IMG/VR virus record: IMGVR_UViG_3300049491_001100
Location: 1-55,857 of that record
From: a virus
Taxonomy: Duplodnaviria; Caudoviricetes
Direction: 5' to 3' (one strand)
Length of the DNA: 55,857 nucleotides
Shown here: in pieces, positions 1 through 55,857 of the stretch
Position numbering within the stretch: the stretch's first letter is position 1
How the letters are laid out: each line of letters starts with the position of its first letter
Position numbers and translations under genes: made by a program
Notes under the pieces: generated by a model
Seen by the model: only the letters and a program-made list of their open reading frames with translations
Database searches by the model: none
Told to the model about the DNA's origin: nothing

Positions 1-1
1 C

Positions 2-184
2 TACGAGTTCACCGTCCTTCTGTTTATGATCCTCTTCTGCTACTTGGAGATGGCGAAGCTCTCCACGCCCAAGGTGTCGGCGCTGCCGGGTTGGTACTTG
101 GCAGGGTTCTTCGTCTTGGCCGGCGCCTCGATCGCAAGCCTCGTCGGCCTCATCTACACCCTCGCACCACACGGAGTCTACTAA
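2..184 (+). CDS. partial (5'-truncated) small membrane protein
   Basis: Frame 2 is open from the window edge to TAA 182-184 (YEFTVLLFMILFCYL...GLIYTLAPHGVY*); two hydrophobic stretches; TAATG overlap with the next ATG. Confidence 0.6.
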   Translation, partial: YEFTVLLFMILFCYLEMAKLSTPKVSALPGWYLAGFFVLAGASIASLVGLIYTLAPHGVY

Positions 185-708
185 TGTTCAACGTACTGCC
201 TTTCGTTCTCATGCTGTCGCTCGTCGGCGGGACCGTCGGTCTCGTCTACCTCGTTGCCTCCATCTACTTCCGCTTCAAGGCGGCGCATTGGGAGGCCGCC
301 ATGGAAGCCATGTCCAGCGCCCCGCCCACCGAGGAAGAGGAGGCGATCGGAGACGAGTGGAATGGCGATGGCTTCCCCCCTCCCCAACGAGAAGCTGGTC
401 AAGGTTCTCAAGGGCGAGCTGGCAGTCGGCATCGACGTCAGCGAAGACGAGGTCCGCAAGCTGAAGAAGGAGTACGACGATCGCGTCGCCGTACACGATC
501 GCTTCCTGAAAGAGGCCGGCAAGCCGAGAGCGGTGAAGAACCCGGAAGCGAAGCCGATGCCCAAGGCCAGGGACATGGTCGGCATCACCTACCAGCAGGC
601 GTACGAGAACGATCGTCACGACAAGGAAGTCCTCAACATCGAAGAGAGCGAGGACGTCACCTGTATCATCTGCGGTGCTTCCGCCGAGCACTTTCACAGT
701 GGCGGTGA
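184..708 (+). CDS. membrane-anchored hypothetical protein; only ~184-380 looks coding, possibly frameshifted into the next ORF
   Basis: ATG overlaps the upstream stop; N-terminal TM helix and acidic linker; sequence becomes Arg/Gly-rich shadow-like after the C6 run at 375-380. Confidence 0.4.
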   Translation: MFNVLPFVLMLSLVGGTVGLVYLVASIYFRFKAAHWEAAMEAMSSAPPTEEEEAIGDEWNGDGFPPPQREAGQGSQGRAGSRHRRQRRRGPQAEEGVRRSRRRTRSLPERGRQAESGEEPGSEADAQGQGHGRHHLPAGVRERSSRQGSPQHRRERGRHLYHLRCFRRALSQWR

Positions 709-1129
709 GGTTGCAGCCTATGTCAATGACCAGGTTCGCATCTCCTTCGCCCGCGCCATCGAGACCATGGACATCACGCTGCTGGACAAGATCGACATCG
801 ACAAGCTCTACGTCCGGTGCAATGCCGTCGTCCACAACCACGCCGACATCAAGGCTCTGCTCAAGCTCGACCAGGTCTACTTCAAGGCCCTCCAGATCCT
901 CAGGGAAGAGGAAGAGGATGAGGCCTTCTACCAGCAGACGCTGGCTGAGGCAGCCAGGGGCCCGCAGCAGGTAGCGACTCCATCGGACCAGGACGTGCTC
1001 GATCTCGCTCCCGATGATCTTCTCAGGATCTTCGACCTCGAAGAGGGTGACGTCGAGTTCAAGGAGCCCAAGGCCAAGAAGCCGCGCAAAAAGGCCAAGA
1101 AGGTGGCGAAGAAGCCGCGTCGCCGCTAG
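362..1129 (+). CDS. hypothetical protein (CxxC...H, acidic then Lys-rich tail)
   Basis: Protein-like composition from M-A-M-A-S-P-L-P-N-E-K; GGAG about 9 nt upstream; start uncertain. Confidence 0.7.
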   Translation: MAMASPLPNEKLVKVLKGELAVGIDVSEDEVRKLKKEYDDRVAVHDRFLKEAGKPRAVKNPEAKPMPKARDMVGITYQQAYENDRHDKEVLNIEESEDVTCIICGASAEHFHSGGEVAAYVNDQVRISFARAIETMDITLLDKIDIDKLYVRCNAVVHNHADIKALLKLDQVYFKALQILREEEEDEAFYQQTLAEAARGPQQVATPSDQDVLDLAPDDLLRIFDLEEGDVEFKEPKAKKPRKKAKKVAKKPRRR

Positions 1130-1130
1130 C

Positions 1131-1382
1131 ATGCCCCTGTACTATTTCAAGTGCGCCAGTGCCTGCGGCCGTGAGGTTAGGTTGATCCTGACCCCGGCCC
1201 AGGCAGGCGCAGAAAACATCTGCCCTGACTGCAAGAACGTCCTCAAGCGGGCGCCAAAGCCCCCCACGGCCAACGTCGTCGAAACTCTTGACAATGGCCA
1301 TATGCCACGTCGCGTCGAGCGCCCCGCCGACGTCGAGCGACTGATCGCCGATCGAACGCGCAAAGCGTCGACGGAGAGCTGA
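1131..1382 (+). CDS. FmdB-family zinc-ribbon protein
   Basis: MPLYYFKC..CG...CPDC pattern typical of FmdB Zn ribbons. Confidence 0.75.
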   Translation: MPLYYFKCASACGREVRLILTPAQAGAENICPDCKNVLKRAPKPPTANVVETLDNGHMPRRVERPADVERLIADRTRKASTES

Positions 1383-1393
1383 TATTCGCTATA
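1383..1393 (+). promoter_or_regulatory. phage motif ATTCGCTATA
   Basis: 9 nt before ATG 1402, no SD. Confidence 0.8.
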
Positions 1394-1401
1394 GGTAGGG
1401 C

Positions 1402-3375
1402 ATGGGTCGAGTAGCCCTCCGCAAGATCGTCCTCAGCAACTTCAGGTCCTTCAAGGGCTTGCACGTTGTCGATCTACCCGTTGAGGGTCTGGTCATCATC
1501 AAGGGCCAGAATAAGGACACGAGAGGCGACTCAGGCGCCGGCAAGACCAACATCCTCCTGGCCATCGCCTACATCTTCGGTTACTGCCCGTACGCTGCCA
1601 CCGCCCTCCAGTGCTGGTACAGCGATGACCCGATGTACGTCGAAGCTACCCTAGAGACCGATGCTGGCACCGTTGTTGTTCGGCGCGGCGTCAAAGGTCT
1701 CGCCATCGGCAAGGTCAAGGGTAAGGCGGCCGAAGAGTTGCTGACGAAGACGTGTGGGGTGGACAGCTACCTGCGTCAAGCCCTCACTTACCGCGACCAA
1801 GTCAAGCCCATGCGCTTCTTGGACATGCGCGATGGCAAGATGAAGGAGTTCTTGATCGAGGTCTTGGGGCTCCAGGGCCTGGAAAAAGAGATCGACATCG
1901 CCCTCAACCGTCTCAACCAGAAGACGGTTGAGCTGGACCGAGCCAAGAAGGCCCTGGTAGATCGCCAGACGCTCCTGGAAGCCCTCCAGGCGCAGGCAGT
2001 CCCTTTCACACCCGAAGACACCACCGGCTTGGAAAGTGAGCTGGCGCAAGCCCAGAGCGAACTGGCGCAAATCAAGATGACACACCTGGCGGCTCGCTCC
2101 AGGGTGACCAAGGCCGAGGCCGACGAAGAGGCTGCCGCGACCGCTACCGAGCGCGCTGTCATGGCCAAGGGCGCAGCCCTTGCCGACAAGGTCCACGAAT
2201 GCGATGGGCACATCGCCACCTTCACCGAGGCCATGCAAAAGGCGAGAGCTGCCTACGACGCCGAGACCGAGGCCATGAGGAAGGAGGCCAGGAGCCTCCA
2301 CAACGAACTGGCGCGATCCTCTGGCTTGATGCTGGACATCGAGCGCATCCAGCGCGAAATCGAACACTTGCAGAAGAGTGTTTGCCCCACTTGCGATCGT
2401 ACCTGGGCTAACGCGGAGGCGGCTCTAGCGGATCATGAAGCCGTTCTGGTTCAAGCAGAAGCCAAGCTGGCAGCAACCAAGGCCCACCAACCCCGCGTCC
2501 ACGAGCTGGATGAAGCCATCGCCAGCCGCAGGTTCCAGCCAGACTCGCGCCTAGAAAAGCTGAAGCTCGTTCGCGTCAACCTAGCCCAACAATTAGCCGT
2601 CATCTCGGCAGAGGCCCACACGGCCAGGCGTGCCTTCTTGGGCGGCGATCGGGCGTCAAGCCAGCTCCGCAAACAAGAGTCGCTGGCAATGGAAGACCTG
2701 ATCAGCGCTCAGACGAAGACGACGGCACTGGAGGCCCAGCTCGGGTTTGCGAGACAGTCGAATCGTCAGGGCCAAGCAGCCTGGGATGCGCACCAGCTCA
2801 AGACAAAGGGTATGGCAAGGGGATTGGTGGAGCTGGCCCTGGCCGTTACGGCGGCAGAGTCGGGATATGGGGTCGAGGAAGACTACGTGAGCTTGCTCAA
2901 GGGATTCCGCAACAAAATCTTCGACGAGGTCTTGGCCGCGATCGGTGCTGAAGCCACCAACATCATCGCAACCCTGCCCAACGCCCAACACATCGCCATC
3001 GAGTTCCGTAGTGAACACGTGACGCAGAAGGATACCGTTCAGGAAAAGATCTCGGCCGTCACCACGGTCCACGGTCACGAGCGTGTACTGGCGGAATCGG
3101 TCAGTGGCGGCCAGCTCACCAGCATCAACCTCGCCGTCGACCTCGCCGTGGCTCGCGTCATCAGCGCACGCCTGGGCTGTAACTTGAACTGGATCATCCT
3201 CGACGAGTCCTTCAACGGGCACGACAACATTACCAAGGGTTCGTGCTTGGAGATGTTGCAGAAGTACGCAGCCGACAAGCTGGTGATCGTCGTCGACCAC
3301 ACGTCCGAGTTCAAGGAGATGTTCACCCAGACCATCGTGGTCAACTACCACGAGAAAGAGTCGAGCCTAGCATGA
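1402..3375 (+). CDS. SbcC/Rad50/T4 gp46-like SMC recombination ATPase
   Basis: NFRSF N-terminus, Walker A GDSGAGKT, coiled coil with CPTC zinc hook, signature SGGQ, Walker B ILDES, H-loop VDH. Confidence 0.92.
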   Translation: MGRVALRKIVLSNFRSFKGLHVVDLPVEGLVIIKGQNKDTRGDSGAGKTNILLAIAYIFGYCPYAATALQCWYSDDPMYVEATLETDAGTVVVRRGVKGLAIGKVKGKAAEELLTKTCGVDSYLRQALTYRDQVKPMRFLDMRDGKMKEFLIEVLGLQGLEKEIDIALNRLNQKTVELDRAKKALVDRQTLLEALQAQAVPFTPEDTTGLESELAQAQSELAQIKMTHLAARSRVTKAEADEEAAATATERAVMAKGAALADKVHECDGHIATFTEAMQKARAAYDAETEAMRKEARSLHNELARSSGLMLDIERIQREIEHLQKSVCPTCDRTWANAEAALADHEAVLVQAEAKLAATKAHQPRVHELDEAIASRRFQPDSRLEKLKLVRVNLAQQLAVISAEAHTARRAFLGGDRASSQLRKQESLAMEDLISAQTKTTALEAQLGFARQSNRQGQAAWDAHQLKTKGMARGLVELALAVTAAESGYGVEEDYVSLLKGFRNKIFDEVLAAIGAEATNIIATLPNAQHIAIEFRSEHVTQKDTVQEKISAVTTVHGHERVLAESVSGGQLTSINLAVDLAVARVISARLGCNLNWIILDESFNGHDNITKGSCLEMLQKYAADKLVIVVDHTSEFKEMFTQTIVVNYHEKESSLA

Positions 3376-3611
3376 GCAAACCAGCCCGCTTTATCACCCA
3401 CCACGACATCCTCAAGATCCAGGGCTGGGCCAAGGAGAACTTGATCGCCATGCCCGGGGATGCCACCATGCTCAACCTGGGACGCCCCATGAACCAGGGT
3501 GAGCGCCTGGCTGTGGCCTATGTCGGCGCCGTGCTCTCGCTGCTCGGGGAAGATACCATCCACGTCAAGGTTCAAGAAGGGCGACCGCCAGACAGCGAGC
3601 CCCTCGAATGA
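3372..3611 (+). CDS. hypothetical protein
   Basis: ATGA overlaps at both ends; MSKPARFITH... Confidence 0.65.
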   Translation: MSKPARFITHHDILKIQGWAKENLIAMPGDATMLNLGRPMNQGERLAVAYVGAVLSLLGEDTIHVKVQEGRPPDSEPLE

Positions 3612-3979
3612 CCTCTCAGAGCCTACTGGAGAACTTCTACTCAAACGCTGGCGAGTTTTTTATCATCATCAGGTCGGACGGGATCATCGTGGTTGAGGAT
3701 CCGAGATCGATTGATCGGCCAGGTCCGCCAGAGGCTCTGTTGCGACTGTTCCCGCGTGCCCGCGATGCCGTAAGGTTCTTGAAAGAGACAGGAGACGATA
3801 CCGACACCCGTGTCATGAAGACGACGCTGGTGGGGTTGTGGACGATCCTCGGCAACATCGACAGCCTCAGCAGGAAGTGGTTCAACGCCCCCGTCAGGGT
3901 GGAAGTGGCAGCCTTCTCCGACGCTGGCGAAGTGATCACGGTTGACACGCTCAGAAGTTACTACTCCCTGCCCTGCTGA
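3608..3979 (+). CDS. hypothetical protein
   Basis: ATGA-coupled ORF whose stop overlaps the phage promoter motif. Confidence 0.7.
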   Translation: MTSQSLLENFYSNAGEFFIIIRSDGIIVVEDPRSIDRPGPPEALLRLFPRARDAVRFLKETGDDTDTRVMKTTLVGLWTILGNIDSLSRKWFNAPVRVEVAAFSDAGEVITVDTLRSYYSLPC

Positions 3980-3988
3980 TTCGCTATA
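3978..3988 (+). promoter_or_regulatory. phage motif GATTCGCTATA
   Basis: Fused to TGA; SD-led gene follows. Confidence 0.8.
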
Positions 3989-4017
3989 CAGGTAGTGAAC
4001 CCCAAGGAGACGACAAA

Positions 4018-4440
4018 ATGGGCAAGGGCAAGGGTCGAGTTCCAAAGAAGGAAAAGGACAAGTTCGACGGTCTCAGCCAGGAGTTCAGGGGCGCCATCGA
4101 CGGCTCCAGCACTGAGGAGATTCGCAAGCGAGTCTCCGAGGTCGCACTCCTGGATGCAACCGAGAAGCAGGTGCTCAAGAACGACCCCGACGTCGTTTCT
4201 GCCCGCGAGGTTCTGAAGAACCTGATGGAGCCCTACCGCGAGAACTTCAAGTCGTACAAGCTCCAGATCGAGTACTGCCGACAGGCGCTCGATGGCAGCG
4301 GCAAGGACACCACGACCACGGCGACCGCCAAGGCAATCGAAGGCATCCTCAACCCCGATGGCACGGGGCGCACCACGGTCTCTCACAAGCCGATCGGGTC
4401 CAAGGAGTCGACGGTCCTGCGGCAGGGAACCGACACGTAG
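4018..4440 (+). CDS. hypothetical helical protein
   Basis: AAGGAG RBS, preceded by the promoter motif. Confidence 0.75.
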   Translation: MGKGKGRVPKKEKDKFDGLSQEFRGAIDGSSTEEIRKRVSEVALLDATEKQVLKNDPDVVSAREVLKNLMEPYRENFKSYKLQIEYCRQALDGSGKDTTTTATAKAIEGILNPDGTGRTTVSHKPIGSKESTVLRQGTDT

Positions 4441-4447
4441 TTCACCC

Positions 4448-4503
4448 GACCACCCCGTCAAGCCCGTCGCCTCCTCTCCCCTTGACGGGGTGGTCACTTT
4501 CTT
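4448..4503 (+). terminator. 15-bp perfect inverted repeat, probable terminator/attenuator
   Basis: GACCACCCCGTCAAG (4448-4462) / CTTGACGGGGTGGTC (4481-4495), followed by ACTTTCTT. Confidence 0.55.
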
Positions 4504-4505
4504 CC

Positions 4506-5132
4506 ATGCGAATCCTAACGCTAGATCTCTCAACTCACGCCGGCTACGCCATCATGGACGGGGAGCCCGGTACGAAGCCGCAGCTAGTCTTCCACGGCAC
4601 CATCGACATCGACAAGAGCTTGCACGAGTTTGGGAAGTACCCAGACTGCTACCGCAAGGCCGCACGACACATGGCGGCCCTCATCCATTTTAACGTCACC
4701 AACATCGACAAATTTGAGGTGATCGTGATCGAGGAGATCAACCTCGGTCGCAATCGCTATACACAGAAGCTGCTGGAGAACATCCACACGGCAATGCTCG
4801 ATCAGATCGAGAGCTTCTGGCCGCACGCCAAGGTGGTCTACCTCGACTCAAGCGAGTGGCGCCACAATCTCGGTCTGAAGATGACGAAGGAGCAGAAGAA
4901 GCTCAACGCCAAGCTGTCCAAGGCGAAGAAGCTAGCCGCTCAGACCAACATCAAGCTCGACAAGAAGAAGCTCGGCATCAAGGGCAAGGTCAACGCCAAG
5001 CACCTGGCAGTGGCCCATGCCAACACAATTTTTGGCTTGCAGTTGAAGATGAAGCAGAACGATGCCGCAGATGCGATCTGCATCGGTCTCGCCTTCTTCA
5101 ACGGCGCAACGCCATGCGATGGAGTTCAGTGA
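4506..5132 (+). CDS. RuvC-like Holliday junction resolvase
   Basis: MRILTLDLSTHAGYA N-terminus, IVIEE, EWR, C-terminal NDAADAICIG (RuvC-fold acidic residues). Confidence 0.8.
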   Translation: MRILTLDLSTHAGYAIMDGEPGTKPQLVFHGTIDIDKSLHEFGKYPDCYRKAARHMAALIHFNVTNIDKFEVIVIEEINLGRNRYTQKLLENIHTAMLDQIESFWPHAKVVYLDSSEWRHNLGLKMTKEQKKLNAKLSKAKKLAAQTNIKLDKKKLGIKGKVNAKHLAVAHANTIFGLQLKMKQNDAADAICIGLAFFNGATPCDGVQ

Positions 5133-7009
5133 TGGGTAAGGAATGGAGCACCCTGGCCAAGGTGGTGTTCAAGAGGACGTATGCACGCAAGCTCTTCCAA
5201 GGCACTTCGCTGGAGCGCCTGGAGAGCTACGCCGAGACCGTGGATCGCGCCATCATGGGCAACGTCCGCAATCACAATGTCAGTGATGCCGAGATTGCGC
5301 GTCTCAAGTACTTCATGAACGAGCGCAAGGCAGGCCCCGCCGGTCGTGGCCTCTGGTTCAGTGGCACCGAGGCCCACTACAAGATCGGGGGCGTCGCTCT
5401 CAACAACTGCTGGTTCGTTACCAGCGCCGACTGGCTCTCGTTCGCCATCGCCTGCGATCTCCTCATGCTCGGTGGCGGTGTCGGCATCAGCGTCGAACAC
5501 AAGTACACGTCGAAGCTACCCAAGATCAAGAAGGGCGTCGTCATCGCTCACAAGGGAACCAAGGATGCGGACTTCATTGTCCCCGACAGCCGCGAGGGCT
5601 GGTGCGAGCTGCTACGCCGTGTCCTGGAGGCGTTCTTCGTCACCGGCAAGGGGTTCACGTACTCGACGGTGTGTGTTCGTGGCTATGGTGAAGCCATCGC
5701 CGGCTTCGGTGGGACTGCCAGCGGCCCCATCCCCCTCATCGAGCTGATCACCAACCTCTGCGGCATCATCATCGCCCGCGAGGGCAAGGCCGTGCGTCCG
5801 ATCGACGCCGCCGACGTCCTCTGTGCCATCGGCGACATGGTTGTCGCTGGCAACGTCCGCCGTTCGGCTATCATCATCATCGGCGATGCCTACGACAAGG
5901 AATACCTGAAGGCAAAGCGCTGGGACCTGGGCACGCTGCCGAAGTACCGCAGCTCTGCCAACTGGTCCATCAACGTCGAGGACATCGAAGACGTCCACCC
6001 GACCTTCTGGAAAACGTACGAGCACGGCGAGCCCTTCGGCATCGTCAACATGACCAACATCCGCAAGTACGGTCGCATGGGCGAGCTGCGAAAGGACACG
6101 GCAGAAGGCGTCAATCCCTGCGGCGAGGCCACGCTGGAGCCCTACGAGCCATGCAACCTACAAGACATCGACCTCCCCAACCTCGACGGTGAGGCAGAGT
6201 TCTTCGAGGCCTGCCGCCTCATGCAGCGCTGGGGCAAGCGAGTCACGTTGGAGCGCTACCACATCCCGCAGGTGGCTGAGGTCATCGAGCGCAACCGCCG
6301 CATCGGGACCAGCATCACCGGCTGCTTGCAGTCGCCCCTGTTCAACCCCCACACGCTCGACCGCGCCTATGCCGAGATCCGCAAGGCCGACACCGAGTAC
6401 TCGAAGGAGTTGGGCATCAATGAGTCCATCCGCAACACGACACTGAAGCCATCGGGTACGAAGTCAAAGATGGACGATGTCGATGGTGAGGGCATCCACG
6501 CCGGCTACAGCCGCTACGCCATCCAGCGCGTTCGCTTCGCCTCAAACGACAAGCTGCTCCCAATTCTCCGGGAAGCTGGCCACCACATGGAGCCGGTCAT
6601 CAACCTGGACGGAACCCTCAACCACGGCACCCAGGTCGTCGATTTCTACAAGAAGGCCCCCGAGAACCTGCCCTGCGCCGACGAGGGCTTCGACACCTGG
6701 AAGCAGCTCGATGCCCTCGTTGTAGCTCAGCGTCACTGGAGCGACCAAGCCGTCTCCGTGACCGTTTACTACAAGCGTGAGGAGATCCCGCAGATCAAGG
6801 CTTGGCTGGGCCAGAACCTGAAGTCGCTGAAGTCTATCTCCTTCCTCTGTCACTCGGAGCACGGCTTCAAGCAGGCCCCGAAAGAAGCTATCTCTCGGGA
6901 AGAGTTCGAGAAGTTGAGCGCGAAGATCAAGCCCATCGACGTCGATGGCATCGGTGAGGGCGATCTCGACAGCCTCGAATGCGCTGGCGGGGTCTGTCCT
7001 GTCAAGTAG
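5132..7009 (+). CDS. nrdJ: class II (adenosylcobalamin-dependent) ribonucleotide reductase
   Basis: PAGRGLW, NNCWF, GGGVG, DSREGW, VVAGNVRRSA, NPCGE..LE..EPCNL, KPSGT, C-terminal CAGGVCPVK; start coupled by TGATG. Confidence 0.92.
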   Translation: MGKEWSTLAKVVFKRTYARKLFQGTSLERLESYAETVDRAIMGNVRNHNVSDAEIARLKYFMNERKAGPAGRGLWFSGTEAHYKIGGVALNNCWFVTSADWLSFAIACDLLMLGGGVGISVEHKYTSKLPKIKKGVVIAHKGTKDADFIVPDSREGWCELLRRVLEAFFVTGKGFTYSTVCVRGYGEAIAGFGGTASGPIPLIELITNLCGIIIAREGKAVRPIDAADVLCAIGDMVVAGNVRRSAIIIIGDAYDKEYLKAKRWDLGTLPKYRSSANWSINVEDIEDVHPTFWKTYEHGEPFGIVNMTNIRKYGRMGELRKDTAEGVNPCGEATLEPYEPCNLQDIDLPNLDGEAEFFEACRLMQRWGKRVTLERYHIPQVAEVIERNRRIGTSITGCLQSPLFNPHTLDRAYAEIRKADTEYSKELGINESIRNTTLKPSGTKSKMDDVDGEGIHAGYSRYAIQRVRFASNDKLLPILREAGHHMEPVINLDGTLNHGTQVVDFYKKAPENLPCADEGFDTWKQLDALVVAQRHWSDQAVSVTVYYKREEIPQIKAWLGQNLKSLKSISFLCHSEHGFKQAPKEAISREEFEKLSAKIKPIDVDGIGEGDLDSLECAGGVCPVK

Positions 7010-7019
7010 ATTCGCTATA
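7009..7019 (+). promoter_or_regulatory. phage motif GATTCGCTATA
   Basis: Fused to TAG of nrdJ; 8 nt to ATG. Confidence 0.8.
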
Positions 7020-7026
7020 CAGTAGC

Positions 7027-7938
7027 ATGGCTGGTATGATGGACGAGTTTGCCGCCTCATTTGGTGGCGGGAACCAGGAAGACGAATCCGAAGAGGATGT
7101 CGTTGACCAGGTCGTTCAAGAACTTGACGACGACGAGATCGACGACGAACTTCGCGAGGCCGAAAAGCGCCTATCGAAGGCGGCCTACTACAAGCAGATC
7201 GCGCTGAACGGAGTCATTGAAGACGACGGCTCGCCAGAGGCGTCAGAGATCAATGCTGAGTCCAGGCTCTGGGCCAGACAGCGCATGCTGGTTTTGCTCA
7301 AGGGGGAGCCAGTCATTGCGGCGCCGGTCGTGGCTGAGTCCCAGTTCAACGACAAGGAAGTCTTTGCCCTGAAGAAGGTGGCAGAGAAGATCCTGCTGTC
7401 CATGGGTGAGAAGCCTGTAGACCCTGTCGTCAAGAAGGTTCAGACGACTCCGGTCAAGCCAACCGTACCCACGGTCAGGAAGATCCAGACAACGGTCAAG
7501 AAGCCAGGCGGCTCGACTCCACCCAAGAAGCCCCCGACGCAAGCTCCTCCGGCAGCAAGCGCAGCAGCAAAGCCGAAGAAGCCGTTGAAGCCGAAGAAGG
7601 ATGCCGACGGAGAAGTCGACTACGAAGCAATCCCGTCTGGCACCGTCTTCACCGACACCGACGGCCAGCTTTACCGCTTCCTCGACAACCCCAACTTCAA
7701 CCCAGAGAACCCCCGGTCGAAGCCGCGCACTAAGATGAAGGTGACGACTCAGGTGAAGACCCCGGGCTCGATCCCGATGCCATCACCGTCACAGATGTCG
7801 GGCATCACAGCGGCTCAGTCGATGGAAGCCGTCAACATCGGTACCTCAGCAAGTGCAAGTAGTCCGTTTGGAGCTGACAAGGATGCCAGCCCAAACCTTT
7901 TCATCGCCGCAGCAGCCGGCGCACTCATCAAGGAATAG
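7027..7938 (+). CDS. hypothetical protein, acidic N-terminus and Pro/Lys-rich linker
   Basis: ATG 8 nt after the promoter motif core; long ORF. Confidence 0.75.
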   Translation: MAGMMDEFAASFGGGNQEDESEEDVVDQVVQELDDDEIDDELREAEKRLSKAAYYKQIALNGVIEDDGSPEASEINAESRLWARQRMLVLLKGEPVIAAPVVAESQFNDKEVFALKKVAEKILLSMGEKPVDPVVKKVQTTPVKPTVPTVRKIQTTVKKPGGSTPPKKPPTQAPPAASAAAKPKKPLKPKKDADGEVDYEAIPSGTVFTDTDGQLYRFLDNPNFNPENPRSKPRTKMKVTTQVKTPGSIPMPSPSQMSGITAAQSMEAVNIGTSASASSPFGADKDASPNLFIAAAAGALIKE

Positions 7939-7950
7939 GAGAACAAGGAA

Positions 7951-8610
7951 ATGAGCAATGGAGTCGTGAAGCAGGGGCTGCGTCAGCAGCAGAAGGGGCT
8001 TTCAGAGCGCGTCAGCGGTCTGGAGCAGAGCGTCGCTCGGATGCTGTTCGGCATCAATCAGCGCTTTCAGGGGACCGACCAGCGCCTGAGCGCGCTGGAG
8101 GAGAACTCGGAAGCGCTCATCGAGCTGAACGGAGCCGAGGACATCTCCCGCATCGTTCAGGAGAAGCGTGTCGAGCGCGCTCGTGCTCAGGCAGAGCAGG
8201 AGAAGGCGAGCCTGGACGAGGGCGTCAAGGACGGCTACGTCAATGCGACCCAGGCCGTCGGCGAGAAGTCGATCATCGTCGTTCGTTACACGGACAAGGA
8301 CGGCAAGGTCATCGAGCCGGGTCGTGCCCAGCTCGTGATCCCGGGCGTTCAACCCAAGTTCAAGGACCAGCTCCTCGGTAAGGCCGTTGGCCTGAAGATG
8401 AAGCTCGACGACGGCGGTGAGTGCGAGCTGCTGGAGATCTACGACGTCGACGAGGACAAGGCTCGCGAGGTCATGGAGGCCAAGCAGAAGGCGGCGACCG
8501 AGGCTGCCATGGCTGCTGCTGCCGAAGCCGCGAAGGCGGATGAGAAGAAGGACGACGGCCAGCCGGCGGTGGAAACCGCTCCCGCTGAAGCGCCGCCGGC
8601 ACAGCAGTAA
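7951..8610 (+). CDS. coiled-coil protein with FKBP/GreA-C-terminal-like domain
   Basis: AGGAG/AAGGA RBS; heptad N-terminus; VGEKSIIVVRY...PKFKDQLLGKAVG...ELLEIY. Confidence 0.55.
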   Translation: MSNGVVKQGLRQQQKGLSERVSGLEQSVARMLFGINQRFQGTDQRLSALEENSEALIELNGAEDISRIVQEKRVERARAQAEQEKASLDEGVKDGYVNATQAVGEKSIIVVRYTDKDGKVIEPGRAQLVIPGVQPKFKDQLLGKAVGLKMKLDDGGECELLEIYDVDEDKAREVMEAKQKAATEAAMAAAAEAAKADEKKDDGQPAVETAPAEAPPAQQ

Positions 8611-8633
8611 AACCAAGACGGAGGGAGACCGCT

Positions 8634-9758
8634 ATGGCGAAGGGCGACCGAGAGGCAAAGAAGGCTAATGAAAGGTCCGTGCTGGACTACCTCCAGCAGC
8701 GCGGCCTAGAGGACGAGACCAGAGTTCGCGTACGGCGCAACTCCGCTGCCACGGCTGCCGTGGGCAGGGAGGCATTGTTCTCGGACCAGCTCAAAGACGC
8801 CCTCTCGGAAGTCTTCACCGAGCGCGTGATCCCAAAGTTCAAGCCGGGCAAGTCCAAGGGGAAGACACAGAGGATCCTGAACGTGATCTTCTCCGACACC
8901 CACTACGGCAGCGACCTCGATCCGCGAGAGCTGGGGCACAAGTACGGGCCCGTCGAGGAGGCTCGCCGCACGGCAGCGGTCTGTCGTGAGGTGGCGCAGT
9001 ACAAGCTGCACTACCGAAGCGAGACCGAGCTGTACGTTCACATCCTGGGCGACATCATCCAGGGTCAGCTCCACGACCAGCGAGACGGCAAGCCGCTCGC
9101 CGAGCAGGCGTCAGCAGCAATCCGCATCTTCGTCAACGCCATCACCTACCTCGCTCAAGCATTCCCCAAGGGCGTGACCGTGCTCTGCACCCCAGGCAAT
9201 CACGGCCGCAACTCCGCTCGTCATCGTGAGCGCGCAGTCAATCAGAAGTGGGACAGCATCGAGACGATCATCTACACCGCCATCAAAGAGGCGGTTCGCA
9301 ATATCTCGAACGTCAAGGTACTCGTCGACTACCCGGCCGAGTACGAGTTCGAGTCCTTCGACAACGTGGGCTATGCAACCCACGGTGACACTCACTTCAA
9401 CCCGGGCTACCCCGGTAAGAATGTGGATGCCGGTGGCTTGAAGCGCCAGATGGACTCCAAAAACAATGCTCGCGTTCTCGCTGGCAAGAAGCCATACAGC
9501 CTCTTCATCGTGGGCCACGTCCACGTCGGGACTATGCTCCACCTCCCCGGCGGGGCAATCGCTCTCACGAACGGCTGTCTTCTGCCGCCAGACGCATATG
9601 CCAAGACCATCGGCATCGACACCACGTCCTGCGGTCAGTGGATGTGGGAGTCGGTCAAGGGCCACATCGTCGGAGACGCACGGTTCATCACCGTCGACTT
9701 CGACACCGACAAAGATGACTCCCTCGATGGGATCATCCAGCCCGTGCTGAGGTTGTAG
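8634..9758 (+). CDS. calcineurin-like metallophosphoesterase
   Basis: SDTHYG, GDIIQG, PGNHGR, THGD, GHVH motifs. Confidence 0.85.
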   Translation: MAKGDREAKKANERSVLDYLQQRGLEDETRVRVRRNSAATAAVGREALFSDQLKDALSEVFTERVIPKFKPGKSKGKTQRILNVIFSDTHYGSDLDPRELGHKYGPVEEARRTAAVCREVAQYKLHYRSETELYVHILGDIIQGQLHDQRDGKPLAEQASAAIRIFVNAITYLAQAFPKGVTVLCTPGNHGRNSARHRERAVNQKWDSIETIIYTAIKEAVRNISNVKVLVDYPAEYEFESFDNVGYATHGDTHFNPGYPGKNVDAGGLKRQMDSKNNARVLAGKKPYSLFIVGHVHVGTMLHLPGGAIALTNGCLLPPDAYAKTIGIDTTSCGQWMWESVKGHIVGDARFITVDFDTDKDDSLDGIIQPVLRL

Positions 9759-9794
9759 GCCAGCGCGCCCACGGGGCGCGCAGAAGACACAGGA

Positions 9795-10010
9795 ATGACA
9801 ACGGCTCAAGCTAAAGCTCTCATCGAGAGCGATCCCGACTTCATCTACAGCAAGCGCTTCAATTACAGCCTCAAGGAACTGCAACTGCGGTACCCTGACG
9901 GCTGTCCAGATCGCATCATCGCCGCCGTCCTCATGATCACCGAGGACGACGTCGAGGCCGTGTATCAGAAGATCGTGCTCAAGCTCCGCAACTGCATGGG
10001 CCTCGGTTGA
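9795..10010 (+). CDS. small HTH protein resembling an isolated sigma70 region 4
   Basis: RYPDGCPDRIIAAVLMITEDDVEAVYQKIVLKLRNCM matches the sigma 4.2 pattern by eye. Confidence 0.55.
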   Translation: MTTAQAKALIESDPDFIYSKRFNYSLKELQLRYPDGCPDRIIAAVLMITEDDVEAVYQKIVLKLRNCMGLG

Positions 10011-10019
10011 TTCGCTATA
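10009..10019 (+). promoter_or_regulatory. phage motif GATTCGCTATA
   Basis: Fused to TGA; SD-led gene follows. Confidence 0.8.
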
Positions 10020-10038
10020 CGAATTGAGGAGGTTGGCG

Positions 10039-10260
10039 ATGAAGAATGAGACTCGGAAGTCCACCCTGGACGAGCTGTCACACGCCGTCGGGGAGTACAA
10101 CCACGCCAGAGGTAAGTGGCAAGAAGCTACGCGCATGGTCGAAGCCAAGCGCAAGGAAATGGAATCGTTCATGCGAGACGAGGCCAAGACCAAGGCAGAG
10201 ATGGATCGCTTTGCCGCCACCCTCTACCGTATCGCCAACGACCTGGAGAAAATGCCGTGA
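10039..10260 (+). CDS. hypothetical coiled-coil protein
   Basis: GAGGAGG RBS after the promoter motif. Confidence 0.7.
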   Translation: MKNETRKSTLDELSHAVGEYNHARGKWQEATRMVEAKRKEMESFMRDEAKTKAEMDRFAATLYRIANDLEKMP

Positions 10261-10610
10261 ACCAAGCTAAAACCCTGGAGAAGCTGCTCAAAGATCTCGA
10301 AGAGGCCTCACCAGCCGCTTTCTCGCCGGTTGCTGACGCAGCTCCCGGCCCCTTCCAGTTCAGCGATGCCCTGGACAAGAACAAGATCCGCGTCCAGAGC
10401 CCCAGCTACGTCAAGAAGAACTGTAACCACTGCTACGGCAAGGGCTTCGAGACCTACCTGATCGGGGGCGGTTACTTTCCCAAGGCTCCTGGGCACGTCA
10501 GCGAGCGCATTCCACGCCAAGCCCGCAGCCTCCGCGCCTGCCGCTGTGTGACTCGCGGCTACATCAGGGCTGCCATGGCCTTCATGAGAGCGAAGAAGGC
10601 GGACGAGTAG
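10257..10610 (+). CDS. hypothetical Zn-finger protein
   Basis: GTGA overlap; CNHCYGKG...CRC. Confidence 0.6.
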   Translation: MNQAKTLEKLLKDLEEASPAAFSPVADAAPGPFQFSDALDKNKIRVQSPSYVKKNCNHCYGKGFETYLIGGGYFPKAPGHVSERIPRQARSLRACRCVTRGYIRAAMAFMRAKKADE

Positions 10611-10615
10611 TAGCC

Positions 10616-10831
10616 GTGTGCAAGCACGATCACGTCCGCTTTGAGGATGGAACCCTACACCTGGTCTGCATCGACTGCGGACAGGTGTGGGCTGCCCTCG
10701 ATCGCAAGGGCGGAATGATCAATCACATGCTGACCTACGAAAACCGCATGTATTCGCCAGATACCCGTCACAGCCGTTGGGAAGTACCCCGCCTCACCCC
10801 GCTCACCCCGCCCAAAAGTAGCCGCCACTGA
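10616..10831 (+). CDS. hypothetical Zn-binding protein
   Basis: CKH...CIDC; stop overlaps the promoter motif. Confidence 0.6.
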   Translation: MCKHDHVRFEDGTLHLVCIDCGQVWAALDRKGGMINHMLTYENRMYSPDTRHSRWEVPRLTPLTPPKSSRH

Positions 10832-10840
10832 TTCGCTATA
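10830..10840 (+). promoter_or_regulatory. phage motif GATTCGCTATA
   Basis: Fused to TGA; 10 nt to the dnaE ATG. Confidence 0.8.
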
Positions 10841-10849
10841 CAGTGGTGA

Positions 10850-13800
10850 ATGCGCAACTTCGCGACGCCACACTGCCACGTACAGTCGCTAGATAGCGCC
10901 AGCACGCCCCAGGCCTTCGCTGAGCGCGAGTTGGAGTTGGACACCGGTGTCATCACGGTGACCGACCACGGCTCTCTGGCGGCCTGCCAGGCCGTCTACG
11001 AGCTGGCTCGCGAGAAGAAGCTGACCCCAGTCCTCGGCCTTGAGGGCTACTTCCGCGACGACAACTGCCCCATCCTCCTCAATCAGGGTGTGTCTAGGGT
11101 CAACGGTAAGTTCGACAACTTCATCAAGTACCACCACTTCACCACCCACTTCCTCGATCAGGCTGCGTTCCAGGTGGGTGTCAAGCTCCTGTCACGAGCG
11201 CCCATCGAGAAGCACGGGTCTGAATCCAAGCCGCTCTTCAACTGGAGCGACATGGAAGAGCTGGGGGCAGCCAACACCACGATCACCACCGGTTGCCTCA
11301 TCGGCATGGTGCAGCGCTTCCTCCTCGACAAGCAAAGCCCAGAACTGGCGATCAAGTATTACGAGCGGCTGCGGGCCCTGGTCAAGCCGGGGAACATGTA
11401 CGTTGAGGTCTTCCCCCACATCTGCTCCCACAACTGGGTCGACGGCGTCTTCCTCACTCTCAAGGAGGGTGACGGTGCGGAGTTCAAGCTCCGCTTCTAT
11501 TCTGGCAAGACACTCAAGACCAATGCGGGCGAGATCAAGGCCTCTGACCTGGCGACTGAGTTCAACCGCAAGGGCAACAAGCACGATACCTTGCTCGCGG
11601 TCAAGGACTACCACACCTGGAACGATCGCACCCCAGCCACCATCGTCGACGTTCAGGAGGTTGTGGACGAGCACGGCAACAAGGGCGCGTTCATCCAAAA
11701 CGAGTGCCGCCCCTTTGCTCCCGATGGCGACGTCCAGCTCGGTGCCAATCAGTTCATGTTGGAGATGGCGCAGAAGTACGGCGACCCCATTCTCGTCAGT
11801 GATGACAGTCACTACGCCCACCCCGAGGAGAAGATCGTCCAGGACGTGCGGCTGGCGCAGTCGGGGTCGTGGCGCTTCTACGGCAGCTATCACCGCCAGT
11901 CTAGCGCCGAGGCCTTCGAGTACTTCAAGAACAAGCTCAACGTCAGCGAGAAGCAGTTCGAGGGCTGGGTGGAGAACAGCCACGCCTGGGCGTCCCGCTT
12001 CAAGGACTTCAGGCTGGAAGCAAAGCCGAGTTTGCCGACGAAGTTCTACGAGGAGAAGTATGCAGCGGTTGGCGCAACCAACAGCCTGGAGTACACGCTC
12101 CACCTCATCAAGAAGCGCGGTCGCTTCGTCGAGAAGCCGGAGTATCGGGCTCGGCTGAATCAGGAAATCAAGCTCCTCTACGCCAATGGCGTCATCGATC
12201 TCCTCCCCTACTTCTTCATCGACGAAGAGGTCTGCGATCTCTACACCCGCAACAACATGTTGACGGGTCCCGGGCGAGGTTCGGCCGCTGGCCTCCTCCT
12301 CACCTACTACCTCGGCATCACCCACGTCGACCCCATCCGCTACGGCCTCAGCCTGGACCGCTTCCTCACCCTGGACCGCATCAAGTCGGGTAAGCTACCC
12401 GACATCGACCAGGACTTGCCCTCGCGAGATCTGCTCGTAGGCCCCGACGGCAAGCACGGCTGGCTCCACGAACGCTTTGGTGATCACGTGGCGCAGATCT
12501 CGACCGTGATGACGCTGCGCCTCCGCAACGCCGTCCTCGATGTCACCCGCTTTACCTTGGGCAAGGTGCCGCCGGTGGTGTCGGACCTCACGCGCAAGTT
12601 CCTGATGCCGCCTCAGGGGCTCGACGACCACAAGTTCGTCTTCGGCTATGAGGACAGCGGGGCCTGGGTCGACGGCTCTATCGTCCACGACACGGCTCTC
12701 CAAGAGTACGTCAGACTGTACCCGAACCAGTGGAAGATCGTGCAGAAGTGTCTGGGACTAGGTCGTGGCGTTAGTCGCCACGCCTGTGCCTACGTTATCG
12801 CTAACAAGCCCATTGTCGAGATGGGAATCCCGCTGACCAAGATCAGCGACGTCACTTGCACCGCATTCACGGCCAGTGCCGTCGAGGCCATGGGCGGGCT
12901 GAAGATGGACTTCCTCGTCATCAACAGCCTCAACGACATCGCCGCCGCCATCAAGATGATTCAAGACCGATCTGGTCTGACCGTCCCCGAAGACGGCACG
13001 AAAGTCGATGGTCGGTGGGTTCCTAGCGTCCAGCTCGTGCCGTACAAGGGCAAGCTCGTCGACATCTGGGATTTGCCACCGGCTCAAGAGGTCTTCGCTG
13101 ACATCGCCACCAGCAAGACTGAGACCGTGTTCCAGTTCAACACCCACGGCGCCCAGCAGTGGCTGAGAAATTTCGCCTTCAAGAAGGACAACGGCAACTA
13201 TACCATCGACAGCGTCGATGAGATGGCGGCGTTCACCGCCCTCGATCGCCCAGGCCCGCTCGACGCCGCCGTCACAACTCCTGGCCAGAAGAGGCAGGAA
13301 GAGTGGGAGAAGAGAAAGCGTCGTCCATCGCCGTGGAGTGACACCATCACAGGCGGTGTTGGTCTGTCGCCCGGCGCCCCCATCCCAGGCTTCGAGCCCG
13401 ATCGTTACGAGGATGAAAAGGATGGCAAGGTCCACAACATGCTCGTCGAGTACGCTCGGCGCGCTCGCGGGCTGGCGCCGTCGCCCGACATCTTCGCCGT
13501 CTTCGATAAGCTCTTCCCAGAGACCCACGGCGTCATGGTCTATCAGGAACAGCTCCAGCGCCTCTACCAGGAGGTGACCGGCTGTTCTGGTGCTGAGGCC
13601 GAGGAGTTCCGAAGCAACGTCGCCAAGAAGAAGAAGGAAAAGATCATCGAGGCCTACCCCAAGTTCATTGAGGGTGGCACCAAGAGCATGGGCTCGAAGG
13701 CGGCGGCGGAATCGGTGTGGCAGTTCATCCAGAGCTGGGCCGCATACGGCTTCAACAAGTCGCACGCTGTCTGCTACAGCGTTGTCGGCTACGCCTGCGC

Positions 13801-14935
13801 CTTCCTCAAGCACTTTTACCCGCTGGAGTGGTGGACAGCCGTCCTCCGCAACGCGACCAAGGAAGAGATCAACGAGAGCTTCTGGCGCCACTGCGGACAC
13901 CTGATCAACCTCCCCGATGTGACCAGGGCCCACAACAACTTCGCCATCGTTGGTGATCGCATTCAGGCCCCGCTGTCACTGCTCCAGGGCGTGGGTGAGG
14001 TCGCCCACCAAGAGCTGGTTGCTGGCGCACCCTATACCAGCATGGCAGACCTCGTGGCCAAGATCGAGCAGAAGAAGATCGATGGCACGAGACCGGGCAA
14101 GGTCAAGAAGACGGTGAAGGAGAAGGACCCCAACACCGGAGAGGAGACCAAGAAGAGGGTTGAGGTCGATGGTACCATCAAGGGCCGCAGTGCCCTCAAT
14201 CGAGGTATCGTCTACAAGCTCATCATCTCCGGCGCCATGGACAAGCTCTTCGATGAGGAGTTGACCACGAACGAGATGTTGGCTGCGTACGAGAAGGCTT
14301 GCTTCGACTACGAGCAGGCAGCCCGCGTCCTCGCCGGCAAGAAGCCGTCGAAGAAGGCGGCCCCACCACCAGTCGACAAGCGCTTCACTGGCCTCAACCA
14401 GTACACGCGCTACCAGCTCCGCAAGGAGATCTTGCCCGCGTACAGCGAGTCCGTGTTGAAGTCGTTGGTCGAGCGCAAGCACGAGCGCATCTTCCTGGGT
14501 TCACGCGGCTACGTCTACAAGTGGAGCAAGGCCGTCTCCTTCGGCGATCCCGAAGCTATCGCCAGGCTGTCGGCCGTCGAGTTCTCGGAGAAGGGGCAGG
14601 GGATCCGCGTCGCCGTGGCCGCCTATGTCTCCGACGTTCGCATCTTCCGCTACGGCGACAAGAAGCAGTTCGCGGCCTGTGATCTCAGCGTGGACGTTGA
14701 CGGAGAACGCATGAAGTTTGTGCGCTGGCCGACCCGCGAAACCGATGAGGACGGAGAAGAGATCCAGTTCCTCGACCACCGCTTTACGCCGGAGCTGAAA
14801 GGGGCGCTGGTAATCCTCGTCCTCGGACGATTCAAGACAGGTCGCCAATTCAGCATCGACGACATCGAAGTTATTCAGCCGGCGTATGTAGCAAAGACCG
14901 AAGAAGAAACCGAAGCAGAGGAGAGCAAAGAATGA
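10850..14935 (+). CDS. dnaE: DNA polymerase III alpha subunit (family C)
   Basis: PHP motifs HCH, TDHG, GLEGY, DSHY; GRGSAAG; PDIDQD; SRHAC; KMDFL; YQEQ; YGFNKSHA; C-terminal OB-like region. Confidence 0.96.
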   Translation: MRNFATPHCHVQSLDSASTPQAFAERELELDTGVITVTDHGSLAACQAVYELAREKKLTPVLGLEGYFRDDNCPILLNQGVSRVNGKFDNFIKYHHFTTHFLDQAAFQVGVKLLSRAPIEKHGSESKPLFNWSDMEELGAANTTITTGCLIGMVQRFLLDKQSPELAIKYYERLRALVKPGNMYVEVFPHICSHNWVDGVFLTLKEGDGAEFKLRFYSGKTLKTNAGEIKASDLATEFNRKGNKHDTLLAVKDYHTWNDRTPATIVDVQEVVDEHGNKGAFIQNECRPFAPDGDVQLGANQFMLEMAQKYGDPILVSDDSHYAHPEEKIVQDVRLAQSGSWRFYGSYHRQSSAEAFEYFKNKLNVSEKQFEGWVENSHAWASRFKDFRLEAKPSLPTKFYEEKYAAVGATNSLEYTLHLIKKRGRFVEKPEYRARLNQEIKLLYANGVIDLLPYFFIDEEVCDLYTRNNMLTGPGRGSAAGLLLTYYLGITHVDPIRYGLSLDRFLTLDRIKSGKLPDIDQDLPSRDLLVGPDGKHGWLHERFGDHVAQISTVMTLRLRNAVLDVTRFTLGKVPPVVSDLTRKFLMPPQGLDDHKFVFGYEDSGAWVDGSIVHDTALQEYVRLYPNQWKIVQKCLGLGRGVSRHACAYVIANKPIVEMGIPLTKISDVTCTAFTASAVEAMGGLKMDFLVINSLNDIAAAIKMIQDRSGLTVPEDGTKVDGRWVPSVQLVPYKGKLVDIWDLPPAQEVFADIATSKTETVFQFNTHGAQQWLRNFAFKKDNGNYTIDSVDEMAAFTALDRPGPLDAAVTTPGQKRQEEWEKRKRRPSPWSDTITGGVGLSPGAPIPGFEPDRYEDEKDGKVHNMLVEYARRARGLAPSPDIFAVFDKLFPETHGVMVYQEQLQRLYQEVTGCSGAEAEEFRSNVAKKKKEKIIEAYPKFIEGGTKSMGSKAAAESVWQFIQSWAAYGFNKSHAVCYSVVGYACAFLKHFYPLEWWTAVLRNATKEEINESFWRHCGHLINLPDVTRAHNNFAIVGDRIQAPLSLLQGVGEVAHQELVAGAPYTSMADLVAKIEQKKIDGTRPGKVKKTVKEKDPNTGEETKKRVEVDGTIKGRSALNRGIVYKLIISGAMDKLFDEELTTNEMLAAYEKACFDYEQAARVLAGKKPSKKAAPPPVDKRFTGLNQYTRYQLRKEILPAYSESVLKSLVERKHERIFLGSRGYVYKWSKAVSFGDPEAIARLSAVEFSEKGQGIRVAVAAYVSDVRIFRYGDKKQFAACDLSVDVDGERMKFVRWPTRETDEDGEEIQFLDHRFTPELKGALVILVLGRFKTGRQFSIDDIEVIQPAYVAKTEEETEAEESKE

Positions 14936-15672
14936 CCACCCAGAATCTGGCAACACTGAGCACCGCCATCGAGAACGCCGCCGCCGTCGCCAACAAGCGA
15001 TTGGAGGACCTACCGTCGTCGGTTCAGGGCGGATGGGCCACCGCAATCGCCGAAGCCAAGACCAAGCTGAAGACGCTGAAGGGCGAGTACAAGAGCGCTT
15101 TGCTGCGCAATGGCGTAGCAATCTTGCTAGAGGGCGATGCCCTCAAGATCAGCGAGTTCGTCAAGCTGGTCCGAGACGAAGGAGAAGGCCTCGCAGTCGA
15201 TGCGGGCGCCCTCTACCGACGCCTCGCCGAGGGGGTCGAGCCCACGTTCTCTGACAGCCGACAGTGGGGTGTGCAACAGACGTACAAGCTCACGCTCGAA
15301 CTCAAGGACGTGATGGAAGGCATCGGTCTGACCGAGCTGCCGATGGTGGATCGCAAGGTGATGCCAGTCTTGCCGACGACAGAAGACGTCGCCAACCACA
15401 TCCGAACCATCGTTCGTGAGGTCGCAGGCGATGAGCTGAACCGACTCTACATCGAGGAGATGGCCCTCAAGGAAGCGTTCGAGATTCGCTATACAGGTAC
15501 TTTGGCTCCTGTGCTGATCTTGAACGCAAATGCAGATGAAGCCGCCAATCTGGCCAAGTCATTTACTCAGGGTACCACCAGGGTAACCCTCAAGGAGGAA
15601 GACGAGATCAACAAGAAGTTCTTGTACAACGCATTCAAAGAAGCAAACAAGTCAATTCGCACCAAGAAGTAA
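14932..15672 (+). CDS. hypothetical protein
   Basis: GAGGAG RBS, ATGA overlap with dnaE. Confidence 0.8.
   Translation: MTTQNLATLSTAIENAAAVANKRLEDLPSSVQGGWATAIAEAKTKLKTLKGEYKSALLRNGVAILLEGDALKISEFVKLVRDEGEGLAVDAGALYRRLAEGVEPTFSDSRQWGVQQTYKLTLELKDVMEGIGLTELPMVDRKVMPVLPTTEDVANHIRTIVREVAGDELNRLYIEEMALKEAFEIRYTGTLAPVLILNANADEAANLAKSFTQGTTRVTLKEEDEINKKFLYNAFKEANKSIRTKK
15483..15493 (+). promoter_or_regulatory. phage motif GATTCGCTATA (intragenic)
   Basis: Perfect copy about 230 nt upstream of the SSB gene. Confidence 0.6.
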
Positions 15673-15719
15673 ACGCTCATAGAGCATTCGACCAACTCGC
15701 CCAATTAGGAGACACGCAA

Positions 15720-16889
15720 ATGGCAAAGGGATTTGGCAAGGCAAACCTCGACAACACCTACGAAGGCTTCAAGTACTTCAAGCTCCGCACCCCCGACCAG
15801 CGCAAGGGCGAAGAGTCGACGGAGCTGGTCCTCCGACTGCTGCCGGCGATGCACTCGTACGAGGACACCAGCGACTGGAAGTTCTACTACGGGCAGCACT
15901 ACGGCTACTTCGGGAACAACCCCCGCAACCCCGAGAAGCCCCGCTCGCGCCCGTTCGGCTGCATCCAGAAGAAGAACAAGAACAAGGAGATCGTCATCTC
16001 CTGCCCGAAGTGCGTCGAGATCGAGGGCGTTCGCGCTCTCCAGAAGAAGCGCGAGCAAGAGGTCGAGGCGGCTCACCCCAGCGCCGGTGACAAGGAGCTG
16101 CGCGAGATCAAGCGCGCCGACGACAAGCTCGCAGCCCTCGGCAAGTGGCTCTCCAACCACAACTGCGACAAGAAGTTCTGGATCAACTGCATGAACATGC
16201 AGAACGAGTTCGGCGTCCTCCAGCTCTCCTACAAGACCACGCAGGAGATCTTGATCCCGCTCCTCAAGAAGCTGCGCGACGAGGAGAAGATCGACGCCTT
16301 CGACGCGACCGCAGGCGTCTGGCTCAAGTTCACCCGCACTGGCGTCCGCCCCAGCGTCACCGACCGCATCGAGGTCTTCACCGAGACCGTCGACATCGGC
16401 CAGGGCCGCAAGGCGAAGATCAACAAGGTGGCGCCGCTCACGGACGAGCTGATCGAGAAGGCGCTCAAGATCTGCCCCGATCTCAAGACCAGCGTCGTCA
16501 AGTTCATCCCCGTCGAGACCATCCAGGCTCTCGTCGACTGCTCCGGCGACCCCGATGAAGTCGATCGCATCTGGCCGCAGGAAGCCGCCAAGACCGCGAC
16601 TCCGGCGGCGGCTGCCACGACCACGGTCATCGAGACCAAGACCGTGGTGAAGGAGCCAGTGGGACTCAGCGCCACCGTCGATGACGACGAGGACGGCCCC
16701 GTGGACGACGAGGAAGTGACTTCGGCTCCGGCTCAGGCGGCTTCGACTGCGCTCACGGAGGAGGAGCAGTTGGAGGCGCAATTGGCCGCCATCCGCGCCA
16801 AGAAGGCCACGCAAGCGGCCCCGGCGGCATCCGCTGCCCCCGCAGGCGATCCGGCCGTCGACGACTTCCTCTCGAAGTTCTCGGCGTAG
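15720..16889 (+). CDS. single-stranded DNA-binding protein, T4 gp32-like
   Basis: LRLLP, Zn ligands (C..CPKC), FWINC, G.WLKFTRTG, acidic tail ending DDFLSKFSA; located between dnaE and recA. Confidence 0.8.
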   Translation: MAKGFGKANLDNTYEGFKYFKLRTPDQRKGEESTELVLRLLPAMHSYEDTSDWKFYYGQHYGYFGNNPRNPEKPRSRPFGCIQKKNKNKEIVISCPKCVEIEGVRALQKKREQEVEAAHPSAGDKELREIKRADDKLAALGKWLSNHNCDKKFWINCMNMQNEFGVLQLSYKTTQEILIPLLKKLRDEEKIDAFDATAGVWLKFTRTGVRPSVTDRIEVFTETVDIGQGRKAKINKVAPLTDELIEKALKICPDLKTSVVKFIPVETIQALVDCSGDPDEVDRIWPQEAAKTATPAAAATTTVIETKTVVKEPVGLSATVDDDEDGPVDDEEVTSAPAQAASTALTEEEQLEAQLAAIRAKKATQAAPAASAAPAGDPAVDDFLSKFSA

Positions 16890-16898
16890 TCCAGACCT

Positions 16899-16946
16899 AA
16901 GCAGTGAGGGCGGTTCACCCCGCCCTCACTGCTTTTCTTTTTTTTT
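16899..16946 (+). terminator. rho-independent terminator
   Basis: AAGCAGTGAGGGCGG-loop-CCGCCCTCACTGCTT followed by a long T run. Confidence 0.92.
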
Positions 16947-16956
16947 GGAGGATGTC

Positions 16957-17577
16957 ATGGCCGAGCTACTGCTGAGCGCTGACGCGCTCGTGGTTCCGTC
17001 GAGTACGGGAAGACCACACACTTTCGACATGCGCAAGATCCACAAGGCAGAGTCCCGCCTGGTGGAGATGAACGGCATCACCAAGGCCAAGGCGGGCGAA
17101 CTGCTCTACACCGTCATCGACGCCTTTGGCGACGCCAAGGACTACCACGCCACGCTCAAGGGCGAGTTCGGACGCTGCAAGCAGAAGCTCCGCAGCGTCA
17201 GGGGCGTGATCGTTCTCGACAAGGCACCAGACGAGCTGAAGGCCAAGGGGTTGTCAAGCGCCCGCTCACCCGCAGGCAGTGAAGACCTCCGCGACAGCGT
17301 CGTCAACACCAACACCGACTACATGTTCTGGGCAGACGTTCTGGCTCAGGTGGAGGTCGCCTCCGATCGCATGGAGGCGAAGGTAGAGAAGCTGAAGATG
17401 GCCTACTACGCCATCAGCGACCTCATCAAGGGGCCCGATGTCCGCCGCGACACCAGCGGTGGCGTTGGAGACGATGCCCCAGGCTCCCTCAGCCGATCCG
17501 AGCAGACACAGCAGTTCGTCGAGGAGCAGGCAACGAAGAAGAACTACCCGAAGGGATTCGGCGCAGCAAAGCTCTAA
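16957..17577 (+). CDS. UvsY-like recombination mediator (putative)
   Basis: GGAGG RBS; all-helical protein with EDLRDSVV..NTDY; position between SSB and RecA. Confidence 0.5.
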   Translation: MAELLLSADALVVPSSTGRPHTFDMRKIHKAESRLVEMNGITKAKAGELLYTVIDAFGDAKDYHATLKGEFGRCKQKLRSVRGVIVLDKAPDELKAKGLSSARSPAGSEDLRDSVVNTNTDYMFWADVLAQVEVASDRMEAKVEKLKMAYYAISDLIKGPDVRRDTSGGVGDDAPGSLSRSEQTQQFVEEQATKKNYPKGFGAAKL

Positions 17578-17591
17578 GAAGTCAACAACTA

Positions 17592-17602
17592 CATTCGCTA
17601 TA
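17592..17602 (+). promoter_or_regulatory. phage motif CATTCGCTATA
   Basis: Upstream of the recA RBS. Confidence 0.8.
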
Positions 17603-17624
17603 GCACAACTGAGGAGTACGCACA

Positions 17625-18734
17625 ATGGCCAACAAATGGATGCAGAAGCTTCAGAAGATGGAAGGCGTCGTCACGGAGCGCAAGGACCGCTTCGCGAAGA
17701 CCATCAACACCAACTCACCGTCCGTCAACTTCATCTTCGGGAAGAGCCACGGCCTCCCGCTCGGATACACCGCCGTCCTCTACGGACCCCCGAAGGGCGG
17801 CAAGTCGGTCCTCAGCCACATGATGGCGGGATGGCTCCACCAGAGCGATCCCGATGCCATCGTGGTCAAGTTCGACACTGAGTATCGACTCGACGGCCAG
17901 CTCGACGATGAGTCGATGCGGGTCTTCGGCATCGACACCGACCGCTTGCTCCCGATCATGACCAACAGCCCGATGACCATCTTCGACCAAATCGAGAAGG
18001 ACATCGCCGCCAACTGTCAGGCTGGGGCACCGATCAAGATGATCATCATCGACTCTGTCTCCGGCATCCAGGGCCGCCGCGAGATGCAGAACGAGTCTGT
18101 GGAGAAGCAGACCATCGGCGACCACGCCCAGACGATCCAGATCGGGCTCAAGCGCATCCTGCCCGTCATCCGCGAGCACGACATCGCTCTCGTCCTCATC
18201 GCTCAGGTCCGGGCCGAGATGGACAGCACCGAGCAGATGCGAGGCAACAAGTTCAAGATGAACGCCGGCTTCGGTCTCCAGCACATGGCCGAGTACTTTA
18301 TCATCGTCGAGCCCAACAGGAACGTGGCTGGCCGCAAGGACATGCTCGGGCGCGAGTTCGTGAACGAGGACGTCAAGGACTTGGCCGGCAAGGGCGAGTC
18401 CACGGCGATGAAGATCCGGGTCAAGATGAAGGACAGCTCCATGGGGCCCAAGGGGCGCATGGGCGAGTTCACCTTCGACTTCCACAAGGGCGTCACGAAC
18501 CAGTGGGAAGAGATCGTCCGCCTCGGCAAGGGCTACGGCATCATCGAGAACCCGAAGCAGGGCTACTACAGCTTCGGTGGCCAGACCTGGCACGGCGAGG
18601 AGAAGATGATCAAGGCCATCGCCGACGATGCCGCGCTCCAGAACGGGATCGTGGAAGAACTGCGGCGCCGAGACGCGGGCGGCGCCTTCGAGAAGTTCGA
18701 CAAGACCACCGACGAGGAGGTCAGCGCCGAATAG
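17625..18734 (+). CDS. recA: RecA/UvsX recombinase
   Basis: GLPLG..AVLYGPPKGGKS (Walker A), FDTE, IIIDSV, LIAQVR. Confidence 0.93.
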   Translation: MANKWMQKLQKMEGVVTERKDRFAKTINTNSPSVNFIFGKSHGLPLGYTAVLYGPPKGGKSVLSHMMAGWLHQSDPDAIVVKFDTEYRLDGQLDDESMRVFGIDTDRLLPIMTNSPMTIFDQIEKDIAANCQAGAPIKMIIIDSVSGIQGRREMQNESVEKQTIGDHAQTIQIGLKRILPVIREHDIALVLIAQVRAEMDSTEQMRGNKFKMNAGFGLQHMAEYFIIVEPNRNVAGRKDMLGREFVNEDVKDLAGKGESTAMKIRVKMKDSSMGPKGRMGEFTFDFHKGVTNQWEEIVRLGKGYGIIENPKQGYYSFGGQTWHGEEKMIKAIADDAALQNGIVEELRRRDAGGAFEKFDKTTDEEVSAE

Positions 18735-18741
18735 CTTTAAC

Positions 18742-18811
18742 CCGACCGGCCCAGCGCGCATAGAGGGCAGTCCCTTTGGGAAAGTGGATGCGATCTCCAC
18801 CGGTCGGCCCA
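18742..18811 (+). ncRNA. tRNA-like element / degenerate tRNA with encoded CCA
   Basis: 7-bp acceptor CCGACCG/CGGTCGG + C + CCA; T-arm GTGGA-TGCGATC-TCCAC; D-like GCCC/GGGC; anticodon arm reduced to TCCC-TTT-GGGA. Confidence 0.6.
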
Positions 18812-18820
18812 TTCGCTATG
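18810..18820 (+). promoter_or_regulatory. phage motif CATTCGCTATG
   Basis: Upstream of primase; overlaps the CCA of the tRNA-like element. Confidence 0.75.
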
Positions 18821-18826
18821 TAGAAG

Positions 18827-19858
18827 GTGCAGATGTACCACTTCAAGGGAGCAGATCCAGCAGTACTACTCCAGATCTTGAAGGAGTCGCGCCTCAAGTA
18901 CGATCAGACCTCGGTCTCGTACGTCTTCACATGCCCCAGGTGTCAGGGCAAGAAGAAGCTCTATATCCGCAAGGCAGACGGCCGCTTCGTTTGCTGGAAG
19001 TGTAAGGAGACGGAGTCGTACCAGGGTCGGCCAGAGTTTGCCCTCGCCGATCTCCTCAGTCAGCCCGTCAAGCAGGTTCAGTCGCGTCTGTATGGCGGCG
19101 AGCACATTCCTGTCAGTCTCTACCTCGACGTCAAAGTCAAGGACTTCTTCGGCGATGATGACGACGTAGACGACGACGCCGTCGAGATCGCTACCACGTT
19201 CTGGCCCCTGGAGTACCTGCCCATCGATCACGTCCACGCCGCCCGTGGCGCCGAGTACCTGCACGGACGCGGGATCCCGCTCTGGATGGCGAAGAAGTAC
19301 GACATCCGCTACTGCCCACAGAAGCGCCGAGTTGTGTTTCCTGTTAACTCTGGCCCGGCGCTGTATGGTTGGCAGGAGCGTATCGTCATCCCGAACAAGT
19401 TCATCGACGAAGACGGGAACGAGCGAGAAATCCCCAAGATCCTGTCATCGACCGGGATCCCCAGGGACAGGACGGTCATGTTCGCGGACAGGCTGCAAGG
19501 CGTCGACCACGCCATCCTGTGCGAGGGCCCCGTCGATGCCTTGAAGGCCCACTTCTGCAAGGGGAACGTGGCCGCCATGGGCAAGGCCGTGTCCAGGGAG
19601 CAGGTGCGCTTGCTCGTCAACGCCGGCATCAAGAAGCTCTACCTCGCCCTCGACCCAGACGCCGCCGATGAAATCCAGCGCCTGGTACGGAACAACTACG
19701 ACGACTTCGAGATGTACGAGATGATCGCGCCAGCTAAGACCGGTCGCGACAAGTACGACTTGGGGGCGATGGAGTTTGCGGAAGTGGACGACCTCTTTCG
19801 TTCAGCCGCCCGGATCGGACCCGGGCGGCTATTCATCCACCTCAGCTACAAGTACTAG
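18827..19858 (+). CDS. DNA primase (Zn finger + TOPRIM)
   Basis: CPRC...CWKC, YLHGRGI, RVVFP, LCEGPVDAL, LALDPDA; start GTG 18827 or ATG 18833. Confidence 0.88.
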   Translation: MQMYHFKGADPAVLLQILKESRLKYDQTSVSYVFTCPRCQGKKKLYIRKADGRFVCWKCKETESYQGRPEFALADLLSQPVKQVQSRLYGGEHIPVSLYLDVKVKDFFGDDDDVDDDAVEIATTFWPLEYLPIDHVHAARGAEYLHGRGIPLWMAKKYDIRYCPQKRRVVFPVNSGPALYGWQERIVIPNKFIDEDGNEREIPKILSSTGIPRDRTVMFADRLQGVDHAILCEGPVDALKAHFCKGNVAAMGKAVSREQVRLLVNAGIKKLYLALDPDAADEIQRLVRNNYDDFEMYEMIAPAKTGRDKYDLGAMEFAEVDDLFRSAARIGPGRLFIHLSYKY

Positions 19859-21387
19859 AGCCCGATCGAGCGCTTCCAGTTGTTGAAGGTGCCGACGCGG
19901 TGCTTGGCCGTCGAGACCGACAGCTTCTGTCCCTTGTGGGCACCGGACTTGACCTCGAAGTTCTCCATCACGAACTTGAGCAGCTTGGCCGGCGACGCCT
20001 CGCCATCCTCGAAGTACCAGGAGAAGAGGCTGAGTTCGCTGGAGCCGAGGACAGCCGCCCGGAACACGGCCTTCTCCTCATCGGAGCCTGGAGTGGTCTG
20101 AGCCAACTCCTGTCCCGTGGCCGTGACCACACCACCACCGACGAACCCGAGCATAACCGCAGCCCGCTGGTAGTAGCGGACCTGACGCTGGTCGACGCCC
20201 ATGGCCTCGATGAGTTCGGCCACGGTCGTGAGTCCATTCTTCATACCCGTGACCACGGCCCGAACCAGGTCGAGCTGGGCCGCCTGCGGGATGATGGCGG
20301 CGTCGAAGAGAACGGTCTTGACTTCCTTGGGGGTGCAGATGTCACACCCCTCCTGGTGTGTGCGCAGGCGTCGGTTGGCCTCCTTGCGGGCGCTGAAGTC
20401 GACGTTGGCGTTGGTGGTGGTGCTGGTGAGGATGTCCACCATCCGATCGTGCGGCATCGACTCCAGGAGTTGTCCCAGCTTTTCCGATGCCGAGGCCTTG
20501 CGAGCTGCCTGCGACGACAGGTCCAACTGGCAGTTCCTGGCGATGTAGTCGTAGTCGATCTCCTCGATCTCGTCCTCATCTTCGTTGAGCCGATCCATCT
20601 TGGCGACCAGGATGGACTCGGGATTGGGCGAAGATTCCAGGTCGGCACCGGGGTCGCTGAAGAGAGCCACTGCCACGGCCTCTTCGTTGGGGAGGACTGA
20701 CCGCTCCTGCTTCAGGAGCAGGGGCTGGAGGTCGCAGTGGAACCGCTGCTGGAGATAGCGGTAGAGCTTGCGCTCGTTGTCGAAGTGGGTCGGATTCGCG
20801 GTCTCGTAGCGGGTGCAGAAGTTCACGATCCAGCAGCGGGCGTACTGGAAGAGGTCGTTGATGTCGAGGCCGTTCCGCTTGCAGAGGTGATCGTTGAGGC
20901 GGAAGAAGCCCCAGGCCACGCGCTCCATCGTGGGCTTGTACTGGGCCCAGACGTGTGCGGGCGGGTTCACGGAGCGGCGGAACTCGGTGTGACGGATGGC
21001 GACGTCGAAGGCGTTGTCCCGGTAGTGGAGCTTGCGCGGGTTGCCCTTGTCGTTGGCCTCGGGCTCGGCGCCCCGGCTGATGGGTTGGAGGCGTTCGTAG
21101 CCCGCTGCGTCCGTGACCTTCCAGAAGCCCTCCAGGGCCTCGGAGAGCTTCTTGCCGGTCAGGACACCGGCCAGCACCTGGACATCGCCTGCGGGGTCCT
21201 GGGCTGCATCCAGAGCCACCTGGACCTGCATCAGGGTTCCGTCTTCCTTGGTCACGACCAAGTCGCACCCAGCAGCCTTTGAGGGCTGAACATCGATCCC
21301 CACCGCCCGCAGCCACGACCGCAGCGTGTTCACGGCGGTGCTGTTGCGTCCCTGAGCCGTGAATGGAGCCTTCTTCGCGTTGGACAT
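19855..21387 (-). CDS. putative phage sigma-factor-like transcription regulator (sigma2-like + HxxxCxxC + C-terminal winged helix)
   Basis: Start reassigned to ATG 21387 (GAGGAGG RBS; 510 aa); YKPTMERVAWGF...GLDINDLFQYA...TRYE resembles sigma region 2; HQEGCDIC; IPQA...RQVRYY..AA.MLGF...STAKHRVGTF..W resembles a DUF7226-type wHTH. Confidence 0.5.
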   Translation of the reverse strand: MSNAKKAPFTAQGRNSTAVNTLRSWLRAVGIDVQPSKAAGCDLVVTKEDGTLMQVQVALDAAQDPAGDVQVLAGVLTGKKLSEALEGFWKVTDAAGYERLQPISRGAEPEANDKGNPRKLHYRDNAFDVAIRHTEFRRSVNPPAHVWAQYKPTMERVAWGFFRLNDHLCKRNGLDINDLFQYARCWIVNFCTRYETANPTHFDNERKLYRYLQQRFHCDLQPLLLKQERSVLPNEEAVAVALFSDPGADLESSPNPESILVAKMDRLNEDEDEIEEIDYDYIARNCQLDLSSQAARKASASEKLGQLLESMPHDRMVDILTSTTTNANVDFSARKEANRRLRTHQEGCDICTPKEVKTVLFDAAIIPQAAQLDLVRAVVTGMKNGLTTVAELIEAMGVDQRQVRYYQRAAVMLGFVGGGVVTATGQELAQTTPGSDEEKAVFRAAVLGSSELSLFSWYFEDGEASPAKLLKFVMENFEVKSGAHKGQKLSVSTAKHRVGTFNNWKRSIGL

Positions 21388-21414
21388 GAATCCTCCTCGA
21401 TCCGGTGTGGATCC

Positions 21415-21425
21415 TATAGCGAATC
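21415..21425 (-). promoter_or_regulatory. phage motif GATTCGCTATA (minus strand)
   Basis: Only minus-strand copy seen; upstream of the sigma-like gene RBS. Confidence 0.8.
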
Positions 21426-21466
21426 TACAACAGCTTTCTGGAGCATATTTTGCCCCAGCAAGAGCC

Positions 21467-21495
21467 AGCGTACGCGAGATCGCTCGACCTGTCAA
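21467..21495 (-). promoter_or_regulatory. sigma70-type promoter for the sigma-like gene
   Basis: TTGACA-17 nt-TACGCT on the minus strand. Confidence 0.75.
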
Positions 21496-21545
21496 CAGGA
21501 TATGGCCATTCACGTACTTTCAGACACTTAGCTACAACAGTCGGA

Positions 21546-21556
21546 GATTCGCTATA
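21546..21556 (+). promoter_or_regulatory. phage motif GATTCGCTATA
   Basis: Upstream of the clpP-like gene. Confidence 0.8.
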
Positions 21557-21576
21557 TCCCGACGAGGACTTACTGC

Positions 21577-22188
21577 ATGACCATGCCGACCCCGGAACAG
21601 AATGTCATCAACAAGGTCGAGTCCTGCGTCTCCTTCGAGAAGCGGACGCTGTACGTTATGGGAGACGTCGACGACGATCTCGCCTACCAGGTCCAGGTGG
21701 CACTTGAGGCCCTGGACTCAACGGATGGCGACATCCGCATTGTCCTCAACAGCGAGGGCGGGGAAGAGCAGCCCGGGTACGCCATCTACGACGCCATCAC
21801 CATGTGCCGCAACAAGGTGATCATCGAAGCCTATGGCAGTGTCATGTCCATTGCCGCCGCCATCTTCCAGGCCGCTGATGTGAGGCGCATCTCCCCCAAC
21901 GCCGTCTTCATGATCCACAACGGCAGCGTCGATACCGAGGGCAACGTCCAGCAGGATGCCGTCCTGGACCTGGCGGAACAGATCAAGAAGGGCGCCCAGC
22001 GCTACTACGACATCCTCATGCGCGGCTCCGGCCAACCCCAAGACCTCATCGAGCAATGGTGTCGCGATGAGACCTTCTTCAGCGCTGATGAAACTGTGTC
22101 GGCGTGCTTTGCCGACGAAGTCATCAAGCCGGTCAAGGTCAAGGCACCGGTCAAGCTCAAGAAAAGAAAGAGAAAGGCTAACTCATGA
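21577..22188 (+). CDS. clpP: ClpP-like protease subunit
   Basis: NSEGG, AIYDAI, MSIAAAIF (catalytic Ser), FMIHN (His), ETFFSADE. Confidence 0.88.
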   Translation: MTMPTPEQNVINKVESCVSFEKRTLYVMGDVDDDLAYQVQVALEALDSTDGDIRIVLNSEGGEEQPGYAIYDAITMCRNKVIIEAYGSVMSIAAAIFQAADVRRISPNAVFMIHNGSVDTEGNVQQDAVLDLAEQIKKGAQRYYDILMRGSGQPQDLIEQWCRDETFFSADETVSACFADEVIKPVKVKAPVKLKKRKRKANS

Positions 22189-22823
22189 ACCCGTTCAAGA
22201 ACCTCGGCCCTAAGGCTCAGCAGTTGCTGGGCGACAACAAGCACTGGCTCTCACTCATCCTCATCGCTGTCGCCCTCTTCGGTGGCGGTATGGCAGTCGG
22301 CCGCTACACGCTCCCGGCCAAGGTCGTGACCACGGAGAAGGTCCACGAGGTCGTCAAGGATCGCATCGTAGAAGTGGTCAAGACCGAGGTCCGAGTCGTC
22401 GAGGTCAAGATCCACGACTCCAAGCAGGCAGAGAAGGTCCACCGCGTGACCGTGGAAGGGATCGATCCACCCGGCTGCAAGAGCAAGACCGTCACCGAGG
22501 ACATCAACATCGACACCGTCGTCCACGACAACACCAACACCAACTCGACCGAGATCAAGTACGTGGATCGCGTCGTCGAGAAGTGGCAGGATCGCATCGT
22601 GGAAAAGACCAAGACCGTGCTCAACCAGCCCAACTGGCGCGTGGCAGCAGGGGCTGGCGTGGCCATCCCCTACTTCCTAGGTCAGGGCAGCCCAGGCGTC
22701 CCCGGGCTCCAGGGCGCTGTCATCAACGTCGAAGCCGACCGCCGGATCATCGGCCCCTTCTGGCTCGGCATCCACGGCAACACCCAGGGCGTGGTCGGCC
22801 TCAACCTGTCGGGTGTGTTCTGA
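22185..22823 (+). CDS. membrane-anchored hypothetical protein
   Basis: N-terminal TM helix, V/E/K-rich repeats, beta-rich C-terminus ending in F. Confidence 0.7.
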   Translation: MNPFKNLGPKAQQLLGDNKHWLSLILIAVALFGGGMAVGRYTLPAKVVTTEKVHEVVKDRIVEVVKTEVRVVEVKIHDSKQAEKVHRVTVEGIDPPGCKSKTVTEDINIDTVVHDNTNTNSTEIKYVDRVVEKWQDRIVEKTKTVLNQPNWRVAAGAGVAIPYFLGQGSPGVPGLQGAVINVEADRRIIGPFWLGIHGNTQGVVGLNLSGVF

Positions 22824-23095
22824 TGGTCAAGCTCAAGAACTGGGCCGTCGTCGATCGTGGTGGCGGTCTGCCATGCCTCAAGGGTGAGGTCTACGGACAC
22901 CCCAAGCACGACGACGGCATAGAGATCGTGACCAGCCCCATCGTCAGCACCAGCGGTCGCGTCGTCACCACCAGCAATCGCGAGTACGAGCTGGACGGGC
23001 CGCCGGAACCGGGGTACATTGCGTACATGTCCAGCATCGGCCACGTCCTCGACGAAGCCCAACCAGTCAAGATCATCAACCCCAACGTGAACTGA
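22823..23095 (+). CDS. phage hypothetical protein
   Basis: TGATG coupling; LKNW...L.GEVYGHPK..DG..I.TSPI..YEL. Confidence 0.7.
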   Translation: MVKLKNWAVVDRGGGLPCLKGEVYGHPKHDDGIEIVTSPIVSTSGRVVTTSNREYELDGPPEPGYIAYMSSIGHVLDEAQPVKIINPNVN

Positions 23096-24078
23096 TGAAC
23101 GACCTCCAGATGGCGCGTGGTGCAGTGGAAGGCGGCTACAACCTAGCCGTTGGCGAGCCCGTTGTCTTGCAACAGGCCCTGTCGCTGCCACACGCCCACG
23201 TCCTGGGGCCGTTCGAGTACCCAACCATCGACGGCGACCCCAGACTCAGGGCTGAGCTGGAGGCGTTGCACCCCGGCCACCACATCGTCATCACCAACGG
23301 CGCCAAGCAGGCTCTGGCAGCCGCCTTCTACGCCTACCGCGAAGTCGAGGGCGCAAGCATCGTCCAACACAACCCACCCTACTGGCCCAGCTACCCAACC
23401 CTCGCCAACATGGCCAGGATGACATTTGGCGATAGCGACTGGAAGGAGAAGGTCCGGTGCATCACGGCCCCCAACAACCCCGATGGTTCCGAGCTGTCGC
23501 CGTCGTACATCGGCAATCCATTCCAGATCTGGGACTCGGTGTATGCGCACTGGGTTTGGGGTTGGAACGGGAAGGAGCCACCGCACGAGGTCAGAGTGTG
23601 CTCGGCGTCCAAGATCTTGGGCTTGTCCGGGGTCAGGGTGGGCTGGCTCGCCACCAAGAACAAGCGCCTGGCTGACGCTGCTGCACGTTTTGTTGAGTTC
23701 ACGACGTCCGGGGTCGGGCTCCTGGCCCAGCGCTACGTCGCCGACATCATGGAGCTGCTGGCCAGGGTCGACTCCACCGGCGCCTATCGCCAGGCTCGCA
23801 CGTCCCTGCTCACCAACAGTGGCCGCTTCAACTACTACATCTACGACATGTGCCAAGTCGTCGAAGGCGTGCCAGCCCACGGCACCGGCATGTTCGCCTT
23901 CTTCCAGATCTCCCCACCCCTGCGCGACCGCTTCCGGGATGCGCTGGTCAAGGCCAAGGTGGCACTGGTTACCGGCGCCGCCTGCGGCGTCAGGGAGCCG
24001 GACTGGTACCGCATGAATCTCGCTCACGACAACCAGTACACCGAGGAAGCGCTGAAGGCGCTGAGGGAGGCCCTGTGA
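23095..24078 (+). CDS. PLP-dependent class I/II aminotransferase (AspC-like)
   Basis: NLAVGEP, TNGAKQAL, PYWPSY, PNNPDG, DSVY, SASKILGLSGVRVGW (PLP lysine), YRMN. Confidence 0.88.
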   Translation: MNDLQMARGAVEGGYNLAVGEPVVLQQALSLPHAHVLGPFEYPTIDGDPRLRAELEALHPGHHIVITNGAKQALAAAFYAYREVEGASIVQHNPPYWPSYPTLANMARMTFGDSDWKEKVRCITAPNNPDGSELSPSYIGNPFQIWDSVYAHWVWGWNGKEPPHEVRVCSASKILGLSGVRVGWLATKNKRLADAAARFVEFTTSGVGLLAQRYVADIMELLARVDSTGAYRQARTSLLTNSGRFNYYIYDMCQVVEGVPAHGTGMFAFFQISPPLRDRFRDALVKAKVALVTGAACGVREPDWYRMNLAHDNQYTEEALKALREAL

Positions 24079-24674
24079 TCAGTCAACACGATGAGATCGA
24101 AGCCAAGATGTCAGCAGACGGCGTCGCCGTTGCCGACTTCAAGGCGTACATGAATAAGGAGTTCGACGTCGTCCGGTACGAGTTTGTACAGGGCCCCGAC
24201 CGCTACTACGAGAGCGGCCCCAATGTGGTCCGGCACCGAATCAAGCACAACGTCAAGGGCCACGAGCTGACGGTGAAGCGGCGCAAAAGCACCGGCTCTA
24301 CCCGCGACCGGCAGGAGATCGACCTCCACTTCAGCAAGAAGACCGAAGCCCGCGACGTCGAGGTCTTTCTGTCCGCGACCGGCTTCGTCAAGGTCTTCAG
24401 CCTGTGGAAGAAGGCTCACATCTTCTGGGTGCAGCTCACGCCGCGCCTGGAAGCCACTTTCGTCATCTACGACGTCGAGATCGAGGGCGATCCGACGTCG
24501 AGCAAGCGTTTTATCGAGATCGAGGCCGAGAAGGGAAGCGCCGTCACGCCCGAGACCGCCAAGCGCCACGTCAACGCCTGTGTCGCTGACCTGCGACGCA
24601 GCTTCAACCTGGCCGAGGCCCTGAACGACAGCCTCTACGAGATCTACTCGGGGAAGCGCTACCAGACCGTCTGA
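24075..24674 (+). CDS. CYTH (triphosphate tunnel) domain protein
   Basis: EIEAK motif, DRYY, R.R, LTVK, RQEI, FIEIE. Confidence 0.8.
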   Translation: MISQHDEIEAKMSADGVAVADFKAYMNKEFDVVRYEFVQGPDRYYESGPNVVRHRIKHNVKGHELTVKRRKSTGSTRDRQEIDLHFSKKTEARDVEVFLSATGFVKVFSLWKKAHIFWVQLTPRLEATFVIYDVEIEGDPTSSKRFIEIEAEKGSAVTPETAKRHVNACVADLRRSFNLAEALNDSLYEIYSGKRYQTV

Positions 24675-24683
24675 TTCGCTATT
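24673..24683 (+). promoter_or_regulatory. phage motif GATTCGCTATT
   Basis: Fused to TGA of the CYTH gene. Confidence 0.75.
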
Positions 24684-24722
24684 AGGTTGGTTGAGCCCAA
24701 CACCCCTCACGGAGACCGAGCA

Positions 24723-24899
24723 ATGATCTTGAAGAGCGCACTGAAGTCCACCATCGATGAGGTTTTGGAGGAGCACGAGGTCGAGGATGACGGACTCGCA
24801 TCCGACCTCCTGGATCGGCTCGTACAGGACTTCGGCGACGAGGTCCACGACGATGACGACGATCCCGGGTTCCTCGGGGGTGACAGCGTCGAGGAATAG
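24723..24899 (+). CDS. small acidic protein
   Basis: GGAG RBS then ATG; highly D/E-rich. Confidence 0.55.
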   Translation: MILKSALKSTIDEVLEEHEVEDDGLASDLLDRLVQDFGDEVHDDDDDPGFLGGDSVEE

Positions 24900-25483
24900 T
24901 GGGCAGCTTCGATCTAAAGACGGAAGCTCTGTGCTGGCTTCGCTTCGGCAAGAAACTGGAGCTGGTTTGCACTGAAGGTGGTTGTTGGGCCGCTGACGTT
25001 CTTGGCATATCCGACAAGTTCTCTGTCGAGGTAGAGGTCAAGGTCAGCAAAGCTGACCTTCGGCGCGAGTTCTCGACGAAGAGAAGCAAGCACTACCTGT
25101 ACAACAACGTGGCAGCAGAAGCAGCGCCGCCACGACAGGTACCCAACTACTTTTACTTCTACGTCCCTCCCGAGCTAGAACAGGAGGCGCTGAAGCTGAT
25201 CGAGGAGCACTCGCCCAAGGCAGGGCTTGCCGTCTTCGATCCCGAAGCGAAGGTAGACGGCAAGAGGACTCGGGTCGTGAGGAAGCCGACGCGGCTTCAC
25301 GACAAGGAACCGAGTCAGCAGTTCAAGCGTACCGTGCTTCTCCGAATGGGTTCAGAGCTGTGCGGGCGCTACGTGGTCTGGAGGGACCACATCGACAAGG
25401 TTCACGAGGCCCTGATCCATCTGGATCAGACAATCGTGGACACGGTGAAGAAGGCGTTCGAGACACCAGACGCCGAGGAGTGA
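24899..25483 (+). CDS. PD-(D/E)XK nuclease, MmcB-like
   Basis: ADVL...EVEVKVSKADL..E..K; PNYFYFYVP; AGL. Confidence 0.7.
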   Translation: MGSFDLKTEALCWLRFGKKLELVCTEGGCWAADVLGISDKFSVEVEVKVSKADLRREFSTKRSKHYLYNNVAAEAAPPRQVPNYFYFYVPPELEQEALKLIEEHSPKAGLAVFDPEAKVDGKRTRVVRKPTRLHDKEPSQQFKRTVLLRMGSELCGRYVVWRDHIDKVHEALIHLDQTIVDTVKKAFETPDAEE

Positions 25484-25486
25484 CAC

Positions 25487-25741
25487 ATGATCGAAAAGAC
25501 AGTCAGACGATCGCAGGTTGGACCTGGCAGGGTTCGCTACCGCGTCGTCATCACGGGGGAGCCGTGTACCCCAAAGACTCATGAATCCAGGCAGCACCAG
25601 TACTTGTTCCTGCACTGGATCGCTGACAATCAGCACATGCTGGAGTGTGGGTATAACGTCCCCGACAAGGTCAGCGTCACCCACAACGGCACATCGTGGC
25701 AGGCTGAAGCAGAGGCAGAGGTTGACGAGGAGACAGCATAG
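25487..25741 (+). CDS. hypothetical protein
   Basis: GAGGAG RBS, tightly packed. Confidence 0.65.
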   Translation: MIEKTVRRSQVGPGRVRYRVVITGEPCTPKTHESRQHQYLFLHWIADNQHMLECGYNVPDKVSVTHNGTSWQAEAEAEVDEETA

Positions 25742-25743
25742 CC

Positions 25744-26043
25744 ATGAGCAATCGCCGAGTGACCCAACACCGGCAGCAACGAGACACCAGCAACCAGGAG
25801 AACGCGGAACTCAAAAAGGAAAACACAAAACTCAAGCGTCAGGTGGCTCGACTTAGGAAGGAGCTGGAGAAGCAGCCAGCAGAAGACGACACCGACGAAG
25901 GGGAGCCAAACCAGGAGGAGGGCAAGATCTCGCTGGCCTGCCCCAAGTGCTCTAGCACGAACCTGGGCGAGATCTCGACGCCGAACGGTAAGACGGTTTT
26001 GTCATGCCGCAACTGCAAGAAGTGGAGGTCAAAAGCGGCCTGA
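25744..26043 (+). CDS. coiled-coil + Zn-ribbon protein
   Basis: CPKC...CRNC; RBS GAGGAG. Confidence 0.7.
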   Translation: MSNRRVTQHRQQRDTSNQENAELKKENTKLKRQVARLRKELEKQPAEDDTDEGEPNQEEGKISLACPKCSSTNLGEISTPNGKTVLSCRNCKKWRSKAA

Positions 26044-26052
26044 TTTGCTATA
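26042..26052 (+). promoter_or_regulatory. variant motif GATTTGCTATA
   Basis: Fused to TGA; 8 nt to GTG. Confidence 0.65.
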
Positions 26053-26059
26053 AAGAATA

Positions 26060-26203
26060 GTGAGTCCTCGTGTGTGCGCAGTTATCGCGGTGTGGAGACC
26101 TGCGCCTGAGGGCTCTTCATGGGACCAGATCAACCATGCCTGGCGCGTGCTCTTCGCCCTTATTGACGAAGCATTGCGACTAGACAGACTGGAGCGATCA
26201 TGA
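26060..26203 (+). CDS. 47-aa ORF not in the supplied track
   Basis: GTG 8 nt after variant motif TTTGCTAT; MSPRVCAVIAVWRP...DRLERS*; ATGA overlap with the next gene. Confidence 0.55.
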   Translation: MSPRVCAVIAVWRPAPEGSSWDQINHAWRVLFALIDEALRLDRLERS

Positions 26204-26409
26204 AGTGTCCGTCGTCTGATGACGGTTCCTGCCCCTCAACCGACCCCCTGGAGGTACACCACACCGACGAGTACTCCACCTACTACTGCCAGACCTGCGG
26301 CCACGAAGAGAAAATCGTTTGGGAGACGCCCAAGGACTCCCCCAAGAACAAGGAGCGGACACGTCTGGAGCCCAGCCCACCCAAGAAGAAGTTGAAGAGG
26401 GGAAAGTGA
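26200..26409 (+). CDS. small Zn-ribbon protein
   Basis: MKCP...C...YYCQTCG; GGAG RBS. Confidence 0.6.
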   Translation: MKCPSSDDGSCPSTDPLEVHHTDEYSTYYCQTCGHEEKIVWETPKDSPKNKERTRLEPSPPKKKLKRGK

Positions 26410-26726
26410 AGGATTTTCCAGGTACCTACGCCGTCGTCTTCCCGGAGCTGAAGCTGAAGCTGCCGGATGTCGACGACTTCATCGGGAAACCGCTGACGCC
26501 CAAGCTCGTAGCTCATGCCCGAGACGTGATCGCAGGCCTGCGTAAGGCGGCTGAGAACTACAACGAACACGAGCTGCTGCTGGTGGACGGGGTCTGGATC
26601 ACAAACTGGCTCAGGCGCAGCCTCGACTGCATGGAGCGGGCTCAGCGCATCGAGAAGTTGGTTGATGACAATCTGGCCCTGCTGCCAAGCCCACGCTGTC
26701 GGCACTGCGGCCACAGCCTCACCTGA
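26406..26726 (+). CDS. hypothetical protein
   Basis: GTGA overlap; C-terminal CRHC; stop fused to the promoter motif. Confidence 0.65.
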   Translation: MKDFPGTYAVVFPELKLKLPDVDDFIGKPLTPKLVAHARDVIAGLRKAAENYNEHELLLVDGVWITNWLRRSLDCMERAQRIEKLVDDNLALLPSPRCRHCGHSLT

Positions 26727-26735
26727 TTCGCTATA
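26725..26735 (+). promoter_or_regulatory. phage motif GATTCGCTATA
   Basis: Fused to TGA; 9 nt to ATG. Confidence 0.8.
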
Positions 26736-26743
26736 GGCAGGTC

Positions 26744-26953
26744 ATGGACGAGCCCGTCATCTGCAACGAGTGTCTTGCCGAACCCGGCGACGAAGGCTCC
26801 TCTCAGGAGGAGCTGGAGGGCGAGGGCTGGGACTTCGGCGGCGAGTTCGGGCCCCGATGCCCCGAATGCGTGGTCAAGAACGAAGCCCCGGCCCAGACCG
26901 AAGGCCTGGGTGGTGTTGTCGAAGCCCTCGGCGCAACCAAGAAGGAGCCCTAG
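26744..26953 (+). CDS. small Zn-binding protein
   Basis: CNEC...CPEC; ATG 9 nt after the motif. Confidence 0.6.
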   Translation: MDEPVICNECLAEPGDEGSSQEELEGEGWDFGGEFGPRCPECVVKNEAPAQTEGLGGVVEALGATKKEP

Positions 26954-27397
26954 ATGGCACCACCGTTCCCCACCGTTCCCGTCACCGTCGACATCCTCAT
27001 CGAGAACCTGGCCGGGGACCAGCTCGTGCTGATCCAGCGCCGAGATGAGCCGCCCGGCTACGCCATCCCCGGTGGCTTCGTCGAGCCCGGTGAGAGCGCG
27101 GCTCAGGCCGCCATCCGCGAGGCCAAGGAAGAGACCGGCCTCGACGTCGAGCTGATCGAGCAGTTCCACGCCTACTCAAAGTCGGGTCGTGATCCCCGGG
27201 GCCCAGTTTGCTCGATTGTGTTCATCGCCAAGGCCATCGGAACCCCACGGGGCGGCGACGACGCCAAGACGGCGGCCTGGTTCGACTTCAAGAGCGGGAT
27301 GCCGATGCCGATCGAGATGGCGTTTGATCACGCCAACATCCTCGCCGACTACAAGACCTACAAGGTGTGCGCGATCAAGCCGCACCCCCACAGATAG
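26954..27397 (+). CDS. Nudix hydrolase (ADP-ribose pyrophosphatase-like)
   Basis: PGGFVEPGESAAQAAIREAKEETGL Nudix box; RDPRG; GGDDA; AFDH. Confidence 0.92.
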   Translation: MAPPFPTVPVTVDILIENLAGDQLVLIQRRDEPPGYAIPGGFVEPGESAAQAAIREAKEETGLDVELIEQFHAYSKSGRDPRGPVCSIVFIAKAIGTPRGGDDAKTAAWFDFKSGMPMPIEMAFDHANILADYKTYKVCAIKPHPHR

Positions 27398-27405
27398 GAG
27401 CTGCT

Positions 27406-28275
27406 ATGGGCTATATGCACATCAACAACCTCTACAAGGACCAGCGCATGCTCATGTTCAAGCGCTGCTACGCCCTGGAGAAGGTCCACGGCACGTCAGC
27501 TCACGTCACCTACAAGGAAGGCTTCATCACCTACTTCAGCGGTGGTGAGAAGCACGAGAACTTCATCAAGCTCTTCGACGACGCCGCACTCAAGGAGGCC
27601 TTCGACAAGCTCGGCTACCCCGAGGTCACCGTCTACGGTGAGGCCTACGGCGGCAAGTGTCAGGGCATGAAAGACACCTACGGCCCCGAGCTGAAGTTCA
27701 TCGCCTTCGACGTCATGGTCGGCGAGACCTGGCTCTCGGTTCCAGACATGGATCAGGTGGCTACAGGCCTCGGCTTTGAGGTCGTGCCCTGGGAGGAGAC
27801 CGACACCGACCTCGCCACGCTCGACCACCTCCGCGACCGCCCGAGTCAGGTCGCGATCAGACGCGGCTGTGCCAACGACGCCCCCAGGCTCAGCGAGGGT
27901 GTTGTTCTCCGGCCCCTGATCGAGCTACGCACCAGCAACGGCGAGCGCGTCATGTGCAAGCACAAGGGCGCCGCCTTCGAGGAGACTCGTACTCCACGCA
28001 AGGTCGCCGACCCCTCGAAGCTCGAAGTTCTGGCTCAGGCCGACGCCATCGCCCAGGAGTGGGTGACGCCGATGCGCCTCAGCCACGTCATCGACAAGCT
28101 CCTCCGCGACGAGAAGCCGGGTATGGAGCACACCGGCGTCGTCATCAAGGCCATGGTCGAGGATGTCTATCGCGAGGCTGCTGGCGAGATCGTCGAGTCC
28201 AAGGAGGCGAAGCAGGCCATCGGCAAGCGCGCCGCCGCCCTATTCAAGGCCCGCATCACGGTTGTGCCGGCGTGA
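27406..28275 (+). CDS. RNA ligase, Rnl2 family
   Basis: EKVHGT (adenylated Lys), VYGEAYG, FIAFDV, EGVVLRP, KHK..FEE; C-terminal Rnl2-like helical domain. Confidence 0.85.
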   Translation: MGYMHINNLYKDQRMLMFKRCYALEKVHGTSAHVTYKEGFITYFSGGEKHENFIKLFDDAALKEAFDKLGYPEVTVYGEAYGGKCQGMKDTYGPELKFIAFDVMVGETWLSVPDMDQVATGLGFEVVPWEETDTDLATLDHLRDRPSQVAIRRGCANDAPRLSEGVVLRPLIELRTSNGERVMCKHKGAAFEETRTPRKVADPSKLEVLAQADAIAQEWVTPMRLSHVIDKLLRDEKPGMEHTGVVIKAMVEDVYREAAGEIVESKEAKQAIGKRAAALFKARITVVPA

Positions 28276-28706
28276 GCGACGACCAGTACAAGAAGTCCAT
28301 CGCCGCCTGGAAGCGGCAGATGAGCAAGGGCTGGATCGGAGTCGACCTCGACGGCACCCTGGCCGAGTACACGACCTGGCTCGGCCCCTACCACATCGGC
28401 AAGCCCATCGAGCCCATGTTGGCCCGCATCAAGGCCTGGCGTGAAGCCGGCATCGAGGTCAAGATCTTCACCGCCCGAGCCAGCAGTAACGACCCAACCG
28501 CCATCACCGCCATCAAGAACTGGTGTAAGGTCCACGTCGGTGAAGAGTTGGAAGTCACCTGCACCAAGGACTACCAGATGATCGAGCTGTGGGATGACCG
28601 CGCCGTCCAGGTCATTCCCAACACCGGCCACCGCGCCGACGGCGAAGCCGACGCCTGCTGCTACACTGGTACCTGCCCCACCTGCGATCCAACCCAGGAG
28701 AAGTAG
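28272..28706 (+). CDS. HAD-superfamily phosphatase (PNK-phosphatase-like)
   Basis: [20 protein letters not shown]. Confidence 0.8.
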
Positions 28707-28707
28707 G

Positions 28708-29145
28708 ATGAAACCCACGGTCAAGTTCAAGAAGCTGCACGCCGACGCCAAGCTGCCGACGTACGCGACCTCCGGCGCTGCCGGCATGGACCTCTACGCC
28801 TGCAACGATGAGCCGATCCAGGTCTGGCCGGGGGCCGAGGCCGTACTCATCCCCACCGGGCTCGCGATGGAACTGCCACCCGGCTACGAGGCCCAGATCC
28901 GACCCCGATCCGGGCTCTCGGTCAAGGGCATCGCTGTCGCCAACAGCCCCGGCACTGTCGACGAGGACTATCGGGGCGAGGTCAAGGTCATCATCCGCAA
29001 CCACGGCCACATGCTCGTCGTCCACAAGGGCGACCGCATCGCCCAGATGGTGATTGCGCCCGTGACCCAGGTCGATGTCGTGGACGTCGATGTCCTGACC
29101 GAAACCGAGCGCGCAGGCGGTGGCTTCGGTTCAACTGGCACTTGA
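28708..29145 (+). CDS. dut: dUTPase
   Basis: [42 protein letters not shown]. Confidence 0.96.
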
Positions 29146-29170
29146 CACGGCCGTAGGCCTCTGGCACACT
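29142..29170 (+). promoter_or_regulatory. sigma70-type promoter
   Basis: TTGACA-17 nt-CACACT with TG extension. Confidence 0.6.
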
Positions 29171-29188
29171 TCGACTTGGAGGTGTTGC

Positions 29189-29416
29189 ATGGGCAGATGG
29201 CTGATTGTTCGAGAAGACCAGGTCCGCGTCTTCTACGTGAATCTCCAGACCCAGGTCCACTGGCCACTGGGCGAGCTTTCGCTCAAGGTACCGGACGAAG
29301 AAGTTGTGGCCTGGGTCTTCAGTCACGGCGAACCCGCGCTCGGGGACGAGATCAGGATGAGTGACGGCACCAGGGTTTTTGTTCAGCAGCAGAAACAGGT
29401 TCGAGCACTGGCTTAG
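29189..29416 (+). CDS. hypothetical protein
   Basis: GGAGG RBS downstream of the sigma70 promoter. Confidence 0.65.
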   Translation: MGRWLIVREDQVRVFYVNLQTQVHWPLGELSLKVPDEEVVAWVFSHGEPALGDEIRMSDGTRVFVQQQKQVRALA

Positions 29417-29426
29417 ATTCGCTATA
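29416..29426 (+). promoter_or_regulatory. phage motif GATTCGCTATA
   Basis: Fused to TAG. Confidence 0.8.
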
Positions 29427-29473
29427 GCCCTTTCAACCAGCCGGATGGGAGTCCGGTAACAATGGAGGTAGTT

Positions 29474-30004
29474 ATGAACGTATCGGACACATCTACCAAG
29501 TCCTACAAAAAGCTCGCAAAATCCGGTGGAATCGAAGACCGGAAAGCGCGACTCATGGAGTTTTTTCGCGAGATGGGCGGCGAAGGCACAGCCTTCGACA
29601 TGATTCGTCACATCCAGTCGAGTGTCAACTTTGCTGACGACGAGGCGCGCTTTCGCTTTGTACAGAACGTACACGCAACGGTGTCGGACCTCGCCAAAGA
29701 GGGTGTCCTCAAGTGTACGGGAGTTCGTGTAAATCCTCCCACCGGCGCAGAAGTCAAGTTTTACGAGATCAACGAAGGCGATGTGGTACCCGTGGAGACC
29801 GTAGAAAAGGGGTACAAGAAGCGCTTCGAGGCATTGCAGGTCGAGTTGGTCGCTCTCACAAAGCGTCTGGCGACTGCTGAGTCTGAGTTGTCGGTCTACA
29901 AGAACGACTCGATCAAGAAGGACTGTCTGGCAGATGTCTACTACGAGGCACGGTCCAAGGTGGATTGGAACATGATTCTGAACCTGTTCGCCAAGCAAAC
30001 CTAG
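29474..30004 (+). CDS. winged-helix-like + coiled-coil protein
   Basis: GGAGG RBS; VHATVSDLAKEGVLKCTG.R wHTH-like segment. Confidence 0.6.
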   Translation: MNVSDTSTKSYKKLAKSGGIEDRKARLMEFFREMGGEGTAFDMIRHIQSSVNFADDEARFRFVQNVHATVSDLAKEGVLKCTGVRVNPPTGAEVKFYEINEGDVVPVETVEKGYKKRFEALQVELVALTKRLATAESELSVYKNDSIKKDCLADVYYEARSKVDWNMILNLFAKQT

Positions 30005-30649
30005 ATGCCCGGACTGACCAAAGACCAAGCCACCCAGGCCATCAGCGCTGGGTGGCAGCGTGACGCCCTCCTCGTGCTGAACCAGTGCATGAAGGACGGC
30101 GACGACTATTTCAAGGAGTTTGTCGGCGACTACGGCCTCTTGACCGAGGCCGGGCTCCTCATCTACACCAGCTACACCATCCACGACATCGAGCGTGCCT
30201 ATACACCGCCCGCAGACCAGCGTCAAGAGGCTCAGGCCTACACCGACGGCTCCGGCACCACCATGGACAAGCCAGCGGGCGTGGGCGTGGCCTTGTACAG
30301 ACCAGGCTGCGCCCTGGAGCTGATCGCCGAGAACATTGGCCCAGGCACCAACAACCGCGCCGAACTGGTGGCGATCTGGCGGGCCCTGCGAGGCGTCCCA
30401 GACGTCAATCAGCGCCTGGTCGTCCGCAGCGATAGTGAGTACGCCATCGGATCCTGCACCAAGGACTGGAACCCGACAGCGAACCGGGACCTGATCAAGG
30501 CCATCCGATCCGACCTCGCCGTCAGACACGACAGCGTTCGCTTCGAGCACGTTCCAGGTCACCGTAACGTGGAGGGCAATGAGATCGCGGATAGGCTCGC
30601 CAACATCGGCCGTAAGCTCATCACGAAGGTTTCGCTATACACGCTGTGA
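30005..30649 (+). CDS. rnhA: ribonuclease H
   Basis: YTDGS, TNNRAEL, SDSEY, NRDL, HVPGH..GNEIADRLA. Confidence 0.92.
   Translation: MPGLTKDQATQAISAGWQRDALLVLNQCMKDGDDYFKEFVGDYGLLTEAGLLIYTSYTIHDIERAYTPPADQRQEAQAYTDGSGTTMDKPAGVGVALYRPGCALELIAENIGPGTNNRAELVAIWRALRGVPDVNQRLVVRSDSEYAIGSCTKDWNPTANRDLIKAIRSDLAVRHDSVRFEHVPGHRNVEGNEIADRLANIGRKLITKVSLYTL
30629..30639 (+). promoter_or_regulatory. phage motif GTTTCGCTATA
   Basis: In the 3' end of rnhA; 10 nt to ATG. Confidence 0.7.
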
Positions 30650-30819
30650 TGCGTAAGAACGCTGAGGTGGTCGCCAAGCGGATCGCAGAGGTCTACGACG
30701 CAGAGACAAGCGTTGTCGAGGTTGACGGTACCTTCTACGTTGTGGTAGTTGGCGCCGAGAACAAGGTGATCCCGAGCATGATCGGGGGTATTTGGATCAG
30801 GAGGGCTCCGTGGCCGTAA
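30649..30819 (+). CDS. 56-aa ORF not in the supplied track
   Basis: MRKNAEVVAKRIAEVY...WP*; TGATG coupling; 10 nt after the motif. Confidence 0.6.
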   Translation: MRKNAEVVAKRIAEVYDAETSVVEVDGTFYVVVVGAENKVIPSMIGGIWIRRAPWP

Positions 30820-31076
30820 ACAGAGAACTACCAGGTCCCAAGGCGCCCAGGATCTACCCTGACGACAGCTACCGCCTGGGCTGGACCAAGGTAGCCACGC
30901 CCAAGCCCTGGGGTGACTACTGGGTCGTGACCTACAAGGGCCGCCACGTCGCCGATCTCTACCACGGCAAGTGGGGATACATCGCCGTTGTCTTCGGCAA
31001 GGGCTCCTTCGTTAGGGGTAAGCTGCGCGAAGCCACGTTGCACATCGCTGGCCTTGTCATCAACGTGGGCAACTAA
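30810..31076 (+). CDS. hypothetical protein
   Basis: AGGAGG RBS, GTG start. Confidence 0.6.
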   Translation: MAVNRELPGPKAPRIYPDDSYRLGWTKVATPKPWGDYWVVTYKGRHVADLYHGKWGYIAVVFGKGSFVRGKLREATLHIAGLVINVGN

Positions 31077-31087
31077 GATTCGCTATG
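31077..31087 (+). promoter_or_regulatory. phage motif GATTCGCTATG
   Basis: Directly after TAA; 9 nt to ATG. Confidence 0.8.
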
Positions 31088-31095
31088 TGGAGGGC

Positions 31096-31356
31096 ATGAT
31101 GACGACGCTGATGACCATACTCGGATTCGTTCTTGGAGTTGTGGCCTTCTACCTGCACCGCGCCTACCTCCTCCACATCTCCTACATCGAGGGGCGTCGG
31201 TCTGGGCTCAAGGACGCCATCAAGCTGGCTCGCGAGCGAGGCGACGTCGCCCTGTACCTGGCGCCAGCAGGCGAGATGCGCACGGGCTTGATCAGGGCCC
31301 AGATCGCCCACAACATCGAGCTGGAGTTATGCACACTGCTCAAGGACGTGCGGTAA
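31096..31356 (+). CDS. small membrane protein
   Basis: N-terminal TM helix; ATG 9 nt after the motif. Confidence 0.65.
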   Translation: MMTTLMTILGFVLGVVAFYLHRAYLLHISYIEGRRSGLKDAIKLARERGDVALYLAPAGEMRTGLIRAQIAHNIELELCTLLKDVR

Positions 31357-31577
31357 TGACTGACCTCGCCTGTCTTGCTTGCGGTGCCGTACACGACTTC
31401 GATCTAGGTCCCGACGACGGCACCTGCATCGTCTGTGGTGGCAAGCTGGCCGAGGACGAGAGCGAGCGTGAGCTGGTTCAGGGCAAAGGCTTGGCCGAGG
31501 CCGTGGTCGACTCCGTCAACGATGGCATCGCCAAGATGGCACTCGCCCGGGGGAAGGCTCCACGTGGCACAAATTGA
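31356..31577 (+). CDS. small Zn-binding protein
   Basis: CLAC...CIVC; TAATG coupling. Confidence 0.6.
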   Translation: MTDLACLACGAVHDFDLGPDDGTCIVCGGKLAEDESERELVQGKGLAEAVVDSVNDGIAKMALARGKAPRGTN

Positions 31578-31779
31578 CCTCAACGTCGCACACAAGACGA
31601 GGAAGGACTTGGGGCCGCCCGAGGTCCCGCCCGTCGAGGTCATGATCCGGCAGCAGCTCGTGATCAGTGCCTTCGCCTTCCACAAGTCGATGGAAGCTGC
31701 CTATGCCGTTCACCACGCCCTGGAGCTGTACGATGCCTGGCTGAGGGAGCGATATGACGTCGTCGACAAATACAAGTAG
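31564..31779 (+). CDS. hypothetical protein
   Basis: GTG start overlapping the previous gene. Confidence 0.5.
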   Translation: MAQIDLNVAHKTRKDLGPPEVPPVEVMIRQQLVISAFAFHKSMEAAYAVHHALELYDAWLRERYDVVDKYK

Positions 31780-31786
31780 CGACGTC

Positions 31787-31939
31787 ATGATCAAGCGCAA
31801 GGTGTTCTGCACCTGTCGGCGCCTGCACGAGTTCGAGGGAGGACCGGGGCTCTACTGGAAGGGCTGCCCCTGCGGTCGCAAGGTCACGATGCTCATCAAG
31901 CCCTTCACCAGGTTTTCTCTGTTGGAGGTTGACCCATGA
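31787..31939 (+). CDS. small Cys-rich protein
   Basis: CTC...CPCG. Confidence 0.5.
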   Translation: MIKRKVFCTCRRLHEFEGGPGLYWKGCPCGRKVTMLIKPFTRFSLLEVDP

Positions 31940-32304
31940 ACTGGAAGCGACGTCTGCGACGATGGTGGAACAATATCGGGCTCCTCAGCAGCGAGAACGG
32001 AGTCTTTCTCTGGCTCGACGATCTTCGGCCCGCACCCAAGGGCTGGTATCATGCCATGACTGCCGAGGAGGCGCAAGACGTGCTCCTGTCTTGCATGGTG
32101 TGGAGGCTCAGTCTTGACCACGACCTCGGTCAGAAGAGGACTGGGTACGACGTCGTGCTCTGGCTGGCGCGCATGAACGAAGAGCAGGGAATCAACCTCT
32201 GGCCCTATAACGAGCCCACGATCCACAGCGACAACCCCGTCGGCCGCGACAACATGCAGGCCGTGATCGACCGCTACGGCGGGTACAACAGTCCTCTCAA
32301 CTAA
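31936..32304 (+). CDS. cyclic-phosphate-processing receiver domain protein
   Basis: LWLDDLRPAP.GW, LSLDHDLG, TGYDVV.WL, IHSDNPVGR.NM. Confidence 0.8.
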   Translation: MNWKRRLRRWWNNIGLLSSENGVFLWLDDLRPAPKGWYHAMTAEEAQDVLLSCMVWRLSLDHDLGQKRTGYDVVLWLARMNEEQGINLWPYNEPTIHSDNPVGRDNMQAVIDRYGGYNSPLN

Positions 32305-32315
32305 AATCCGCTATA
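32305..32315 (+). promoter_or_regulatory. variant motif AATCCGCTATA
   Basis: Directly after TAA; SD-led gene follows. Confidence 0.6.
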
Positions 32316-32334
32316 GAGCCCCCAAGGAGACGAC

Positions 32335-32622
32335 ATGAACACGGCAAACTTCCCCCGCAACAAGGCCCGCAAGCAGGCCGAAGCCGTGGCCCGCAAGGCC
32401 GTCACGGACGCCCTGACGCTACCGCAGCGCCTGGCTCGGCTCGACACCCTCTTCGGGCCGGGTCTCGGTGCCAAGCGCGAGCGCGCTCGCATCCAGACCA
32501 AGATCGAGAAGGCGGCAACCAAGCCCGTCGTCGAGACCGCGCTCATCGCGGCTCCGGCAGAGCCGGGCACTCGCCCCGAGCGCCCCCGCCGCAAGGAGCG
32601 GGGTCAGAAGCGAGGCGCGTGA
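32335..32622 (+). CDS. basic hypothetical protein
   Basis: AAGGAG RBS; QRLARLD...G.AKRERARI. Confidence 0.7.
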   Translation: MNTANFPRNKARKQAEAVARKAVTDALTLPQRLARLDTLFGPGLGAKRERARIQTKIEKAATKPVVETALIAAPAEPGTRPERPRRKERGQKRGA

Positions 32623-32978
32623 TGGCGTCGCAGTTCAACCTCAAGCTCAGCCGAGACACCGAGCGCCGCCTGGCTCAAATGGCCCACGAGGCCAAAGTGT
32701 CCGCCGACGAGATCGTCGAGGGCATTCTGGAGCTGTGGCTGAAGGGGAATCGCCCAGAAACCCAGAGCGACCTCCAGGGCTTCGTCGATGTCGTCGTCGA
32801 TGCCGTGCGCAAGTTCGGGATCTCTTCGACGAAGCAGAAGTCGGGGCGTCGGTCGAGTCTGAATCCGCAGCAGCGAGCCGAGGCGTTGAAGATGCGGGCC
32901 CGGGGCGTGAGCCTGACCACCATCGCCAAGCGCTTTGGCGTCAGCAAATCCGCAGCCTTCCGCTCGACTACGCCATAG
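32619..32978 (+). CDS. ribbon-helix-helix + HTH DNA-binding protein
   Basis: QFNLKLS...RLAQMA..VSADEIVE (RHH-like); RARGVSLTTIAKRFGVSKSA (HTH). Confidence 0.7.
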   Translation: MMASQFNLKLSRDTERRLAQMAHEAKVSADEIVEGILELWLKGNRPETQSDLQGFVDVVVDAVRKFGISSTKQKSGRRSSLNPQQRAEALKMRARGVSLTTIAKRFGVSKSAAFRSTTP

Positions 32979-33001
32979 CTCAAAAATAAATAAAAAGACT
33001 G

Positions 33002-33031
33002 TTGACGCGGGACCGGGTTTCATGAGAGGAT
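33002..33031 (+). promoter_or_regulatory. sigma70-type promoter with A-rich UP element, leaderless geometry
   Basis: AAAAATAAATAAAAA upstream; TTGACG-18 nt-GAGGAT-6 nt-ATG. Confidence 0.6.
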
Positions 33032-33037
33032 CTTCTC

Positions 33038-34513
33038 ATGTCGAACAAGACCTGGTCGGATCAGCAAGTCGCGATCTTCAACTGGTTCGCCCTCGCCGTG
33101 GGCTGCCTCATCGTTCGCGCCCGCGCCGGCACCGGCAAGACCACCACCATCATCGAGGCCATTCGTCACGCCCCCGAGACCAAGATCCTCCTCTGCGCCT
33201 TCAACAAGCGCATCGCCGTCGAGCTGACGGAGAAGCTGAACGACCCCCGCGCCGAGGCCAAGACCCTCCACGCCCTCGGCTTCGCCTTCATCCGCCGCGA
33301 GTGGAAGAACGTCAAGCTCGACAACAACGTCGAGTTCGACCGCGCCACCCGCGCCTGCCCCGGGGCCTCGGACGAGGTCATTGGCGCCGTCAAGAAGCTC
33401 GCGGGCCTGGCCAAGAACTGCGCCCCCTTCGCCACCGTCGACCAGCTCGTCGACCTCTGTGACGACTGGTCTATCGAGGTCGAGGAGCAGGGCTGGAACA
33501 CGGTCGCCCTGGCCCAGGCCGCCAAGCGCGTCCTCGACTTCTCCAAGGTCCCGGAGCGCGACGGCCGCATTAGCTTCGACGACATGCTCTACATCCCCGT
33601 CGCCTGCAACCTCATCCGCCCCTGGTACCAGATGGTGGTGGTCGACGAGGCCCAGGACATGAACGCCTGCCAGCTCATCATCGCCCAGAAGGCGTGCAAG
33701 CGCGGTGGTCGCATCGTTGTCGTCGGCGACGACCGCCAGGCCATCTACGGCTTCCGGGGCGCTGACTCGGGCTCGCTCGACCGCCTCAAGACGGAGCTGA
33801 AGGCGACGGAGCTGGGTCTCAACACCACCTACCGCTGCGGCCAGAACATCGTCGCCCTGGCCAAGGTTCTCGTCCCCGACTACCAGGCGGCTCCGACGGC
33901 CCCGATGGGCGTCGTCGATCACCTCGGCTACGACCAGATCTTCCAGGCCGCCAAGCCCGGCGACTTCATCCTCAGCCGCAAGAACGCACCGCTGATGGTC
34001 ACCTGCCTCCGCTTCCTCCGCGCCGGCATCCCCTGCCGCGTCGAGGGTCGTGACGTCGGCGCCGGGCTCGCCGCCGTCATCAAGAAGTTCCGCGCCCGCT
34101 CGGTCCCGGACTTCGTCAAGCGCCTCGACTCCTGGAAGGAGAAGGAGTTCAAGAAGGCTGCCCGCCGCAAGGACCCGGAGGCCGCGCGCCAGGTCGCCGC
34201 CGATCAGTACGAGACCCTGCTCGCCCTCAGTGAGGGTGCTGCCAACGTCCAGGAGATCACCAACCGCTGCTTCGCCCTCTTCGAGGACAGCATCGACGCC
34301 CAGACCGGCAAGCGCAACCTGAAGCCGGCCGTGGTCTGCTCCAGCGTCCACAAGGCGAAGGGGCTGGAGGCCGAGCACGTCTTCATCCTGGAGGACACCC
34401 TCCTCCGCAAGCGCCCGGACATGGAGGAGCGCAACATCGAGTACGTCGCCATCACCCGCGCCAAGGCCCACCTGACCTGGGTCAAGGGCCTGGCCAACGA
34501 CAAGGGCGAATAG
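33038..34513 (+). CDS. UvrD/Rep-like SF1 helicase
   Basis: ARAGTGKT, AFNK, TLH, VDEAQD, VGDDRQAIYGFRGA, TYRC, SVHKAKGLE, YVAITRA. Confidence 0.93.
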   Translation: MSNKTWSDQQVAIFNWFALAVGCLIVRARAGTGKTTTIIEAIRHAPETKILLCAFNKRIAVELTEKLNDPRAEAKTLHALGFAFIRREWKNVKLDNNVEFDRATRACPGASDEVIGAVKKLAGLAKNCAPFATVDQLVDLCDDWSIEVEEQGWNTVALAQAAKRVLDFSKVPERDGRISFDDMLYIPVACNLIRPWYQMVVVDEAQDMNACQLIIAQKACKRGGRIVVVGDDRQAIYGFRGADSGSLDRLKTELKATELGLNTTYRCGQNIVALAKVLVPDYQAAPTAPMGVVDHLGYDQIFQAAKPGDFILSRKNAPLMVTCLRFLRAGIPCRVEGRDVGAGLAAVIKKFRARSVPDFVKRLDSWKEKEFKKAARRKDPEAARQVAADQYETLLALSEGAANVQEITNRCFALFEDSIDAQTGKRNLKPAVVCSSVHKAKGLEAEHVFILEDTLLRKRPDMEERNIEYVAITRAKAHLTWVKGLANDKGE

Positions 34514-34516
34514 CCC

Positions 34517-34545
34517 TTGACGGGCGGGGGCGGATCGAATACAAC
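34517..34545 (+). promoter_or_regulatory. sigma70-type promoter
   Basis: TTGACG-17 nt-TACAAC, then GGAGG RBS. Confidence 0.55.
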
Positions 34546-34564
34546 TCAGAGCTGGAGGTGACGC

Positions 34565-34954
34565 ATGGGTAGCCGATACGTCGAAGTAGGTCGCAAGGCC
34601 ATGGTCGAAGCTCTTGTGGGTGCCGGTTTCACTCTCGGCGTTCAGGGTCGTGAACTGACGGCCACCCGCAAGCACCACCTGGACCCGACGATGTCGATCA
34701 AGATCTACACCAGCCTGCCGGCGGATGTCGGCGATGTCCGTGCCTGCGGCGAGGACGCGATCCGGGCCCTCCTTCTCTTCGAGAACACGCGCACGGAGGC
34801 CTCTGGCTGCCTCTACAAGGCGCCTCGGGTCTACCGGACGGGTTCCGAGCAGGCCGTGGTCGAGCGCACCCTAGAGCGCGCCCGAGAGTGCTACGCGGAG
34901 GCCAACAAGCGGCACCGCGCTCGACTCGCTGCGCCCGGCTCCCGGGGCTACTAG
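34565..34954 (+). CDS. hypothetical protein
   Basis: GGAGG RBS; IYTS...R.CGEDAIR...RVYRT. Confidence 0.75.
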   Translation: MGSRYVEVGRKAMVEALVGAGFTLGVQGRELTATRKHHLDPTMSIKIYTSLPADVGDVRACGEDAIRALLLFENTRTEASGCLYKAPRVYRTGSEQAVVERTLERARECYAEANKRHRARLAAPGSRGY

Positions 34955-35158
34955 GTGGACCGGCTCACCCGCTTCGTCCTGTGGCTGCTCGGCTGGCGCG
35001 CCTGCCTGGGGCGCGACGCGCGCGGCGAGCGCTACGAGGCCTGGGTGCGCCGGGGCTCGTACTTCCACGTGTACCACGAGCGCGTCGCGTGGGAAAACGT
35101 CATCCGCCCAAATACCCCGTTGACACCCCAACGGGGTGCGCGTAGGATGAACCCATGA
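34955..35158 (+). CDS. hypothetical protein
   Basis: Adjacent GTG-start ORF. Confidence 0.45.
   Translation: MDRLTRFVLWLLGWRACLGRDARGERYEAWVRRGSYFHVYHERVAWENVIRPNTPLTPQRGARRMNP
35120..35148 (+). promoter_or_regulatory. sigma70-type promoter, leaderless geometry
   Basis: TTGACA-17 nt-TAGGAT-6 nt-ATG (35155). Confidence 0.75.
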
Positions 35159-35808
35159 GCACCTACACGCACTACACCGCCGAAGACGACCGCGAGTGGG
35201 ACCTGGAAATCACCGGGTTCGAGCCGTACCATGCCGGCAGCTACTGGGATCCGCCCGAGGGCGGCTTCGTCTACATCGAGGGGGACGTCGTCGAAAGCCT
35301 CCCGCGCGGCCACCAGGGCCCGCCCGAGTGCCTCGACCTCGACGCCTGGCGCGCCCGCTACGGCATCACCGACAAGGCGTTCGCCGACATCGAGGACAAG
35401 GCCTACCAGGCCATCGTCGACGCCCAGGACGAGGGGCCGGACCCCGACGAGATTCGCTATTTGGAGGGCATGGCCAAGTTGCGCCTCCAGATACCCAACC
35501 AGCCCGACCGCCGCCACCTCTTGGAAGTCAAGGACGAGATGCGGCGCCGGGGCTCCCCGCGCATCCGCGCCGTGCGTACCAAGAAAGGCTGGGTCGCCCT
35601 CGAAGGCTCCCACCGGGTCACCGCCGCTCAGAAGCTCGGCATCCCCATCATCCTCATCGAGAAGAAGCCCGACGACCGGATGACACACGACATCTGGACC
35701 GGCTACGGCCGGCCAGAGCTTCCAATCCGCGCCACCGTGGCGCGGATCCTGGAAGAGTTCGAGTATTGGGGTCGGCCGGTCCGACGCACCGTCCTCGTCA
35801 TCCGCTGA
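35155..35808 (+). CDS. two-part ORF: acidic N-terminal domain + ParB/Srx-like C-terminal domain with its own internal start at 35470
   Basis: LEGSHRVTAA..LG ParB-like motif; promoter motif 9 nt before the in-frame ATG 35470. Confidence 0.65.
   Translation: MSTYTHYTAEDDREWDLEITGFEPYHAGSYWDPPEGGFVYIEGDVVESLPRGHQGPPECLDLDAWRARYGITDKAFADIEDKAYQAIVDAQDEGPDPDEIRYLEGMAKLRLQIPNQPDRRHLLEVKDEMRRRGSPRIRAVRTKKGWVALEGSHRVTAAQKLGIPIILIEKKPDDRMTHDIWTGYGRPELPIRATVARILEEFEYWGRPVRRTVLVIR
35451..35461 (+). promoter_or_regulatory. phage motif GATTCGCTATT (intragenic)
   Basis: 9 nt before the in-frame ATG 35470. Confidence 0.7.
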
Positions 35809-35817
35809 TTCGCTATC
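35807..35817 (+). promoter_or_regulatory. phage motif GATTCGCTATC
   Basis: Fused to TGA; 9 nt to GTG. Confidence 0.8.
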
Positions 35818-35825
35818 TGGTAGGT

Positions 35826-36269
35826 GTGAAGGCTTGTACAAAATGCAGCGGCAAGAAGCCGCTGAAGGAGTTCAACAAAAGCTCCAAGGCCAAGGACGGG
35901 CGCAAGGCGCGTTGTCGATCGTGTCAACACGATGACTACATGGACGAGCGCCCAGCGGCATTCGCTCGCGCCGAGAAGTGGCGCCTGGCCAATCTCGACA
36001 AGGTGCGCATTCAACAAGACCGGTACAACCTCCGGGTGAAGTACGGAATCACCCCGGAGGAGTACGACCGGTTCATGGTGCAACAGAACGGCCGATGCGC
36101 TATCTGCGAGAAGCCTCCGACGAAACTTCGTCTGGATGTCGACCACGATCACGTGACCAAGAAAGTGCGCGGCCTGCTGCACAACCACTGCAATCGCGCC
36201 CTCGGCTATTTCGGAGACGATCCCGATGTCTTGGACAGCGCTGCCGCCTATCTACGGAGGAACAAGTGA
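35826..36269 (+). CDS. endonuclease VII-family (recombination/homing) endonuclease
   Basis: CTKC..CRSC, KYGIT.EEY, QNGRCAIC, VDHDH..VRGLL..CN.ALG; GTG 9 nt after the motif. Confidence 0.88.
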   Translation: MKACTKCSGKKPLKEFNKSSKAKDGRKARCRSCQHDDYMDERPAAFARAEKWRLANLDKVRIQQDRYNLRVKYGITPEEYDRFMVQQNGRCAICEKPPTKLRLDVDHDHVTKKVRGLLHNHCNRALGYFGDDPDVLDSAAAYLRRNK

Positions 36270-37579
36270 GCTACTACCGCGTCGGTGGCTGGGTGCGAGA
36301 CACGCTCTTGGGCTACGAACCTCACGATAATGATTTTGTCGTGGTCGGCAAGACCGTCGCCGAGTTCATGGCCGATTGGTCGGGCGACCACGACATCCAG
36401 GCCATCGGCAAGAGCTTCCCCGTTTTTCTGGTCAAGCACAAGAACGGTTGGCAAGGCGAGTTCGCCTTCGCGCGTCGCGAGCGCAAGACGGGCCCAGGCC
36501 ACAACGCCTTCGAGGTCGTGGCTGATCCCTCGGTGACGCTGGAGGAGGATCTGCTCCGACGCGACCTCACCATCAACGCCATCGCCCTGCCCCACGTTCA
36601 CCGCAACAACGTACCGCTGGAGACCCAGGTCATCGACCCCTTCGGCGGCGTCGCCGACATCAAGGCGGGTGTGCTCAGGCACGTCAGCGCTGCCTTCGCC
36701 GAGGACCCGCTGCGCGTGTATCGCCTCGCCCGATTCGCGGCGACGCTGGGCTTCAGCATCCACCCCGAGACGGCTCAGCTAGCCGGCTACCTCAGCTCCG
36801 AGCTGTACAGCCTCAGCGGGGAGCGCGTAGCCGAAGAGACTCGGAAGGCGATGTTGAGCAAGAACCCGCGCCGCTACTTCGAGGTGCTGCTGGACGTGTT
36901 CGCGCTGGAGCCATGGTTCCCGGAGCTGATCAAGCTCGTGGGCGTGCCAGCCGGCCCCTACGACTACCACGCCGAGCGCGATGCCTTCGAGCACACGATG
37001 ATGGTGCTGGATCGAGCGTGCTGGGTGCCGGAAGAGAACAGTCCCGACATCGACACCGAACTCGTGCGATGGGCCGCCCTCTCCCACGACCTGGGCAAGG
37101 GCATCACGCCCAAGGAAGAGCTGCCGCGACACCGCATGCACGAAGAGCGGGGCGTCTTCTTGGTGGAGAAGTTCTACGACCGCCTCAAGATGCCGACCCA
37201 CTTCAAGGACGCGGCTGTCCTCGCTTGCGCGGAGCACCTGAAGGTTCACAACTTCCTGGAGATGAAGAAGGGGAAGATGGTGGACATGATCCGCCGCGCC
37301 GACCGCACCAAGCTCAAGGCAGAGGGCCTGGCCGTCGTCAGCCTGTGCGACAGCCTGGGCCGCACCACCAAGGGCATCAAGGACACGTCTGGCCCAAGGG
37401 CTCTCCTGGCCTGTGCCGATGCCGCCCGCGAGGAGACCGGCCACCCCATCCCAGATTCGCTATCTGGAGCTGACATCGGCCTCTACATCCGCAACAGGAA
37501 GGGGACGGCAGTGCGCCGACTCCTCAAGGAGAAGGGGTTCATCGGCCAGGACAACGCCGTCAAGGTCAAGGAGAACTGA
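36266..37579 (+). CDS. cca: multifunctional CCA tRNA nucleotidyltransferase with HD phosphatase domain
   Basis: VGGWVRD.LLG...DNDFVV, FAFARRERK.G.G, EDLLRRDLTINA, EDPLRVYRLARF, HDLGKG. Confidence 0.93.
   Translation: MSYYRVGGWVRDTLLGYEPHDNDFVVVGKTVAEFMADWSGDHDIQAIGKSFPVFLVKHKNGWQGEFAFARRERKTGPGHNAFEVVADPSVTLEEDLLRRDLTINAIALPHVHRNNVPLETQVIDPFGGVADIKAGVLRHVSAAFAEDPLRVYRLARFAATLGFSIHPETAQLAGYLSSELYSLSGERVAEETRKAMLSKNPRRYFEVLLDVFALEPWFPELIKLVGVPAGPYDYHAERDAFEHTMMVLDRACWVPEENSPDIDTELVRWAALSHDLGKGITPKEELPRHRMHEERGVFLVEKFYDRLKMPTHFKDAAVLACAEHLKVHNFLEMKKGKMVDMIRRADRTKLKAEGLAVVSLCDSLGRTTKGIKDTSGPRALLACADAAREETGHPIPDSLSGADIGLYIRNRKGTAVRRLLKEKGFIGQDNAVKVKEN
37454..37464 (+). promoter_or_regulatory. phage motif GATTCGCTATC (intragenic)
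   Basis: Near the 3' end of cca. Confidence 0.55.
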
Positions 37580-37839
37580 TGGGGCTCTTCGACAGCATCT
37601 ACTTGAAGTGCCCAGGCTGCGGCGTCGAGCTGGAAGTTCAGACCAAGGCCGGTGAGTGCATGATGGCGCGCTACTACGAGAGCAGCGTTCCAATCCACCT
37701 CGCCCTCCACATCAAGGACGAAGAGGTCGAGTGTGGGGGTTGGTACGTTCGCTACGGCGAGAAGGGCTGCGGCAAGAAGTGGCGGGTCGAGGTTCCTGAA
37801 GTCGTCTCCTACGTCCCGGTCAAGCTGGTCAGCCTATGA
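37579..37839 (+). CDS. Zn-ribbon hypothetical protein
   Basis: MGLFDSI...CPGC...QTK. Confidence 0.7.
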   Translation: MGLFDSIYLKCPGCGVELEVQTKAGECMMARYYESSVPIHLALHIKDEEVECGGWYVRYGEKGCGKKWRVEVPEVVSYVPVKLVSL

Positions 37840-39092
37840 CGCTGGAGCTGACGCCGGGCCAAGAACAAGCCCGGCAGATGGTCAAGGCCCTACGCAAGAT
37901 CGAGGGTCCAGCCTTCGGCATCATCTGCGGCTTTGCCGGTACCGGCAAGACGACCATGCTCCGCGTCCTCGCCGAGGAACACGGGGCCCCGATCGTGCTC
38001 ACGCCTACGGGCAAGGCAGCGCTCCGCGTAGCCGAGGCCTCGGGCCTCGAAGCCCTCACCATCCACCGCTGGATGTATGCACCGGCCGAGAACCCGGAGA
38101 CGGGCGAAGTCCGCTTCGACAAGAAGCCGATCGACACCATCGCGATCCCGAGCAACCACCTGGTCGTGATCGACGAGGCCTCGATGGTCTCGGAGGAGAT
38201 GTGGAACGACATCTGGGGCCTCTGCCACAGCATCGGCCTCAAGGTTCTGCTCGTCGGCGACAAGTTCCAGCTCCCGCCCGTGTACAAGAAGGACGGCGAG
38301 TGGAAGAGCTTCAGCACCCTCGTCGACCTCAAGACCGAGCATCGCGTCGACCTGACCGAGGTCGTGCGCCAGGCCCTGGACAGCCCCATCATCCGGGCCT
38401 CGATGATGATCAGGACCAGCGAGCGCAAGGCGATGGAGGCCGTAATGAGCCACATCGACACCATACCCAGGCACAAGTTGGTTGAGACGTTCTCGGCCAT
38501 GAACGAGGACAGCAGGGCCCTGATCGCGCACATGAACGTGACCAGGCAACAGCTCAACATCGACATCCGCAACGCCCTCGGCTACGACGAGAACGCGCTG
38601 AAGGTGGGCGAGCCCTTGCTCGTGCTCGCGAACTCGTACAAGGCCGAGCGCTGGAACGGGGAGGTCGTCCGCTTCGATGGCTGGACCATCGCGCCAGGTC
38701 GAGCAGAAGCCGTCAGGGATCGCTACAAGAACACAGCCGCCATGATGACCTTCGGCCTCGCCAACGTCGAGGGCGCTGGCGTCATGCTGTCCCAGGAGGA
38801 GGTCTTCGCCCAGACCCAGGGCGTGGGCATGCCCGTCATTGCCCGCTTCGCCAAGGAGCACTCGGTGATGACCTGGGGCTACGAGCGCAAGCAGACCCCA
38901 GCCTACCTCAACGCCAACCTCGGCCACTGCCTGACCTGCCACAAGAGCCAGGGCTCAGAGTGGAAGGACGTGCTCGTGTACGCCGAGCGCTCGATCGGGG
39001 GCAAGCCAGGACTCTACGGCTACGAGGGCAGGCGCTGGCTCTACACCGCCATCACCAGAGCCCGTCAGAACCTCATCCTCTGCGTCGATTGA
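37836..39092 (+). CDS. RecD/Dda-like SF1B helicase
   Basis: GFAGTGKT, TPTGKAA, TIHR, IDEASMV, GDKFQLPPV, TCHKSQGSEW, LYTAITRA. Confidence 0.92.
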   Translation: MTLELTPGQEQARQMVKALRKIEGPAFGIICGFAGTGKTTMLRVLAEEHGAPIVLTPTGKAALRVAEASGLEALTIHRWMYAPAENPETGEVRFDKKPIDTIAIPSNHLVVIDEASMVSEEMWNDIWGLCHSIGLKVLLVGDKFQLPPVYKKDGEWKSFSTLVDLKTEHRVDLTEVVRQALDSPIIRASMMIRTSERKAMEAVMSHIDTIPRHKLVETFSAMNEDSRALIAHMNVTRQQLNIDIRNALGYDENALKVGEPLLVLANSYKAERWNGEVVRFDGWTIAPGRAEAVRDRYKNTAAMMTFGLANVEGAGVMLSQEEVFAQTQGVGMPVIARFAKEHSVMTWGYERKQTPAYLNANLGHCLTCHKSQGSEWKDVLVYAERSIGGKPGLYGYEGRRWLYTAITRARQNLILCVD

Positions 39093-39101
39093 TTCGCTAT
39101 A
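39091..39101 (+). promoter_or_regulatory. phage motif GATTCGCTATA
   Basis: Fused to TGA. Confidence 0.8.
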
Positions 39102-39113
39102 GGGAGATGTACA

Positions 39114-39404
39114 ATGAGCCAAGTCTTCATCAAGCTGAAGGTCTACGAGATTGAGGACGAGGACGTTCTCAACACCTTCTTCGGCGAAAACCAGAAGCCA
39201 CACCCGATCGCGGACATCGCCAAGGACCACGCCACCAAGATCTACGACAACCAGGTTCTGGCGGTTCCTGACGGCAACGGCAACGACGTCATTGTCATCA
39301 ACGGCGACGAGTATGTCGTCATCGTCCGCGCCTTCGACGTTGACACCGACGTCGTGACTGTGCTCGTCCACAAACGCCTCTACGTCGAGATCGAGCTGTC
39401 GTGA
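39114..39404 (+). CDS. hypothetical protein
   Basis: GGGAG RBS after the motif. Confidence 0.7.
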   Translation: MSQVFIKLKVYEIEDEDVLNTFFGENQKPHPIADIAKDHATKIYDNQVLAVPDGNGNDVIVINGDEYVVIVRAFDVDTDVVTVLVHKRLYVEIELS

Positions 39405-39901
39405 TCCGCTCCATCCTCAAATGGCCCCAGGACGGGAGGCGACTCCACGAGAAGAGCGTGCCCGTGCCCGGGGACGAGTTCGAGGACATCAAGGAGCTGG
39501 TCCAGGACATGTTCGAGACCATGTACGATGCCGGTGGCATCGGCCTGGCCGGGATCCAGATCGGGGTCGCGCTCAGGATCTTCGTCATGGACAACCACGA
39601 GCAGAGGGTGTTTGTCAACCCCGTCATCACCGCCTTCTTCGGCAAGAAGGAGCTGAAGAATGAGGGCTGCCTGTCTTTGCCCGGCATCGTGGAGATGGTC
39701 GAGCGTCACGAAGAAGTTGACGTCGAGTACCAAGACCACGTGACGGCGGCAAAGAAGAAGATCAGGCTCAAGGGCATCGAGGCCCAGTGCGCTCAGCACG
39801 AAATTGACCATCTTGACGGCATCACAATTCCTGATAAGATGAGTCCATTGGACAGAACCAGACTCGCCTCCAAGCTGAGCAAGAAAGGGATTGGAATCTG
39901 A
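39401..39901 (+). CDS. def: peptide deformylase
   Basis: GIGLAGIQIG, EGCLS, QHEIDHLDG. Confidence 0.95.
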   Translation: MIRSILKWPQDGRRLHEKSVPVPGDEFEDIKELVQDMFETMYDAGGIGLAGIQIGVALRIFVMDNHEQRVFVNPVITAFFGKKELKNEGCLSLPGIVEMVERHEEVDVEYQDHVTAAKKKIRLKGIEAQCAQHEIDHLDGITIPDKMSPLDRTRLASKLSKKGIGI

Positions 39902-40005
39902 TGGGTGAAGTCGGTGGCTTTGTCGTGGGCTTTCTCATCGCCGTCGTCGGCGGGCCCTTCCTCATCTTCGGCCTGACCAAGCTCTTCTTCGGAGAGAAGC
40001 AATGA
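39901..40005 (+). CDS. 34-aa membrane peptide not in the supplied track
   Basis: MGEVGGFVVGFLIAVVGGPFLIFGLTKLFFGEKQ*; coupled at both ends. Confidence 0.55.
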   Translation: MGEVGGFVVGFLIAVVGGPFLIFGLTKLFFGEKQ

Positions 40006-40424
40006 AGATCGGATTCACAGGCACTCGCGAGGGCATGACCGATGCCCAGTTGAGCACGGTCGAGAACCTGTTCAAAATTTTCGTCGTCAGTGAGTTCCAC
40101 CACGGCGACTGCTGTGGTGCTGACGCCGAGGCCCACGAGATGGCGCAGGAGCTGGGAGCAAAGGTTCACGCCCACCCACCCCTGAACGAGGCCATGCGCG
40201 CCTTCATGAAGGCTGACGTTGTCCACCCCGCCCGCGACTACCTGCCCCGGAACCGCGATGTTGTCGACGCCACTTTCCTCCTCATCGGGGCCTCGATGTC
40301 GGCGGCGCCCGAGACCTTCGGTGGCACCTGGTACACGATCGACTACGCCATCAAGACCGGCCGACGCACGATCGTGGTCTGGCCCGATGGCAGCATCCGA
40401 ACCTTCAACTGGTGGTCGCTGTGA
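40002..40424 (+). CDS. SLOG-superfamily protein
   Basis: IGFTGTR, HHGDCCGAD, YLPRNRDVVD, GGTWYTIDYA. Confidence 0.8.
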   Translation: MKIGFTGTREGMTDAQLSTVENLFKIFVVSEFHHGDCCGADAEAHEMAQELGAKVHAHPPLNEAMRAFMKADVVHPARDYLPRNRDVVDATFLLIGASMSAAPETFGGTWYTIDYAIKTGRRTIVVWPDGSIRTFNWWSL

Positions 40425-41173
40425 AGCTGCACCTGATGAGCGACATCCACCTCGATCACTACAGTGACAGGGGTGCCTCACTCCTACGCGACCTCGACCC
40501 CGAGGACGCAACTGTGGTCGTAGTCGCTGGCGATGTCGCCGACGGCCGCTTCCCAGATCAGTACCACACCCTGTTCAAGCGCCTGCGCGAGCTGTACGAG
40601 CACGCGATCATTGTTACCGGCAACCATGACTACTACAAGTCGACGCCGGCCCTGACCCACAACAGCCTCAAGGTCGCTGCCGAGAACCTGACCAACATCC
40701 ACTTTCTCAACAAGTCGTCGGTGACCATTGACGGCAAGACCATTCACGGCGCCACGATGTGGTTCCGAGACGACCCCCTGAACCAGCTCTACGAGGGTTG
40801 GATCAATGACTTTCGCCTCATCGGGAAGGAGCACAACGACAGCTCGTTGGCGCCAGGGCCATGGATGTACGAGGAGCAGGGCCTGTTCGAGCACTACATC
40901 GAAGGCAACTGCCATGAGGGCGACATCGTTGTCACCCACCACCTGCCGTCGAAGCGCAGCGTAGATCCGCTATACAAGACCAGCGAGTTGAACCGCTTCT
41001 TCGTCTGCGAGATGGATGACTTCATCAAGAAGCGGAAGCCGGCGCTCTGGCTCCACGGCCACACGCACAAGGCTTGTGATTACAGGCTCGGCAAGACCCG
41101 TGTCGTCTGCAACCCCAGGGGCTATCCCAGGGAGAACGCTTCCTACAAGCCCAAGCTCATCGAGGTCCCGTGA
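40421..41173 (+). CDS. metallophosphoesterase
   Basis: SDIHLD, AGD, GNHDYY, THH.P, HGHTH, NPRGY. Confidence 0.88.
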   Translation: MKLHLMSDIHLDHYSDRGASLLRDLDPEDATVVVVAGDVADGRFPDQYHTLFKRLRELYEHAIIVTGNHDYYKSTPALTHNSLKVAAENLTNIHFLNKSSVTIDGKTIHGATMWFRDDPLNQLYEGWINDFRLIGKEHNDSSLAPGPWMYEEQGLFEHYIEGNCHEGDIVVTHHLPSKRSVDPLYKTSELNRFFVCEMDDFIKKRKPALWLHGHTHKACDYRLGKTRVVCNPRGYPRENASYKPKLIEVP

Positions 41174-41382
41174 ACAAGTGCATGTACTGTGGGCACCCCA
41201 CCACGGATACGGGCACGGTCACTGCTGAGGGCATCGGCTATGCCCCAAATTGTGGAGGCCTCTCCTGCAACGACAAGGCCGAGTATGGTGCCATAAGGCA
41301 GCGTGCGACCATGGCCGCACACGACACGCCAATGCCAGAGCGCTGGATCGAGTTCAAGATGCCAAAGAAGAGGAGCCCATGA
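41170..41382 (+). CDS. small Cys-rich protein
   Basis: GTGA coupling; CMYC...C...C. Confidence 0.55.
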   Translation: MNKCMYCGHPTTDTGTVTAEGIGYAPNCGGLSCNDKAEYGAIRQRATMAAHDTPMPERWIEFKMPKKRSP

Positions 41383-41576
41383 ACAAGCGCAACCCAATCA
41401 GCTTCAAGCTGGTGAAGGCGGGCAAGGTGCTGATCGACTTCGGCTACCTCTACTGGCCGTGGCCGGTGAGGAAGGTTGTCGACAATGGCGGCATCCTCGT
41501 CGAGATCCACGACGCCCGCAACGTCTCCGTCGTCAGCCTCGACGACATCACCCTCGCAGACCTGGAGCACTCATGA
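41379..41576 (+). CDS. hypothetical protein
   Basis: GAGGAG RBS, ATGA coupling. Confidence 0.55.
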   Translation: MNKRNPISFKLVKAGKVLIDFGYLYWPWPVRKVVDNGGILVEIHDARNVSVVSLDDITLADLEHS

Positions 41577-41977
41577 CTGAAGTTGAGAAGCTGAAGGCCA
41601 AGCTCAAGAGGCAGCAGGAGAAGCACCTCGACGCCATGCGCAAGCAGGACGAGGAGGCGCAAGAGATCTACGAGGAGCTGAGGAAGGATTTTGAAGACGT
41701 CAAGGACGATGTCAACTACTTCAGGACGAAGGCTGAGGACTACGAGCACGCCCTCATCAACATCGCCAAGCTCGCTGGCGTGAGCTGGGACGGGGACCGC
41801 GTCTGTCACGACCAGGGCCACGTGGCTCACCTGATCCTGAACAGGTGGCAGTCAGAGCTGTGGGAACAGGTCCGAGACCTACCCTACAACGCCGTCGAAG
41901 TCGATCGAGAGAGTGGGCAAGTGTCCGTGGACAAGCGCGCCCTCGCAGCCTACAAGAAGCTGCGGAAGAAGGCCTAG
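41573..41977 (+). CDS. coiled-coil hypothetical protein
   Basis: GGAG RBS, ATGA coupling. Confidence 0.7.
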   Translation: MTEVEKLKAKLKRQQEKHLDAMRKQDEEAQEIYEELRKDFEDVKDDVNYFRTKAEDYEHALINIAKLAGVSWDGDRVCHDQGHVAHLILNRWQSELWEQVRDLPYNAVEVDRESGQVSVDKRALAAYKKLRKKA

Positions 41978-42318
41978 ACGTTCAGGGCCTTGCGGACGTT
42001 CTGGATCTCGACCTTGGCCAACTGGGCCGGCATGCTGATTTTGGAGGCGAGGGCAGTGGTCCAGCCCGTGAGGTCGGACGGAGCCCCGTAGCGCTGCTGG
42101 ATCTGCTGGCCCTCGTTGTCGTCGGCGATGATGCGGACTTGGACGTGGGTGGCATCGGGGATGGCCACGATCATGACGCGGGCACCGGCATCGTTGCGCC
42201 AGAGGTATCCGATGCAGCCGACGTAGAAGCCGCTGCTGTCAGCGACCTGGATGGATCCGCTGGCGCTGCCGTTGGCGGCGAAGGCTTGGGAGTAGCTGGA
42301 AACGTCAATGCTGGGCAT
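41974..42318 (-). CDS. hypothetical (virion-arm) protein
   Basis: Last gene of the leftward arm, preceded by the CAATCTT motif. Confidence 0.7.
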   Translation of the reverse strand: MPSIDVSSYSQAFAANGSASGSIQVADSSGFYVGCIGYLWRNDAGARVMIVAIPDATHVQVRIIADDNEGQQIQQRYGAPSDLTGWTTALASKISMPAQLAKVEIQNVRKALNV

Positions 42319-42335
42319 GGTCTTCTCTCGCGTCT

Positions 42336-42342
42336 AAGATTG
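42336..42342 (-). promoter_or_regulatory. putative late promoter motif CAATCTT
   Basis: 17 nt upstream of ATG 42318. Confidence 0.55.
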
Positions 42343-42345
42343 TGG

Positions 42346-42855
42346 CTACCAGGGGCCGTGGGCGTCGAGCTGCTTCACGACCTCGGCCTGGCCGCCCTTG
42401 GCGTACCAGTCCCTGAGCATGGCCCAAGTCAAGCCCTTGGCCTTGAGCGGGAGCTGAACGTGTGGTGTGTCCTTGATCGAGGTCCAGGCCCCGCCCCATT
42501 CCAGGCCCAGCTTGGCCGCTTCCTCGCCAAGGATGGTGTTGGCGCTGTCCCTGTAGTCGGGATCTAGCTTGCCTTCATAGGTAGCACCCTTGTGCCGGCA
42601 GAAGTCGACGGCCACGGCGAAGTTGTGGGGGCTGTAGCCGCCACGGGCGTTGGTCACCACACCCCCTGGAGCCGTTCTGCCCTTCGCGTAGAGCGCGTTT
42701 TGCTGGTCGAAGGTGCGGAGACCGCTGGTGGCGACATAGATCGCTCCACGGGCCTGGCAGGCAAGGACAAGCGCATTCAGCTTCTCCAGGAAGGGTTGGT
42801 ACATGGCCAGGGTGTCAATCCGGCCCAGAAGGTCTTTCTTTTGATCATCGGTCAT
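42346..42855 (-). CDS. endolysin, M15 (L-Ala-D-Glu peptidase-like) family
   Basis: SGLRT..QQ.ALYAKGRT.PG.VVTNA.GG.SPHNF..AVD, LEWGG.W..KDTPHVQ. Confidence 0.9.
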   Translation of the reverse strand: MTDDQKKDLLGRIDTLAMYQPFLEKLNALVLACQARGAIYVATSGLRTFDQQNALYAKGRTAPGGVVTNARGGYSPHNFAVAVDFCRHKGATYEGKLDPDYRDSANTILGEEAAKLGLEWGGAWTSIKDTPHVQLPLKAKGLTWAMLRDWYAKGGQAEVVKQLDAHGPW

Positions 42856-42858
42856 GGC

Positions 42859-43857
42859 CTAGAACTCCCACTTGTAGATACGGCCCGTAGCTCCAGTGCC
42901 ACCGTACTTGGCGGATCCGGCGAAGTTGATCGGGGTCCCGGTTACGCCGCCGCCGACATCGAGGACGATGGTAGGGTCGATGTACGAGTATCCGATGAGG
43001 ATGACGCCGCCACCACCACCGCCGCCGGGACCTGGGTTGGTGGTGCCGCCGCCGTTGGCGCTGCCACCATTGCCACCCTTGGCTTCGATGCGAGGTGCAG
43101 TACCGCCGCCACTGCGGACGATGTTGTTGGCCATGATGCGGACAACGCCACCGCCGGCTCCACCACCACCGCCACCCGTGTTGCCGAGGAAGGTGTCTTG
43201 TCCGCCACCGCCGGCTCCACCACCACCATAGATCGGGTAGAAGGTGCCGAGGAGATGGATGCCGCCGTTGATGAGAGCGCTGATGGGCAGCATGTCGCCG
43301 AAGGCGGTGACAGCAGACGACGCCTGGTTATAGAAGCCGGCAAGGCCTCCGTTGCCACCGTTGGGGTCGCCACCGGGATTGCCCTGGCCGCCGCCCGAAG
43401 AGCCGCCGAGGCCACCGAAGCCGCCGTAGTTGACGTTGTAGCCGGCAGCGCCACCACCACCACCACCACCGCACATGAGGCCGATGCTGGCCGTGATCGA
43501 AGTTGAGCTGGCACCGTTACCAGATGTGGCCACGGTGAAGCTGCCGCCGACGGTGCCGGCAGGACGAGTGGTACCACCGCCGCCAGGTGTGGCACCGCTG
43601 TTGGCGCCGCCGTCACCGGCTGTCAGGGGGCGGATAACAACGCTGTCGCCGATAGTGAGCGTACCCCTGACGAAGATGCCGAAGCCGTTCATCTGGACGA
43701 TGATGCTGCTGTTGATGGTGAGGTTTTCGTAGTAGACGTCGTTGGTCAAGCTCTGGTTCGTTGACCACGTAGTTGTGCCGGTGCCGTAGCCCGTCGGGCC
43801 CGGGATCGGGAAGCAAACATTGAAGGCGTCGATGCCGCCCGCGCCGCGAAGTGGCAT
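42859..43857 (-). CDS. glycine-rich tail fibre-like protein
   Basis: Poly-G tracts, GGGGAGGGVVRI, GGGGGGGVILI. Confidence 0.7.
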   Translation of the reverse strand: MPLRGAGGIDAFNVCFPIPGPTGYGTGTTTWSTNQSLTNDVYYENLTINSSIIVQMNGFGIFVRGTLTIGDSVVIRPLTAGDGGANSGATPGGGGTTRPAGTVGGSFTVATSGNGASSTSITASIGLMCGGGGGGGAAGYNVNYGGFGGLGGSSGGGQGNPGGDPNGGNGGLAGFYNQASSAVTAFGDMLPISALINGGIHLLGTFYPIYGGGGAGGGGQDTFLGNTGGGGGGAGGGVVRIMANNIVRSGGGTAPRIEAKGGNGGSANGGGTTNPGPGGGGGGGVILIGYSYIDPTIVLDVGGGVTGTPINFAGSAKYGGTGATGRIYKWEF

Positions 43858-43859
43858 GA

Positions 43860-44102
43860 TTATTCCGTCCTGTTGTAGGGAGGGATCCAGTCCGCCGGCA
43901 GAACTGGAGCGCCCTCAGGAGGTGGAGTGGGCGTCATGACACCCTCAGGAAGAGGGAGATGCGCAGGCACAATCGCGTCGAAGCAGGTCGGGCACAAGTT
44001 TGGGCTCTTGAGCGGTTGCTCGACTTCGGCATCGTCTTCAAACGACGCCGTACCGAGAACATTGGAGCAGTTTTTGCATTCGAGATTGATTTCCATGGTC
44101 AT
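43860..44102 (-). CDS. small Cys-motif protein
   Basis: CKNC...CPTC, directly after a fibre gene. Confidence 0.6.
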   Translation of the reverse strand: MTMEINLECKNCSNVLGTASFEDDAEVEQPLKSPNLCPTCFDAIVPAHLPLPEGVMTPTPPPEGAPVLPADWIPPYNRTE

Positions 44103-44104
44103 TC

Positions 44105-45934
44105 CTAGAAGGCCGGGCTTTCAGCGATAACGCTGATCGTGTTGTCCTGCCACTTGATGACGAGTTGCTGGCGGGTATTGGGGGTGCTCAGTCCATTGCG
44201 GCGAATGTACAACATAGCCGAGTTGCTCGACGCGGGCAGGTTACCTGGCTCGGAGCCACCCGACACTGTCTTGACGTCGCGCAAGATCAGGCCGCCGCGA
44301 TTGGTGATGCCAGCCACCTGCTGCGGGCCAGCCCGGAACCAGCGCTGGAGGTAGCCGTCGGTGGTTGCTCCGGCGCCTGGCTCGTAGACCTCAAACGCCG
44401 AGGCGCCATAGCTGTTGATGGCTGTTGACGAAGGCAAGCCAGTGACATAGACGTAGCCGGCGGCGGCTTGGAGGGCGATGCTAAGACTGCCCGTGCCGCC
44501 CGTGGAACCGATGTTGATGGCGGTGGTGGAGCCGGCGGTGTTGGTGCCGATGTTGATGGTGGTTGTGTTGGTGTTGGTGCCGATGTCCATCACGCCAACG
44601 GTATCGCGCTGGAGACCGGTGCCGATTACCTGTCGCGTTCCGTCGAGACCAGCGATCTTGTTGGCGATGTTGCGGCTGCCGCTGGTATAGACGAGGGGGT
44701 TTGACCCAGAAAGCGTGGCTGTGGCATCGAGCTGGACGACGCCGGCAGAAACTGTGGTGGCAACGACGAAGCTGGCATTGACAGGGAACTGGGCATCCCT
44801 GGTCATGATGCACTGGCTGCCGCTGCCCTTGCGCCAGGCCAGGACCATGCGTGAGCCCGGGATCGTGGGGTAGCTCAGAGTCGTGAGCTGGGCCTTGACG
44901 GGCTGGAGGGCGCTGCCACCAGTGCGGTTCTGGGTGCGATCGAGGTCGACGTAGATGCACTCGCCGTCGGCGAGGTTAGTCAGGCCAGAGCTGTCAGTAA
45001 GCTGGTCCTTGACGTCGTTGTAGGTGCCGGTGCTGTTGTCGAAGACGATGGTCAGGTTCTTCCAGTGGAGGTTGGTGCTATCCCACTCGAACCAGTCGCC
45101 GTTGGTGAAGGTTGAGCCCGTGCGCACGAGCTTGACGTTGCGGTCTGCTGTTGCCGAGTACCAGAACTCGCCACCACCAAGCTCCCAGAGCCTGGTCATG
45201 ACCGAGTCCATCCACTCCTTGAAGCTGGTGATGACTTTGTCACCGACGGCGAAGTCGGTGTTTAGGCCCGTCTCTCCGCGCCCGCCGGGCCATGTGTAGG
45301 CGTTCTTGGCGTTGGTGACGGTGCCACCGGTGCCGAGCCTGAACTGGAAGTTGCGGGCGTCTTCGATCGCGGCCGAGACCGAGGCCACGTTGTTGAAGGC
45401 GTCGGTCGTGACCTTGGCCAGGGGGGCAACGCCAGGCGTCGACGAGAAGTCCTGGGTCGAGATGACGATGAAGTAGTCGAGGGTGCGACCAAGAGGAACC
45501 GTCTTCGGCTTCTCCAGGTTAGTGTTGGGGTCGAGGAACTGGACCAAGTCGGCCGTGGTGGAATCAGCACTGCGCCTGAGGTCGATGCCGATGTAGTTGA
45601 CAGCGGAAGCCGTGAAACCGCCCTGGACCCGGGCGTTGGCCGCGTTCAGGGTCTCGGGGGCACGGTCGGCAGGAACCTGGAAGATAGTGCCGTTCTCAGA
45701 GGCCTCGGGGTGGAGGATAACGGAGCCAGCGACCTCGATCTGGAGGCTGGAGGTTGGGGTGCCGGCAGAAACCGAAATCAGCTTGAAGCCGGAGATGACG
45801 AGCGGGTTCTTGCCGGCCATGATCTGGCCCGCGAGCAGGTCGAAATCGGCAGCAACCGACGACTCGATGGCGCGAATGTGTGGAACGTCCACCCTTTGCT
45901 GGCCGAGGATATTTGCCTGTCGTGCGACGCTCAT
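44105..45934 (-). CDS. baseplate/tail fibre structural protein
   Basis: 609 aa, S/T/G-rich C-terminal half; in the virion arm. Confidence 0.65.
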   Translation of the reverse strand: MSVARQANILGQQRVDVPHIRAIESSVAADFDLLAGQIMAGKNPLVISGFKLISVSAGTPTSSLQIEVAGSVILHPEASENGTIFQVPADRAPETLNAANARVQGGFTASAVNYIGIDLRRSADSTTADLVQFLDPNTNLEKPKTVPLGRTLDYFIVISTQDFSSTPGVAPLAKVTTDAFNNVASVSAAIEDARNFQFRLGTGGTVTNAKNAYTWPGGRGETGLNTDFAVGDKVITSFKEWMDSVMTRLWELGGGEFWYSATADRNVKLVRTGSTFTNGDWFEWDSTNLHWKNLTIVFDNSTGTYNDVKDQLTDSSGLTNLADGECIYVDLDRTQNRTGGSALQPVKAQLTTLSYPTIPGSRMVLAWRKGSGSQCIMTRDAQFPVNASFVVATTVSAGVVQLDATATLSGSNPLVYTSGSRNIANKIAGLDGTRQVIGTGLQRDTVGVMDIGTNTNTTTINIGTNTAGSTTAINIGSTGGTGSLSIALQAAAGYVYVTGLPSSTAINSYGASAFEVYEPGAGATTDGYLQRWFRAGPQQVAGITNRGGLILRDVKTVSGGSEPGNLPASSNSAMLYIRRNGLSTPNTRQQLVIKWQDNTISVIAESPAF

Positions 45935-45954
45935 GTTGTCCTTGGGATGTGTAG

Positions 45955-45961
45955 AAGATTG
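45955..45961 (-). promoter_or_regulatory. putative late promoter motif CAATCTT
   Basis: 20 nt upstream of ATG 45934. Confidence 0.55.
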
Positions 45962-45967
45962 CGGCGC

Positions 45968-46396
45968 TTACTGCGTGCTCGCCTCATTGGTCCAGATGAT
46001 GCCGGAACCAGAGACTTGACCCGACATCAACGACTTGGCAGAGATCTGCCAGGACTCGGAGTCGGTGGCGCAGTAGTCAGCCTTGAAGAGGGTGAGGTTG
46101 GAAGTGCGCTCGACGAGGAGAATGGTGAAGTATTTCTCCCTCGACAGCAGGGCCTGGTCGGCGACAACACCAGCACCCTGCATGCCGCCGTCGCCAATAC
46201 TGCGGAGCACGCCCATGGTCCAAGTGACCTCGGTAATGGTAGCTGCCAGCTCGACCGGGTAAGGGATGTCGATGGTGTGGATCTTCTTCCTGGGGGTGAT
46301 CGAGTTCCACTGGAAGCTGACGACACGGCCGAAGAGCTTGCCGTTGATGTAGACCAAGACCTTGGCCGCGCTGACTAGTTTTGGACGATGTGCCAT
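45968..46396 (-). CDS. tail tube-like protein
   Basis: 142-aa beta-rich protein, KVLVYINGKLFGRV.SFQWN...IHTID...VEL. Confidence 0.55.
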   Translation of the reverse strand: MAHRPKLVSAAKVLVYINGKLFGRVVSFQWNSITPRKKIHTIDIPYPVELAATITEVTWTMGVLRSIGDGGMQGAGVVADQALLSREKYFTILLVERTSNLTLFKADYCATDSESWQISAKSLMSGQVSGSGIIWTNEASTQ

Positions 46397-46399
46397 GGC

Positions 46400-49300
46400 C
46401 TATTCCTCTCTCGCCGCTGCCAAGTCGGCATCGACGTCGTCCGAGCCCCAGACCGCGACCTTGTCCGAGAGCTTGTTGGACCCGGACGCGGGCAAGCCCT
46501 CGCCGGCCAGGCCTCTGTCGCCGGGGAAGACAACGGCACTGTTGACGGTGATGCCGGCGCCAACCGCTGCTTCGATCGCCTGCTGAGCCGCGACGCGACC
46601 TGCTGGCGACGCCGTGATGTAGAAGGAGCCGACGTCCTCGGGGGCATCTGGCACGAATGGCCCCTTGTGGGCGAGGGCGGTGACGTTGGTGCCAGACTTG
46701 ACCGTGGCCGGAAACTTGAAGCCGTAGTCGAGGCTGAGGCTGGTGGCGCTGAGCCTGCCAAAGTACTTGACAGGAGCTACTTGGTTGTCGTAGCCGAAGC
46801 TGAAGACGAGCCAACCCTCTTCATCTGGGAATTGGGTCGCGTCTGCCACCTCGACGCTGGCGTAGCGCTGGCCCTTGTTGAGGTCTTGGGCTGTGGTTGA
46901 CTGATTGCTGGTGACGGCGACGCCATCGTCTGGACTGAAGATGTAGGGGCCTGGGATTGCGCTGGCAACAGCCTTGACCGGCGTCGCGATGCCGTCGCTG
47001 CTGCCGTTGAGCGTGTACTGGGTCTCGTTGGTCTCATACGTGAACGTGGTCGCTGTCACCGGCGCCACGACTTGGAAGATGCCGTTGAGGCCACCGCCAA
47101 GGAACTTGTCGGCGTTGGGCACATACAGAGACAGGCTCGATGCCGAGTTGCCGGTGGCGGGGTTGTAGCCGCCGACGATGGCGATGAGGTCGTCGCCTGC
47201 AATCGCGGAAGCCGCGCCGGCCCTGCGCGTGGCCAGGGTAGCAGATCCAACCGTCCACTTCATGCGGACGGGGTCAAAGAGTTCGGTCTTGAAGCCACCG
47301 ACGACGTCGCTGCCTCCAGCAACCACGACCTGGTTGCGGCTGCTCAGGTACTCGGCAACGACAGTGTCACGACCCCAATTCAACTTGCCCGCAGGCTGCC
47401 AGGCGCCTGTGGTCGGGTTCCAGATCTCGGCGTCGAGGACGTCGATAGGGTCCGTCGTTGGCTGCGTCGGGTTGAAGCCGATGCCGCCAACCACGAGCAC
47501 GCGCCCATCGTTCAGGAGCAGGGCGCGGTGCCCGAAGCGGGCGTTGGCGAGGCGGCCGGTATAGGCCCAGGTGTTCGGGGCCTGTCCATTGATGGTGACT
47601 GACCACGGATTGTAGATCTCGCAGGTACCGGAGATAGCACCAATCTCAGAGCGAACGCTCCAGTAGAACTTTGACCCAGTGCCAAGGCTTCGGCCGCCAA
47701 TGACTAGGACACGACCGTCCTGGAGAACAACGGCCTGGTGCTGAACGCGAGCTTCTGCCATAGACGCCATGGCGACGAAGTTGTTGCCGAGGCCTTCGAC
47801 AGCGCTGTAGCGCTCGCATGAGCTGAGAGCGGTGGGGTTGATGGCATCGCCACCTACGTTGAGCCCACCCATGGCGAAGAAGCCGCCGTGTTGAGTGGTT
47901 CCAGGCACATTGAGAGTAACCTGAGCGTGGGCTGCGCGCTTGGTGACGAGGACGGTGGTGCCGTTGGCGTAGGTGCCTGGTGTAGACGAGCCCGAGATCG
48001 TGGGCGTGAACACGCCCGTAGTCGTGACGACGTCGCGGCCCCCGAACAAGCTCTCGCCACCGCTGACAAAGACCTGGCCGTAGTACCAGCTCGGGTTGAT
48101 GCCGAGGCTGGCACCGGGGTAGTTGAGGGCATGTGGGACTGCGTTCGAGCCACCGCCCTGATCGGTCTCAATGAACGCGACCTGAATGCTGCCGTTGGCG
48201 AGTCGGGTCTGACCCGTGATCATGAGGCCATTGAAGAAGGTGATGCTGTCGTTGATGCTGCCGCTGACGAGGGCGTAGCCGAAGCCGTGAAAGATGCGGC
48301 CGTCGAGGAGGCGGACGGCGACGCCGCCTGCGGCTCCATTGGCGTGGACGGTGCCAGCCGTGGCCGACCAGATCGAGCCCTTGCTCAGGTCGCTGGTGGA
48401 TGCGACTAGGGGCCCGGGGTAGCTGCCGGCGACAGTGCCTGGGATGGTGGTAGCGCCAAAGACGCCATCGATCATGACCTGGTCGCCGATGGCGAGGCCG
48501 TGGTTGGTGGCGGTGGTGACGGAGACAATGCCTTCGATGCGTTCGAGGGACGTGATGGCGCTGCCGGCATTGAGCTGGCCGTAGCTAGCCTTGGTCTTTG
48601 AGCGGCCGACAGCCTGAGACGTTGCCGGCAGCACGATGTCGACTTCGTCGGGGAGCGAGGACACGACCACAGCTCGTTCCCGCGAGGTGTGGATGGTCTT
48701 CCGCGTCGGCCTGAAGAAGATCATGGACTCGATCTCGACCTGGGTCACGGACTGGGCCGTCCCATTCACGTTCTCGATCTCGAAGTACTCGGTCAGGACG
48801 CCGGCTGGGTAGGCAATGTAGACGTCGACGATGGCGAAGCTGCCACGGTTTGCGGGCAAGAACTCAATGCCATAGATGTTGACGTAGTCGCCGATGCGGA
48901 CCTGGTTTAGGTCTGGATTGAGGACGCCGCCCACGGTCTTGGCGAAGCGAATCCTGTTCGTGAGCAGGTTCTTGGTGATGGTCCAGGTAGGGAGCAAGGC
49001 CAGTCCATCCCAGGTAGGGAGCAGGTCCGCGAACTGGAGCGAGTTCTGGGCCTTGCCACCACTGACACGGGCGCTGCTGCTGAGGCCAAGGGCGCCGCTG
49101 TAGATGCGGACCTTGGTAGTACCGTCCTGGGGGTCGGTGACAGCAACGGCAAAGGCGCGGCTGTCGTTGAAGCGGAAGCTGCGGGTGAGGGCGGCTGCGA
49201 CCTCGGCGGCGTTGGCGATGCCGGCAATCGCAAAGTCGTCCTCCATGAAGACGGTGGAGATGGTCTTGTTCTCGTCGAGGACGACGACAAGATCATCACC

Positions 49301-50050
49301 CTCTTCCATGAAGAAGGGCTCGGAGAGGCCGCTGTCGACATGGGCGCGGACGCTGTCGGCGCCGTAGAAGACTTCAAGGATGTCGAGGAGCGAGCCCTCG
49401 ACGAGCTTACCCGTCGTGTTCTTGATCGCGTACTGACGGAAGAGTTCATCGGGCATGCCGATGTTCTTCGGCTTCTGGAGGCCATCGTCAGCAGCTTTGC
49501 GTTCGAGGTAGATGCCGGATGCGCTGATCTTGAAGAGCTGATCGAAGGCGGTCTTGGCGGCGTCGAGATTTTTCTGGTCACCGGTGGCGATGGCGGCGAT
49601 CAGCGCATCCCAGGCGTCTCCCTTGAGGGCTGGGTTGAGGTGCTTGCGCAGGATCTCGGCGGGGCCGTCGGTGACAGCGCCCTTGGCCACAGGCTCCTGG
49701 GCCGAGAGCAGGGTGACGGTAAAGCTGCCACTGCGTGGGTTCGAGATTGTGGTCGCGTCCGTCATCTGGACGTTCGTAGCTACGGTAATGGTCCAGGTGC
49801 CTGCTACGAGGGGCCCGGCCAGGAAGAGGTCGATGGCCTGGGGATCGCTGAAGACGGGGGCGGCGCTGGAGATGGCGTTGAGGCCAGGGCCAGAGAGGAC
49901 GTAGTTGAAGGGATTGGTGGCGTCGTTGGCGCCAGAGCTGGAGACAGCGAGCGGGTCCTGGGTGAAGCGCAGGCGAATGGTCGCAAGCGCGATCTGAGTC
50001 ACGCTTTGGAGGCTGAAGCCTGAGCCTGTGAATGTAACGAGAGAGGACAT
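46400..50050 (-). CDS. large baseplate wedge-like protein with Kelch repeats
   Basis: ASGIYLER.A.D.G..KP..IGMPDELFR (wedge-like); repeats AR..H.A..L.DGRVLV.GG...E.YNP...W. Confidence 0.7.
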   Translation of the reverse strand: MSSLVTFTGSGFSLQSVTQIALATIRLRFTQDPLAVSSSGANDATNPFNYVLSGPGLNAISSAAPVFSDPQAIDLFLAGPLVAGTWTITVATNVQMTDATTISNPRSGSFTVTLLSAQEPVAKGAVTDGPAEILRKHLNPALKGDAWDALIAAIATGDQKNLDAAKTAFDQLFKISASGIYLERKAADDGLQKPKNIGMPDELFRQYAIKNTTGKLVEGSLLDILEVFYGADSVRAHVDSGLSEPFFMEEGDDLVVVLDENKTISTVFMEDDFAIAGIANAAEVAAALTRSFRFNDSRAFAVAVTDPQDGTTKVRIYSGALGLSSSARVSGGKAQNSLQFADLLPTWDGLALLPTWTITKNLLTNRIRFAKTVGGVLNPDLNQVRIGDYVNIYGIEFLPANRGSFAIVDVYIAYPAGVLTEYFEIENVNGTAQSVTQVEIESMIFFRPTRKTIHTSRERAVVVSSLPDEVDIVLPATSQAVGRSKTKASYGQLNAGSAITSLERIEGIVSVTTATNHGLAIGDQVMIDGVFGATTIPGTVAGSYPGPLVASTSDLSKGSIWSATAGTVHANGAAGGVAVRLLDGRIFHGFGYALVSGSINDSITFFNGLMITGQTRLANGSIQVAFIETDQGGGSNAVPHALNYPGASLGINPSWYYGQVFVSGGESLFGGRDVVTTTGVFTPTISGSSTPGTYANGTTVLVTKRAAHAQVTLNVPGTTQHGGFFAMGGLNVGGDAINPTALSSCERYSAVEGLGNNFVAMASMAEARVQHQAVVLQDGRVLVIGGRSLGTGSKFYWSVRSEIGAISGTCEIYNPWSVTINGQAPNTWAYTGRLANARFGHRALLLNDGRVLVVGGIGFNPTQPTTDPIDVLDAEIWNPTTGAWQPAGKLNWGRDTVVAEYLSSRNQVVVAGGSDVVGGFKTELFDPVRMKWTVGSATLATRRAGAASAIAGDDLIAIVGGYNPATGNSASSLSLYVPNADKFLGGGLNGIFQVVAPVTATTFTYETNETQYTLNGSSDGIATPVKAVASAIPGPYIFSPDDGVAVTSNQSTTAQDLNKGQRYASVEVADATQFPDEEGWLVFSFGYDNQVAPVKYFGRLSATSLSLDYGFKFPATVKSGTNVTALAHKGPFVPDAPEDVGSFYITASPAGRVAAQQAIEAAVGAGITVNSAVVFPGDRGLAGEGLPASGSNKLSDKVAVWGSDDVDADLAAAREE

Positions 50051-50054
50051 GATC

Positions 50055-50714
50055 TTAGATCAAGTTGCCGCTGATGTCGTGGATGCCGGATACGGTCACG
50101 GTGTAGAGCTGGGCCCTGGTCTGACGCGAGGTGACGAGGCGCATGATGGTGGGCGAGACCACGGTCACGCTGACCACGGTCAGGGGCGGACTGATGCTGT
50201 AGTTGGCGGCGATAACAGCTTCGGCTTCATTGACGGGCTCGTCGAAGACAACTTCCATGAGTCGGGCGTCGATGCTGCGGGCCAGGAGCGCCTGCGGGTT
50301 GTTGCCGGCGCCGACGTAGTCGATGCTGAAGAGGCCATCGAAGGGGTTGAGAAACTGGTCCACGAGGCCAATGTGCTGGATCGTGACTCGGTAGAGCTTG
50401 CCGGTCGTGTGCTCGGTCGTGTAGAGACGGAGTCTGTTGGTGACGGGGACGACGGCGGTGACGGTGACGGCTCGGCCACCGTTGAGGCTGGTAATAACCC
50501 ATTGCGTCGGATCAGCACTAGGGCCAGATACCGAGGGCAGATTGTTGAAGACGACGTCGATGTAGGTCGAGGTCACGTCGACGTCGAGGGCCTGAAAAGC
50601 CTTGCAGGCGACGTAGACGGCCGTACCCGGGCTGCCAAGCCCCTGCGTCGAGAGCAAGGTGCTGTTGGATCCGTCTCCGAGACTGCCAAGTCCTCGCGTA
50701 ATCAGGAGCGGCAT
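50055..50714 (-). CDS. Ig-like-domain virion protein
   Basis: VVFDEPV...A..AANYSI...YTVTVSGIHDISGN. Confidence 0.65.
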   Translation of the reverse strand: MPLLITRGLGSLGDGSNSTLLSTQGLGSPGTAVYVACKAFQALDVDVTSTYIDVVFNNLPSVSGPSADPTQWVITSLNGGRAVTVTAVVPVTNRLRLYTTEHTTGKLYRVTIQHIGLVDQFLNPFDGLFSIDYVGAGNNPQALLARSIDARLMEVVFDEPVNEAEAVIAANYSISPPLTVVSVTVVSPTIMRLVTSRQTRAQLYTVTVSGIHDISGNLI

Positions 50715-50716
50715 CG

Positions 50717-51244
50717 TTAGACCGGGGTGCGGGCGTAGGGGTTGGTAGAGGTCGGGAGACCGTTCTGGTCGAGGAGGTCGACTTTGAGGATTGGGGTCAC
50801 GTCATCGTCATCATAGAAGATCATGCGATTGGCGTCGGGGCCAGTGACCTTGATCTCCCACTTATTGGTCTGGAGCTTCTTGATGAGGGTGAGGTCGGTC
50901 TGGGCCGTGGCCAGGGCCGTGAGAACGTTGCCGACTGCCGTGGCAACACTGGACGTGGTGGCGTCGGCGTTGTCGATGTTGAAGTCTTCAGGGCGCAGGT
51001 AGCCGCTGACGTAGGCGGGGTTGGCGCCGGTGGCGATCATGAAGGCGATGCCACGGTTGGCGGTGAAGACGGGGAGGAAGTAGTAGATGCCGCTGCTGCC
51101 GATCTCGACGAAGCTGGGCTGGGTCAGGTTCGCGCCCGTGTCATCCTTGTAAGATGCAAAGACCAGCGACCCGGCTAGCCCCGACTGTGGGACTCCGGTC
51201 GTCGTGTTGAACACGGCGAATGTGAGAATCTTTGGACTGGCCAT
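50717..51244 (-). CDS. virion-associated hypothetical protein
   Basis: ORF in the virion arm, preceded by CAATCTT. Confidence 0.7.
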   Translation of the reverse strand: MASPKILTFAVFNTTTGVPQSGLAGSLVFASYKDDTGANLTQPSFVEIGSSGIYYFLPVFTANRGIAFMIATGANPAYVSGYLRPEDFNIDNADATTSSVATAVGNVLTALATAQTDLTLIKKLQTNKWEIKVTGPDANRMIFYDDDDVTPILKVDLLDQNGLPTSTNPYARTPV

Positions 51245-51256
51245 TGCGGTACCTAC

Positions 51257-51263
51257 AAGATTG
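51257..51263 (-). promoter_or_regulatory. putative late promoter motif CAATCTT
   Basis: 12 nt upstream of ATG 51244. Confidence 0.55.
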
Positions 51264-51295
51264 CTACGGGGACGCCCGCCGACCCCGAGGCTTGG

Positions 51296-51529
51296 TTAGA
51301 GGGCGGCGGCGCAGGCGGGGCAGTAGACCTTGAACGGGGCCTCGCTGCCATCGGCCTGGACCTCGACCATGCGGATCCAGCCCTCGGGCAGGCGGGAGCT
51401 GGTGCAGACCATGTTGCCGGAGCCATTGATGCTGGCGCTGGTGGGGACCATGTCGGTCGGGTCTTCGGTGCATCCCGGCTTCTGACAGGTGACGACTGGG
51501 ACTACGAGTGAAACTTCTACGTTTGCCAT
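51296..51529 (-). CDS. small Cys-motif protein
   Basis: GGAAAGG RBS; C..PGC...C...YCPAC, directly after a fibre gene. Confidence 0.6.
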   Translation of the reverse strand: MANVEVSLVVPVVTCQKPGCTEDPTDMVPTSASINGSGNMVCTSSRLPEGWIRMVEVQADGSEAPFKVYCPACAAAL

Positions 51530-51541
51530 GATACCTTTCCT

Positions 51542-54500
51542 TTAGGTGTTGCCTGAGACGGCCTGGTACTTGATCGTTGCCACCCAGTTGAAGGTGGTCG
51601 CCGCGAGACCGGTTACGGAGACGCGGACGTTGTTGCCGGAGACGGTGAAGGTTACGTCGATGCCGGCACTGGTCTCGACGTCGGCGTGGACATCCTGAAC
51701 AGTGCCCTGGATGGTCGCGCCGCCGCCCTCGCGGTAGACAAGTACCTTCTTGCCGTACATGGCGCGCTCGGTACCAGCCGTGTCGCGGCCGATGACAGAG
51801 ACCTCGACCCAGTACAGGGTGGTATCGGCAAGGGCCTTGCTCCAGAGCGTGGTCTGAGTGGCGTCAGTGGTCTGGATCGCGGCCGTGGTCTCATTGACCT
51901 CGGAGCCGGCGTAGGCAGCGTGCGCCTTCTTTCTCGTGGCAATGCGCTCCTTGCCTGTGTTGGTGCCGAGGCCGACGTCAATGTTGAGGCCGATGAGGGT
52001 GCCGGTGATGCTGGTGCTGTCAGTGCTCTCCAGCTTGTAAGAGCTGTCGACGATGCCATTGGAACCAGTAGTTGCGGCGTGGGTGTGGACCTGCTTGATG
52101 CCGGAGCGATAGGTGGAGTCTGCGCCCTGAACCTTGGTGCCAAACAAGATTGACTTACTGTCACTGCCGTCATTGGTGGCGTTGATTCTGATCTCGGATG
52201 GCGCCGCCGTGTACAGCCTGAGGTCTTGTCCGCCGGTGTACCAGCTCGTGAACTGGCCCGTGGTGTAGATATTGCTGACCTCGAAGCCCCAGTTCGTGGC
52301 GCTGACGCCGAGCTGGCTGCCATCGATGCAGTAGAGATAGTGAGTAACTGTGGAGGTCGGGGAAGCGTTGTCGTAGAAGCGGAGCTTGCGGACGCGGAGG
52401 TCGGCGCCCGTGGTCGTGTTCGTGCCCTGGGTGAGACGGACGATGTCGGAGGCTTCGTTCGTGAGCCGGCCGCCGGTGCCGAAGATGATGTCGGTGGCGC
52501 CAGCGCTGCGGCCGATGGTGACGGAGGCTGCGTTGGAGGCACCAAGGGCGAGAGCGCCACCGGTGCCTGTACCAGACTTGGCACCTGCATCGAGAGTGAG
52601 ATCGCCACCGTTGGCGTTGCCAGTGCCACCGGTGCCGGCATCGCCTGCCTTGACGACGGTGTGACCGCCACGGCCGGGGTTGAAGGCGCCGGTGCCGTTG
52701 CCGCCGCTGCCAGCGATGAAGTTGAGGAGGCCGCCATTGCCTGCGTTTGCCGCCGAGGCGTTGCCGCCGTAGCCGCTGCTGATGCTGAACTGGTTCGAGC
52801 TGGTGTCGGCACCGGCCTGGGCCACACTGATGCTGCCGAAGTTTTGGTTACCCGCAAGTGCTGTGGTCGCGGTGCCCGTGAAATAGATGAGGTCGCCGCT
52901 GGTGTCACCGAGTTCGATGTTACCGTAGAGCTGGGTGGGTCCGTTGGAGAGAAGGGTTCCGCTGACTGCGGTCGTGATGCCGGCGCGGCCGATATTGATG
53001 GCGCTGGCGCTGGAGGTGCCAATGCTGATGACACCGCTTGTGCCAGTGCCGACCTTTGCCCCAGCATCCAGAGTGAGAGCGCCACCGTTGGCGTTGCCGC
53101 TGGTGGCGTTGCCTGCGAGCAGGCTGAGGGCGCCGCCAGCTACGTTCGAGCCCGTGCTGTTGGCAACGGCGATGGTGTGAGCCGACTCCTTCTTGAAGGA
53201 GAGGTTGCCCGCGACCGATGCCGTGATGGTGAGATCGGTCGTGGCGACGTTGCCGAGCGCGATCGTGGTCGCGTTCGCGTTGCCGATGTTGATCGTGGTC
53301 GTGTTGACGCTGAAGGTCTTGTTGACGCCGCTGATGATGACGTCGTAGTAGGCGCCGCCGCCATCGGTTCCGACGTATACGGAACCATTGATGCCGGAGC
53401 CGGTGCCGTTGCCTGCGGCCAAGTAGGTACCGCCGCCGCTACCGCCGACGCCACCACCAGCCGCGCCCGCGTTACCGCCGCCAAGGACAATGAAGCCGCC
53501 ATCGCCGGCTGCGGCTGTAGCGTTACCACTACCGCCCTGGTAGCAGTTGATGTAGATGTTGCCGCTGGCGCCGCCTGGGCTGGTTCCGTTGGCGTTCGAG
53601 CCCTGGTGAGAACGAATGCGAACGTAGCCGCCAGTGGCCGAGCCGAAGCCGGTGTTGGTGCCACCGCTGCCAGACTGCATGTCGATGGGGCCGCCAGGGC
53701 CTGCCGTGCCGCCGCCTGCTCCACCACCGCCACCACCCGCGCCCACGGCCACGGTGAAGTAGCCGCCACTGGCTCCTGGTTGGGAGCTGCTGCCGTTGCC
53801 GCCGGTACCAGTGCCAATGTTGGTGTAGCCACCATAGCCCGCGATCGAAGACGCACCACCACTGTTGCCACCGGTGGCGTTGCCGCCGAGGTTGATGGTG
53901 CCGCCATTCTGGCCGTTGCTGGTCGCGGTGCCGTTGCGGCCGATGCCGGGCTGGATGCCGATGTTGCCGCTGGCGCCGCCGCCAAAGCCGCCGTCGCTTC
54001 CGCCCGTGGCCGTGCTGATGGTGATGGCGCCGCTGTTGCCGCCGACAGCAGACGCCGTGCCCGCACCACCAGAAGTTGTTGCGATGGTGATGGCACCGCC
54101 GTTACCGCCAGCAGTACCACCGCTACCGCCTGCGCCCTGACCGCCCTGAACCGTGGCCGCGCCTGCATTGGCACCGGTACCGTTGCCGTTGCCGCCAACG
54201 ATGGAGACGCTGGTGCCTGGGGCCCCGGCCGCGCCCACGAACTGGGTCGTGGTACCAGACAAGCTGACGTTGACGTAGTTGGTGGTCGAGTTGGCCTGGA
54301 TGGCAATACCCGAACTGCCAGATCTGATGAAGGTCTGGCTGTTGCCGGTGTCTCCAAAGACGCTCTGGCCACCGTTGGTGCTGATGGCGAGGATGCCAGC
54401 AACAGAAAGCTGGGCCAGGGTGTCGACGGTGCTGATCAAGTTCTCAGCACGCAGGTTCAGGTTGCCGGTGGCGTTGCCGACGGTGATGTTGCCGGCGCCG

Positions 54501-55303
54501 TCCATGTTGAAGAGACGGAGGCTGCTAACCTGGGCTTCGATCGTGGACGAGATCTGGGACAGGACCAGGGCCGGAGCCGCAGAGGGCGTCAGTGTGATCG
54601 TGGAGCCATTCAGTGACGTCGGGGCTCCTGCACGACCGAGCGTGGTCGCGGAAGCGTTGTTGGCGCCAATGGCGATGGCGCCATTAGTGCCAGCGCCAGT
54701 GGCAATGCCAGCGTCAATGGCAATGGCGCCGCCATTGTTACCGCCTGAACCACCATTGGCCCCGGCGTCGCCAGCACGCAGTTCAACCAATCCGCCAGCG
54801 CCGGCAATGAACGAGCCCGAGCCGGCGCCGCCGGTGGCACCCTGAACAACAATACGACCGCCGGTGCCGCCAGGCCCAGTCGATGCTGCACCGCCAATGC
54901 CAGACACGAGAGAAAGTTCACGGCCTGGTTGATTGCTGGCCGAGGACAGGACAATGATGGCGTGATTGGAGACACCGCTGAGGTAGATGGCGTCATAGTC
55001 GATGGAGATGGTGTGGCCGGCAGTGCCAAGGATAGCATTGCCGCCATCGACGTTGAGACGCATGGTACCATAGCCGCTGGTGCCCGATCCAGTCTGGAGC
55101 TTGATCTGACCGCCGAAGCCGGCTGTGGCAACACCGCCAAAGATGCGGACACCGATACCATCGGTGGTTGAGGAGGGCTGAACATGGACTTCACCAGTGC
55201 CACTGAGGAAGCCGATGTCGACAAGGCGCGTGACATCGAGATCGCTCTGGATAGCGATCGACGTCGATGTCGTAGACCCCTTGGGGAGAAGATACTTGCT
55301 CAT
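51542..55303 (-). CDS. long Gly-rich repetitive tail fibre/spike
   Basis: 1253 aa; many GG-x-I-x-I-x-x-G-x-GG repeats. Confidence 0.75.
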   Translation of the reverse strand: MSKYLLPKGSTTSTSIAIQSDLDVTRLVDIGFLSGTGEVHVQPSSTTDGIGVRIFGGVATAGFGGQIKLQTGSGTSGYGTMRLNVDGGNAILGTAGHTISIDYDAIYLSGVSNHAIIVLSSASNQPGRELSLVSGIGGAASTGPGGTGGRIVVQGATGGAGSGSFIAGAGGLVELRAGDAGANGGSGGNNGGAIAIDAGIATGAGTNGAIAIGANNASATTLGRAGAPTSLNGSTITLTPSAAPALVLSQISSTIEAQVSSLRLFNMDGAGNITVGNATGNLNLRAENLISTVDTLAQLSVAGILAISTNGGQSVFGDTGNSQTFIRSGSSGIAIQANSTTNYVNVSLSGTTTQFVGAAGAPGTSVSIVGGNGNGTGANAGAATVQGGQGAGGSGGTAGGNGGAITIATTSGGAGTASAVGGNSGAITISTATGGSDGGFGGGASGNIGIQPGIGRNGTATSNGQNGGTINLGGNATGGNSGGASSIAGYGGYTNIGTGTGGNGSSSQPGASGGYFTVAVGAGGGGGGAGGGTAGPGGPIDMQSGSGGTNTGFGSATGGYVRIRSHQGSNANGTSPGGASGNIYINCYQGGSGNATAAAGDGGFIVLGGGNAGAAGGGVGGSGGGTYLAAGNGTGSGINGSVYVGTDGGGAYYDVIISGVNKTFSVNTTTINIGNANATTIALGNVATTDLTITASVAGNLSFKKESAHTIAVANSTGSNVAGGALSLLAGNATSGNANGGALTLDAGAKVGTGTSGVISIGTSSASAINIGRAGITTAVSGTLLSNGPTQLYGNIELGDTSGDLIYFTGTATTALAGNQNFGSISVAQAGADTSSNQFSISSGYGGNASAANAGNGGLLNFIAGSGGNGTGAFNPGRGGHTVVKAGDAGTGGTGNANGGDLTLDAGAKSGTGTGGALALGASNAASVTIGRSAGATDIIFGTGGRLTNEASDIVRLTQGTNTTTGADLRVRKLRFYDNASPTSTVTHYLYCIDGSQLGVSATNWGFEVSNIYTTGQFTSWYTGGQDLRLYTAAPSEIRINATNDGSDSKSILFGTKVQGADSTYRSGIKQVHTHAATTGSNGIVDSSYKLESTDSTSITGTLIGLNIDVGLGTNTGKERIATRKKAHAAYAGSEVNETTAAIQTTDATQTTLWSKALADTTLYWVEVSVIGRDTAGTERAMYGKKVLVYREGGGATIQGTVQDVHADVETSAGIDVTFTVSGNNVRVSVTGLAATTFNWVATIKYQAVSGNT

Positions 55304-55857
55304 TTATGCGCTCTCGATTGTTGCGCTGACGTAGACGCGGTTCGCGGTGCCGGCAGTTGCGGAGACCGAGATTGCTGCGGCCGTGGCATTGATAAAGACC
55401 AAGGGTACGACGTAGCTGCCAACGGCCTGGGCCGCCACGCTGAGAATGGTCTCGGTCTGGGCACCGCTGCCGTCGGTGTAAGTCACAGACAAGCTGAGAT
55501 TGGTTGTGCCAGTGACGACGCGATAGTAGATGAAGACCTTGTGGTTGCCCTGGACCGAGGGCGTGAACGTGGCCACGGTGGTTGCGCCAGTCGTTGTGAG
55601 GAGGCTGTCGCTGACACTGACCTTGTCGCCGAGGACCACGCGCTGGTAGGCGCCCCCGTTCTCGCTGGCCTCAAGGTGTTGGGCCGTGCTGTTGTAGCGG
55701 AATCTGCCGGTCGAGGCCGGGGACACGGCAGCACTACTGTTGCCGATCTCGATGGCTTCGTTGAGCCTGATGGCGCCGGCCTCTACGAGGAGGGCGTAGG
55801 CGTTGGTGATGGTGACGCCAGCGTTTGCTGTGGGGGCGCCGGAGATGGCAATGGTAG
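55304..55857 (-). CDS. partial virion/fibre protein (start beyond the window)
   Basis: Frame stays open upstream of the track start (..TIAISGAPTANAGVTITNAYALLVEAG..). Confidence 0.7.
   Translation of the reverse strand, partial: TIAISGAPTANAGVTITNAYALLVEAGAIRLNEAIEIGNSSAAVSPASTGRFRYNSTAQHLEASENGGAYQRVVLGDKVSVSDSLLTTTGATTVATFTPSVQGNHKVFIYYRVVTGTTNLSLSVTYTDGSGAQTETILSVAAQAVGSYVVPLVFINATAAAISVSATAGTANRVYVSATIESA

Follow-up and report, generated by a model that had tools for sequence, protein, structure and literature searches.

The window, that is the whole stretch of 55,857 nucleotides analysed here, is an IMG/VR virus record with a CheckV completeness of 34%. At 9795..10010 on the + strand it carries an ORF that starts with ATG and encodes 71 aa, here called X; coordinates, strand, start codon and sequence are all as quoted in an earlier note made from the letters alone. 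With a GC3 of 0.76 in a window of ~0.61 GC, the ORF looks as a coding frame of this genome should. Upstream lie an SbcC-like gene (1402-3375), a class II ribonucleotide reductase (4856-7009) followed by two genes of no assigned function, and an SbcD/Mre11-like metallophosphatase (8634-9758). On the other side, three small ORFs stand between X and DnaE (10850-14935), and downstream of DnaE come the genes that are annotated as SSB, RecA-like and primase in the closest named phage, Myxococcus phage Mx1. The order metallophosphatase-X-DnaE is kept in 6/6 Mx1-like loci and also in a relative of 39% GC whose DnaE is only 30% identical, and X is found beside a DNA polymerase gene in 7/7 loci. A candidate for a seventh X locus (L007) turned out to be a false lead with no HMM match.

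Two non-coding features frame the gene. The 36-nt gap from the metallophosphatase stop to the X start holds a GC-rich hairpin with an 8-bp stem (9763..9781, + strand), which folds at -17.7 kcal/mol (z -2.61; 4/200 shuffles fold as well) and is followed by no T-run. At the other end, a copy of the repeated element ATTCGCTATA (10010..10019, + strand) begins at the last base of the X stop codon. At up to one mismatch this element occurs in 23 copies, 22 of them on the + strand, where 0.44 would be expected. No position is conserved from -45 to -3, and the element is absent from the replication modules of the relatives. As a promoter made of a single element, or as a regulatory site, the copy at 10010 is a candidate for controlling the next gene; we draw no tie between it and the sigma system discussed below.

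The ORF is a real, conserved gene. A set of 5.8 billion proteins contains 22 relatives of 56-87% identity, and a profile built from them matches 403 of 1.84 billion cluster representatives at E<=1e-3 and 181 at E<=1e-10. Of these 403 representatives 150 were listed, and almost every one of them stands alone at 66-100 aa. A few longer members carry N-terminal extensions of low complexity with no Pfam domain above threshold and therefore look like miscalled starts. Among 50,697 named phages Mx1 is the only one matched (E<=0.01) by each of three family members, and its record has no CDS annotation for the ORF, which lies there at about 157482-157685 on the - strand. A pattern scan of the GTDB species representatives found no bacterial or prophage copies.

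What kind of protein is X? The earlier note had seen a sigma-4.2 pattern in its C-terminal half, with no region 2, and had proposed either one half of a split sigma factor or a competitor for the RNA polymerase beta-flap. The window protein alone finds no match in Pfam (none at E<=1), PHROG or NCBIfam, and six-frame scans of the window with PF04545 (Sigma70_r4) and PF00196 (GerE) return none at E<=10. At the level of the family the pattern is clear and rises above chance by profile, hhalign and shuffles alike. Searched against the PDB, a profile of 130 members finds the NarL C-terminal domain (E=0.0068), WhiG (0.1) and FliA (0.14). The comparison with sigma region 4 that had been suggested as a check gives, with hhalign against six E. 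coli region-4 sequences, Prob 59.7 and P=8.8e-5 over 51 columns; three LuxR-type C-terminal domains reach Prob 78.1 and P=1.8e-5, and 0/60 column shuffles attain either score. The absence of region 2 is likewise borne out.

Scanned one by one against Pfam, the 130 members yield Sigma70_r4 in nine cases (best E 6.8e-5), GerE in six (best E 1.4e-5), Sigma70_r4_2 in four and HTH_69 in 16; four members match phrog_5767 ('sigma factor'). The X ortholog of the related genome G001 matches NF007935 of NCBIfam at E=0.0019, and the Pfam family TTRAP appears in only 2/23 members at E=0.03. In the ESM Atlas the neighbours of X are small viral clusters, with Sigma70_r4 (PF04545) in 63-83% of their members. 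Along the chain, residues 33-69 align to FliA 201-237 (X profile, 13.2 bits) and residues 46-66 align ungapped to RpoD 580-600. These comparisons make a moderate case for sigma-4.2 homology, and a LuxR-type assignment would fit equally well on the helix-turn-helix (HTH) alone. The best sequence matches of X are to LuxR-type proteins (NarL), not to sigma factors.

An AlphaFold2 model from 130 sequences is confident (pLDDT 96.5, pTM 0.78, all five models at least 94). It replaced a first model from 23 close sequences, which was unstable (pLDDT 87, 84, 65, 64 and 62) and whose search of BFVD gave as best match a 'sigma-70 region 4' viral protein at E=0.26. The model has helices at 3-12, 26-32, 39-45 and 50-67, the last three forming a tri-helical HTH; residues 13-25 are mostly non-helical, and the family has a conserved loop, DPDF..KRF.YS. 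For the model as a whole Foldseek finds nothing in the PDB at E<=0.001 and VIA-align reaches at best Z 3.2. Such a confident monomer with no whole-domain match fits an incomplete domain. Only residues 30-71 superpose on domain 4 of SigL, SigW and SigH (rmsd 2.0-3.1 Å over 36-40 residues, Z 2.4-2.8) and, within the same range of rmsd and length, on DesR. The earlier note would have given up its reading had the predicted fold been other than a sigma-4-type HTH; of what is predicted, residues 30-71 superpose on sigma-4 and LuxR HTHs. Helix 26-32 aligns to the end of region 4.1, which makes the HTH of X self-contained and tri-helical and no bare half-domain.

At the level of residues, X shares with region 4.2 of FliA and RpoD the hydrophobic HTH scaffold and a terminal K-L-R; it differs in being a separate polypeptide and in its N-terminal 25 residues, which in the model are unlike region 4.1. 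A further difference concerns the recognition helix. Positions 50, 51, 52 and 54 align to RpoD R584, E585, R586 and R588, which we take to be the sigma-70 residues that contact -35 DNA. In 130 members these positions are acidic in 72%, 62%, 82% and 67%, so that most members lack the basic or polar residues of the contact and the counterparts of R584, R586 and R588 are mostly acidic. The domain as a whole has a median net charge of -2 and a median pI of 5.2 over the same 130 members. This acidic face makes both canonical -35 reading and operator binding of the LuxR type doubtful; judged from the aligned residues, canonical -35 reading by X is unlikely.

If X is one part of a sigma factor, where is the other? 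The partner proposed earlier was a 'sigma2-like' protein of 510 aa (19855-21387), which is read from an inner start of a 552-aa ORF on the - strand (19855-21513). This candidate did not hold up: Pfam and PHROG give only noise, NCBIfam 0 families and the PDB no match, so that no sigma signal is seen in any of the four. PF04542 and the profile of the sigma-like family described next have no match anywhere in the window.

The relatives encode a better candidate. Mx1 and many IMG/VR contigs carry a sigma-70-family protein of ~350 aa, which is annotated in Mx1 as 'putative RNA polymerase sigma factor' and which JGI names 'specialized sigma subunit' in many homologs. Scanning five related genomes with Sigma70_r2 gives sub-threshold scores of 14-21 bits in 4/5, inside frames of 338-400 aa. 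When four of these sigma-like proteins are aligned by hhalign to E. coli FliA, RpoH, RpoS and RpoD, the match reaches Prob 96.5 and E=8.4e-10; residues 141-331 align to FliA 12-200, and the reading frame ends 4 residues later. The alignment, their matches to NCBIfam sigma models and the two annotations mark them as true, divergent members of the sigma-70 family that have regions 2, 3 and 4.1 and lack 4.2.

The truncation is not peculiar to a few genomes. All of the 120 homologs listed, out of 635, are 284-390 aa long, and in 88 of these 120 the C-terminus lies 2-9 residues past the motif KLLxMxG; by the same regular expression 25 have no match and 7 have longer tails. None of the 120 contains an X-like HTH, the best score being 9.9 bits. 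In a Pfam scan of 103 members Sigma70_r2 turns up in 12, and none of the four Pfam families reported is a region-4 family. As far as sequence comparison can tell, the missing region 4.2 is thus a trait of the whole family.

The two proteins tile. Of the 165 positions of TIGR02937, 3-128 or 3-129 are matched by the sigma-like proteins (E=2.8e-9 for Mx1 and 1.5e-4) and 129-165 by the X ortholog of G001 (E=0.031). On FliA, the sigma-like protein accounts for residues 12-200 and X for 201-237. No fused sigma-X form was found, a point on which the search for longer X forms weighs lightly, and X keeps its fixed place beside the DNA polymerase gene. A clamp-binding tail shared by X and the sigma-like proteins is not established: the tails are short and acidic, and endings in -SL occur in 13/173 X proteins and 22/120 sigma-like proteins.

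They also travel together. We collected 80 sigma-like loci from IMG/VR and searched the 42 that lie on contigs of at least 47 kb with the X profile, leaving out 38 on shorter contigs. X is present in 34 of the 42 and in 13/13 of those that are at least 90% complete, while the eight contigs with no X match are 30-57% complete. A profile search finds the sigma-like gene in 4/5 records, including both near-complete ones and the distant low-GC genome. Mx1 is the only one of the 50,697 named phages with both genes. Co-occurrence alone is no proof of partnership, as X and the sigma-like gene are core genes of one phage clade.

The genes are not adjacent. In four genomes (G001, G006, G007 and G011) they lie ~13.5-14.6 kb apart on opposite strands, and in G003 both are encoded on one strand. 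By the spacing in the relatives, the sigma-like gene of this phage should lie ~4-5 kb before base 1 of the window, on the - strand and past the left edge of a 34%-complete fragment, which explains why the window does not contain it. The partner is therefore known from orthologs and not from the window itself.

Do the two proteins fit each other? The complex was folded for the cognate pair of the complete genome G001, a sigma-like protein of 351 aa (103-row alignment) and an X ortholog of 76 aa (131-row alignment). The pair scores ipSAE 0.62, 0.62 and 0.61, and all three controls score 0.00. The same mark is reached by 58/80 solved complexes and 2/110 mismatched pairs, counts that hold roughly here as the complex used its own alignments, and the halves of a split domain can score by their resemblance to solved sigma-4 structures. 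Between runs at least 62% of contacts agree, with a partner pLDDT of at least 74. In the model, residues 327-347 of the sigma-like protein dock onto conserved hydrophobic positions on helices 1-4 of X (10-14, 17, 26, 29-30, 33-37, 41-42, 45-46, 53, 56-57, 59-60, 63-64 and 67-68). The docking tail, ...DLPMMEKKLLRMRG, is the best-conserved C-terminal motif of the sigma-like family, with K341 in 103/103, G347 in 102/103 and L335 in 101/103 members. The acidic positions 50-52 and 54 of X lie outside the predicted interface, and the X of the window retains 18/27 interface residues against 21/44 elsewhere. Binding of X to the sigma-like protein is thus predicted, by the model's own confidence.

Tiling, co-occurrence and the predicted complex speak for the two-part sigma idea of the earlier note, which stands with the partner exchanged. 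Against it weigh the distance between the two genes, the lack of a fused form, the fixed place of X beside the DNA polymerase gene, its LuxR-type best matches and its self-contained HTH. In our view X is fairly probably the region-4.2 module of a phage sigma factor that consists of two polypeptides, with the break falling within domain 4. The ~350-aa protein of the sigma-70 family would be its large subunit, carrying regions 2, 3 and 4.1 and ending just past the helix ...L.E.KLLRMKG. Its C-terminal 4.1 helix would insert into a hydrophobic groove formed by the helices of X, and X and the tail together would rebuild a unit like sigma domain 4 on the host RNA polymerase, presumably in association with the beta-flap. 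The rebuilt domain would probably not read a canonical -35 hexamer; X may bind no DNA at all and act as an adaptor at the sigma-4 position, like T4 gp33. By analogy, such a role is possible.

A more specific version is attractive, and we put it forward tentatively, with more doubt than confidence. In it, a sigma-70 factor would have been split within domain 4, and its 4.2 piece, now encoded in the replication module, would have turned into an acidic adaptor with no DNA binding. The holoenzyme would use promoters that lack a -35 element, and its timing would be gated by expression of the replication module. The logic of T4 gp55/gp33 would have been reached by convergence, through fission of a complete sigma, and the arrangement would be common throughout an uncultured clade of ~165-kb phages that includes Mx1.

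Other explanations have to be weighed against this. X might be an independent solo HTH regulator of the LuxR/GerE type that acts on the replication module, or on an operon nearby, and is unconnected with the sigma-like protein. Its strongest similarities do point to the NarL C-terminal domain (E=0.0068, Prob 78.1; NF007935 at E=0.0019), which is the best sequence-level match to the HTH, and a self-contained three-helix HTH with a conserved place beside DnaE would suit such a regulator. However, X is mostly acidic at the DNA-facing positions 50, 51, 52 and 54, the equivalents of NarL 184-188, and the net charge of -2 and pI of 5.2 point the same way. It has no receiver or ligand domain and stops right after the recognition helix (last helix 50-67 of 71 residues): the fourth helix of the NarL type is missing, and X-NarL alignments stop at NarL 200-204 of 216. 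A solo regulator would also leave both the tiling with a sigma family that lacks 4.2 and the predicted interface unexplained. We regard this explanation as unlikely, with some chance of being right.

The predicted interface itself admits another function. X could be a regulator that sits on the C-terminal helix of the sigma-like protein, as an anti-sigma factor, a chaperone or a timing switch, and forms no functional domain 4. The interface uses the hydrophobic groove of X, and it is to the equivalent groove of sigma-4 that the tip helix of the beta-flap and anti-sigma factors bind. Moreover, X has a 4.1-like helix of its own, so the sigma-like tail may fill a ligand site and not the core. Yet an inhibitor does not explain why 4.2 is missing across the whole sigma-like family, and an obligatory subunit accounts no less well for the strict 1:1 occurrence of the two genes in complete genomes. 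A regulator of this kind appears improbable to us.

The earlier note had also considered a stand-alone sigma-4 decoy, which would occupy the beta-flap and shut off host -35-dependent promoters with no phage sigma involved. T4 gp33 offers a precedent, being described in the available text of PMC2988020 as binding the flap tip, lacking DNA recognition and repressing basal transcription. An HTH of the sigma-4 class with an acidic surface unsuited to DNA binding would serve this purpose, but a decoy leaves both the tiling and the predicted docking of the sigma-like tail out of account, and the N-terminal half of X is unlike region 4.1 (residues 13-25 being mostly non-helical in the model). We give a decoy in its own right only a slim chance; an effect of this kind may also accompany the split-sigma role.

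That X assists the replisome or recombination and has an HTH-like fold only by chance is very improbable: it is fixed between the SbcD-like nuclease gene and dnaE in 6/6 loci and in the 39%-GC relative, but gene order within one viral clade may be inherited with no functional link, T4 also keeps transcription factor genes (rpbA, 55) in its replication and recombination region, and Pfam, PHROG, PDB and structure searches find no similarity to a known replisome subunit.

The split-sigma reading can be set beside systems in which sigma function is already divided. The available text of two sources (bioRxiv 10.64898/2026.10.01.756105; PMC2988020) describes T4 gp55/gp33, SPO1 gp33/gp34, SigO/RsoA and Sig7/Sig8 as two-piece sigmas. 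In these known cases the division runs between region-2 and region-4 function, or an unrelated protein mimics sigma-4; the break proposed here falls within domain 4.

The closest parallel is T4, where sigma function is likewise spread over two phage proteins, gp55 and gp33 (with the gp45 clamp), and the small one takes the sigma-4 position (as outlined in PMC2988020). As the same text presents it, gp33 is a sigma-4 mimic that binds the flap tip, and gp55 is minimal and region-2-like; in contrast, the large subunit here keeps regions 2, 3 and 4.1, and X belongs detectably to the sigma-4.2/LuxR HTH class. The acidic DNA-facing helix of X recalls gp33, which does not recognise DNA sequence, and so does the location of its gene in a replication and recombination region.

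According to the available text of bioRxiv 10.64898/2026.10.01.756105, SigO (YvrI) and RsoA (YvrHa) of B. subtilis supply regions 2 and 4 from two proteins. By this description, on which the comparison with SigO/RsoA is based, the split there is between region 2 and region 4, unlike that between 4.1 and 4.2 proposed here. Sig7 and Sig8 of Tn916 form a two-subunit sigma on a mobile element in which the small protein is region-4-like; as far as the same source describes them, Sig8 is RsoA-like and no full sigma with regions 2, 3 and 4.1, and the two genes are adjacent, whereas ~14 kb separate them here. SPO1 gp33 and gp34 are, by the description in that text, a pair of phage proteins that jointly direct late transcription. 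In the literature on bacteriophage split sigmas, 4.2-less sigmas and myxophages, supplements aside, we found no account of an arrangement such as the one proposed here, and the Mx1 genome announcement names sigma solely in its reference list.

What would this mean for the phages that carry X? Two-piece sigma factors are rare, and one that is broken inside domain 4, with the HTH on a polypeptide of 71 aa, would be new. If true, the reading would give a role to a gene that is unannotated in Mx1 and that hundreds of metagenomic phages carry as 'hypothetical'. The case is directly testable, as Mx1 and Myxococcus xanthus can be cultivated. It would further show that separate proteins can make up a sigma-4 domain, and such an assembly could also serve as a natural template for engineered split-sigma switches. 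For the phages themselves, such an assembly would amount to a two-gene AND gate for the timing of transcription.

The window carries a short repeated element, ATTCGCTATA, of which 23 copies are found at no more than one mismatch, compared with 0.44 expected by chance. These copies span positions 1384 to 40974, for example at 1384, 3979, 7010, 10010, 10831, 17593, 21547 and 39092, and 22 of the 23 lie on the plus strand. The element often starts on the final base of the stop codon before it, AG or TG often stands directly 5' of it, and a start codon usually follows 7–30 nt downstream. A search from -45 to -3 revealed no conserved position, and ATTCGCTATA is therefore without a -35-like partner. 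The minus-strand block at 42–55 kb of the window lacks the element, as do the replication modules of relatives. We consider it a candidate for a single-element promoter or for a regulatory site acting at the RNA level.

A further feature precedes X, the 71-aa ORF proposed to be a sigma region-4.2-like small subunit. Between the stop codon of the metallophosphatase gene and the start codon of X, a GC-rich hairpin with an 8-bp stem is found at 9763–9781 (-17.7 kcal/mol, z-score of -2.6 in RNA folding); no T-run follows on its 3' side.

Between X and dnaE lie two further small ORFs, which encode a 73-aa coiled-coil-like protein (10039–10260) and a 71-aa protein whose N-terminus has a zinc-ribbon-like CxxC...CxxC pattern (10616–10831). 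The latter matches the TFIIB Zn-ribbon weakly (E=0.013) and has a counterpart in the related locus L002. In a relative with 39% GC (L008, 7207–8512), X and dnaE are separated by two ORFs. Judged by eye from the translation, the one on the minus strand looks like a GIY-YIG homing endonuclease, while the other, of 222 aa, resembles a DnaQ-type 3'-5' exonuclease.

The Myxococcus phage Mx1 has an ortholog of X as well, located at L001 9001–9204, which corresponds to about 157482–157685 on the minus strand of OR576727.2. This GenBank record holds no CDS annotation for it; the match shares about 44 nt with the terminal part of a hypothetical protein that is annotated there, and the gene for Pol III alpha is situated just downstream. 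Mx1 also encodes a minus-strand hypothetical protein in the place equivalent to that of the 552-aa protein of the window (19855–21513, minus strand), which lies just after the primase gene on the opposite strand. For this 552-aa protein nothing rose above noise in Pfam, PHROGs, NCBIfam or the PDB, the sole hints being weak DUF7226 and MerR-like HTH matches at residues ~387–480 of its 510-aa form. In the window, two very large minus-strand proteins of 1216 aa (46400–50050) and 1253 aa (51542–55303) are probably of the virion or tail-fibre type. The former matches phrog_16216 and has Kelch-repeat hits at about residues 767–966; the latter has no family match.

In four of four relatives (L018–L021), three-frame translations read by eye place a conserved small ORF with the motif ...FILVPE... 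directly 3' of the gene for the sigma-like protein, the proposed partner of X, followed by a second metallophosphatase-like gene (GDPH...GD motif).

The proteins of the X family have short, acidic tails, and a C-terminal -SL is shared by 13 of the 173 X-family and 22 of the 120 sigma-like proteins collected (P0001–P0293). As a docking motif common to both families, these sequence features would be too weak to call. They do recall T4 gp33 and gp55, whose clamp-binding ends are hydrophobic and acidic (PMC2988020).

Follow-up and report, generated by a model that had tools for sequence, protein, structure and literature searches.

A candidate intercistronic RNA stem-loop with a tRNA-like outline at the recA/primase boundary of an uncultured large phage

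Intercistronic hairpins can protect the messages that precede them: REP elements, as in the malE-malF spacer of E. coli, stabilize RNA by blocking 3' exonucleases. Eukaryotes have tRNA-like RNAs, mascRNA and MEN-beta (Rfam RF01684), in which the anticodon arm is reduced and which RNase P releases from a longer transcript. Anticodon nucleases of the PrrC and PARIS type, by comparison, need a full anticodon stem-loop, with a 7-nt loop, UUU at positions 34-36 and a 5-bp stem. In the sections of PMC11143913 that treat it, the minimal RNase P substrate is an acceptor stem stacked on a T stem-loop with a 3' CCA, and the natural tRNA-like substrates named there are the TYMV tRNA-like structure, the tmRNA precursor, the phage P1/P7 C4 RNA precursor and his operon mRNA. 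The phages that concern us here belong to a tRNA-rich clade. For Mx1, the nearest named phage, the part of PMC10720576 that describes the genome reports 22 annotated tRNAs, and in our search Mx1 had 27 Rfam tRNA matches above cut-off and two below it.

The locus described here was read from the sequence of an uncultured large phage. In a window of 55,857 nucleotides, which is the whole stretch of viral DNA that was analysed, a 70-nt candidate RNA element occupies positions 18742-18811 in the gap between recA and the DNA primase gene. We tentatively favor a model in which this element is a lineage-specific intercistronic RNA stem-loop that stabilizes recA mRNA, with a tRNA-like outline that is vestigial or partly coincidental. 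The upstream gene, encoding a recA/UvsX-like recombinase of 369 aa (17625-18734, + strand; Pfam RecA E=1.2e-11), ends in the stop codon TAG at 18732-18734 and is separated from the element by the 7-nt linker CTTTAAC (18735-18741, + strand); of the ORFs picked in the window, only one exceeds its third-position GC of 0.91. Downstream, a primase gene of the Toprim type spans 18827-19858 on the + strand and starts at GTG 18827 or at ATG 18833, the latter being the start of the database protein P0003. The RecA-like protein is 44.5% identical to that of Mx1 and the primase 38.8% identical to its Mx1 counterpart; the closest primases in our list (P0004-P0009) are 75-62% identical to the one in the window. 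A small ORF that runs across the element (18628-19005) was dropped; it lies in other frames and overlaps both the recA and the primase genes.

The four helices of the element, all on the + strand, were found as the original prediction had drawn them, and all 20 of their base pairs are perfect. The acceptor-like closing stem of 7 bp pairs CCGACCG (18742-18748) with CGGTCGG (18801-18807), and an eighth pair with G18749 is possible but would compete with the T-like stem. A D-like hairpin (18749-18768) pairs GCCC at 18749-18752 with GGGC at 18765-18768 around the 12-nt loop AGCGCGCATAGA, in which the GG dinucleotide is absent, and the apex hairpin TCCC-TTT-GGGA (18771-18781) has 4 bp and a 3-nt loop. 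The T-like hairpin consists of GTGGA (18784-18788), the 7-nt loop TGCGATC (18789-18795) and TCCAC (18796-18800), and its 5-bp stem is stacked directly on the 3' strand of the acceptor-like stem to give a 12-bp acceptor/T coaxial stack; a motif scan picks out the same combination of a 7-bp acceptor stem and a stacked T-stem. The 3' tail (18801-18811) comprises CGGTCGG, a C at 18808 and CCA at 18809-18811. The element thus has the features of a minihelix, namely the 12-bp stack, the 7-nt loop and a single-stranded 3' NCCA, with C as the discriminator.

These features raise the possibility, which we regard as unlikely, that the element works as a tRNA-like minihelix RNA and punctuates the recA-primase transcript. 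RNase P would cut read-through RNA 5' of C18742 and the phage CCA-adding/HD enzyme would trim or repair the 3' CCA, freeing a stable RNA of about 70 nt and separating the two cistrons in the manner of tRNA punctuation; the features kept for this purpose would be the 12-bp acceptor/T stack, the 7-nt loop with T54 and A58, and the NCCA. Such a scenario asks for the geometry seen here, in which stems of exactly 7 and 5 bp are stacked and accompanied by a 7-nt loop and CCCA. The original prediction had also listed a processing and stabilisation tag for the recA mRNA and a substrate of the phage CCA enzyme, and this geometry is compatible with either. Within the sections of PMC11143913 on model substrates, hairpins made of an acceptor stem, T-stem and T-loop are cut at the canonical site, and base pairing is described between the 3' RCCA and GGU in the P15 loop. 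The window also carries genes for a CCA-adding enzyme that has an HD domain (35978-37579) and for an RNA ligase family protein. In addition, the pairs have remained perfect, 20 of 20, despite the loss of tRNA-invariant bases, a pattern that looks more like selection for the helices than like neutral decay. The element nonetheless differs from the described minihelix substrates in several respects: it would lie within the mRNA 3' tail of an uncultured phage, and it has a non-canonical T-loop (G55, A53:T61) and a discriminator that is C and not a purine. Because G53:C61 and U55 are lost and the D-like loop has no GG, it is doubtful that the element forms the elbow read by bacterial RNase P and CCA enzymes.

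Thermodynamic prediction sets the element apart from shuffled sequence very little. The minimum free energy (MFE) of the 70 nt is -28.8 kcal/mol (z=-1.41), a value that 14 of 200 shuffles attain, the full 98-nt spacer reaches z=-0.75 against shuffles, and the folding energy is accordingly ordinary, within the shuffle range. The cloverleaf is slightly less stable than the MFE structure, an irregular long hairpin in which CGCAU of the D-like region is paired to AUGCG from the region of the T-like loop; the apex hairpin is common to both folds. The cloverleaf, at -27.6 kcal/mol, accounts for a mere 6.8% of the predicted ensemble, which counts against a processed tRNA-like RNA. The same energies bear on the stabilizing stem-loop that we prefer, since z-scores of -1.41 and -0.75 are weak for a dedicated exonuclease barrier, and a plain stabilizer needs neither the 7/5/7/5 tRNA geometry nor the CC that precedes the promoter-like motif described below.

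Is the element a tRNA? ARAGORN called no tRNA gene anywhere in the window at default settings or with ps95, ps90, ps80, -mt or -mtx. Rfam returned nothing at gathering score over the window and nothing at E<=10 on 251 nt, and the tRNA model RF00005, with a gathering score of 29 bits, had no match in the window at E<=10. A clade-specific covariance model (R2), built from 23 tRNAs of Mx1, gave the element 10.6 bits (E=0.71, rank 3 of 26 noise-level matches) compared with 41-42 bits for genuine tRNA-Leu genes of relatives. Three of the nine nucleotides invariant in the 23 Mx1 tRNAs are kept (T54, C56, A58), and U8, G18/19, U33, G53, U55 and C61 are lost. The T-arm, which had been called intact, is not so in the tRNA sense: G53, T54, T55, C56, A58 and C61 are kept by 23 of 23 Mx1 tRNAs, whereas the arm here has A53:T61 and G55, although T54, C56, G57 and A58 fit the conserved pattern, and a strict canonical T-arm scan of the window found none. 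The apex has 4 bp and a 3-nt loop in place of the canonical 5 bp and 7 nt, and position 8 is G. We conclude that the element is no tRNA and that decoding is impossible. A tmRNA tRNA-like domain was also rejected; ARAGORN made no tmRNA call and pair 3:70 is G:C, not G:U. The likeness to mascRNA and MEN-beta lies in the reduced anticodon arm, but these form a eukaryotic family and the element has no match to RF01684 at E<=10.

The degenerate or pseudo-tRNAs of tRNA-rich phages offer another parallel, with their cloverleaf-like topology and acceptor/T helix lengths. The element differs from them in its score of 10.6 bits, the lack of a proper anticodon arm, the loss of six of nine invariant bases, its place far from the tRNA-cluster sites of relatives, and the fact that not one of its base pairs is broken.

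The original prediction also drew on the TTT at the apex to propose a decoy or sponge for PrrC- or PARIS-type anticodon nucleases that cut tRNA-Lys(UUU). An RNA ligase family protein (27367-28275) and the CCA/HD enzyme do suggest conflict over tRNAs, yet the apex does not resemble a nuclease substrate, because a 3-nt loop on a 4-bp stem provides neither a 7-nt anticodon loop nor U33 nor a modifiable wobble base, and neither tRNA-Lys nor any other tRNA was called by any tool. We consider this explanation very improbable.

The 3' end of the element coincides with a second kind of signal. The motif ATTCGCTAT occurs 18 times in the window against 0.11 expected, and none of 100 shuffles reached 18; all copies save one are on the + strand. 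Most adjoin the preceding stop codon, with G at -1 in 15 of 18 and A or T at -2 in 17 of 18, giving TGA or TAG, and have a start codon 8-30 nt downstream. At such spacings several mRNAs would be leaderless. A Pfam search for a T7-type RNA polymerase had no match in the window or in Mx1, and the search control was likewise without a match. The promoter-like copy before primase, ATTCGCTATGTA (18811-18822, + strand), lies 76 nt beyond the recA stop, and the element takes up nearly all of that distance. The predicted overlap between the CCA and the primase promoter motif is correct and consists of A18811, the final base of the CCA and the first of the motif. The encoded CCA therefore stands in part: it is present after discriminator C, but its A is explained by the motif, so that only CC is left unexplained. 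C is found at -2 in one of 18 copies and at -1 in two of 18, and the CC is thus atypical for the motif, as a processed minihelix would predict, even though the A that such an RNA would also need is already accounted for.

Position relative to this motif also bears on a role at the level of DNA, as an operator at the primase promoter or as a single-stranded DNA hairpin signal for priming or replication. The 3' third of the element covers the -35 region of the promoter-like motif, and as DNA the T-like hairpin is a 5-N7-5 inverted repeat (GTGGA-N7-TCCAC) about 17-33 bp 5' of the motif hexamer TATGTA. No conserved sequence precedes the other 17 copies, so this is the only ATTCGCTAT promoter with an upstream palindrome cluster. 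Moreover, the minus and plus strands are predicted to fold almost equally well (-31.8 versus -32.6 kcal/mol), as expected of DNA palindromes. Several observations nonetheless make a DNA-level role improbable: half-site repeats were not noticed elsewhere in the window, and a single-sequence covariance model of the element (R1) matched only itself; there is no candidate regulator; cumulative GC skew has no origin sign near 18.7 kb; and nested stems that tile all 70 nt are more RNA-like than operator-like.

A GC-rich hairpin after a gene might also be a terminator, and the element is placed like the post-recA hairpins seen in three relatives (L016, L020 and L090). However, the two strands of its closing stem are 52 nt apart, with internal structure between them, and the sequence that follows is CCCATTCGC, not a U-tract. 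Canonical terminators do occur elsewhere in the window, for example at 16899-16934 followed by TTCTTTTTTT, and a terminator scan of 14500-22500 found five sites, none at the element. According to the portion of PMC3993855 that addresses the point, even mycobacterial RNA polymerase requires a U-tract. Because the element has none, we rejected its identity as a canonical intrinsic terminator.

Could the structure have arisen by chance? Taken in isolation, the tRNA-like stack is common: dinucleotide-shuffled windows contain, over both strands, an average of 0.525 perfect 7-bp stems on which a 5/7/5 hairpin is directly stacked, 39.5% of shuffled windows (n=200) have at least one such acceptor+T motif, and the window itself has a second match inside coding sequence (53458-53517). 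Additional features are rarer. An NCCA on an acceptor+T match appeared only once in 200 shuffled windows, and two interior hairpins in tRNA-like register are found in about 1-1.5% of random interiors. The rough joint chance of the four-helix drawing in intergenic sequence, on the sense strand and with CC, is 0.525 x 0.056 x 0.5 x 0.0125 x 0.1, or about 2e-5 per window, where the first four factors were computed and the CC factor of 0.1 is an estimate from base composition. The complete drawing is thus improbable under a random-sequence null, one that ignores the hairpin-richness of intergenic DNA and the post hoc choice of this element from a very large scan. Because of this improbability, the helices are probably real.

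These numbers are also central to the proposal that the element has no function, being either the remnant of a recently decayed tRNA gene or of an insertion, or a coincidental group of GC-rich inverted repeats. Thermodynamics inside the shuffle range, a tRNA-model score at noise level, the frequency of the acceptor+T motif in shuffled windows with its second occurrence in the window, the post hoc selection, and the failure of every search made to find a homologue are all consistent with this idea, and so is the absence of the element from all 45 distinct relatives considered below. The joint chance of about 2e-5 is harder to accommodate. Furthermore, neutral decay that removed six of nine invariant bases and the anticodon arm should have broken pairs, and none of the 20 is broken, and phage genomes this dense seldom keep 76 nt of junk. 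We therefore view a functionless origin as unlikely.

To place the element in its clade, we compared recA/primase junctions. Relatives in viral contigs were not recovered with a single RecA or primase query and were found with an alignment of 40 primase sequences (A1), yielding 45 distinct relatives, all distant (RecA identity 65% or less); the loci obtained from the three DNA collections did not include those of primases P0004-P0009. The original prediction looked to conservation of the stems in relatives and to covariation across related phages; the stems are present at the junction in 0 of these 45, and R1 found no homologue to compare, retrieving only the element itself from 80 sources (430,797 bases), with a next best match of 16.0 bits (E=0.79) within a primase gene. 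A mobile-element scar with terminal inverted repeats was dropped, no other copy having been found with R1. Sequence searches gave a similar picture. The 17-mer of the T-like arm had seven exact matches in a viral contig collection, all in unrelated contexts and chance-like; blastn of the 98-nt spacer against a phage database returned one chance 19-mer only (E=3); and the genome that contains L145 yielded short matches to the spacer with E>=0.03, of which one, on the phage contig, is unrelated and falls in apparent coding sequence. The lack of a homologue and of covariation weighs against a conserved, processed tRNA-like RNA.

The junction itself is a variable boundary across the clade. In 29 of the 45 relatives the spacer is at most 18 nt, and in the other 16 it is longer. 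Among the longer spacers, those of L016, L020 and L090 have hairpins, and T-rich runs come after those of L016 and L090; L016 also has a GCTATA motif after its hairpin, in the same order as in the window. L090, the closest relative whose junction was read, has a different structured insert of 62 nt at this site, with a canonical T-arm (CGGGG-TTCGAAC-CCCCG) and 6 of 7 acceptor pairs. Elsewhere in 616 kb of relatives, this T-arm motif is found almost exclusively in real tRNAs. The L090 insert matches RF01684 weakly (16.8 bits, E=0.59), far below the gathering score of 42.5, and when the window and L090 elements were aligned with MAFFT, neither structural nor sequence homology emerged. In three further relatives (L111, L115 and L118) a tRNA-Leu(CAA) directly precedes primase. 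Sub-threshold tRNA-like matches are frequent in the clade, with 2 of 29 in Mx1 and 3 of 13 on phage contig G001:C375.

These inserts provide the main argument for a tRNA-derived origin. The T-arm insert of L090 and the tRNA-Leu genes at the same junction suggest that the element possibly descends from a tRNA gene, although this support is circumstantial and rests on inserts that cannot be aligned. The related suggestion of a decaying tRNA fares partly well: the inserts agree with it, but the 20 perfect pairs in the face of lost bases do not. The position of the L115 and L118 tRNA-Leu genes and of the L090 T-arm element, each between a promoter-like motif and primase, also favors a processed tRNA-like RNA, as does a 48-nt acceptor+T-arm piece with a GCCA 3' end in L144; the L144 pieces lie at a tRNA-cluster edge, however, and are possibly gene debris or an intron-bearing tRNA. 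By extension, Mx1-like large phages may carry an unrecognised class of minihelix RNAs at primase-flanking junctions, without an anticodon arm, cut by host RNase P and finished or repaired by the phage CCA/HD enzyme. Its members may combine an acceptor stem on a T-arm with a reduced D hairpin and an encoded CCA, and candidates may include the element in the window, the 62-nt L090 insert and the 48-nt L144 piece; such RNAs may have evolved repeatedly from inserted tRNA genes and may serve in mRNA punctuation or as small stable RNAs. We find the existence of such a class rather doubtful, more so than a processed RNA at this one locus.

Because tRNA detectors reject the element and no relative shares it, an ordinary lineage-specific stem-loop is in our view the likeliest explanation. 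We envision a scenario in which an insert of about 70 nt, specific to one lineage, came to lie where recA meets primase in a roughly 165-kb Mx1-like phage. Since the primase promoter-like motif begins at its last base, the element would be transcribed only within recA transcripts, as their 3' untranslated tail. This tail is predicted to fold into a GC-rich branched or long hairpin with a closing stem of 7-8 bp, which would act in cis to block 3'-to-5' exonucleases. The recA message would thereby outlast downstream read-through RNA, and primase would be supplied from its own promoter. The arrangement is reminiscent of the malE-malF REP elements, where a GC-rich stem-loop that lacks a U-tract likewise separates a strongly expressed gene from a less-needed one downstream. 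Unlike them, the element is a single copy and not a member of a repeat family, it is branched, and its action is proposed here. The tRNA-like outline, which is probably vestigial or partly coincidental, may be the relic of a tRNA gene once inserted at the junction or in part a coincidence.

If this conservative interpretation is true, the element simply adds to the lineage-specific stem-loops found between cistrons, possibly as the scar of a tRNA, and matters mainly for the annotation of transcription units in an uncultured Mx1-like phage. If instead the tRNA-like architecture is functional, large phages would reuse a tRNA fold stripped of decoding as an RNA-processing signal tied to their own CCA-adding enzyme, and phage tRNA clusters, tRNA repair genes and mRNA maturation would become linked. 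The over-represented promoter-like motif and the recurrent tRNA and tRNA-like inserts beside primase are likely to prove more useful than the element itself. Contigs from one DNA sequencing run, possibly of the source sample, show the same sequence with zero variants.

On the evidence of its sequence, the tRNA-shaped stretch of 70 nt at 18742-18811 (+), in the recA-primase spacer, is best classed as an intercistronic RNA structure that is specific to its lineage and possibly of tRNA origin. All the pairings listed in the original prediction of a tRNA-mimic noncoding RNA are present: an acceptor-like stem (CCGACCG with CGGTCGG), a T-like hairpin stacked directly on it (GTGGA-TGCGATC-TCCAC), a D-like hairpin (GCCC and GGGC around a 12-nt loop), an apex hairpin (TCCC-TTT-GGGA) and a 3′ tail of C followed by CCA. 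The pairings stand, but the label does not. U8, G18, U33, G53, T54, T55, C56, A58 and C61 are invariant in an alignment of 23 tRNAs from Myxococcus phage Mx1, and since the element retains only T54, C56 and A58, its T-like arm is non-canonical rather than intact as had been described. ARAGORN called 0 genes in the whole window, made no call near the element when relaxed to ps80 and mitochondrial modes, and at ps70 returned just two opposite-strand artefacts there. Rfam gave no match to the element at the gathering score and none at E<=10 across 18650-18900, and RF00005 did not match it at E<=10. A clade-specific model built from the 23 Mx1 tRNAs (R2), run over the window with filters off, scored the element at 10.6 bits (E=0.71; rank 3 of 26 at E<=10), behind two coding-region matches of 14.4 and 11.1 bits; the same model gave 42.1 and 41.0 bits to tRNA-Leu genes of relatives (L118 and L115). 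Helix geometry is the sole tRNA test that the element passes. It is neither a tRNA nor an RNA recognisable as tRNA-like, and with no tRNA call from ARAGORN, Rfam, RF00005 or R2 the name tRNA mimic is unsupported.

It had also been proposed that the element is a decoy for anticodon nucleases. The phage encodes an RNA ligase family protein (PF09414; 27367-28275) and an HD-domain CCA-adding enzyme (35978-37579), a tRNA-repair-type set that suggests conflict with host tRNA-targeting defences. However, we regard the decoy as the weakest explanation because the apex of the element, a 4-bp stem capped by the three nucleotides TTT, is unlike an anticodon stem-loop.

The predicted stability of the element is ordinary, with a folding z of -1.41 for the 70-mer (14 of 200 shuffles were equally stable) and -0.75 for the 98-nt spacer, whose opposite strand folds about as well. 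At minimum energy the element folds into a long, irregular hairpin (-28.8 kcal/mol); the cloverleaf, at -27.6 kcal/mol, accounts for 6.8% of the ensemble, and the closing stem and apex are the sole parts common to both. In dinucleotide-shuffled windows, a perfect 7-bp stem carrying a perfect 5/7/5 hairpin stacked directly on it turned up 0.525 times per window (both strands counted), and at least once in 39.5% of 200 shuffles. The real window holds a second such motif, at 53458-53517 inside a large minus-strand gene and without CCA, which we take as a chance match that illustrates the base rate. NCCA was found on just 1 match across all 200 shuffles, two perfect hairpins in tRNA-like register arose in 1.0-1.5% of random-interior trials, and by rough gene calls ~5.6% of the window is intergenic. 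Including a factor of ~0.1 for the CC dinucleotide, our estimate from base composition, the product is ~2e-5 per window, a post hoc value that treats the factors as independent and whose null ignores the hairpin-richness of spacers. Given this low combined chance, random sequence alone probably does not account for the helices; the element may also be a neutral relic or a coincidence.

The position of the element is defined by a recA/UvsX-like gene upstream (17625-18734; third-position G+C 0.91, in a window of ~60% G+C), a Toprim primase gene downstream (starting at GTG 18827 or ATG 18833 and ending at 19858) and the promoter-like motif ATTCGCTAT. This motif has 18 copies in the window against 0.11 expected, 17 of them on the plus strand and upstream of genes, with ATTCGCTAT(A) at 1384, 3979, 7010, 10010, 10831, 15484, 17593, 18811, 21424(-), 21547, 24674, 26726, 29417, 31078, 35452, 35808, 37455 and 39092. 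The motif often directly follows the preceding gene's stop codon, with G at -1 in 15/18 copies and A or T at -2 in 17/18 (TGA or TAG), and the next start codon lies 8-30 nt 3′. Five copies have an ATG 5-6 nt past the TATANN hexamer, the spacing that we would expect for leaderless mRNAs. The 3′ part of the motif (CTATAGGGAGA at 39092) resembles T7-type promoters; a family search for T7-type RNA polymerases gave no match, with an uninformative control. Relatives carry variants of the motif: TTCGTTATAT (L090), GCTATA ahead of primase (L016, L102 and L038) and TAGCTATAAC ahead of tRNA-Leu (L115 and L118).

At the recA-primase junction the gap from stop codon to motif is 76 nt, and the element occupies all but 7 of these. 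The A of its CCA is the first base of ATTCGCTAT, which bears out the predicted overlap with the primase promoter motif, and since ATTCGCTAT begins at the last base of the element, the only RNAs that can contain the element are recA transcripts, at whose tail it would lie. Alternatively, the palindromes, which fall in the -35 region of the primase promoter, may act at the DNA level. No U-tract lies 3′ of the element, and a terminator scan found no terminator at the element and a canonical one at 16899-16934. Canonical terminators with U-tracts are seen in the window at 4441-4510 and 16899-16944, and another hairpin in a spacer, likewise lacking a U-tract (GCGCGCCC-ACG-GGGCGCGC), lies at 9759-9794, 3′ of the gene at 8634-9758.

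The main rival to our filing is that the element could be a genuine tRNA-like processing element. Its 12-bp coaxial stack, 7-nt loop with T54 and A58, and NCCA match a minimal RNase P substrate as in the available text of PMC11143913, 20 of 20 base pairs are perfect despite the loss of conserved tRNA bases, the CC ahead of ATTCGCTAT is atypical (C at -2 in 1/18 copies and at -1 in 2/18), and the phage encodes its own CCA enzyme. However, G53:C61 and U55 are lost, the D-like loop lacks GG, the discriminator is a pyrimidine and a hairpin fold competes.

The virus record (55,857 bases) has an estimated completeness of 34%, and its nearest named relative is Mx1 (169,621 bp), with 44.5% identity in the RecA-like protein and 38.8% in primase. 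The available text of PMC10720576 reports 22 tRNA genes in Mx1; the Rfam tRNA model gives 27 matches above cut-off and 2 below, with a cluster at 43-64 kb. A primase search found 511 homologues, the best 40 of which were aligned, leading to 80, 53 and 4 loci from three DNA collections; recA and primase were located in these by tblastn, and junction boundaries were called automatically (L014 was inconsistent, at -154). The recA-primase spacer is <=18 nt in 29 of 45 distinct junctions, and 3 nt in Mx1. The element is absent from all 45; contigs of closer primases (75-62% identical), which do carry the search peptides, were in none of the three collections. A covariance model made from the element alone (R1), searched over 80 sources (430,797 bases), matched only the element itself, and a phage database held no match to the spacer. 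The closest relatives among the retrieved DNA are L090 and L091 (58% and 57% primase identity). The original prediction had named a lack of conserved stems in relatives as evidence against itself, and this lack was found for distant relatives only (primase identity <=58%).

Longer junctions in these relatives carry other inserts. Hairpins follow recA in L016 and L020, and in L016 a T-rich run and then the GCTATA motif come next, the order seen in the window. In the L091 spacer (88-132) a near-consensus TTGACA-17-TAATAT promoter overlaps a 10-bp hairpin (GGCCCACGGC/GCCGTGGGCC), with the primase GTG 7 nt past the -10 hexamer, a spacing that points to a leaderless mRNA for primase. Bona fide tRNA-Leu(CAA) genes (Rfam 54.9 bits) lie upstream of primase at L115:2388-2471, L111:1272-1355 and L118:870-955, ending 5-30 nt before its start, with TAGCTATAAC 5′ of the tRNA; in the distant relatives L063, L064 and L069, tRNA-Leu is just downstream of primase. 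The 107-nt spacer of L090 (2385-2491) has TTCGTTATAT after the recA stop and then a structure in which a T-arm (CGGGG-TTCGAAC-CCCCG) is stacked on an acceptor-like pairing of 7 positions (5 Watson-Crick, 1 G-U, 1 mismatch), enclosed by an 11-bp outer stem and followed by TTTCTTCTC (fold z=-2.21). Its 62-nt tRNA-like core, with a canonical T-arm, 6/7 acceptor pairing, a CCGG/CCGG hairpin and no anticodon arm, scores 16.8 bits (E=0.59) with the Rfam mascRNA model, and the T-arm 11.8 bits (E=0.035) with R2. Strict T-arms (perfect 5-bp stem, G53:C61, loop TTCRANY) number 9 in 616,158 bp of relatives' loci on both strands: 7 in ARAGORN-called tRNAs, 1 in L144 and 1 here. From this rarity outside tRNAs and the two model scores, the L090 insert is probably tRNA-derived, and it may represent a small RNA gene equipped with a promoter and a terminator of its own. 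It does not align with the window element, and lies downstream of the promoter-like motif whereas the window element lies upstream.

The clade thus places tRNA genes and tRNA-derived structures at the recA-primase junction, and the window element is a discrete insert, specific to its lineage, that lies exactly between stop codon and promoter-like motif. From this position, the failed tRNA tests and the tRNA and tRNA-like inserts of the clade, we read the element as a structured 3′ end of the recA mRNA that may descend from a tRNA gene. Today it would most likely serve as a barrier to 3′ exonucleases on recA mRNA, which would uncouple the stability of this abundant message from that of downstream RNA, with primase driven by its own promoter. 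We doubt that Mx1-like phages possess a class of anticodon-arm-less tRNA-like minihelices to which the element belongs.

Degenerate tRNA-like sequences are common in the clade. Two truncated pieces with canonical T-arms (L144:5673-5713 and 5838-5889) are located at the margin of a tRNA cluster and score 15.2 and 15.5 bits with R2, the second being 48 nt and ending GCCA. The 3′ acceptor strand of each can pair with a downstream 5′ tRNA-like half, and relaxed ARAGORN reads 5742-5889 as an intron-bearing tRNA-Ala(cgc) of 148 nt; the pieces could be debris of tRNA genes, one interrupted tRNA or a permuted arrangement. L143, L144 and L145 are clade phage contigs of up to 156-164 kb binned into Saccharibacteria- and Myxococcales-labelled MAGs, and for at least some the binning is probably spurious; kinship to Mx1 agrees with the Myxococcales label.

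Follow-up and report, generated by a model that had tools for sequence, protein, structure and literature searches.

The locus investigated here raises the question of what the only leftward gene in the replication arm of a phage genome encodes, and whether its product is a sigma-like factor acting at a phage promoter motif that also lies ahead of its own gene, as the original prediction proposed. The window, that is, the whole stretch of DNA analysed (55,857 nt, 55.9 kb), represents about one third of the genome of an Mx1-like myxophage, the other 66% lying outside the window. A freshwater sediment metagenome (one DNA run) contains the stretch, and comparison of the locus with phage records by megablast gave no match. 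The minus-strand open reading frame at 19855..21513 contains an internal ATG at 21387, and the coding sequence starting there (19855..21387, stop codon 19855-19857, codon-position GC 0.63/0.43/0.83) specifies the 510-aa protein P0001. As judged by codon-position GC, this is the sole convincing minus-strand gene from position 1 to ~41.9 kb, the remaining long minus-strand frames being shadows of plus-strand genes, and the claim of a single leftward gene holds over that interval. A ribosome-binding site read from the sequence, GAGGAGG, is located at 21392-21398, 4 nt upstream of the ATG, and is preceded by a copy of the phage motif GATTCGCTATA at 21415..21425 and a host-type promoter-like site at 21467..21495, all on the minus strand. 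Gene, promoter, motif, ribosome-binding site and the four protein parts that had been proposed are all present as originally placed.

The sigma region 2-like core and its predicted docking

The fold of P0001 was investigated with a model of residues 100-356 (pLDDT 92.3, pTM 0.75, input alignment of 150 sequences). Residues 140-232 (20692..20970, minus strand) form a helical domain, and the shorter segment originally described as resembling sigma region 2 (residues 148-196) falls within it. VIA-align matches this domain to the sigma-2-like domain of AR9 gp226 (Z 6.8, rmsd 2.5 Å over 81 residues), the N-terminal domain of SigE (Z 6.5), residues 376-446 of sigma70 (Z 6.2) and Taq sigma-2 (Z 5.8). 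The best match listed, gp226 residues 179-266, corresponds to a sigma-2-like domain given as residues 184-264 in the accessible text of PMC9209446. A search over 48,161 representative chains listed 50 matches, of which at least 19 are sigma or sigma-derived, a count that becomes 22 if three unverified sigma/anti-sigma complex chains are included. All sigma matches fall on model residues ~39-134, most with rmsd values of 2.1-4.1 Å over 67-84 residues, and a second structural comparison over Foldseek's list returned sigma chains, by title, as 44 of the 50 matches listed. A sigma-2 fold is thus found for residues 140-232 at Z 5-7 and rmsd 2.1-3 Å over 67-81 residues, at the level of fold only, every sigma Z score being below 8, a range which, according to the tool, can reflect a mere common helical arrangement. 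In an ESM Atlas language-model search with residues 120-356, Sigma70_r2 clusters made up 26 of 30 named matches (score 0.92). The expected Foldseek confirmation was obtained in part: VIA-align gave the sigma-2 matches, but Foldseek itself, run against the PDB with both the full and the domain model, gave nothing at E ≤ 0.001. Combined, the structural comparisons suggest a sigma-2-like fold for residues 140-232, at modest Z.

None of the sequence profiles reaches its curated cut-off. Among 61 family members, four match the TIGR02937 sigma70-ECF profile weakly (best E 0.004; cut-off 42.9 bits), one of these weak matches covering residues 156-295 of member P0010 (E 0.014), and none matches Pfam Sigma70_r2; P0001 itself matches neither profile. 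Family profiles A1 and A3 gave chance-level matches only against PDB sequences. In line with the original remark that no clear sigma region 4 helix-turn-helix is visible, neither a Sigma70_r4 match nor a recognisable sigma-4 helix-turn-helix was found in P0001; long alignments with sigma28 and SigH extend over residues 293-353, but with rmsd values of 12-15 Å.

Co-folding of P0001 with residues 220-350 of Myxococcus beta', a stand-in for beta' of the host, agreed with the proposal that the protein binds the beta' clamp helices. The ipSAE was 0.75 (0.73, 0.76 and 0.75 in separate runs) compared with 0.09 for the best of three controls, on a measure whose threshold 58 of 80 solved complexes pass, as do 2 of 110 mismatched pairs. 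At least 73% of contacts recur between the runs, and the partner pLDDT is at least 73. In the predicted interface, beta' residues 268-299 lie against P0001 residues 170-188 and 127-147, placing the clamp helices on the P0001 helix equivalent to region 2.2; D178 and A183 are among the predicted clamp-helix contacts. Binding of core polymerase at this position is an in silico prediction, and the co-fold score could stem from solved complexes of sigma-2 with the clamp helices that the model has learned.

Flanking domains and relatives of P0001

The core is entered through a mostly non-helical, highly conserved connector, residues 100-139 (20971..21090, minus strand), marked by P102, R105, G106, R132, H133 and R137; R105 is found in all 61 members, R132 in 59 and H133 in 58, and residues 127-147, leading from the connector into the core, belong to the predicted beta' interface. 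Following the core is an acidic linker, residues 233-292 (20512..20691, minus strand), modelled with lower confidence (pLDDT 50-65 when the full protein was modelled and 74-88 for the domain model) and containing conserved PDAET and DxDYIxRxCELD sequences. The subsequent three-helix domain, residues 293-351 (20335..20511, minus strand), ends in the predicted HxxxCxxC motif, formed by H344, C348 and C351 at 20335-20358. Together with H313 these residues are well conserved (H313, H344 and C348 each in 57 of 61 members, C351 in 55) and probably constitute a zinc site. As in ZAS anti-sigma factors of the RsrA and ChrR type, HxxxCxxC is accompanied by a conserved histidine 31 residues upstream. In contrast to ZAS proteins, the structure matches of P0001 lack an anti-sigma fold, the three-helix domain shares its chain with a sigma-2-like domain, and the chain in the P0001 family ends or becomes disordered immediately after CxxC. 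Residues 293-353 matched HEAT-like hairpins only, a ZAS chain being absent among the matches listed.

The zinc domain and the fold evidence also enter a different reading, in which P0001 is a sigma mimic or competitor that displaces host sigma, for shut-off or appropriation of the polymerase, while a canonical phage sigma encoded elsewhere reads GATTCGCTATA. The sigma-2-like domain would then cover the beta' clamp helices, with a sigma perhaps held by the ZAS-like zinc domain. We regard this as unlikely, although the fold and co-fold evidence is identical to that for a sigma factor and there are phage proteins, such as phiEco32 gp79, by which host sigma is displaced (PMC12276001). The TIGR03988 RsrA anti-sigma profile is matched by nine of 61 members and RseA by one; however, the RsrA matches are weak (best E 0.0091) and residues 287-356 found no ZAS protein among PDB sequences. 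Mx1 does encode a canonical sigma-70-family protein, WNM70309.1 (TIGR02937 E 2.8e-9, Sigma70_r2 E 4.3e-5), the kind of gene that had been named as an alternative reader of the motif, but no orthologue was found in the window, which holds all 19 motif copies, and a six-frame search of the window for canonical Sigma70_r2 (PF04542) gave no match. An hhalign probability of 0.1 between the Mx1 sigma and the P0001 family alignment indicates that the two sigma-like genes have no detectable kinship. The strongest conservation in the family, moreover, includes R105, N204, Q214, R215 and F216, which are outside the predicted beta' interface, and is therefore more than a pure competitor would need; N204, Q214 and R215 form a candidate DNA-facing surface.

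P0001 belongs to a family of 995 clusters at 50% identity which is unnamed in Pfam, PHROGs and NCBIfam and is not described in the accessible sections of the published literature, including the Mx1 announcement, PMC7824862 and a 2026 myxophage preprint. Most members, true but uncharacterised homologues, are ~320-400 aa long and lack the C-terminal winged helices of P0001. PHROGs gave no match for P0001 and, for the 61 members, the unnamed phrog_27818 (four members) with a few weak endonuclease and regulator families; the single BFVD match is an uncharacterised homologue. The Mx1 homologue, hypothetical protein WNM70287.1, is 30.9% identical over P0001 residues 20-253 and has the same antisense placement adjoining the primase gene. 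Scans of viral contigs with family alignment A1 and with a single RecA-like protein found no relatives, and a scan with RecA-like alignment A4 gave six loci, two of which (L010 and L013) contain a homologue; tblastn found none at L012 and L014, and at L009 and L011 too little sequence follows the RecA gene for one to be seen. The homologue adjoins primase or RecA-like genes in Mx1, L002, L010 and L013, and synteny with primase, RecA-like and helicase genes is maintained in five phages.

This synteny is what would be expected if P0001 were a DNA-acting replication or recombination protein, either an origin-binding initiator or a derivative of a homing endonuclease, using a nuclease-fold N-terminus and modular DNA-binding C-termini, with a core that is merely a sigma-2 lookalike. 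The terminal domains lend themselves to such an activity. In line with the prediction, the N-terminus, residues 6-99 (21091..21372, minus strand), appears to be a degenerate PD-(D/E)XK nuclease-like alpha/beta domain, matching PDDEXK_5 and group I intron-associated endonuclease clusters among ESM Atlas structures (TM 0.45-0.52) and, in the full model, I-Ssp6803I (2ost) by Foldseek (probability 0.69, E 0.74). The C-terminus, residues 360-510 (19858..20310, minus strand), is a tandem winged-helix DNA-binding domain resembling the MarR family (VIA-align Z 8-9), D1-D2 of FokI (Z 8.2, 142 residues aligned), N.BspD6I (Z 8.4) and BrxA (Z 7.6). Its predicted likeness to DUF7226 (PF23871) is seen as a match below threshold over residues 387-480 (E 0.0057; score 17 bits, threshold 27). 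Among the 61 members, C-terminal modules of the I-HmuI NUMOD-like type occur in four, an I-TevI DNA-binding domain in one and DUF7226 in five (E ≤ 0.01, best 1.1e-6). The NUMOD-like and I-TevI add-ons, typical of homing endonucleases, were counted against the sigma reading. We nevertheless consider the DNA-acting reading improbable. The catalytic D...(D/E)xK triad, although retained as D...E-V-K in some close relatives, is D42...Q54-V-Q56 in P0001 and is not a constant feature of the family (D42 in 41 of 61 members, E54 in 12, K or Q at position 56 in 13), and the majority of members lack any C-terminal module. This reading would also leave unexplained the dominance of sigma chains among the fold matches, the language-model matches and the clamp-helix co-fold score.

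Signals upstream of the gene and the phage motif

The site at 21467..21495, TTGACA-17-TACGCT, was detected in a pattern scan of the window, in which TTGACA-N16-18-TANNNT occurs twice compared with 0.25 expected, a count reached in 3 of 100 shuffles. The site exists as predicted but its description as near-consensus flatters the -10 hexamer, which agrees with TATAAT at only three of six positions, and a stricter promoter scan did not pick the site up. By eye, TTGAC(A/T)-17-TAnnnn-like sites also lie upstream of the P0001 homologues in L002, L003 and Mx1.

The phage motif is strongly overrepresented. TTCGCTATA is present in 13 copies against 0.05 expected in the window, a number attained in none of 100 shuffles, and the TTCGCTAT form in 19 against 0.37. 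The 19 copies are always co-oriented with genes, 18 on the plus strand and the single minus-strand copy ahead of the P0001 gene, and they precede replication and nucleotide-metabolism genes in addition to that of P0001. An opposite-facing copy at 21546..21556 (plus strand) lies ahead of the ClpP-like gene at 21577-22188. Across the aligned copies, information is confined to positions -3 to +8 and is zero at -35, in agreement with the predicted absence of a -35 box; the proposed promoter element is the 12-bp aGATTCGCTATa. The motif is similar to CTATAGG, the core of T7-class promoters; a T7-type polymerase (PF00940) was not matched in the window, though the search also gave no match in the control genomes.

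Conservation of the motif with the gene was found in one relative. L002 carries TTCGTTAT eight times, six of these being GATTCGTTAT, while the exact motif was not found in Mx1, and a crude upstream k-mer search of distant RecA-anchored loci gave no clear motif. The anticipated co-occurrence of gene and motif therefore holds in L002 but does not extend to Mx1 in exact form. TAGATCAAC- and CTCGCTATTA-type sites are candidate Mx1 counterparts of the GATTCGCTATA sites. The feedback loop envisaged from the dual promoter is hypothetical, and the L002 homologue is preceded by promoters of host type only.

In many cases the motif shares bases with the stop codon of the gene before it and lies 9-40 nt ahead of the next start, as might a signal for RNA processing or translation with P0001 an unrelated regulator, but this is very improbable given that a TATnnn hexamer lies at a fixed 5-7 nt from the ATG in 7 of 19 copies, a promoter-like geometry, that some other copies have longer leaders with Shine-Dalgarno sequences, that a AGATCCGC-like element in Mx1 directly precedes the -10 hexamer of clear TTGACA-type promoters, and that divergent motif copies flank one intergenic region on both sides.

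Proposed role of P0001 and its implications

The reading we favour, at a probability of roughly 0.55, is that P0001 is an early-made, highly divergent, non-canonical sigma-like factor for promoters lacking a -35 element. The gene would be transcribed early by the host RNA polymerase holoenzyme from TTGACA-17-TACGCT. Residues 140-232 are then predicted to bind the beta' clamp helices of the host core through the helix at 176-193, a docking that resembles that of region 2.2 of sigma factors. The polymerase would be steered to the 12-bp promoters ahead of the replication and nucleotide-metabolism genes and of the P0001 gene itself; this is the weakest step, and we infer the tie between protein and motif from the co-occurrence of the motif with a P0001-type protein in two phages, the source phage and L002. 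A canonical sigma of the Mx1 type could also read such promoters, and its orthologue could lie in the other part of the genome. The acidic linker and the three-helix domain with its putative zinc site would replace the unrecognisable sigma-3 and sigma-4. The N-terminal nuclease-fold domain probably serves in binding and not in catalysis because the catalytic triad is lost, and the tandem winged helix would be an optional add-on, dispensable for the motif because L002 combines a near-identical motif with a short protein lacking that domain.

With the sigma-70 family, especially group 4 ECF and group 3, P0001 has in common a three-helix sigma-2-like core, an acidic linker after it and predicted clamp-helix docking through a region 2.2-equivalent helix; in addition, family member P0114 ends in a helix-turn-helix with a weak Sigma70_r4 match (E 0.0016). 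It differs in having no profile match above cut-off and no recognisable sigma-3 or sigma-4, and in its N-terminal nuclease-fold domain, the HHCC domain in place of sigma-4 and the optional winged helices. AR9 gp226, its best structural match, and phiKZ gp68 are promoter-specificity subunits of jumbo-phage RNA polymerases, with a phage-encoded, multisubunit partner. In contrast, the Mx1 annotation contains no RNA polymerase and no multisubunit enzyme was found in the window, so the partner of P0001 would be the host enzyme. T4 gp55, the late sigma, and SPO1 gp28, a middle sigma made early, illustrate the use of a single short element lacking a -35 box, or an early-made switch to the next gene class. 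Their likeness to P0001 is by description only, its architecture of 510 aa and four domains being different.

The original prediction is partly supported overall. An extended reading, which we put forward tentatively and with some doubt, is that P0001 is the first example from an extensive family of phage sigma factors with a layout of their own, combining a degenerate nuclease fold, sigma-2, a ZAS-like HHCC domain for sigma-3 and sigma-4, and interchangeable C-terminal modules. Such factors would make host polymerase initiate at 12-bp promoters consisting of a single element, many of which would give leaderless mRNAs, and the zinc domain might serve as a redox- or metal-sensitive switch or as a hold on host sigma.

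T4 gp55, AR9 gp226 and phiKZ gp68, which lie beyond sequence searches, each revealed new ways of reading promoters. In two phages the P0001 candidate family is accompanied by a clear promoter motif, and it has a culturable relative, Mx1 on Myxococcus xanthus, that is open to direct testing. If the sigma-like reading is true, it would account for the timing of middle genes in Mx1-like myxophages, add a new sigma architecture in which a nuclease fold, sigma-2 and a zinc domain are combined, and make thousands of hypothetical proteins annotatable.

The P0001 gene and its upstream signals

The open reading frame at 19855-21513 (-) contains an ATG at 21387, preceded by GAGGAGG, from which the 510-residue candidate sigma-like factor P0001 is read. 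The leftward gene, its ribosome-binding site, both upstream elements and the protein parts of the original prediction were all recovered, and codon-position GC leaves no other convincing gene pointing leftward within the first 41.9 kb, as had been claimed. The rightward arm, up to ~41 kb, encodes on the + strand an SbcC-like ATPase, B12-type ribonucleotide reductase, DNA polymerase III alpha, a RecA-like protein, Toprim primase, ClpP, an aminotransferase, RNA ligase, dUTPase, RNase H, two superfamily-1 helicases, a CCA-adding enzyme, peptide deformylase and a metallophosphatase; beyond it lies a leftward gene block including a 1216-aa Kelch-repeat protein. The window (an entire IMG/VR virus record of 55,857 bases, 61.6% GC, completeness estimated at 34% by CheckV) has Myxococcus phage Mx1 (169,621 bp) as its only named relative, with the same gene set and a P0001 homologue. 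In each of the five phages compared (window, Mx1 and the related viral loci L002, L010 and L013) the P0001 gene or its homologue adjoins primase/RecA-like genes, antisense in the first four and co-directional in L013. In the window, the primase gene (18827-19858, +) converges on the P0001 gene, the two sharing 4 bases at their stop codons (19855-19858), with no terminator between them. A strong terminator-like hairpin, whose 15-pair stem leads into a T run, occurs at 16899-16934 (+), 3' of the gene at 15720-16889. Upstream of the Mx1 homologue, a 445-bp non-coding gap (7505-7949 of the Mx1 stretch L001) carries GGTTCGAACC, a stretch resembling a tRNA T-arm.

P0001 had been proposed to be made early and to activate its own promoter class via two promoters. 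The first, TTGACA-17-TACGCT at 21467-21495, is present. The window has two TTGACA-N16-18-TANNNT sites in all, against 0.25 expected. Describing this one as near-consensus is generous, as TACGCT matches TATAAT at 3/6 positions and a stricter scan omits the site. The second such site, TTGACA...TAGGAT at 35120-35148 (+), lies directly 5' of the ORF at 35155-35808. By eye, a TTGAC(A/T)-17-TAnnnn site precedes the homologue in all four cases with upstream sequence (window, Mx1, L002 and the related locus L003), an arrangement consistent with the host holoenzyme transcribing the gene early. The phage motif, GATTCGCTATA at 21415-21425 (-), is added upstream in the window only. Thus, the feedback loop that was proposed is not conserved.

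Predicted structure and the beta' clamp helices

The full-length model (pLDDT 84) has four parts, in agreement with the predicted architecture. Residues 6-99 resemble PD-(D/E)XK endonucleases (by structure rows of the ESM Atlas and one weak row from Foldseek), with a nuclease triad that is not conserved: D42 is found in 41/61 and E54 in 12/61 diverse family members, and P0001 itself has D, Q, Q. Residues 293-353 matched HEAT-like hairpins alone. The C-terminal part, residues 360-510, folds in the model as a tandem winged helix that resembles MarR proteins (Z 8-9) and, over ~140 residues, the FokI, N.BspD6I and BrxA recognition domains (Z 7.6-8.4).

Residues 100-356 were modelled separately from 150 sequences (pLDDT 92.3, pTM 0.75). 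Foldseek returned no significant match to this model, the top rows being mostly sigma factors. When VIA-align was run exhaustively, sigma chains or chains derived from sigma made up at least 19 of the 50 listed rows, all of them aligned to residues 140-232, including AR9 gp226 179-266 (Z 6.8), the SigE N-terminal domain (6.5), pro-sigma-K (6.4), sigma-70 376-446 (6.2), Taq sigma-2 with -10 DNA (5.8), ECF sigmas L, H, W and K, sigma-28 and sigma-32, and on re-examination of the Foldseek list sigma occupied 44 of the 50 listed rows (Z 4.3-7.0); such values are in the weak range for helical domains, the weight coming from the monotony of the list and not from single scores. The AR9 gp226 range corresponds to its sigma-2-like domain as delimited in PMC9209446. 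A language-model search with residues 120-356 placed 26/30 named hits in the Sigma70_r2 set (score 0.92), the other four being clusters named RNA polymerase-binding protein.

Co-folding with the beta' clamp helices predicted the association anticipated for a sigma factor. P0001 100-239, with its alignment, paired with Myxococcus xanthus beta' 220-350, which may not be the beta' of the host, scored 0.75 (0.73, 0.76 and 0.75), and the highest-scoring of three controls 0.09; the pass mark was attained by 58/80 solved complexes and 2/110 mismatched pairs. Contact agreement between runs and partner pLDDT were at least 73% and 73, respectively. In the predicted interface, both clamp helices (beta' 268-299) contact P0001 127-147 and 170-188, the latter helix bearing the conserved D178 and A183, in the arrangement of sigma region 2.2. 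As sigma-2/clamp-helix complexes are common among solved structures, this result shows likeness, not binding. P0001 very probably contains a sigma-2-like domain and plausibly binds core polymerase, the two together being likely.

The P0001 family by sequence

Pfam gave only a sub-threshold DUF7226 match to P0001, and PHROGs and NCBIfam gave none. A near-length search found 23 relatives, long forms of ~500 aa and short forms of ~360 aa that end after CxxC and are often acidic-tailed. Exhaustive profile searching extended the family to 995 cluster representatives at E <= 0.001 (200 at 1e-30), mostly of 320-400 aa and covering profile positions 1-340. No description of the family was found in the literature searched. 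Conservation across 61 diverse members is highest at G96, P102, R105, R132, H133, R137, Y150, F161, N165, D178, N204, Q214, R215, H313, H344, C348 and C351. C-terminal additions among them are DUF7226 (n=5), I-HmuI NUMOD-like (n=4) and I-TevI DNA-binding (n=1) domains, and one member, P0114, ends in an HTH with weak HTH_23, Sigma70_r4 and IclR matches. Their NCBIfam matches, to TIGR02937 sigma70-ECF (n=4), RsrA anti-sigma (n=9), RseA (n=1) and FliA (n=1), are faint and far below cut-offs. A conserved acidic tail, G-x-EEDEDLAG-x-DALS-x-x-E in the family alignment, occurs in short forms (P0008, P0012, P0015, P0017, P0019 and P0022 among the carriers) and some long forms; P0001 is without it. The tail is reminiscent of partner-binding tails in phage replication and late-transcription proteins.

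The sigma assignment survives as region-2 fold likeness (140-232) and a predicted clamp-helix interface, but not as family membership: P0001 is outside the sigma-70 family by every sequence criterion, and is filed as working like one.

The phage motif and its possible reader

The motif is strongly over-represented in the window, with 13 copies of TTCGCTATA vs 0.05 expected (reached by 0/100 shuffles) and 19 of TTCGCTAT vs 0.37. Eighteen copies are on the + strand alongside + genes, and the lone - copy precedes the P0001 gene. When the 19 sites are compiled into a weight matrix, information is confined to -3 to +8 (consensus aGATTCGCTATa) and is zero at the expected -35 position, bearing out the claim that a -35 box is lacking.

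Gene and motif co-occur in two phages. L002, whose homologue is 49% identical and a short form without the winged-helix domain, has eight TTCGTTAT copies, six of them GATTCGTTAT, all on the replication-gene strand (-; 388, 4102, 4990, 6063, 9641, 12164, 15456 and 20000); its GATTCGTTATA is one base from the window motif. The exact motif is absent from Mx1, where a related element, AGATCCGC, lies immediately 5' of the -10 in early promoters of the form TTGACA-N9-AGATCCGC-TAgtAT (record ~86-121 kb, stretches L005 and L006). A second related Mx1 element, TAGATCAAC-N3-4-TAnnnn, is placed analogously to the window motif, 5-20 nt 5' of start codons, with 11 TAGATCAAC sites (e.g. 84516, 85279, 125834 and 128511); a few CTCGCTATTA sites also occur. 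The Mx1 early-promoter -10 often falls within an inverted repeat, AGATCC-N8-GGATCT, that resembles the operator of a dimeric regulator. In the 21-kb IMG/VR locus L010 a palindrome, CCTGCAGG, occurs 14 times vs ~1 expected.

That P0001 would be the specificity factor of GATTCGCTATA promoters is suggested by co-occurrence, by timing signals and by the absence of any rival candidate from the window. Alternatively, a canonical sigma could read them, in which case P0001 is more likely a competitor for the clamp helices. Mx1, annotated with no RNA polymerase and a single putative sigma, supplies such a protein in WNM70309.1, a real sigma-70-family member (TIGR02937 E 2.8e-9) that adjoins the late genes and has no detectable relation to the P0001 family. 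No counterpart was found in the window, although this represents about a third of the genome. Overall, we favour P0001 as a sigma-like factor for motif promoters only slightly over even odds (probability ~0.55).

Overlap between the motif and the preceding gene's stop codon is frequent. In 7/19 copies (starts 1385, 7011, 10832, 26727, 30631, 31079 and 35453) the TATnnn hexamer ends 5-7 nt 5' of an ATG; the remaining copies include leaders of 16-37 nt with Shine-Dalgarno sequences. With TATnnn as a -10 element, the shorter spacing would be what leaderless transcripts call for; provided that the motif is a promoter, translation of these seven genes would start on mRNAs with little or no leader.
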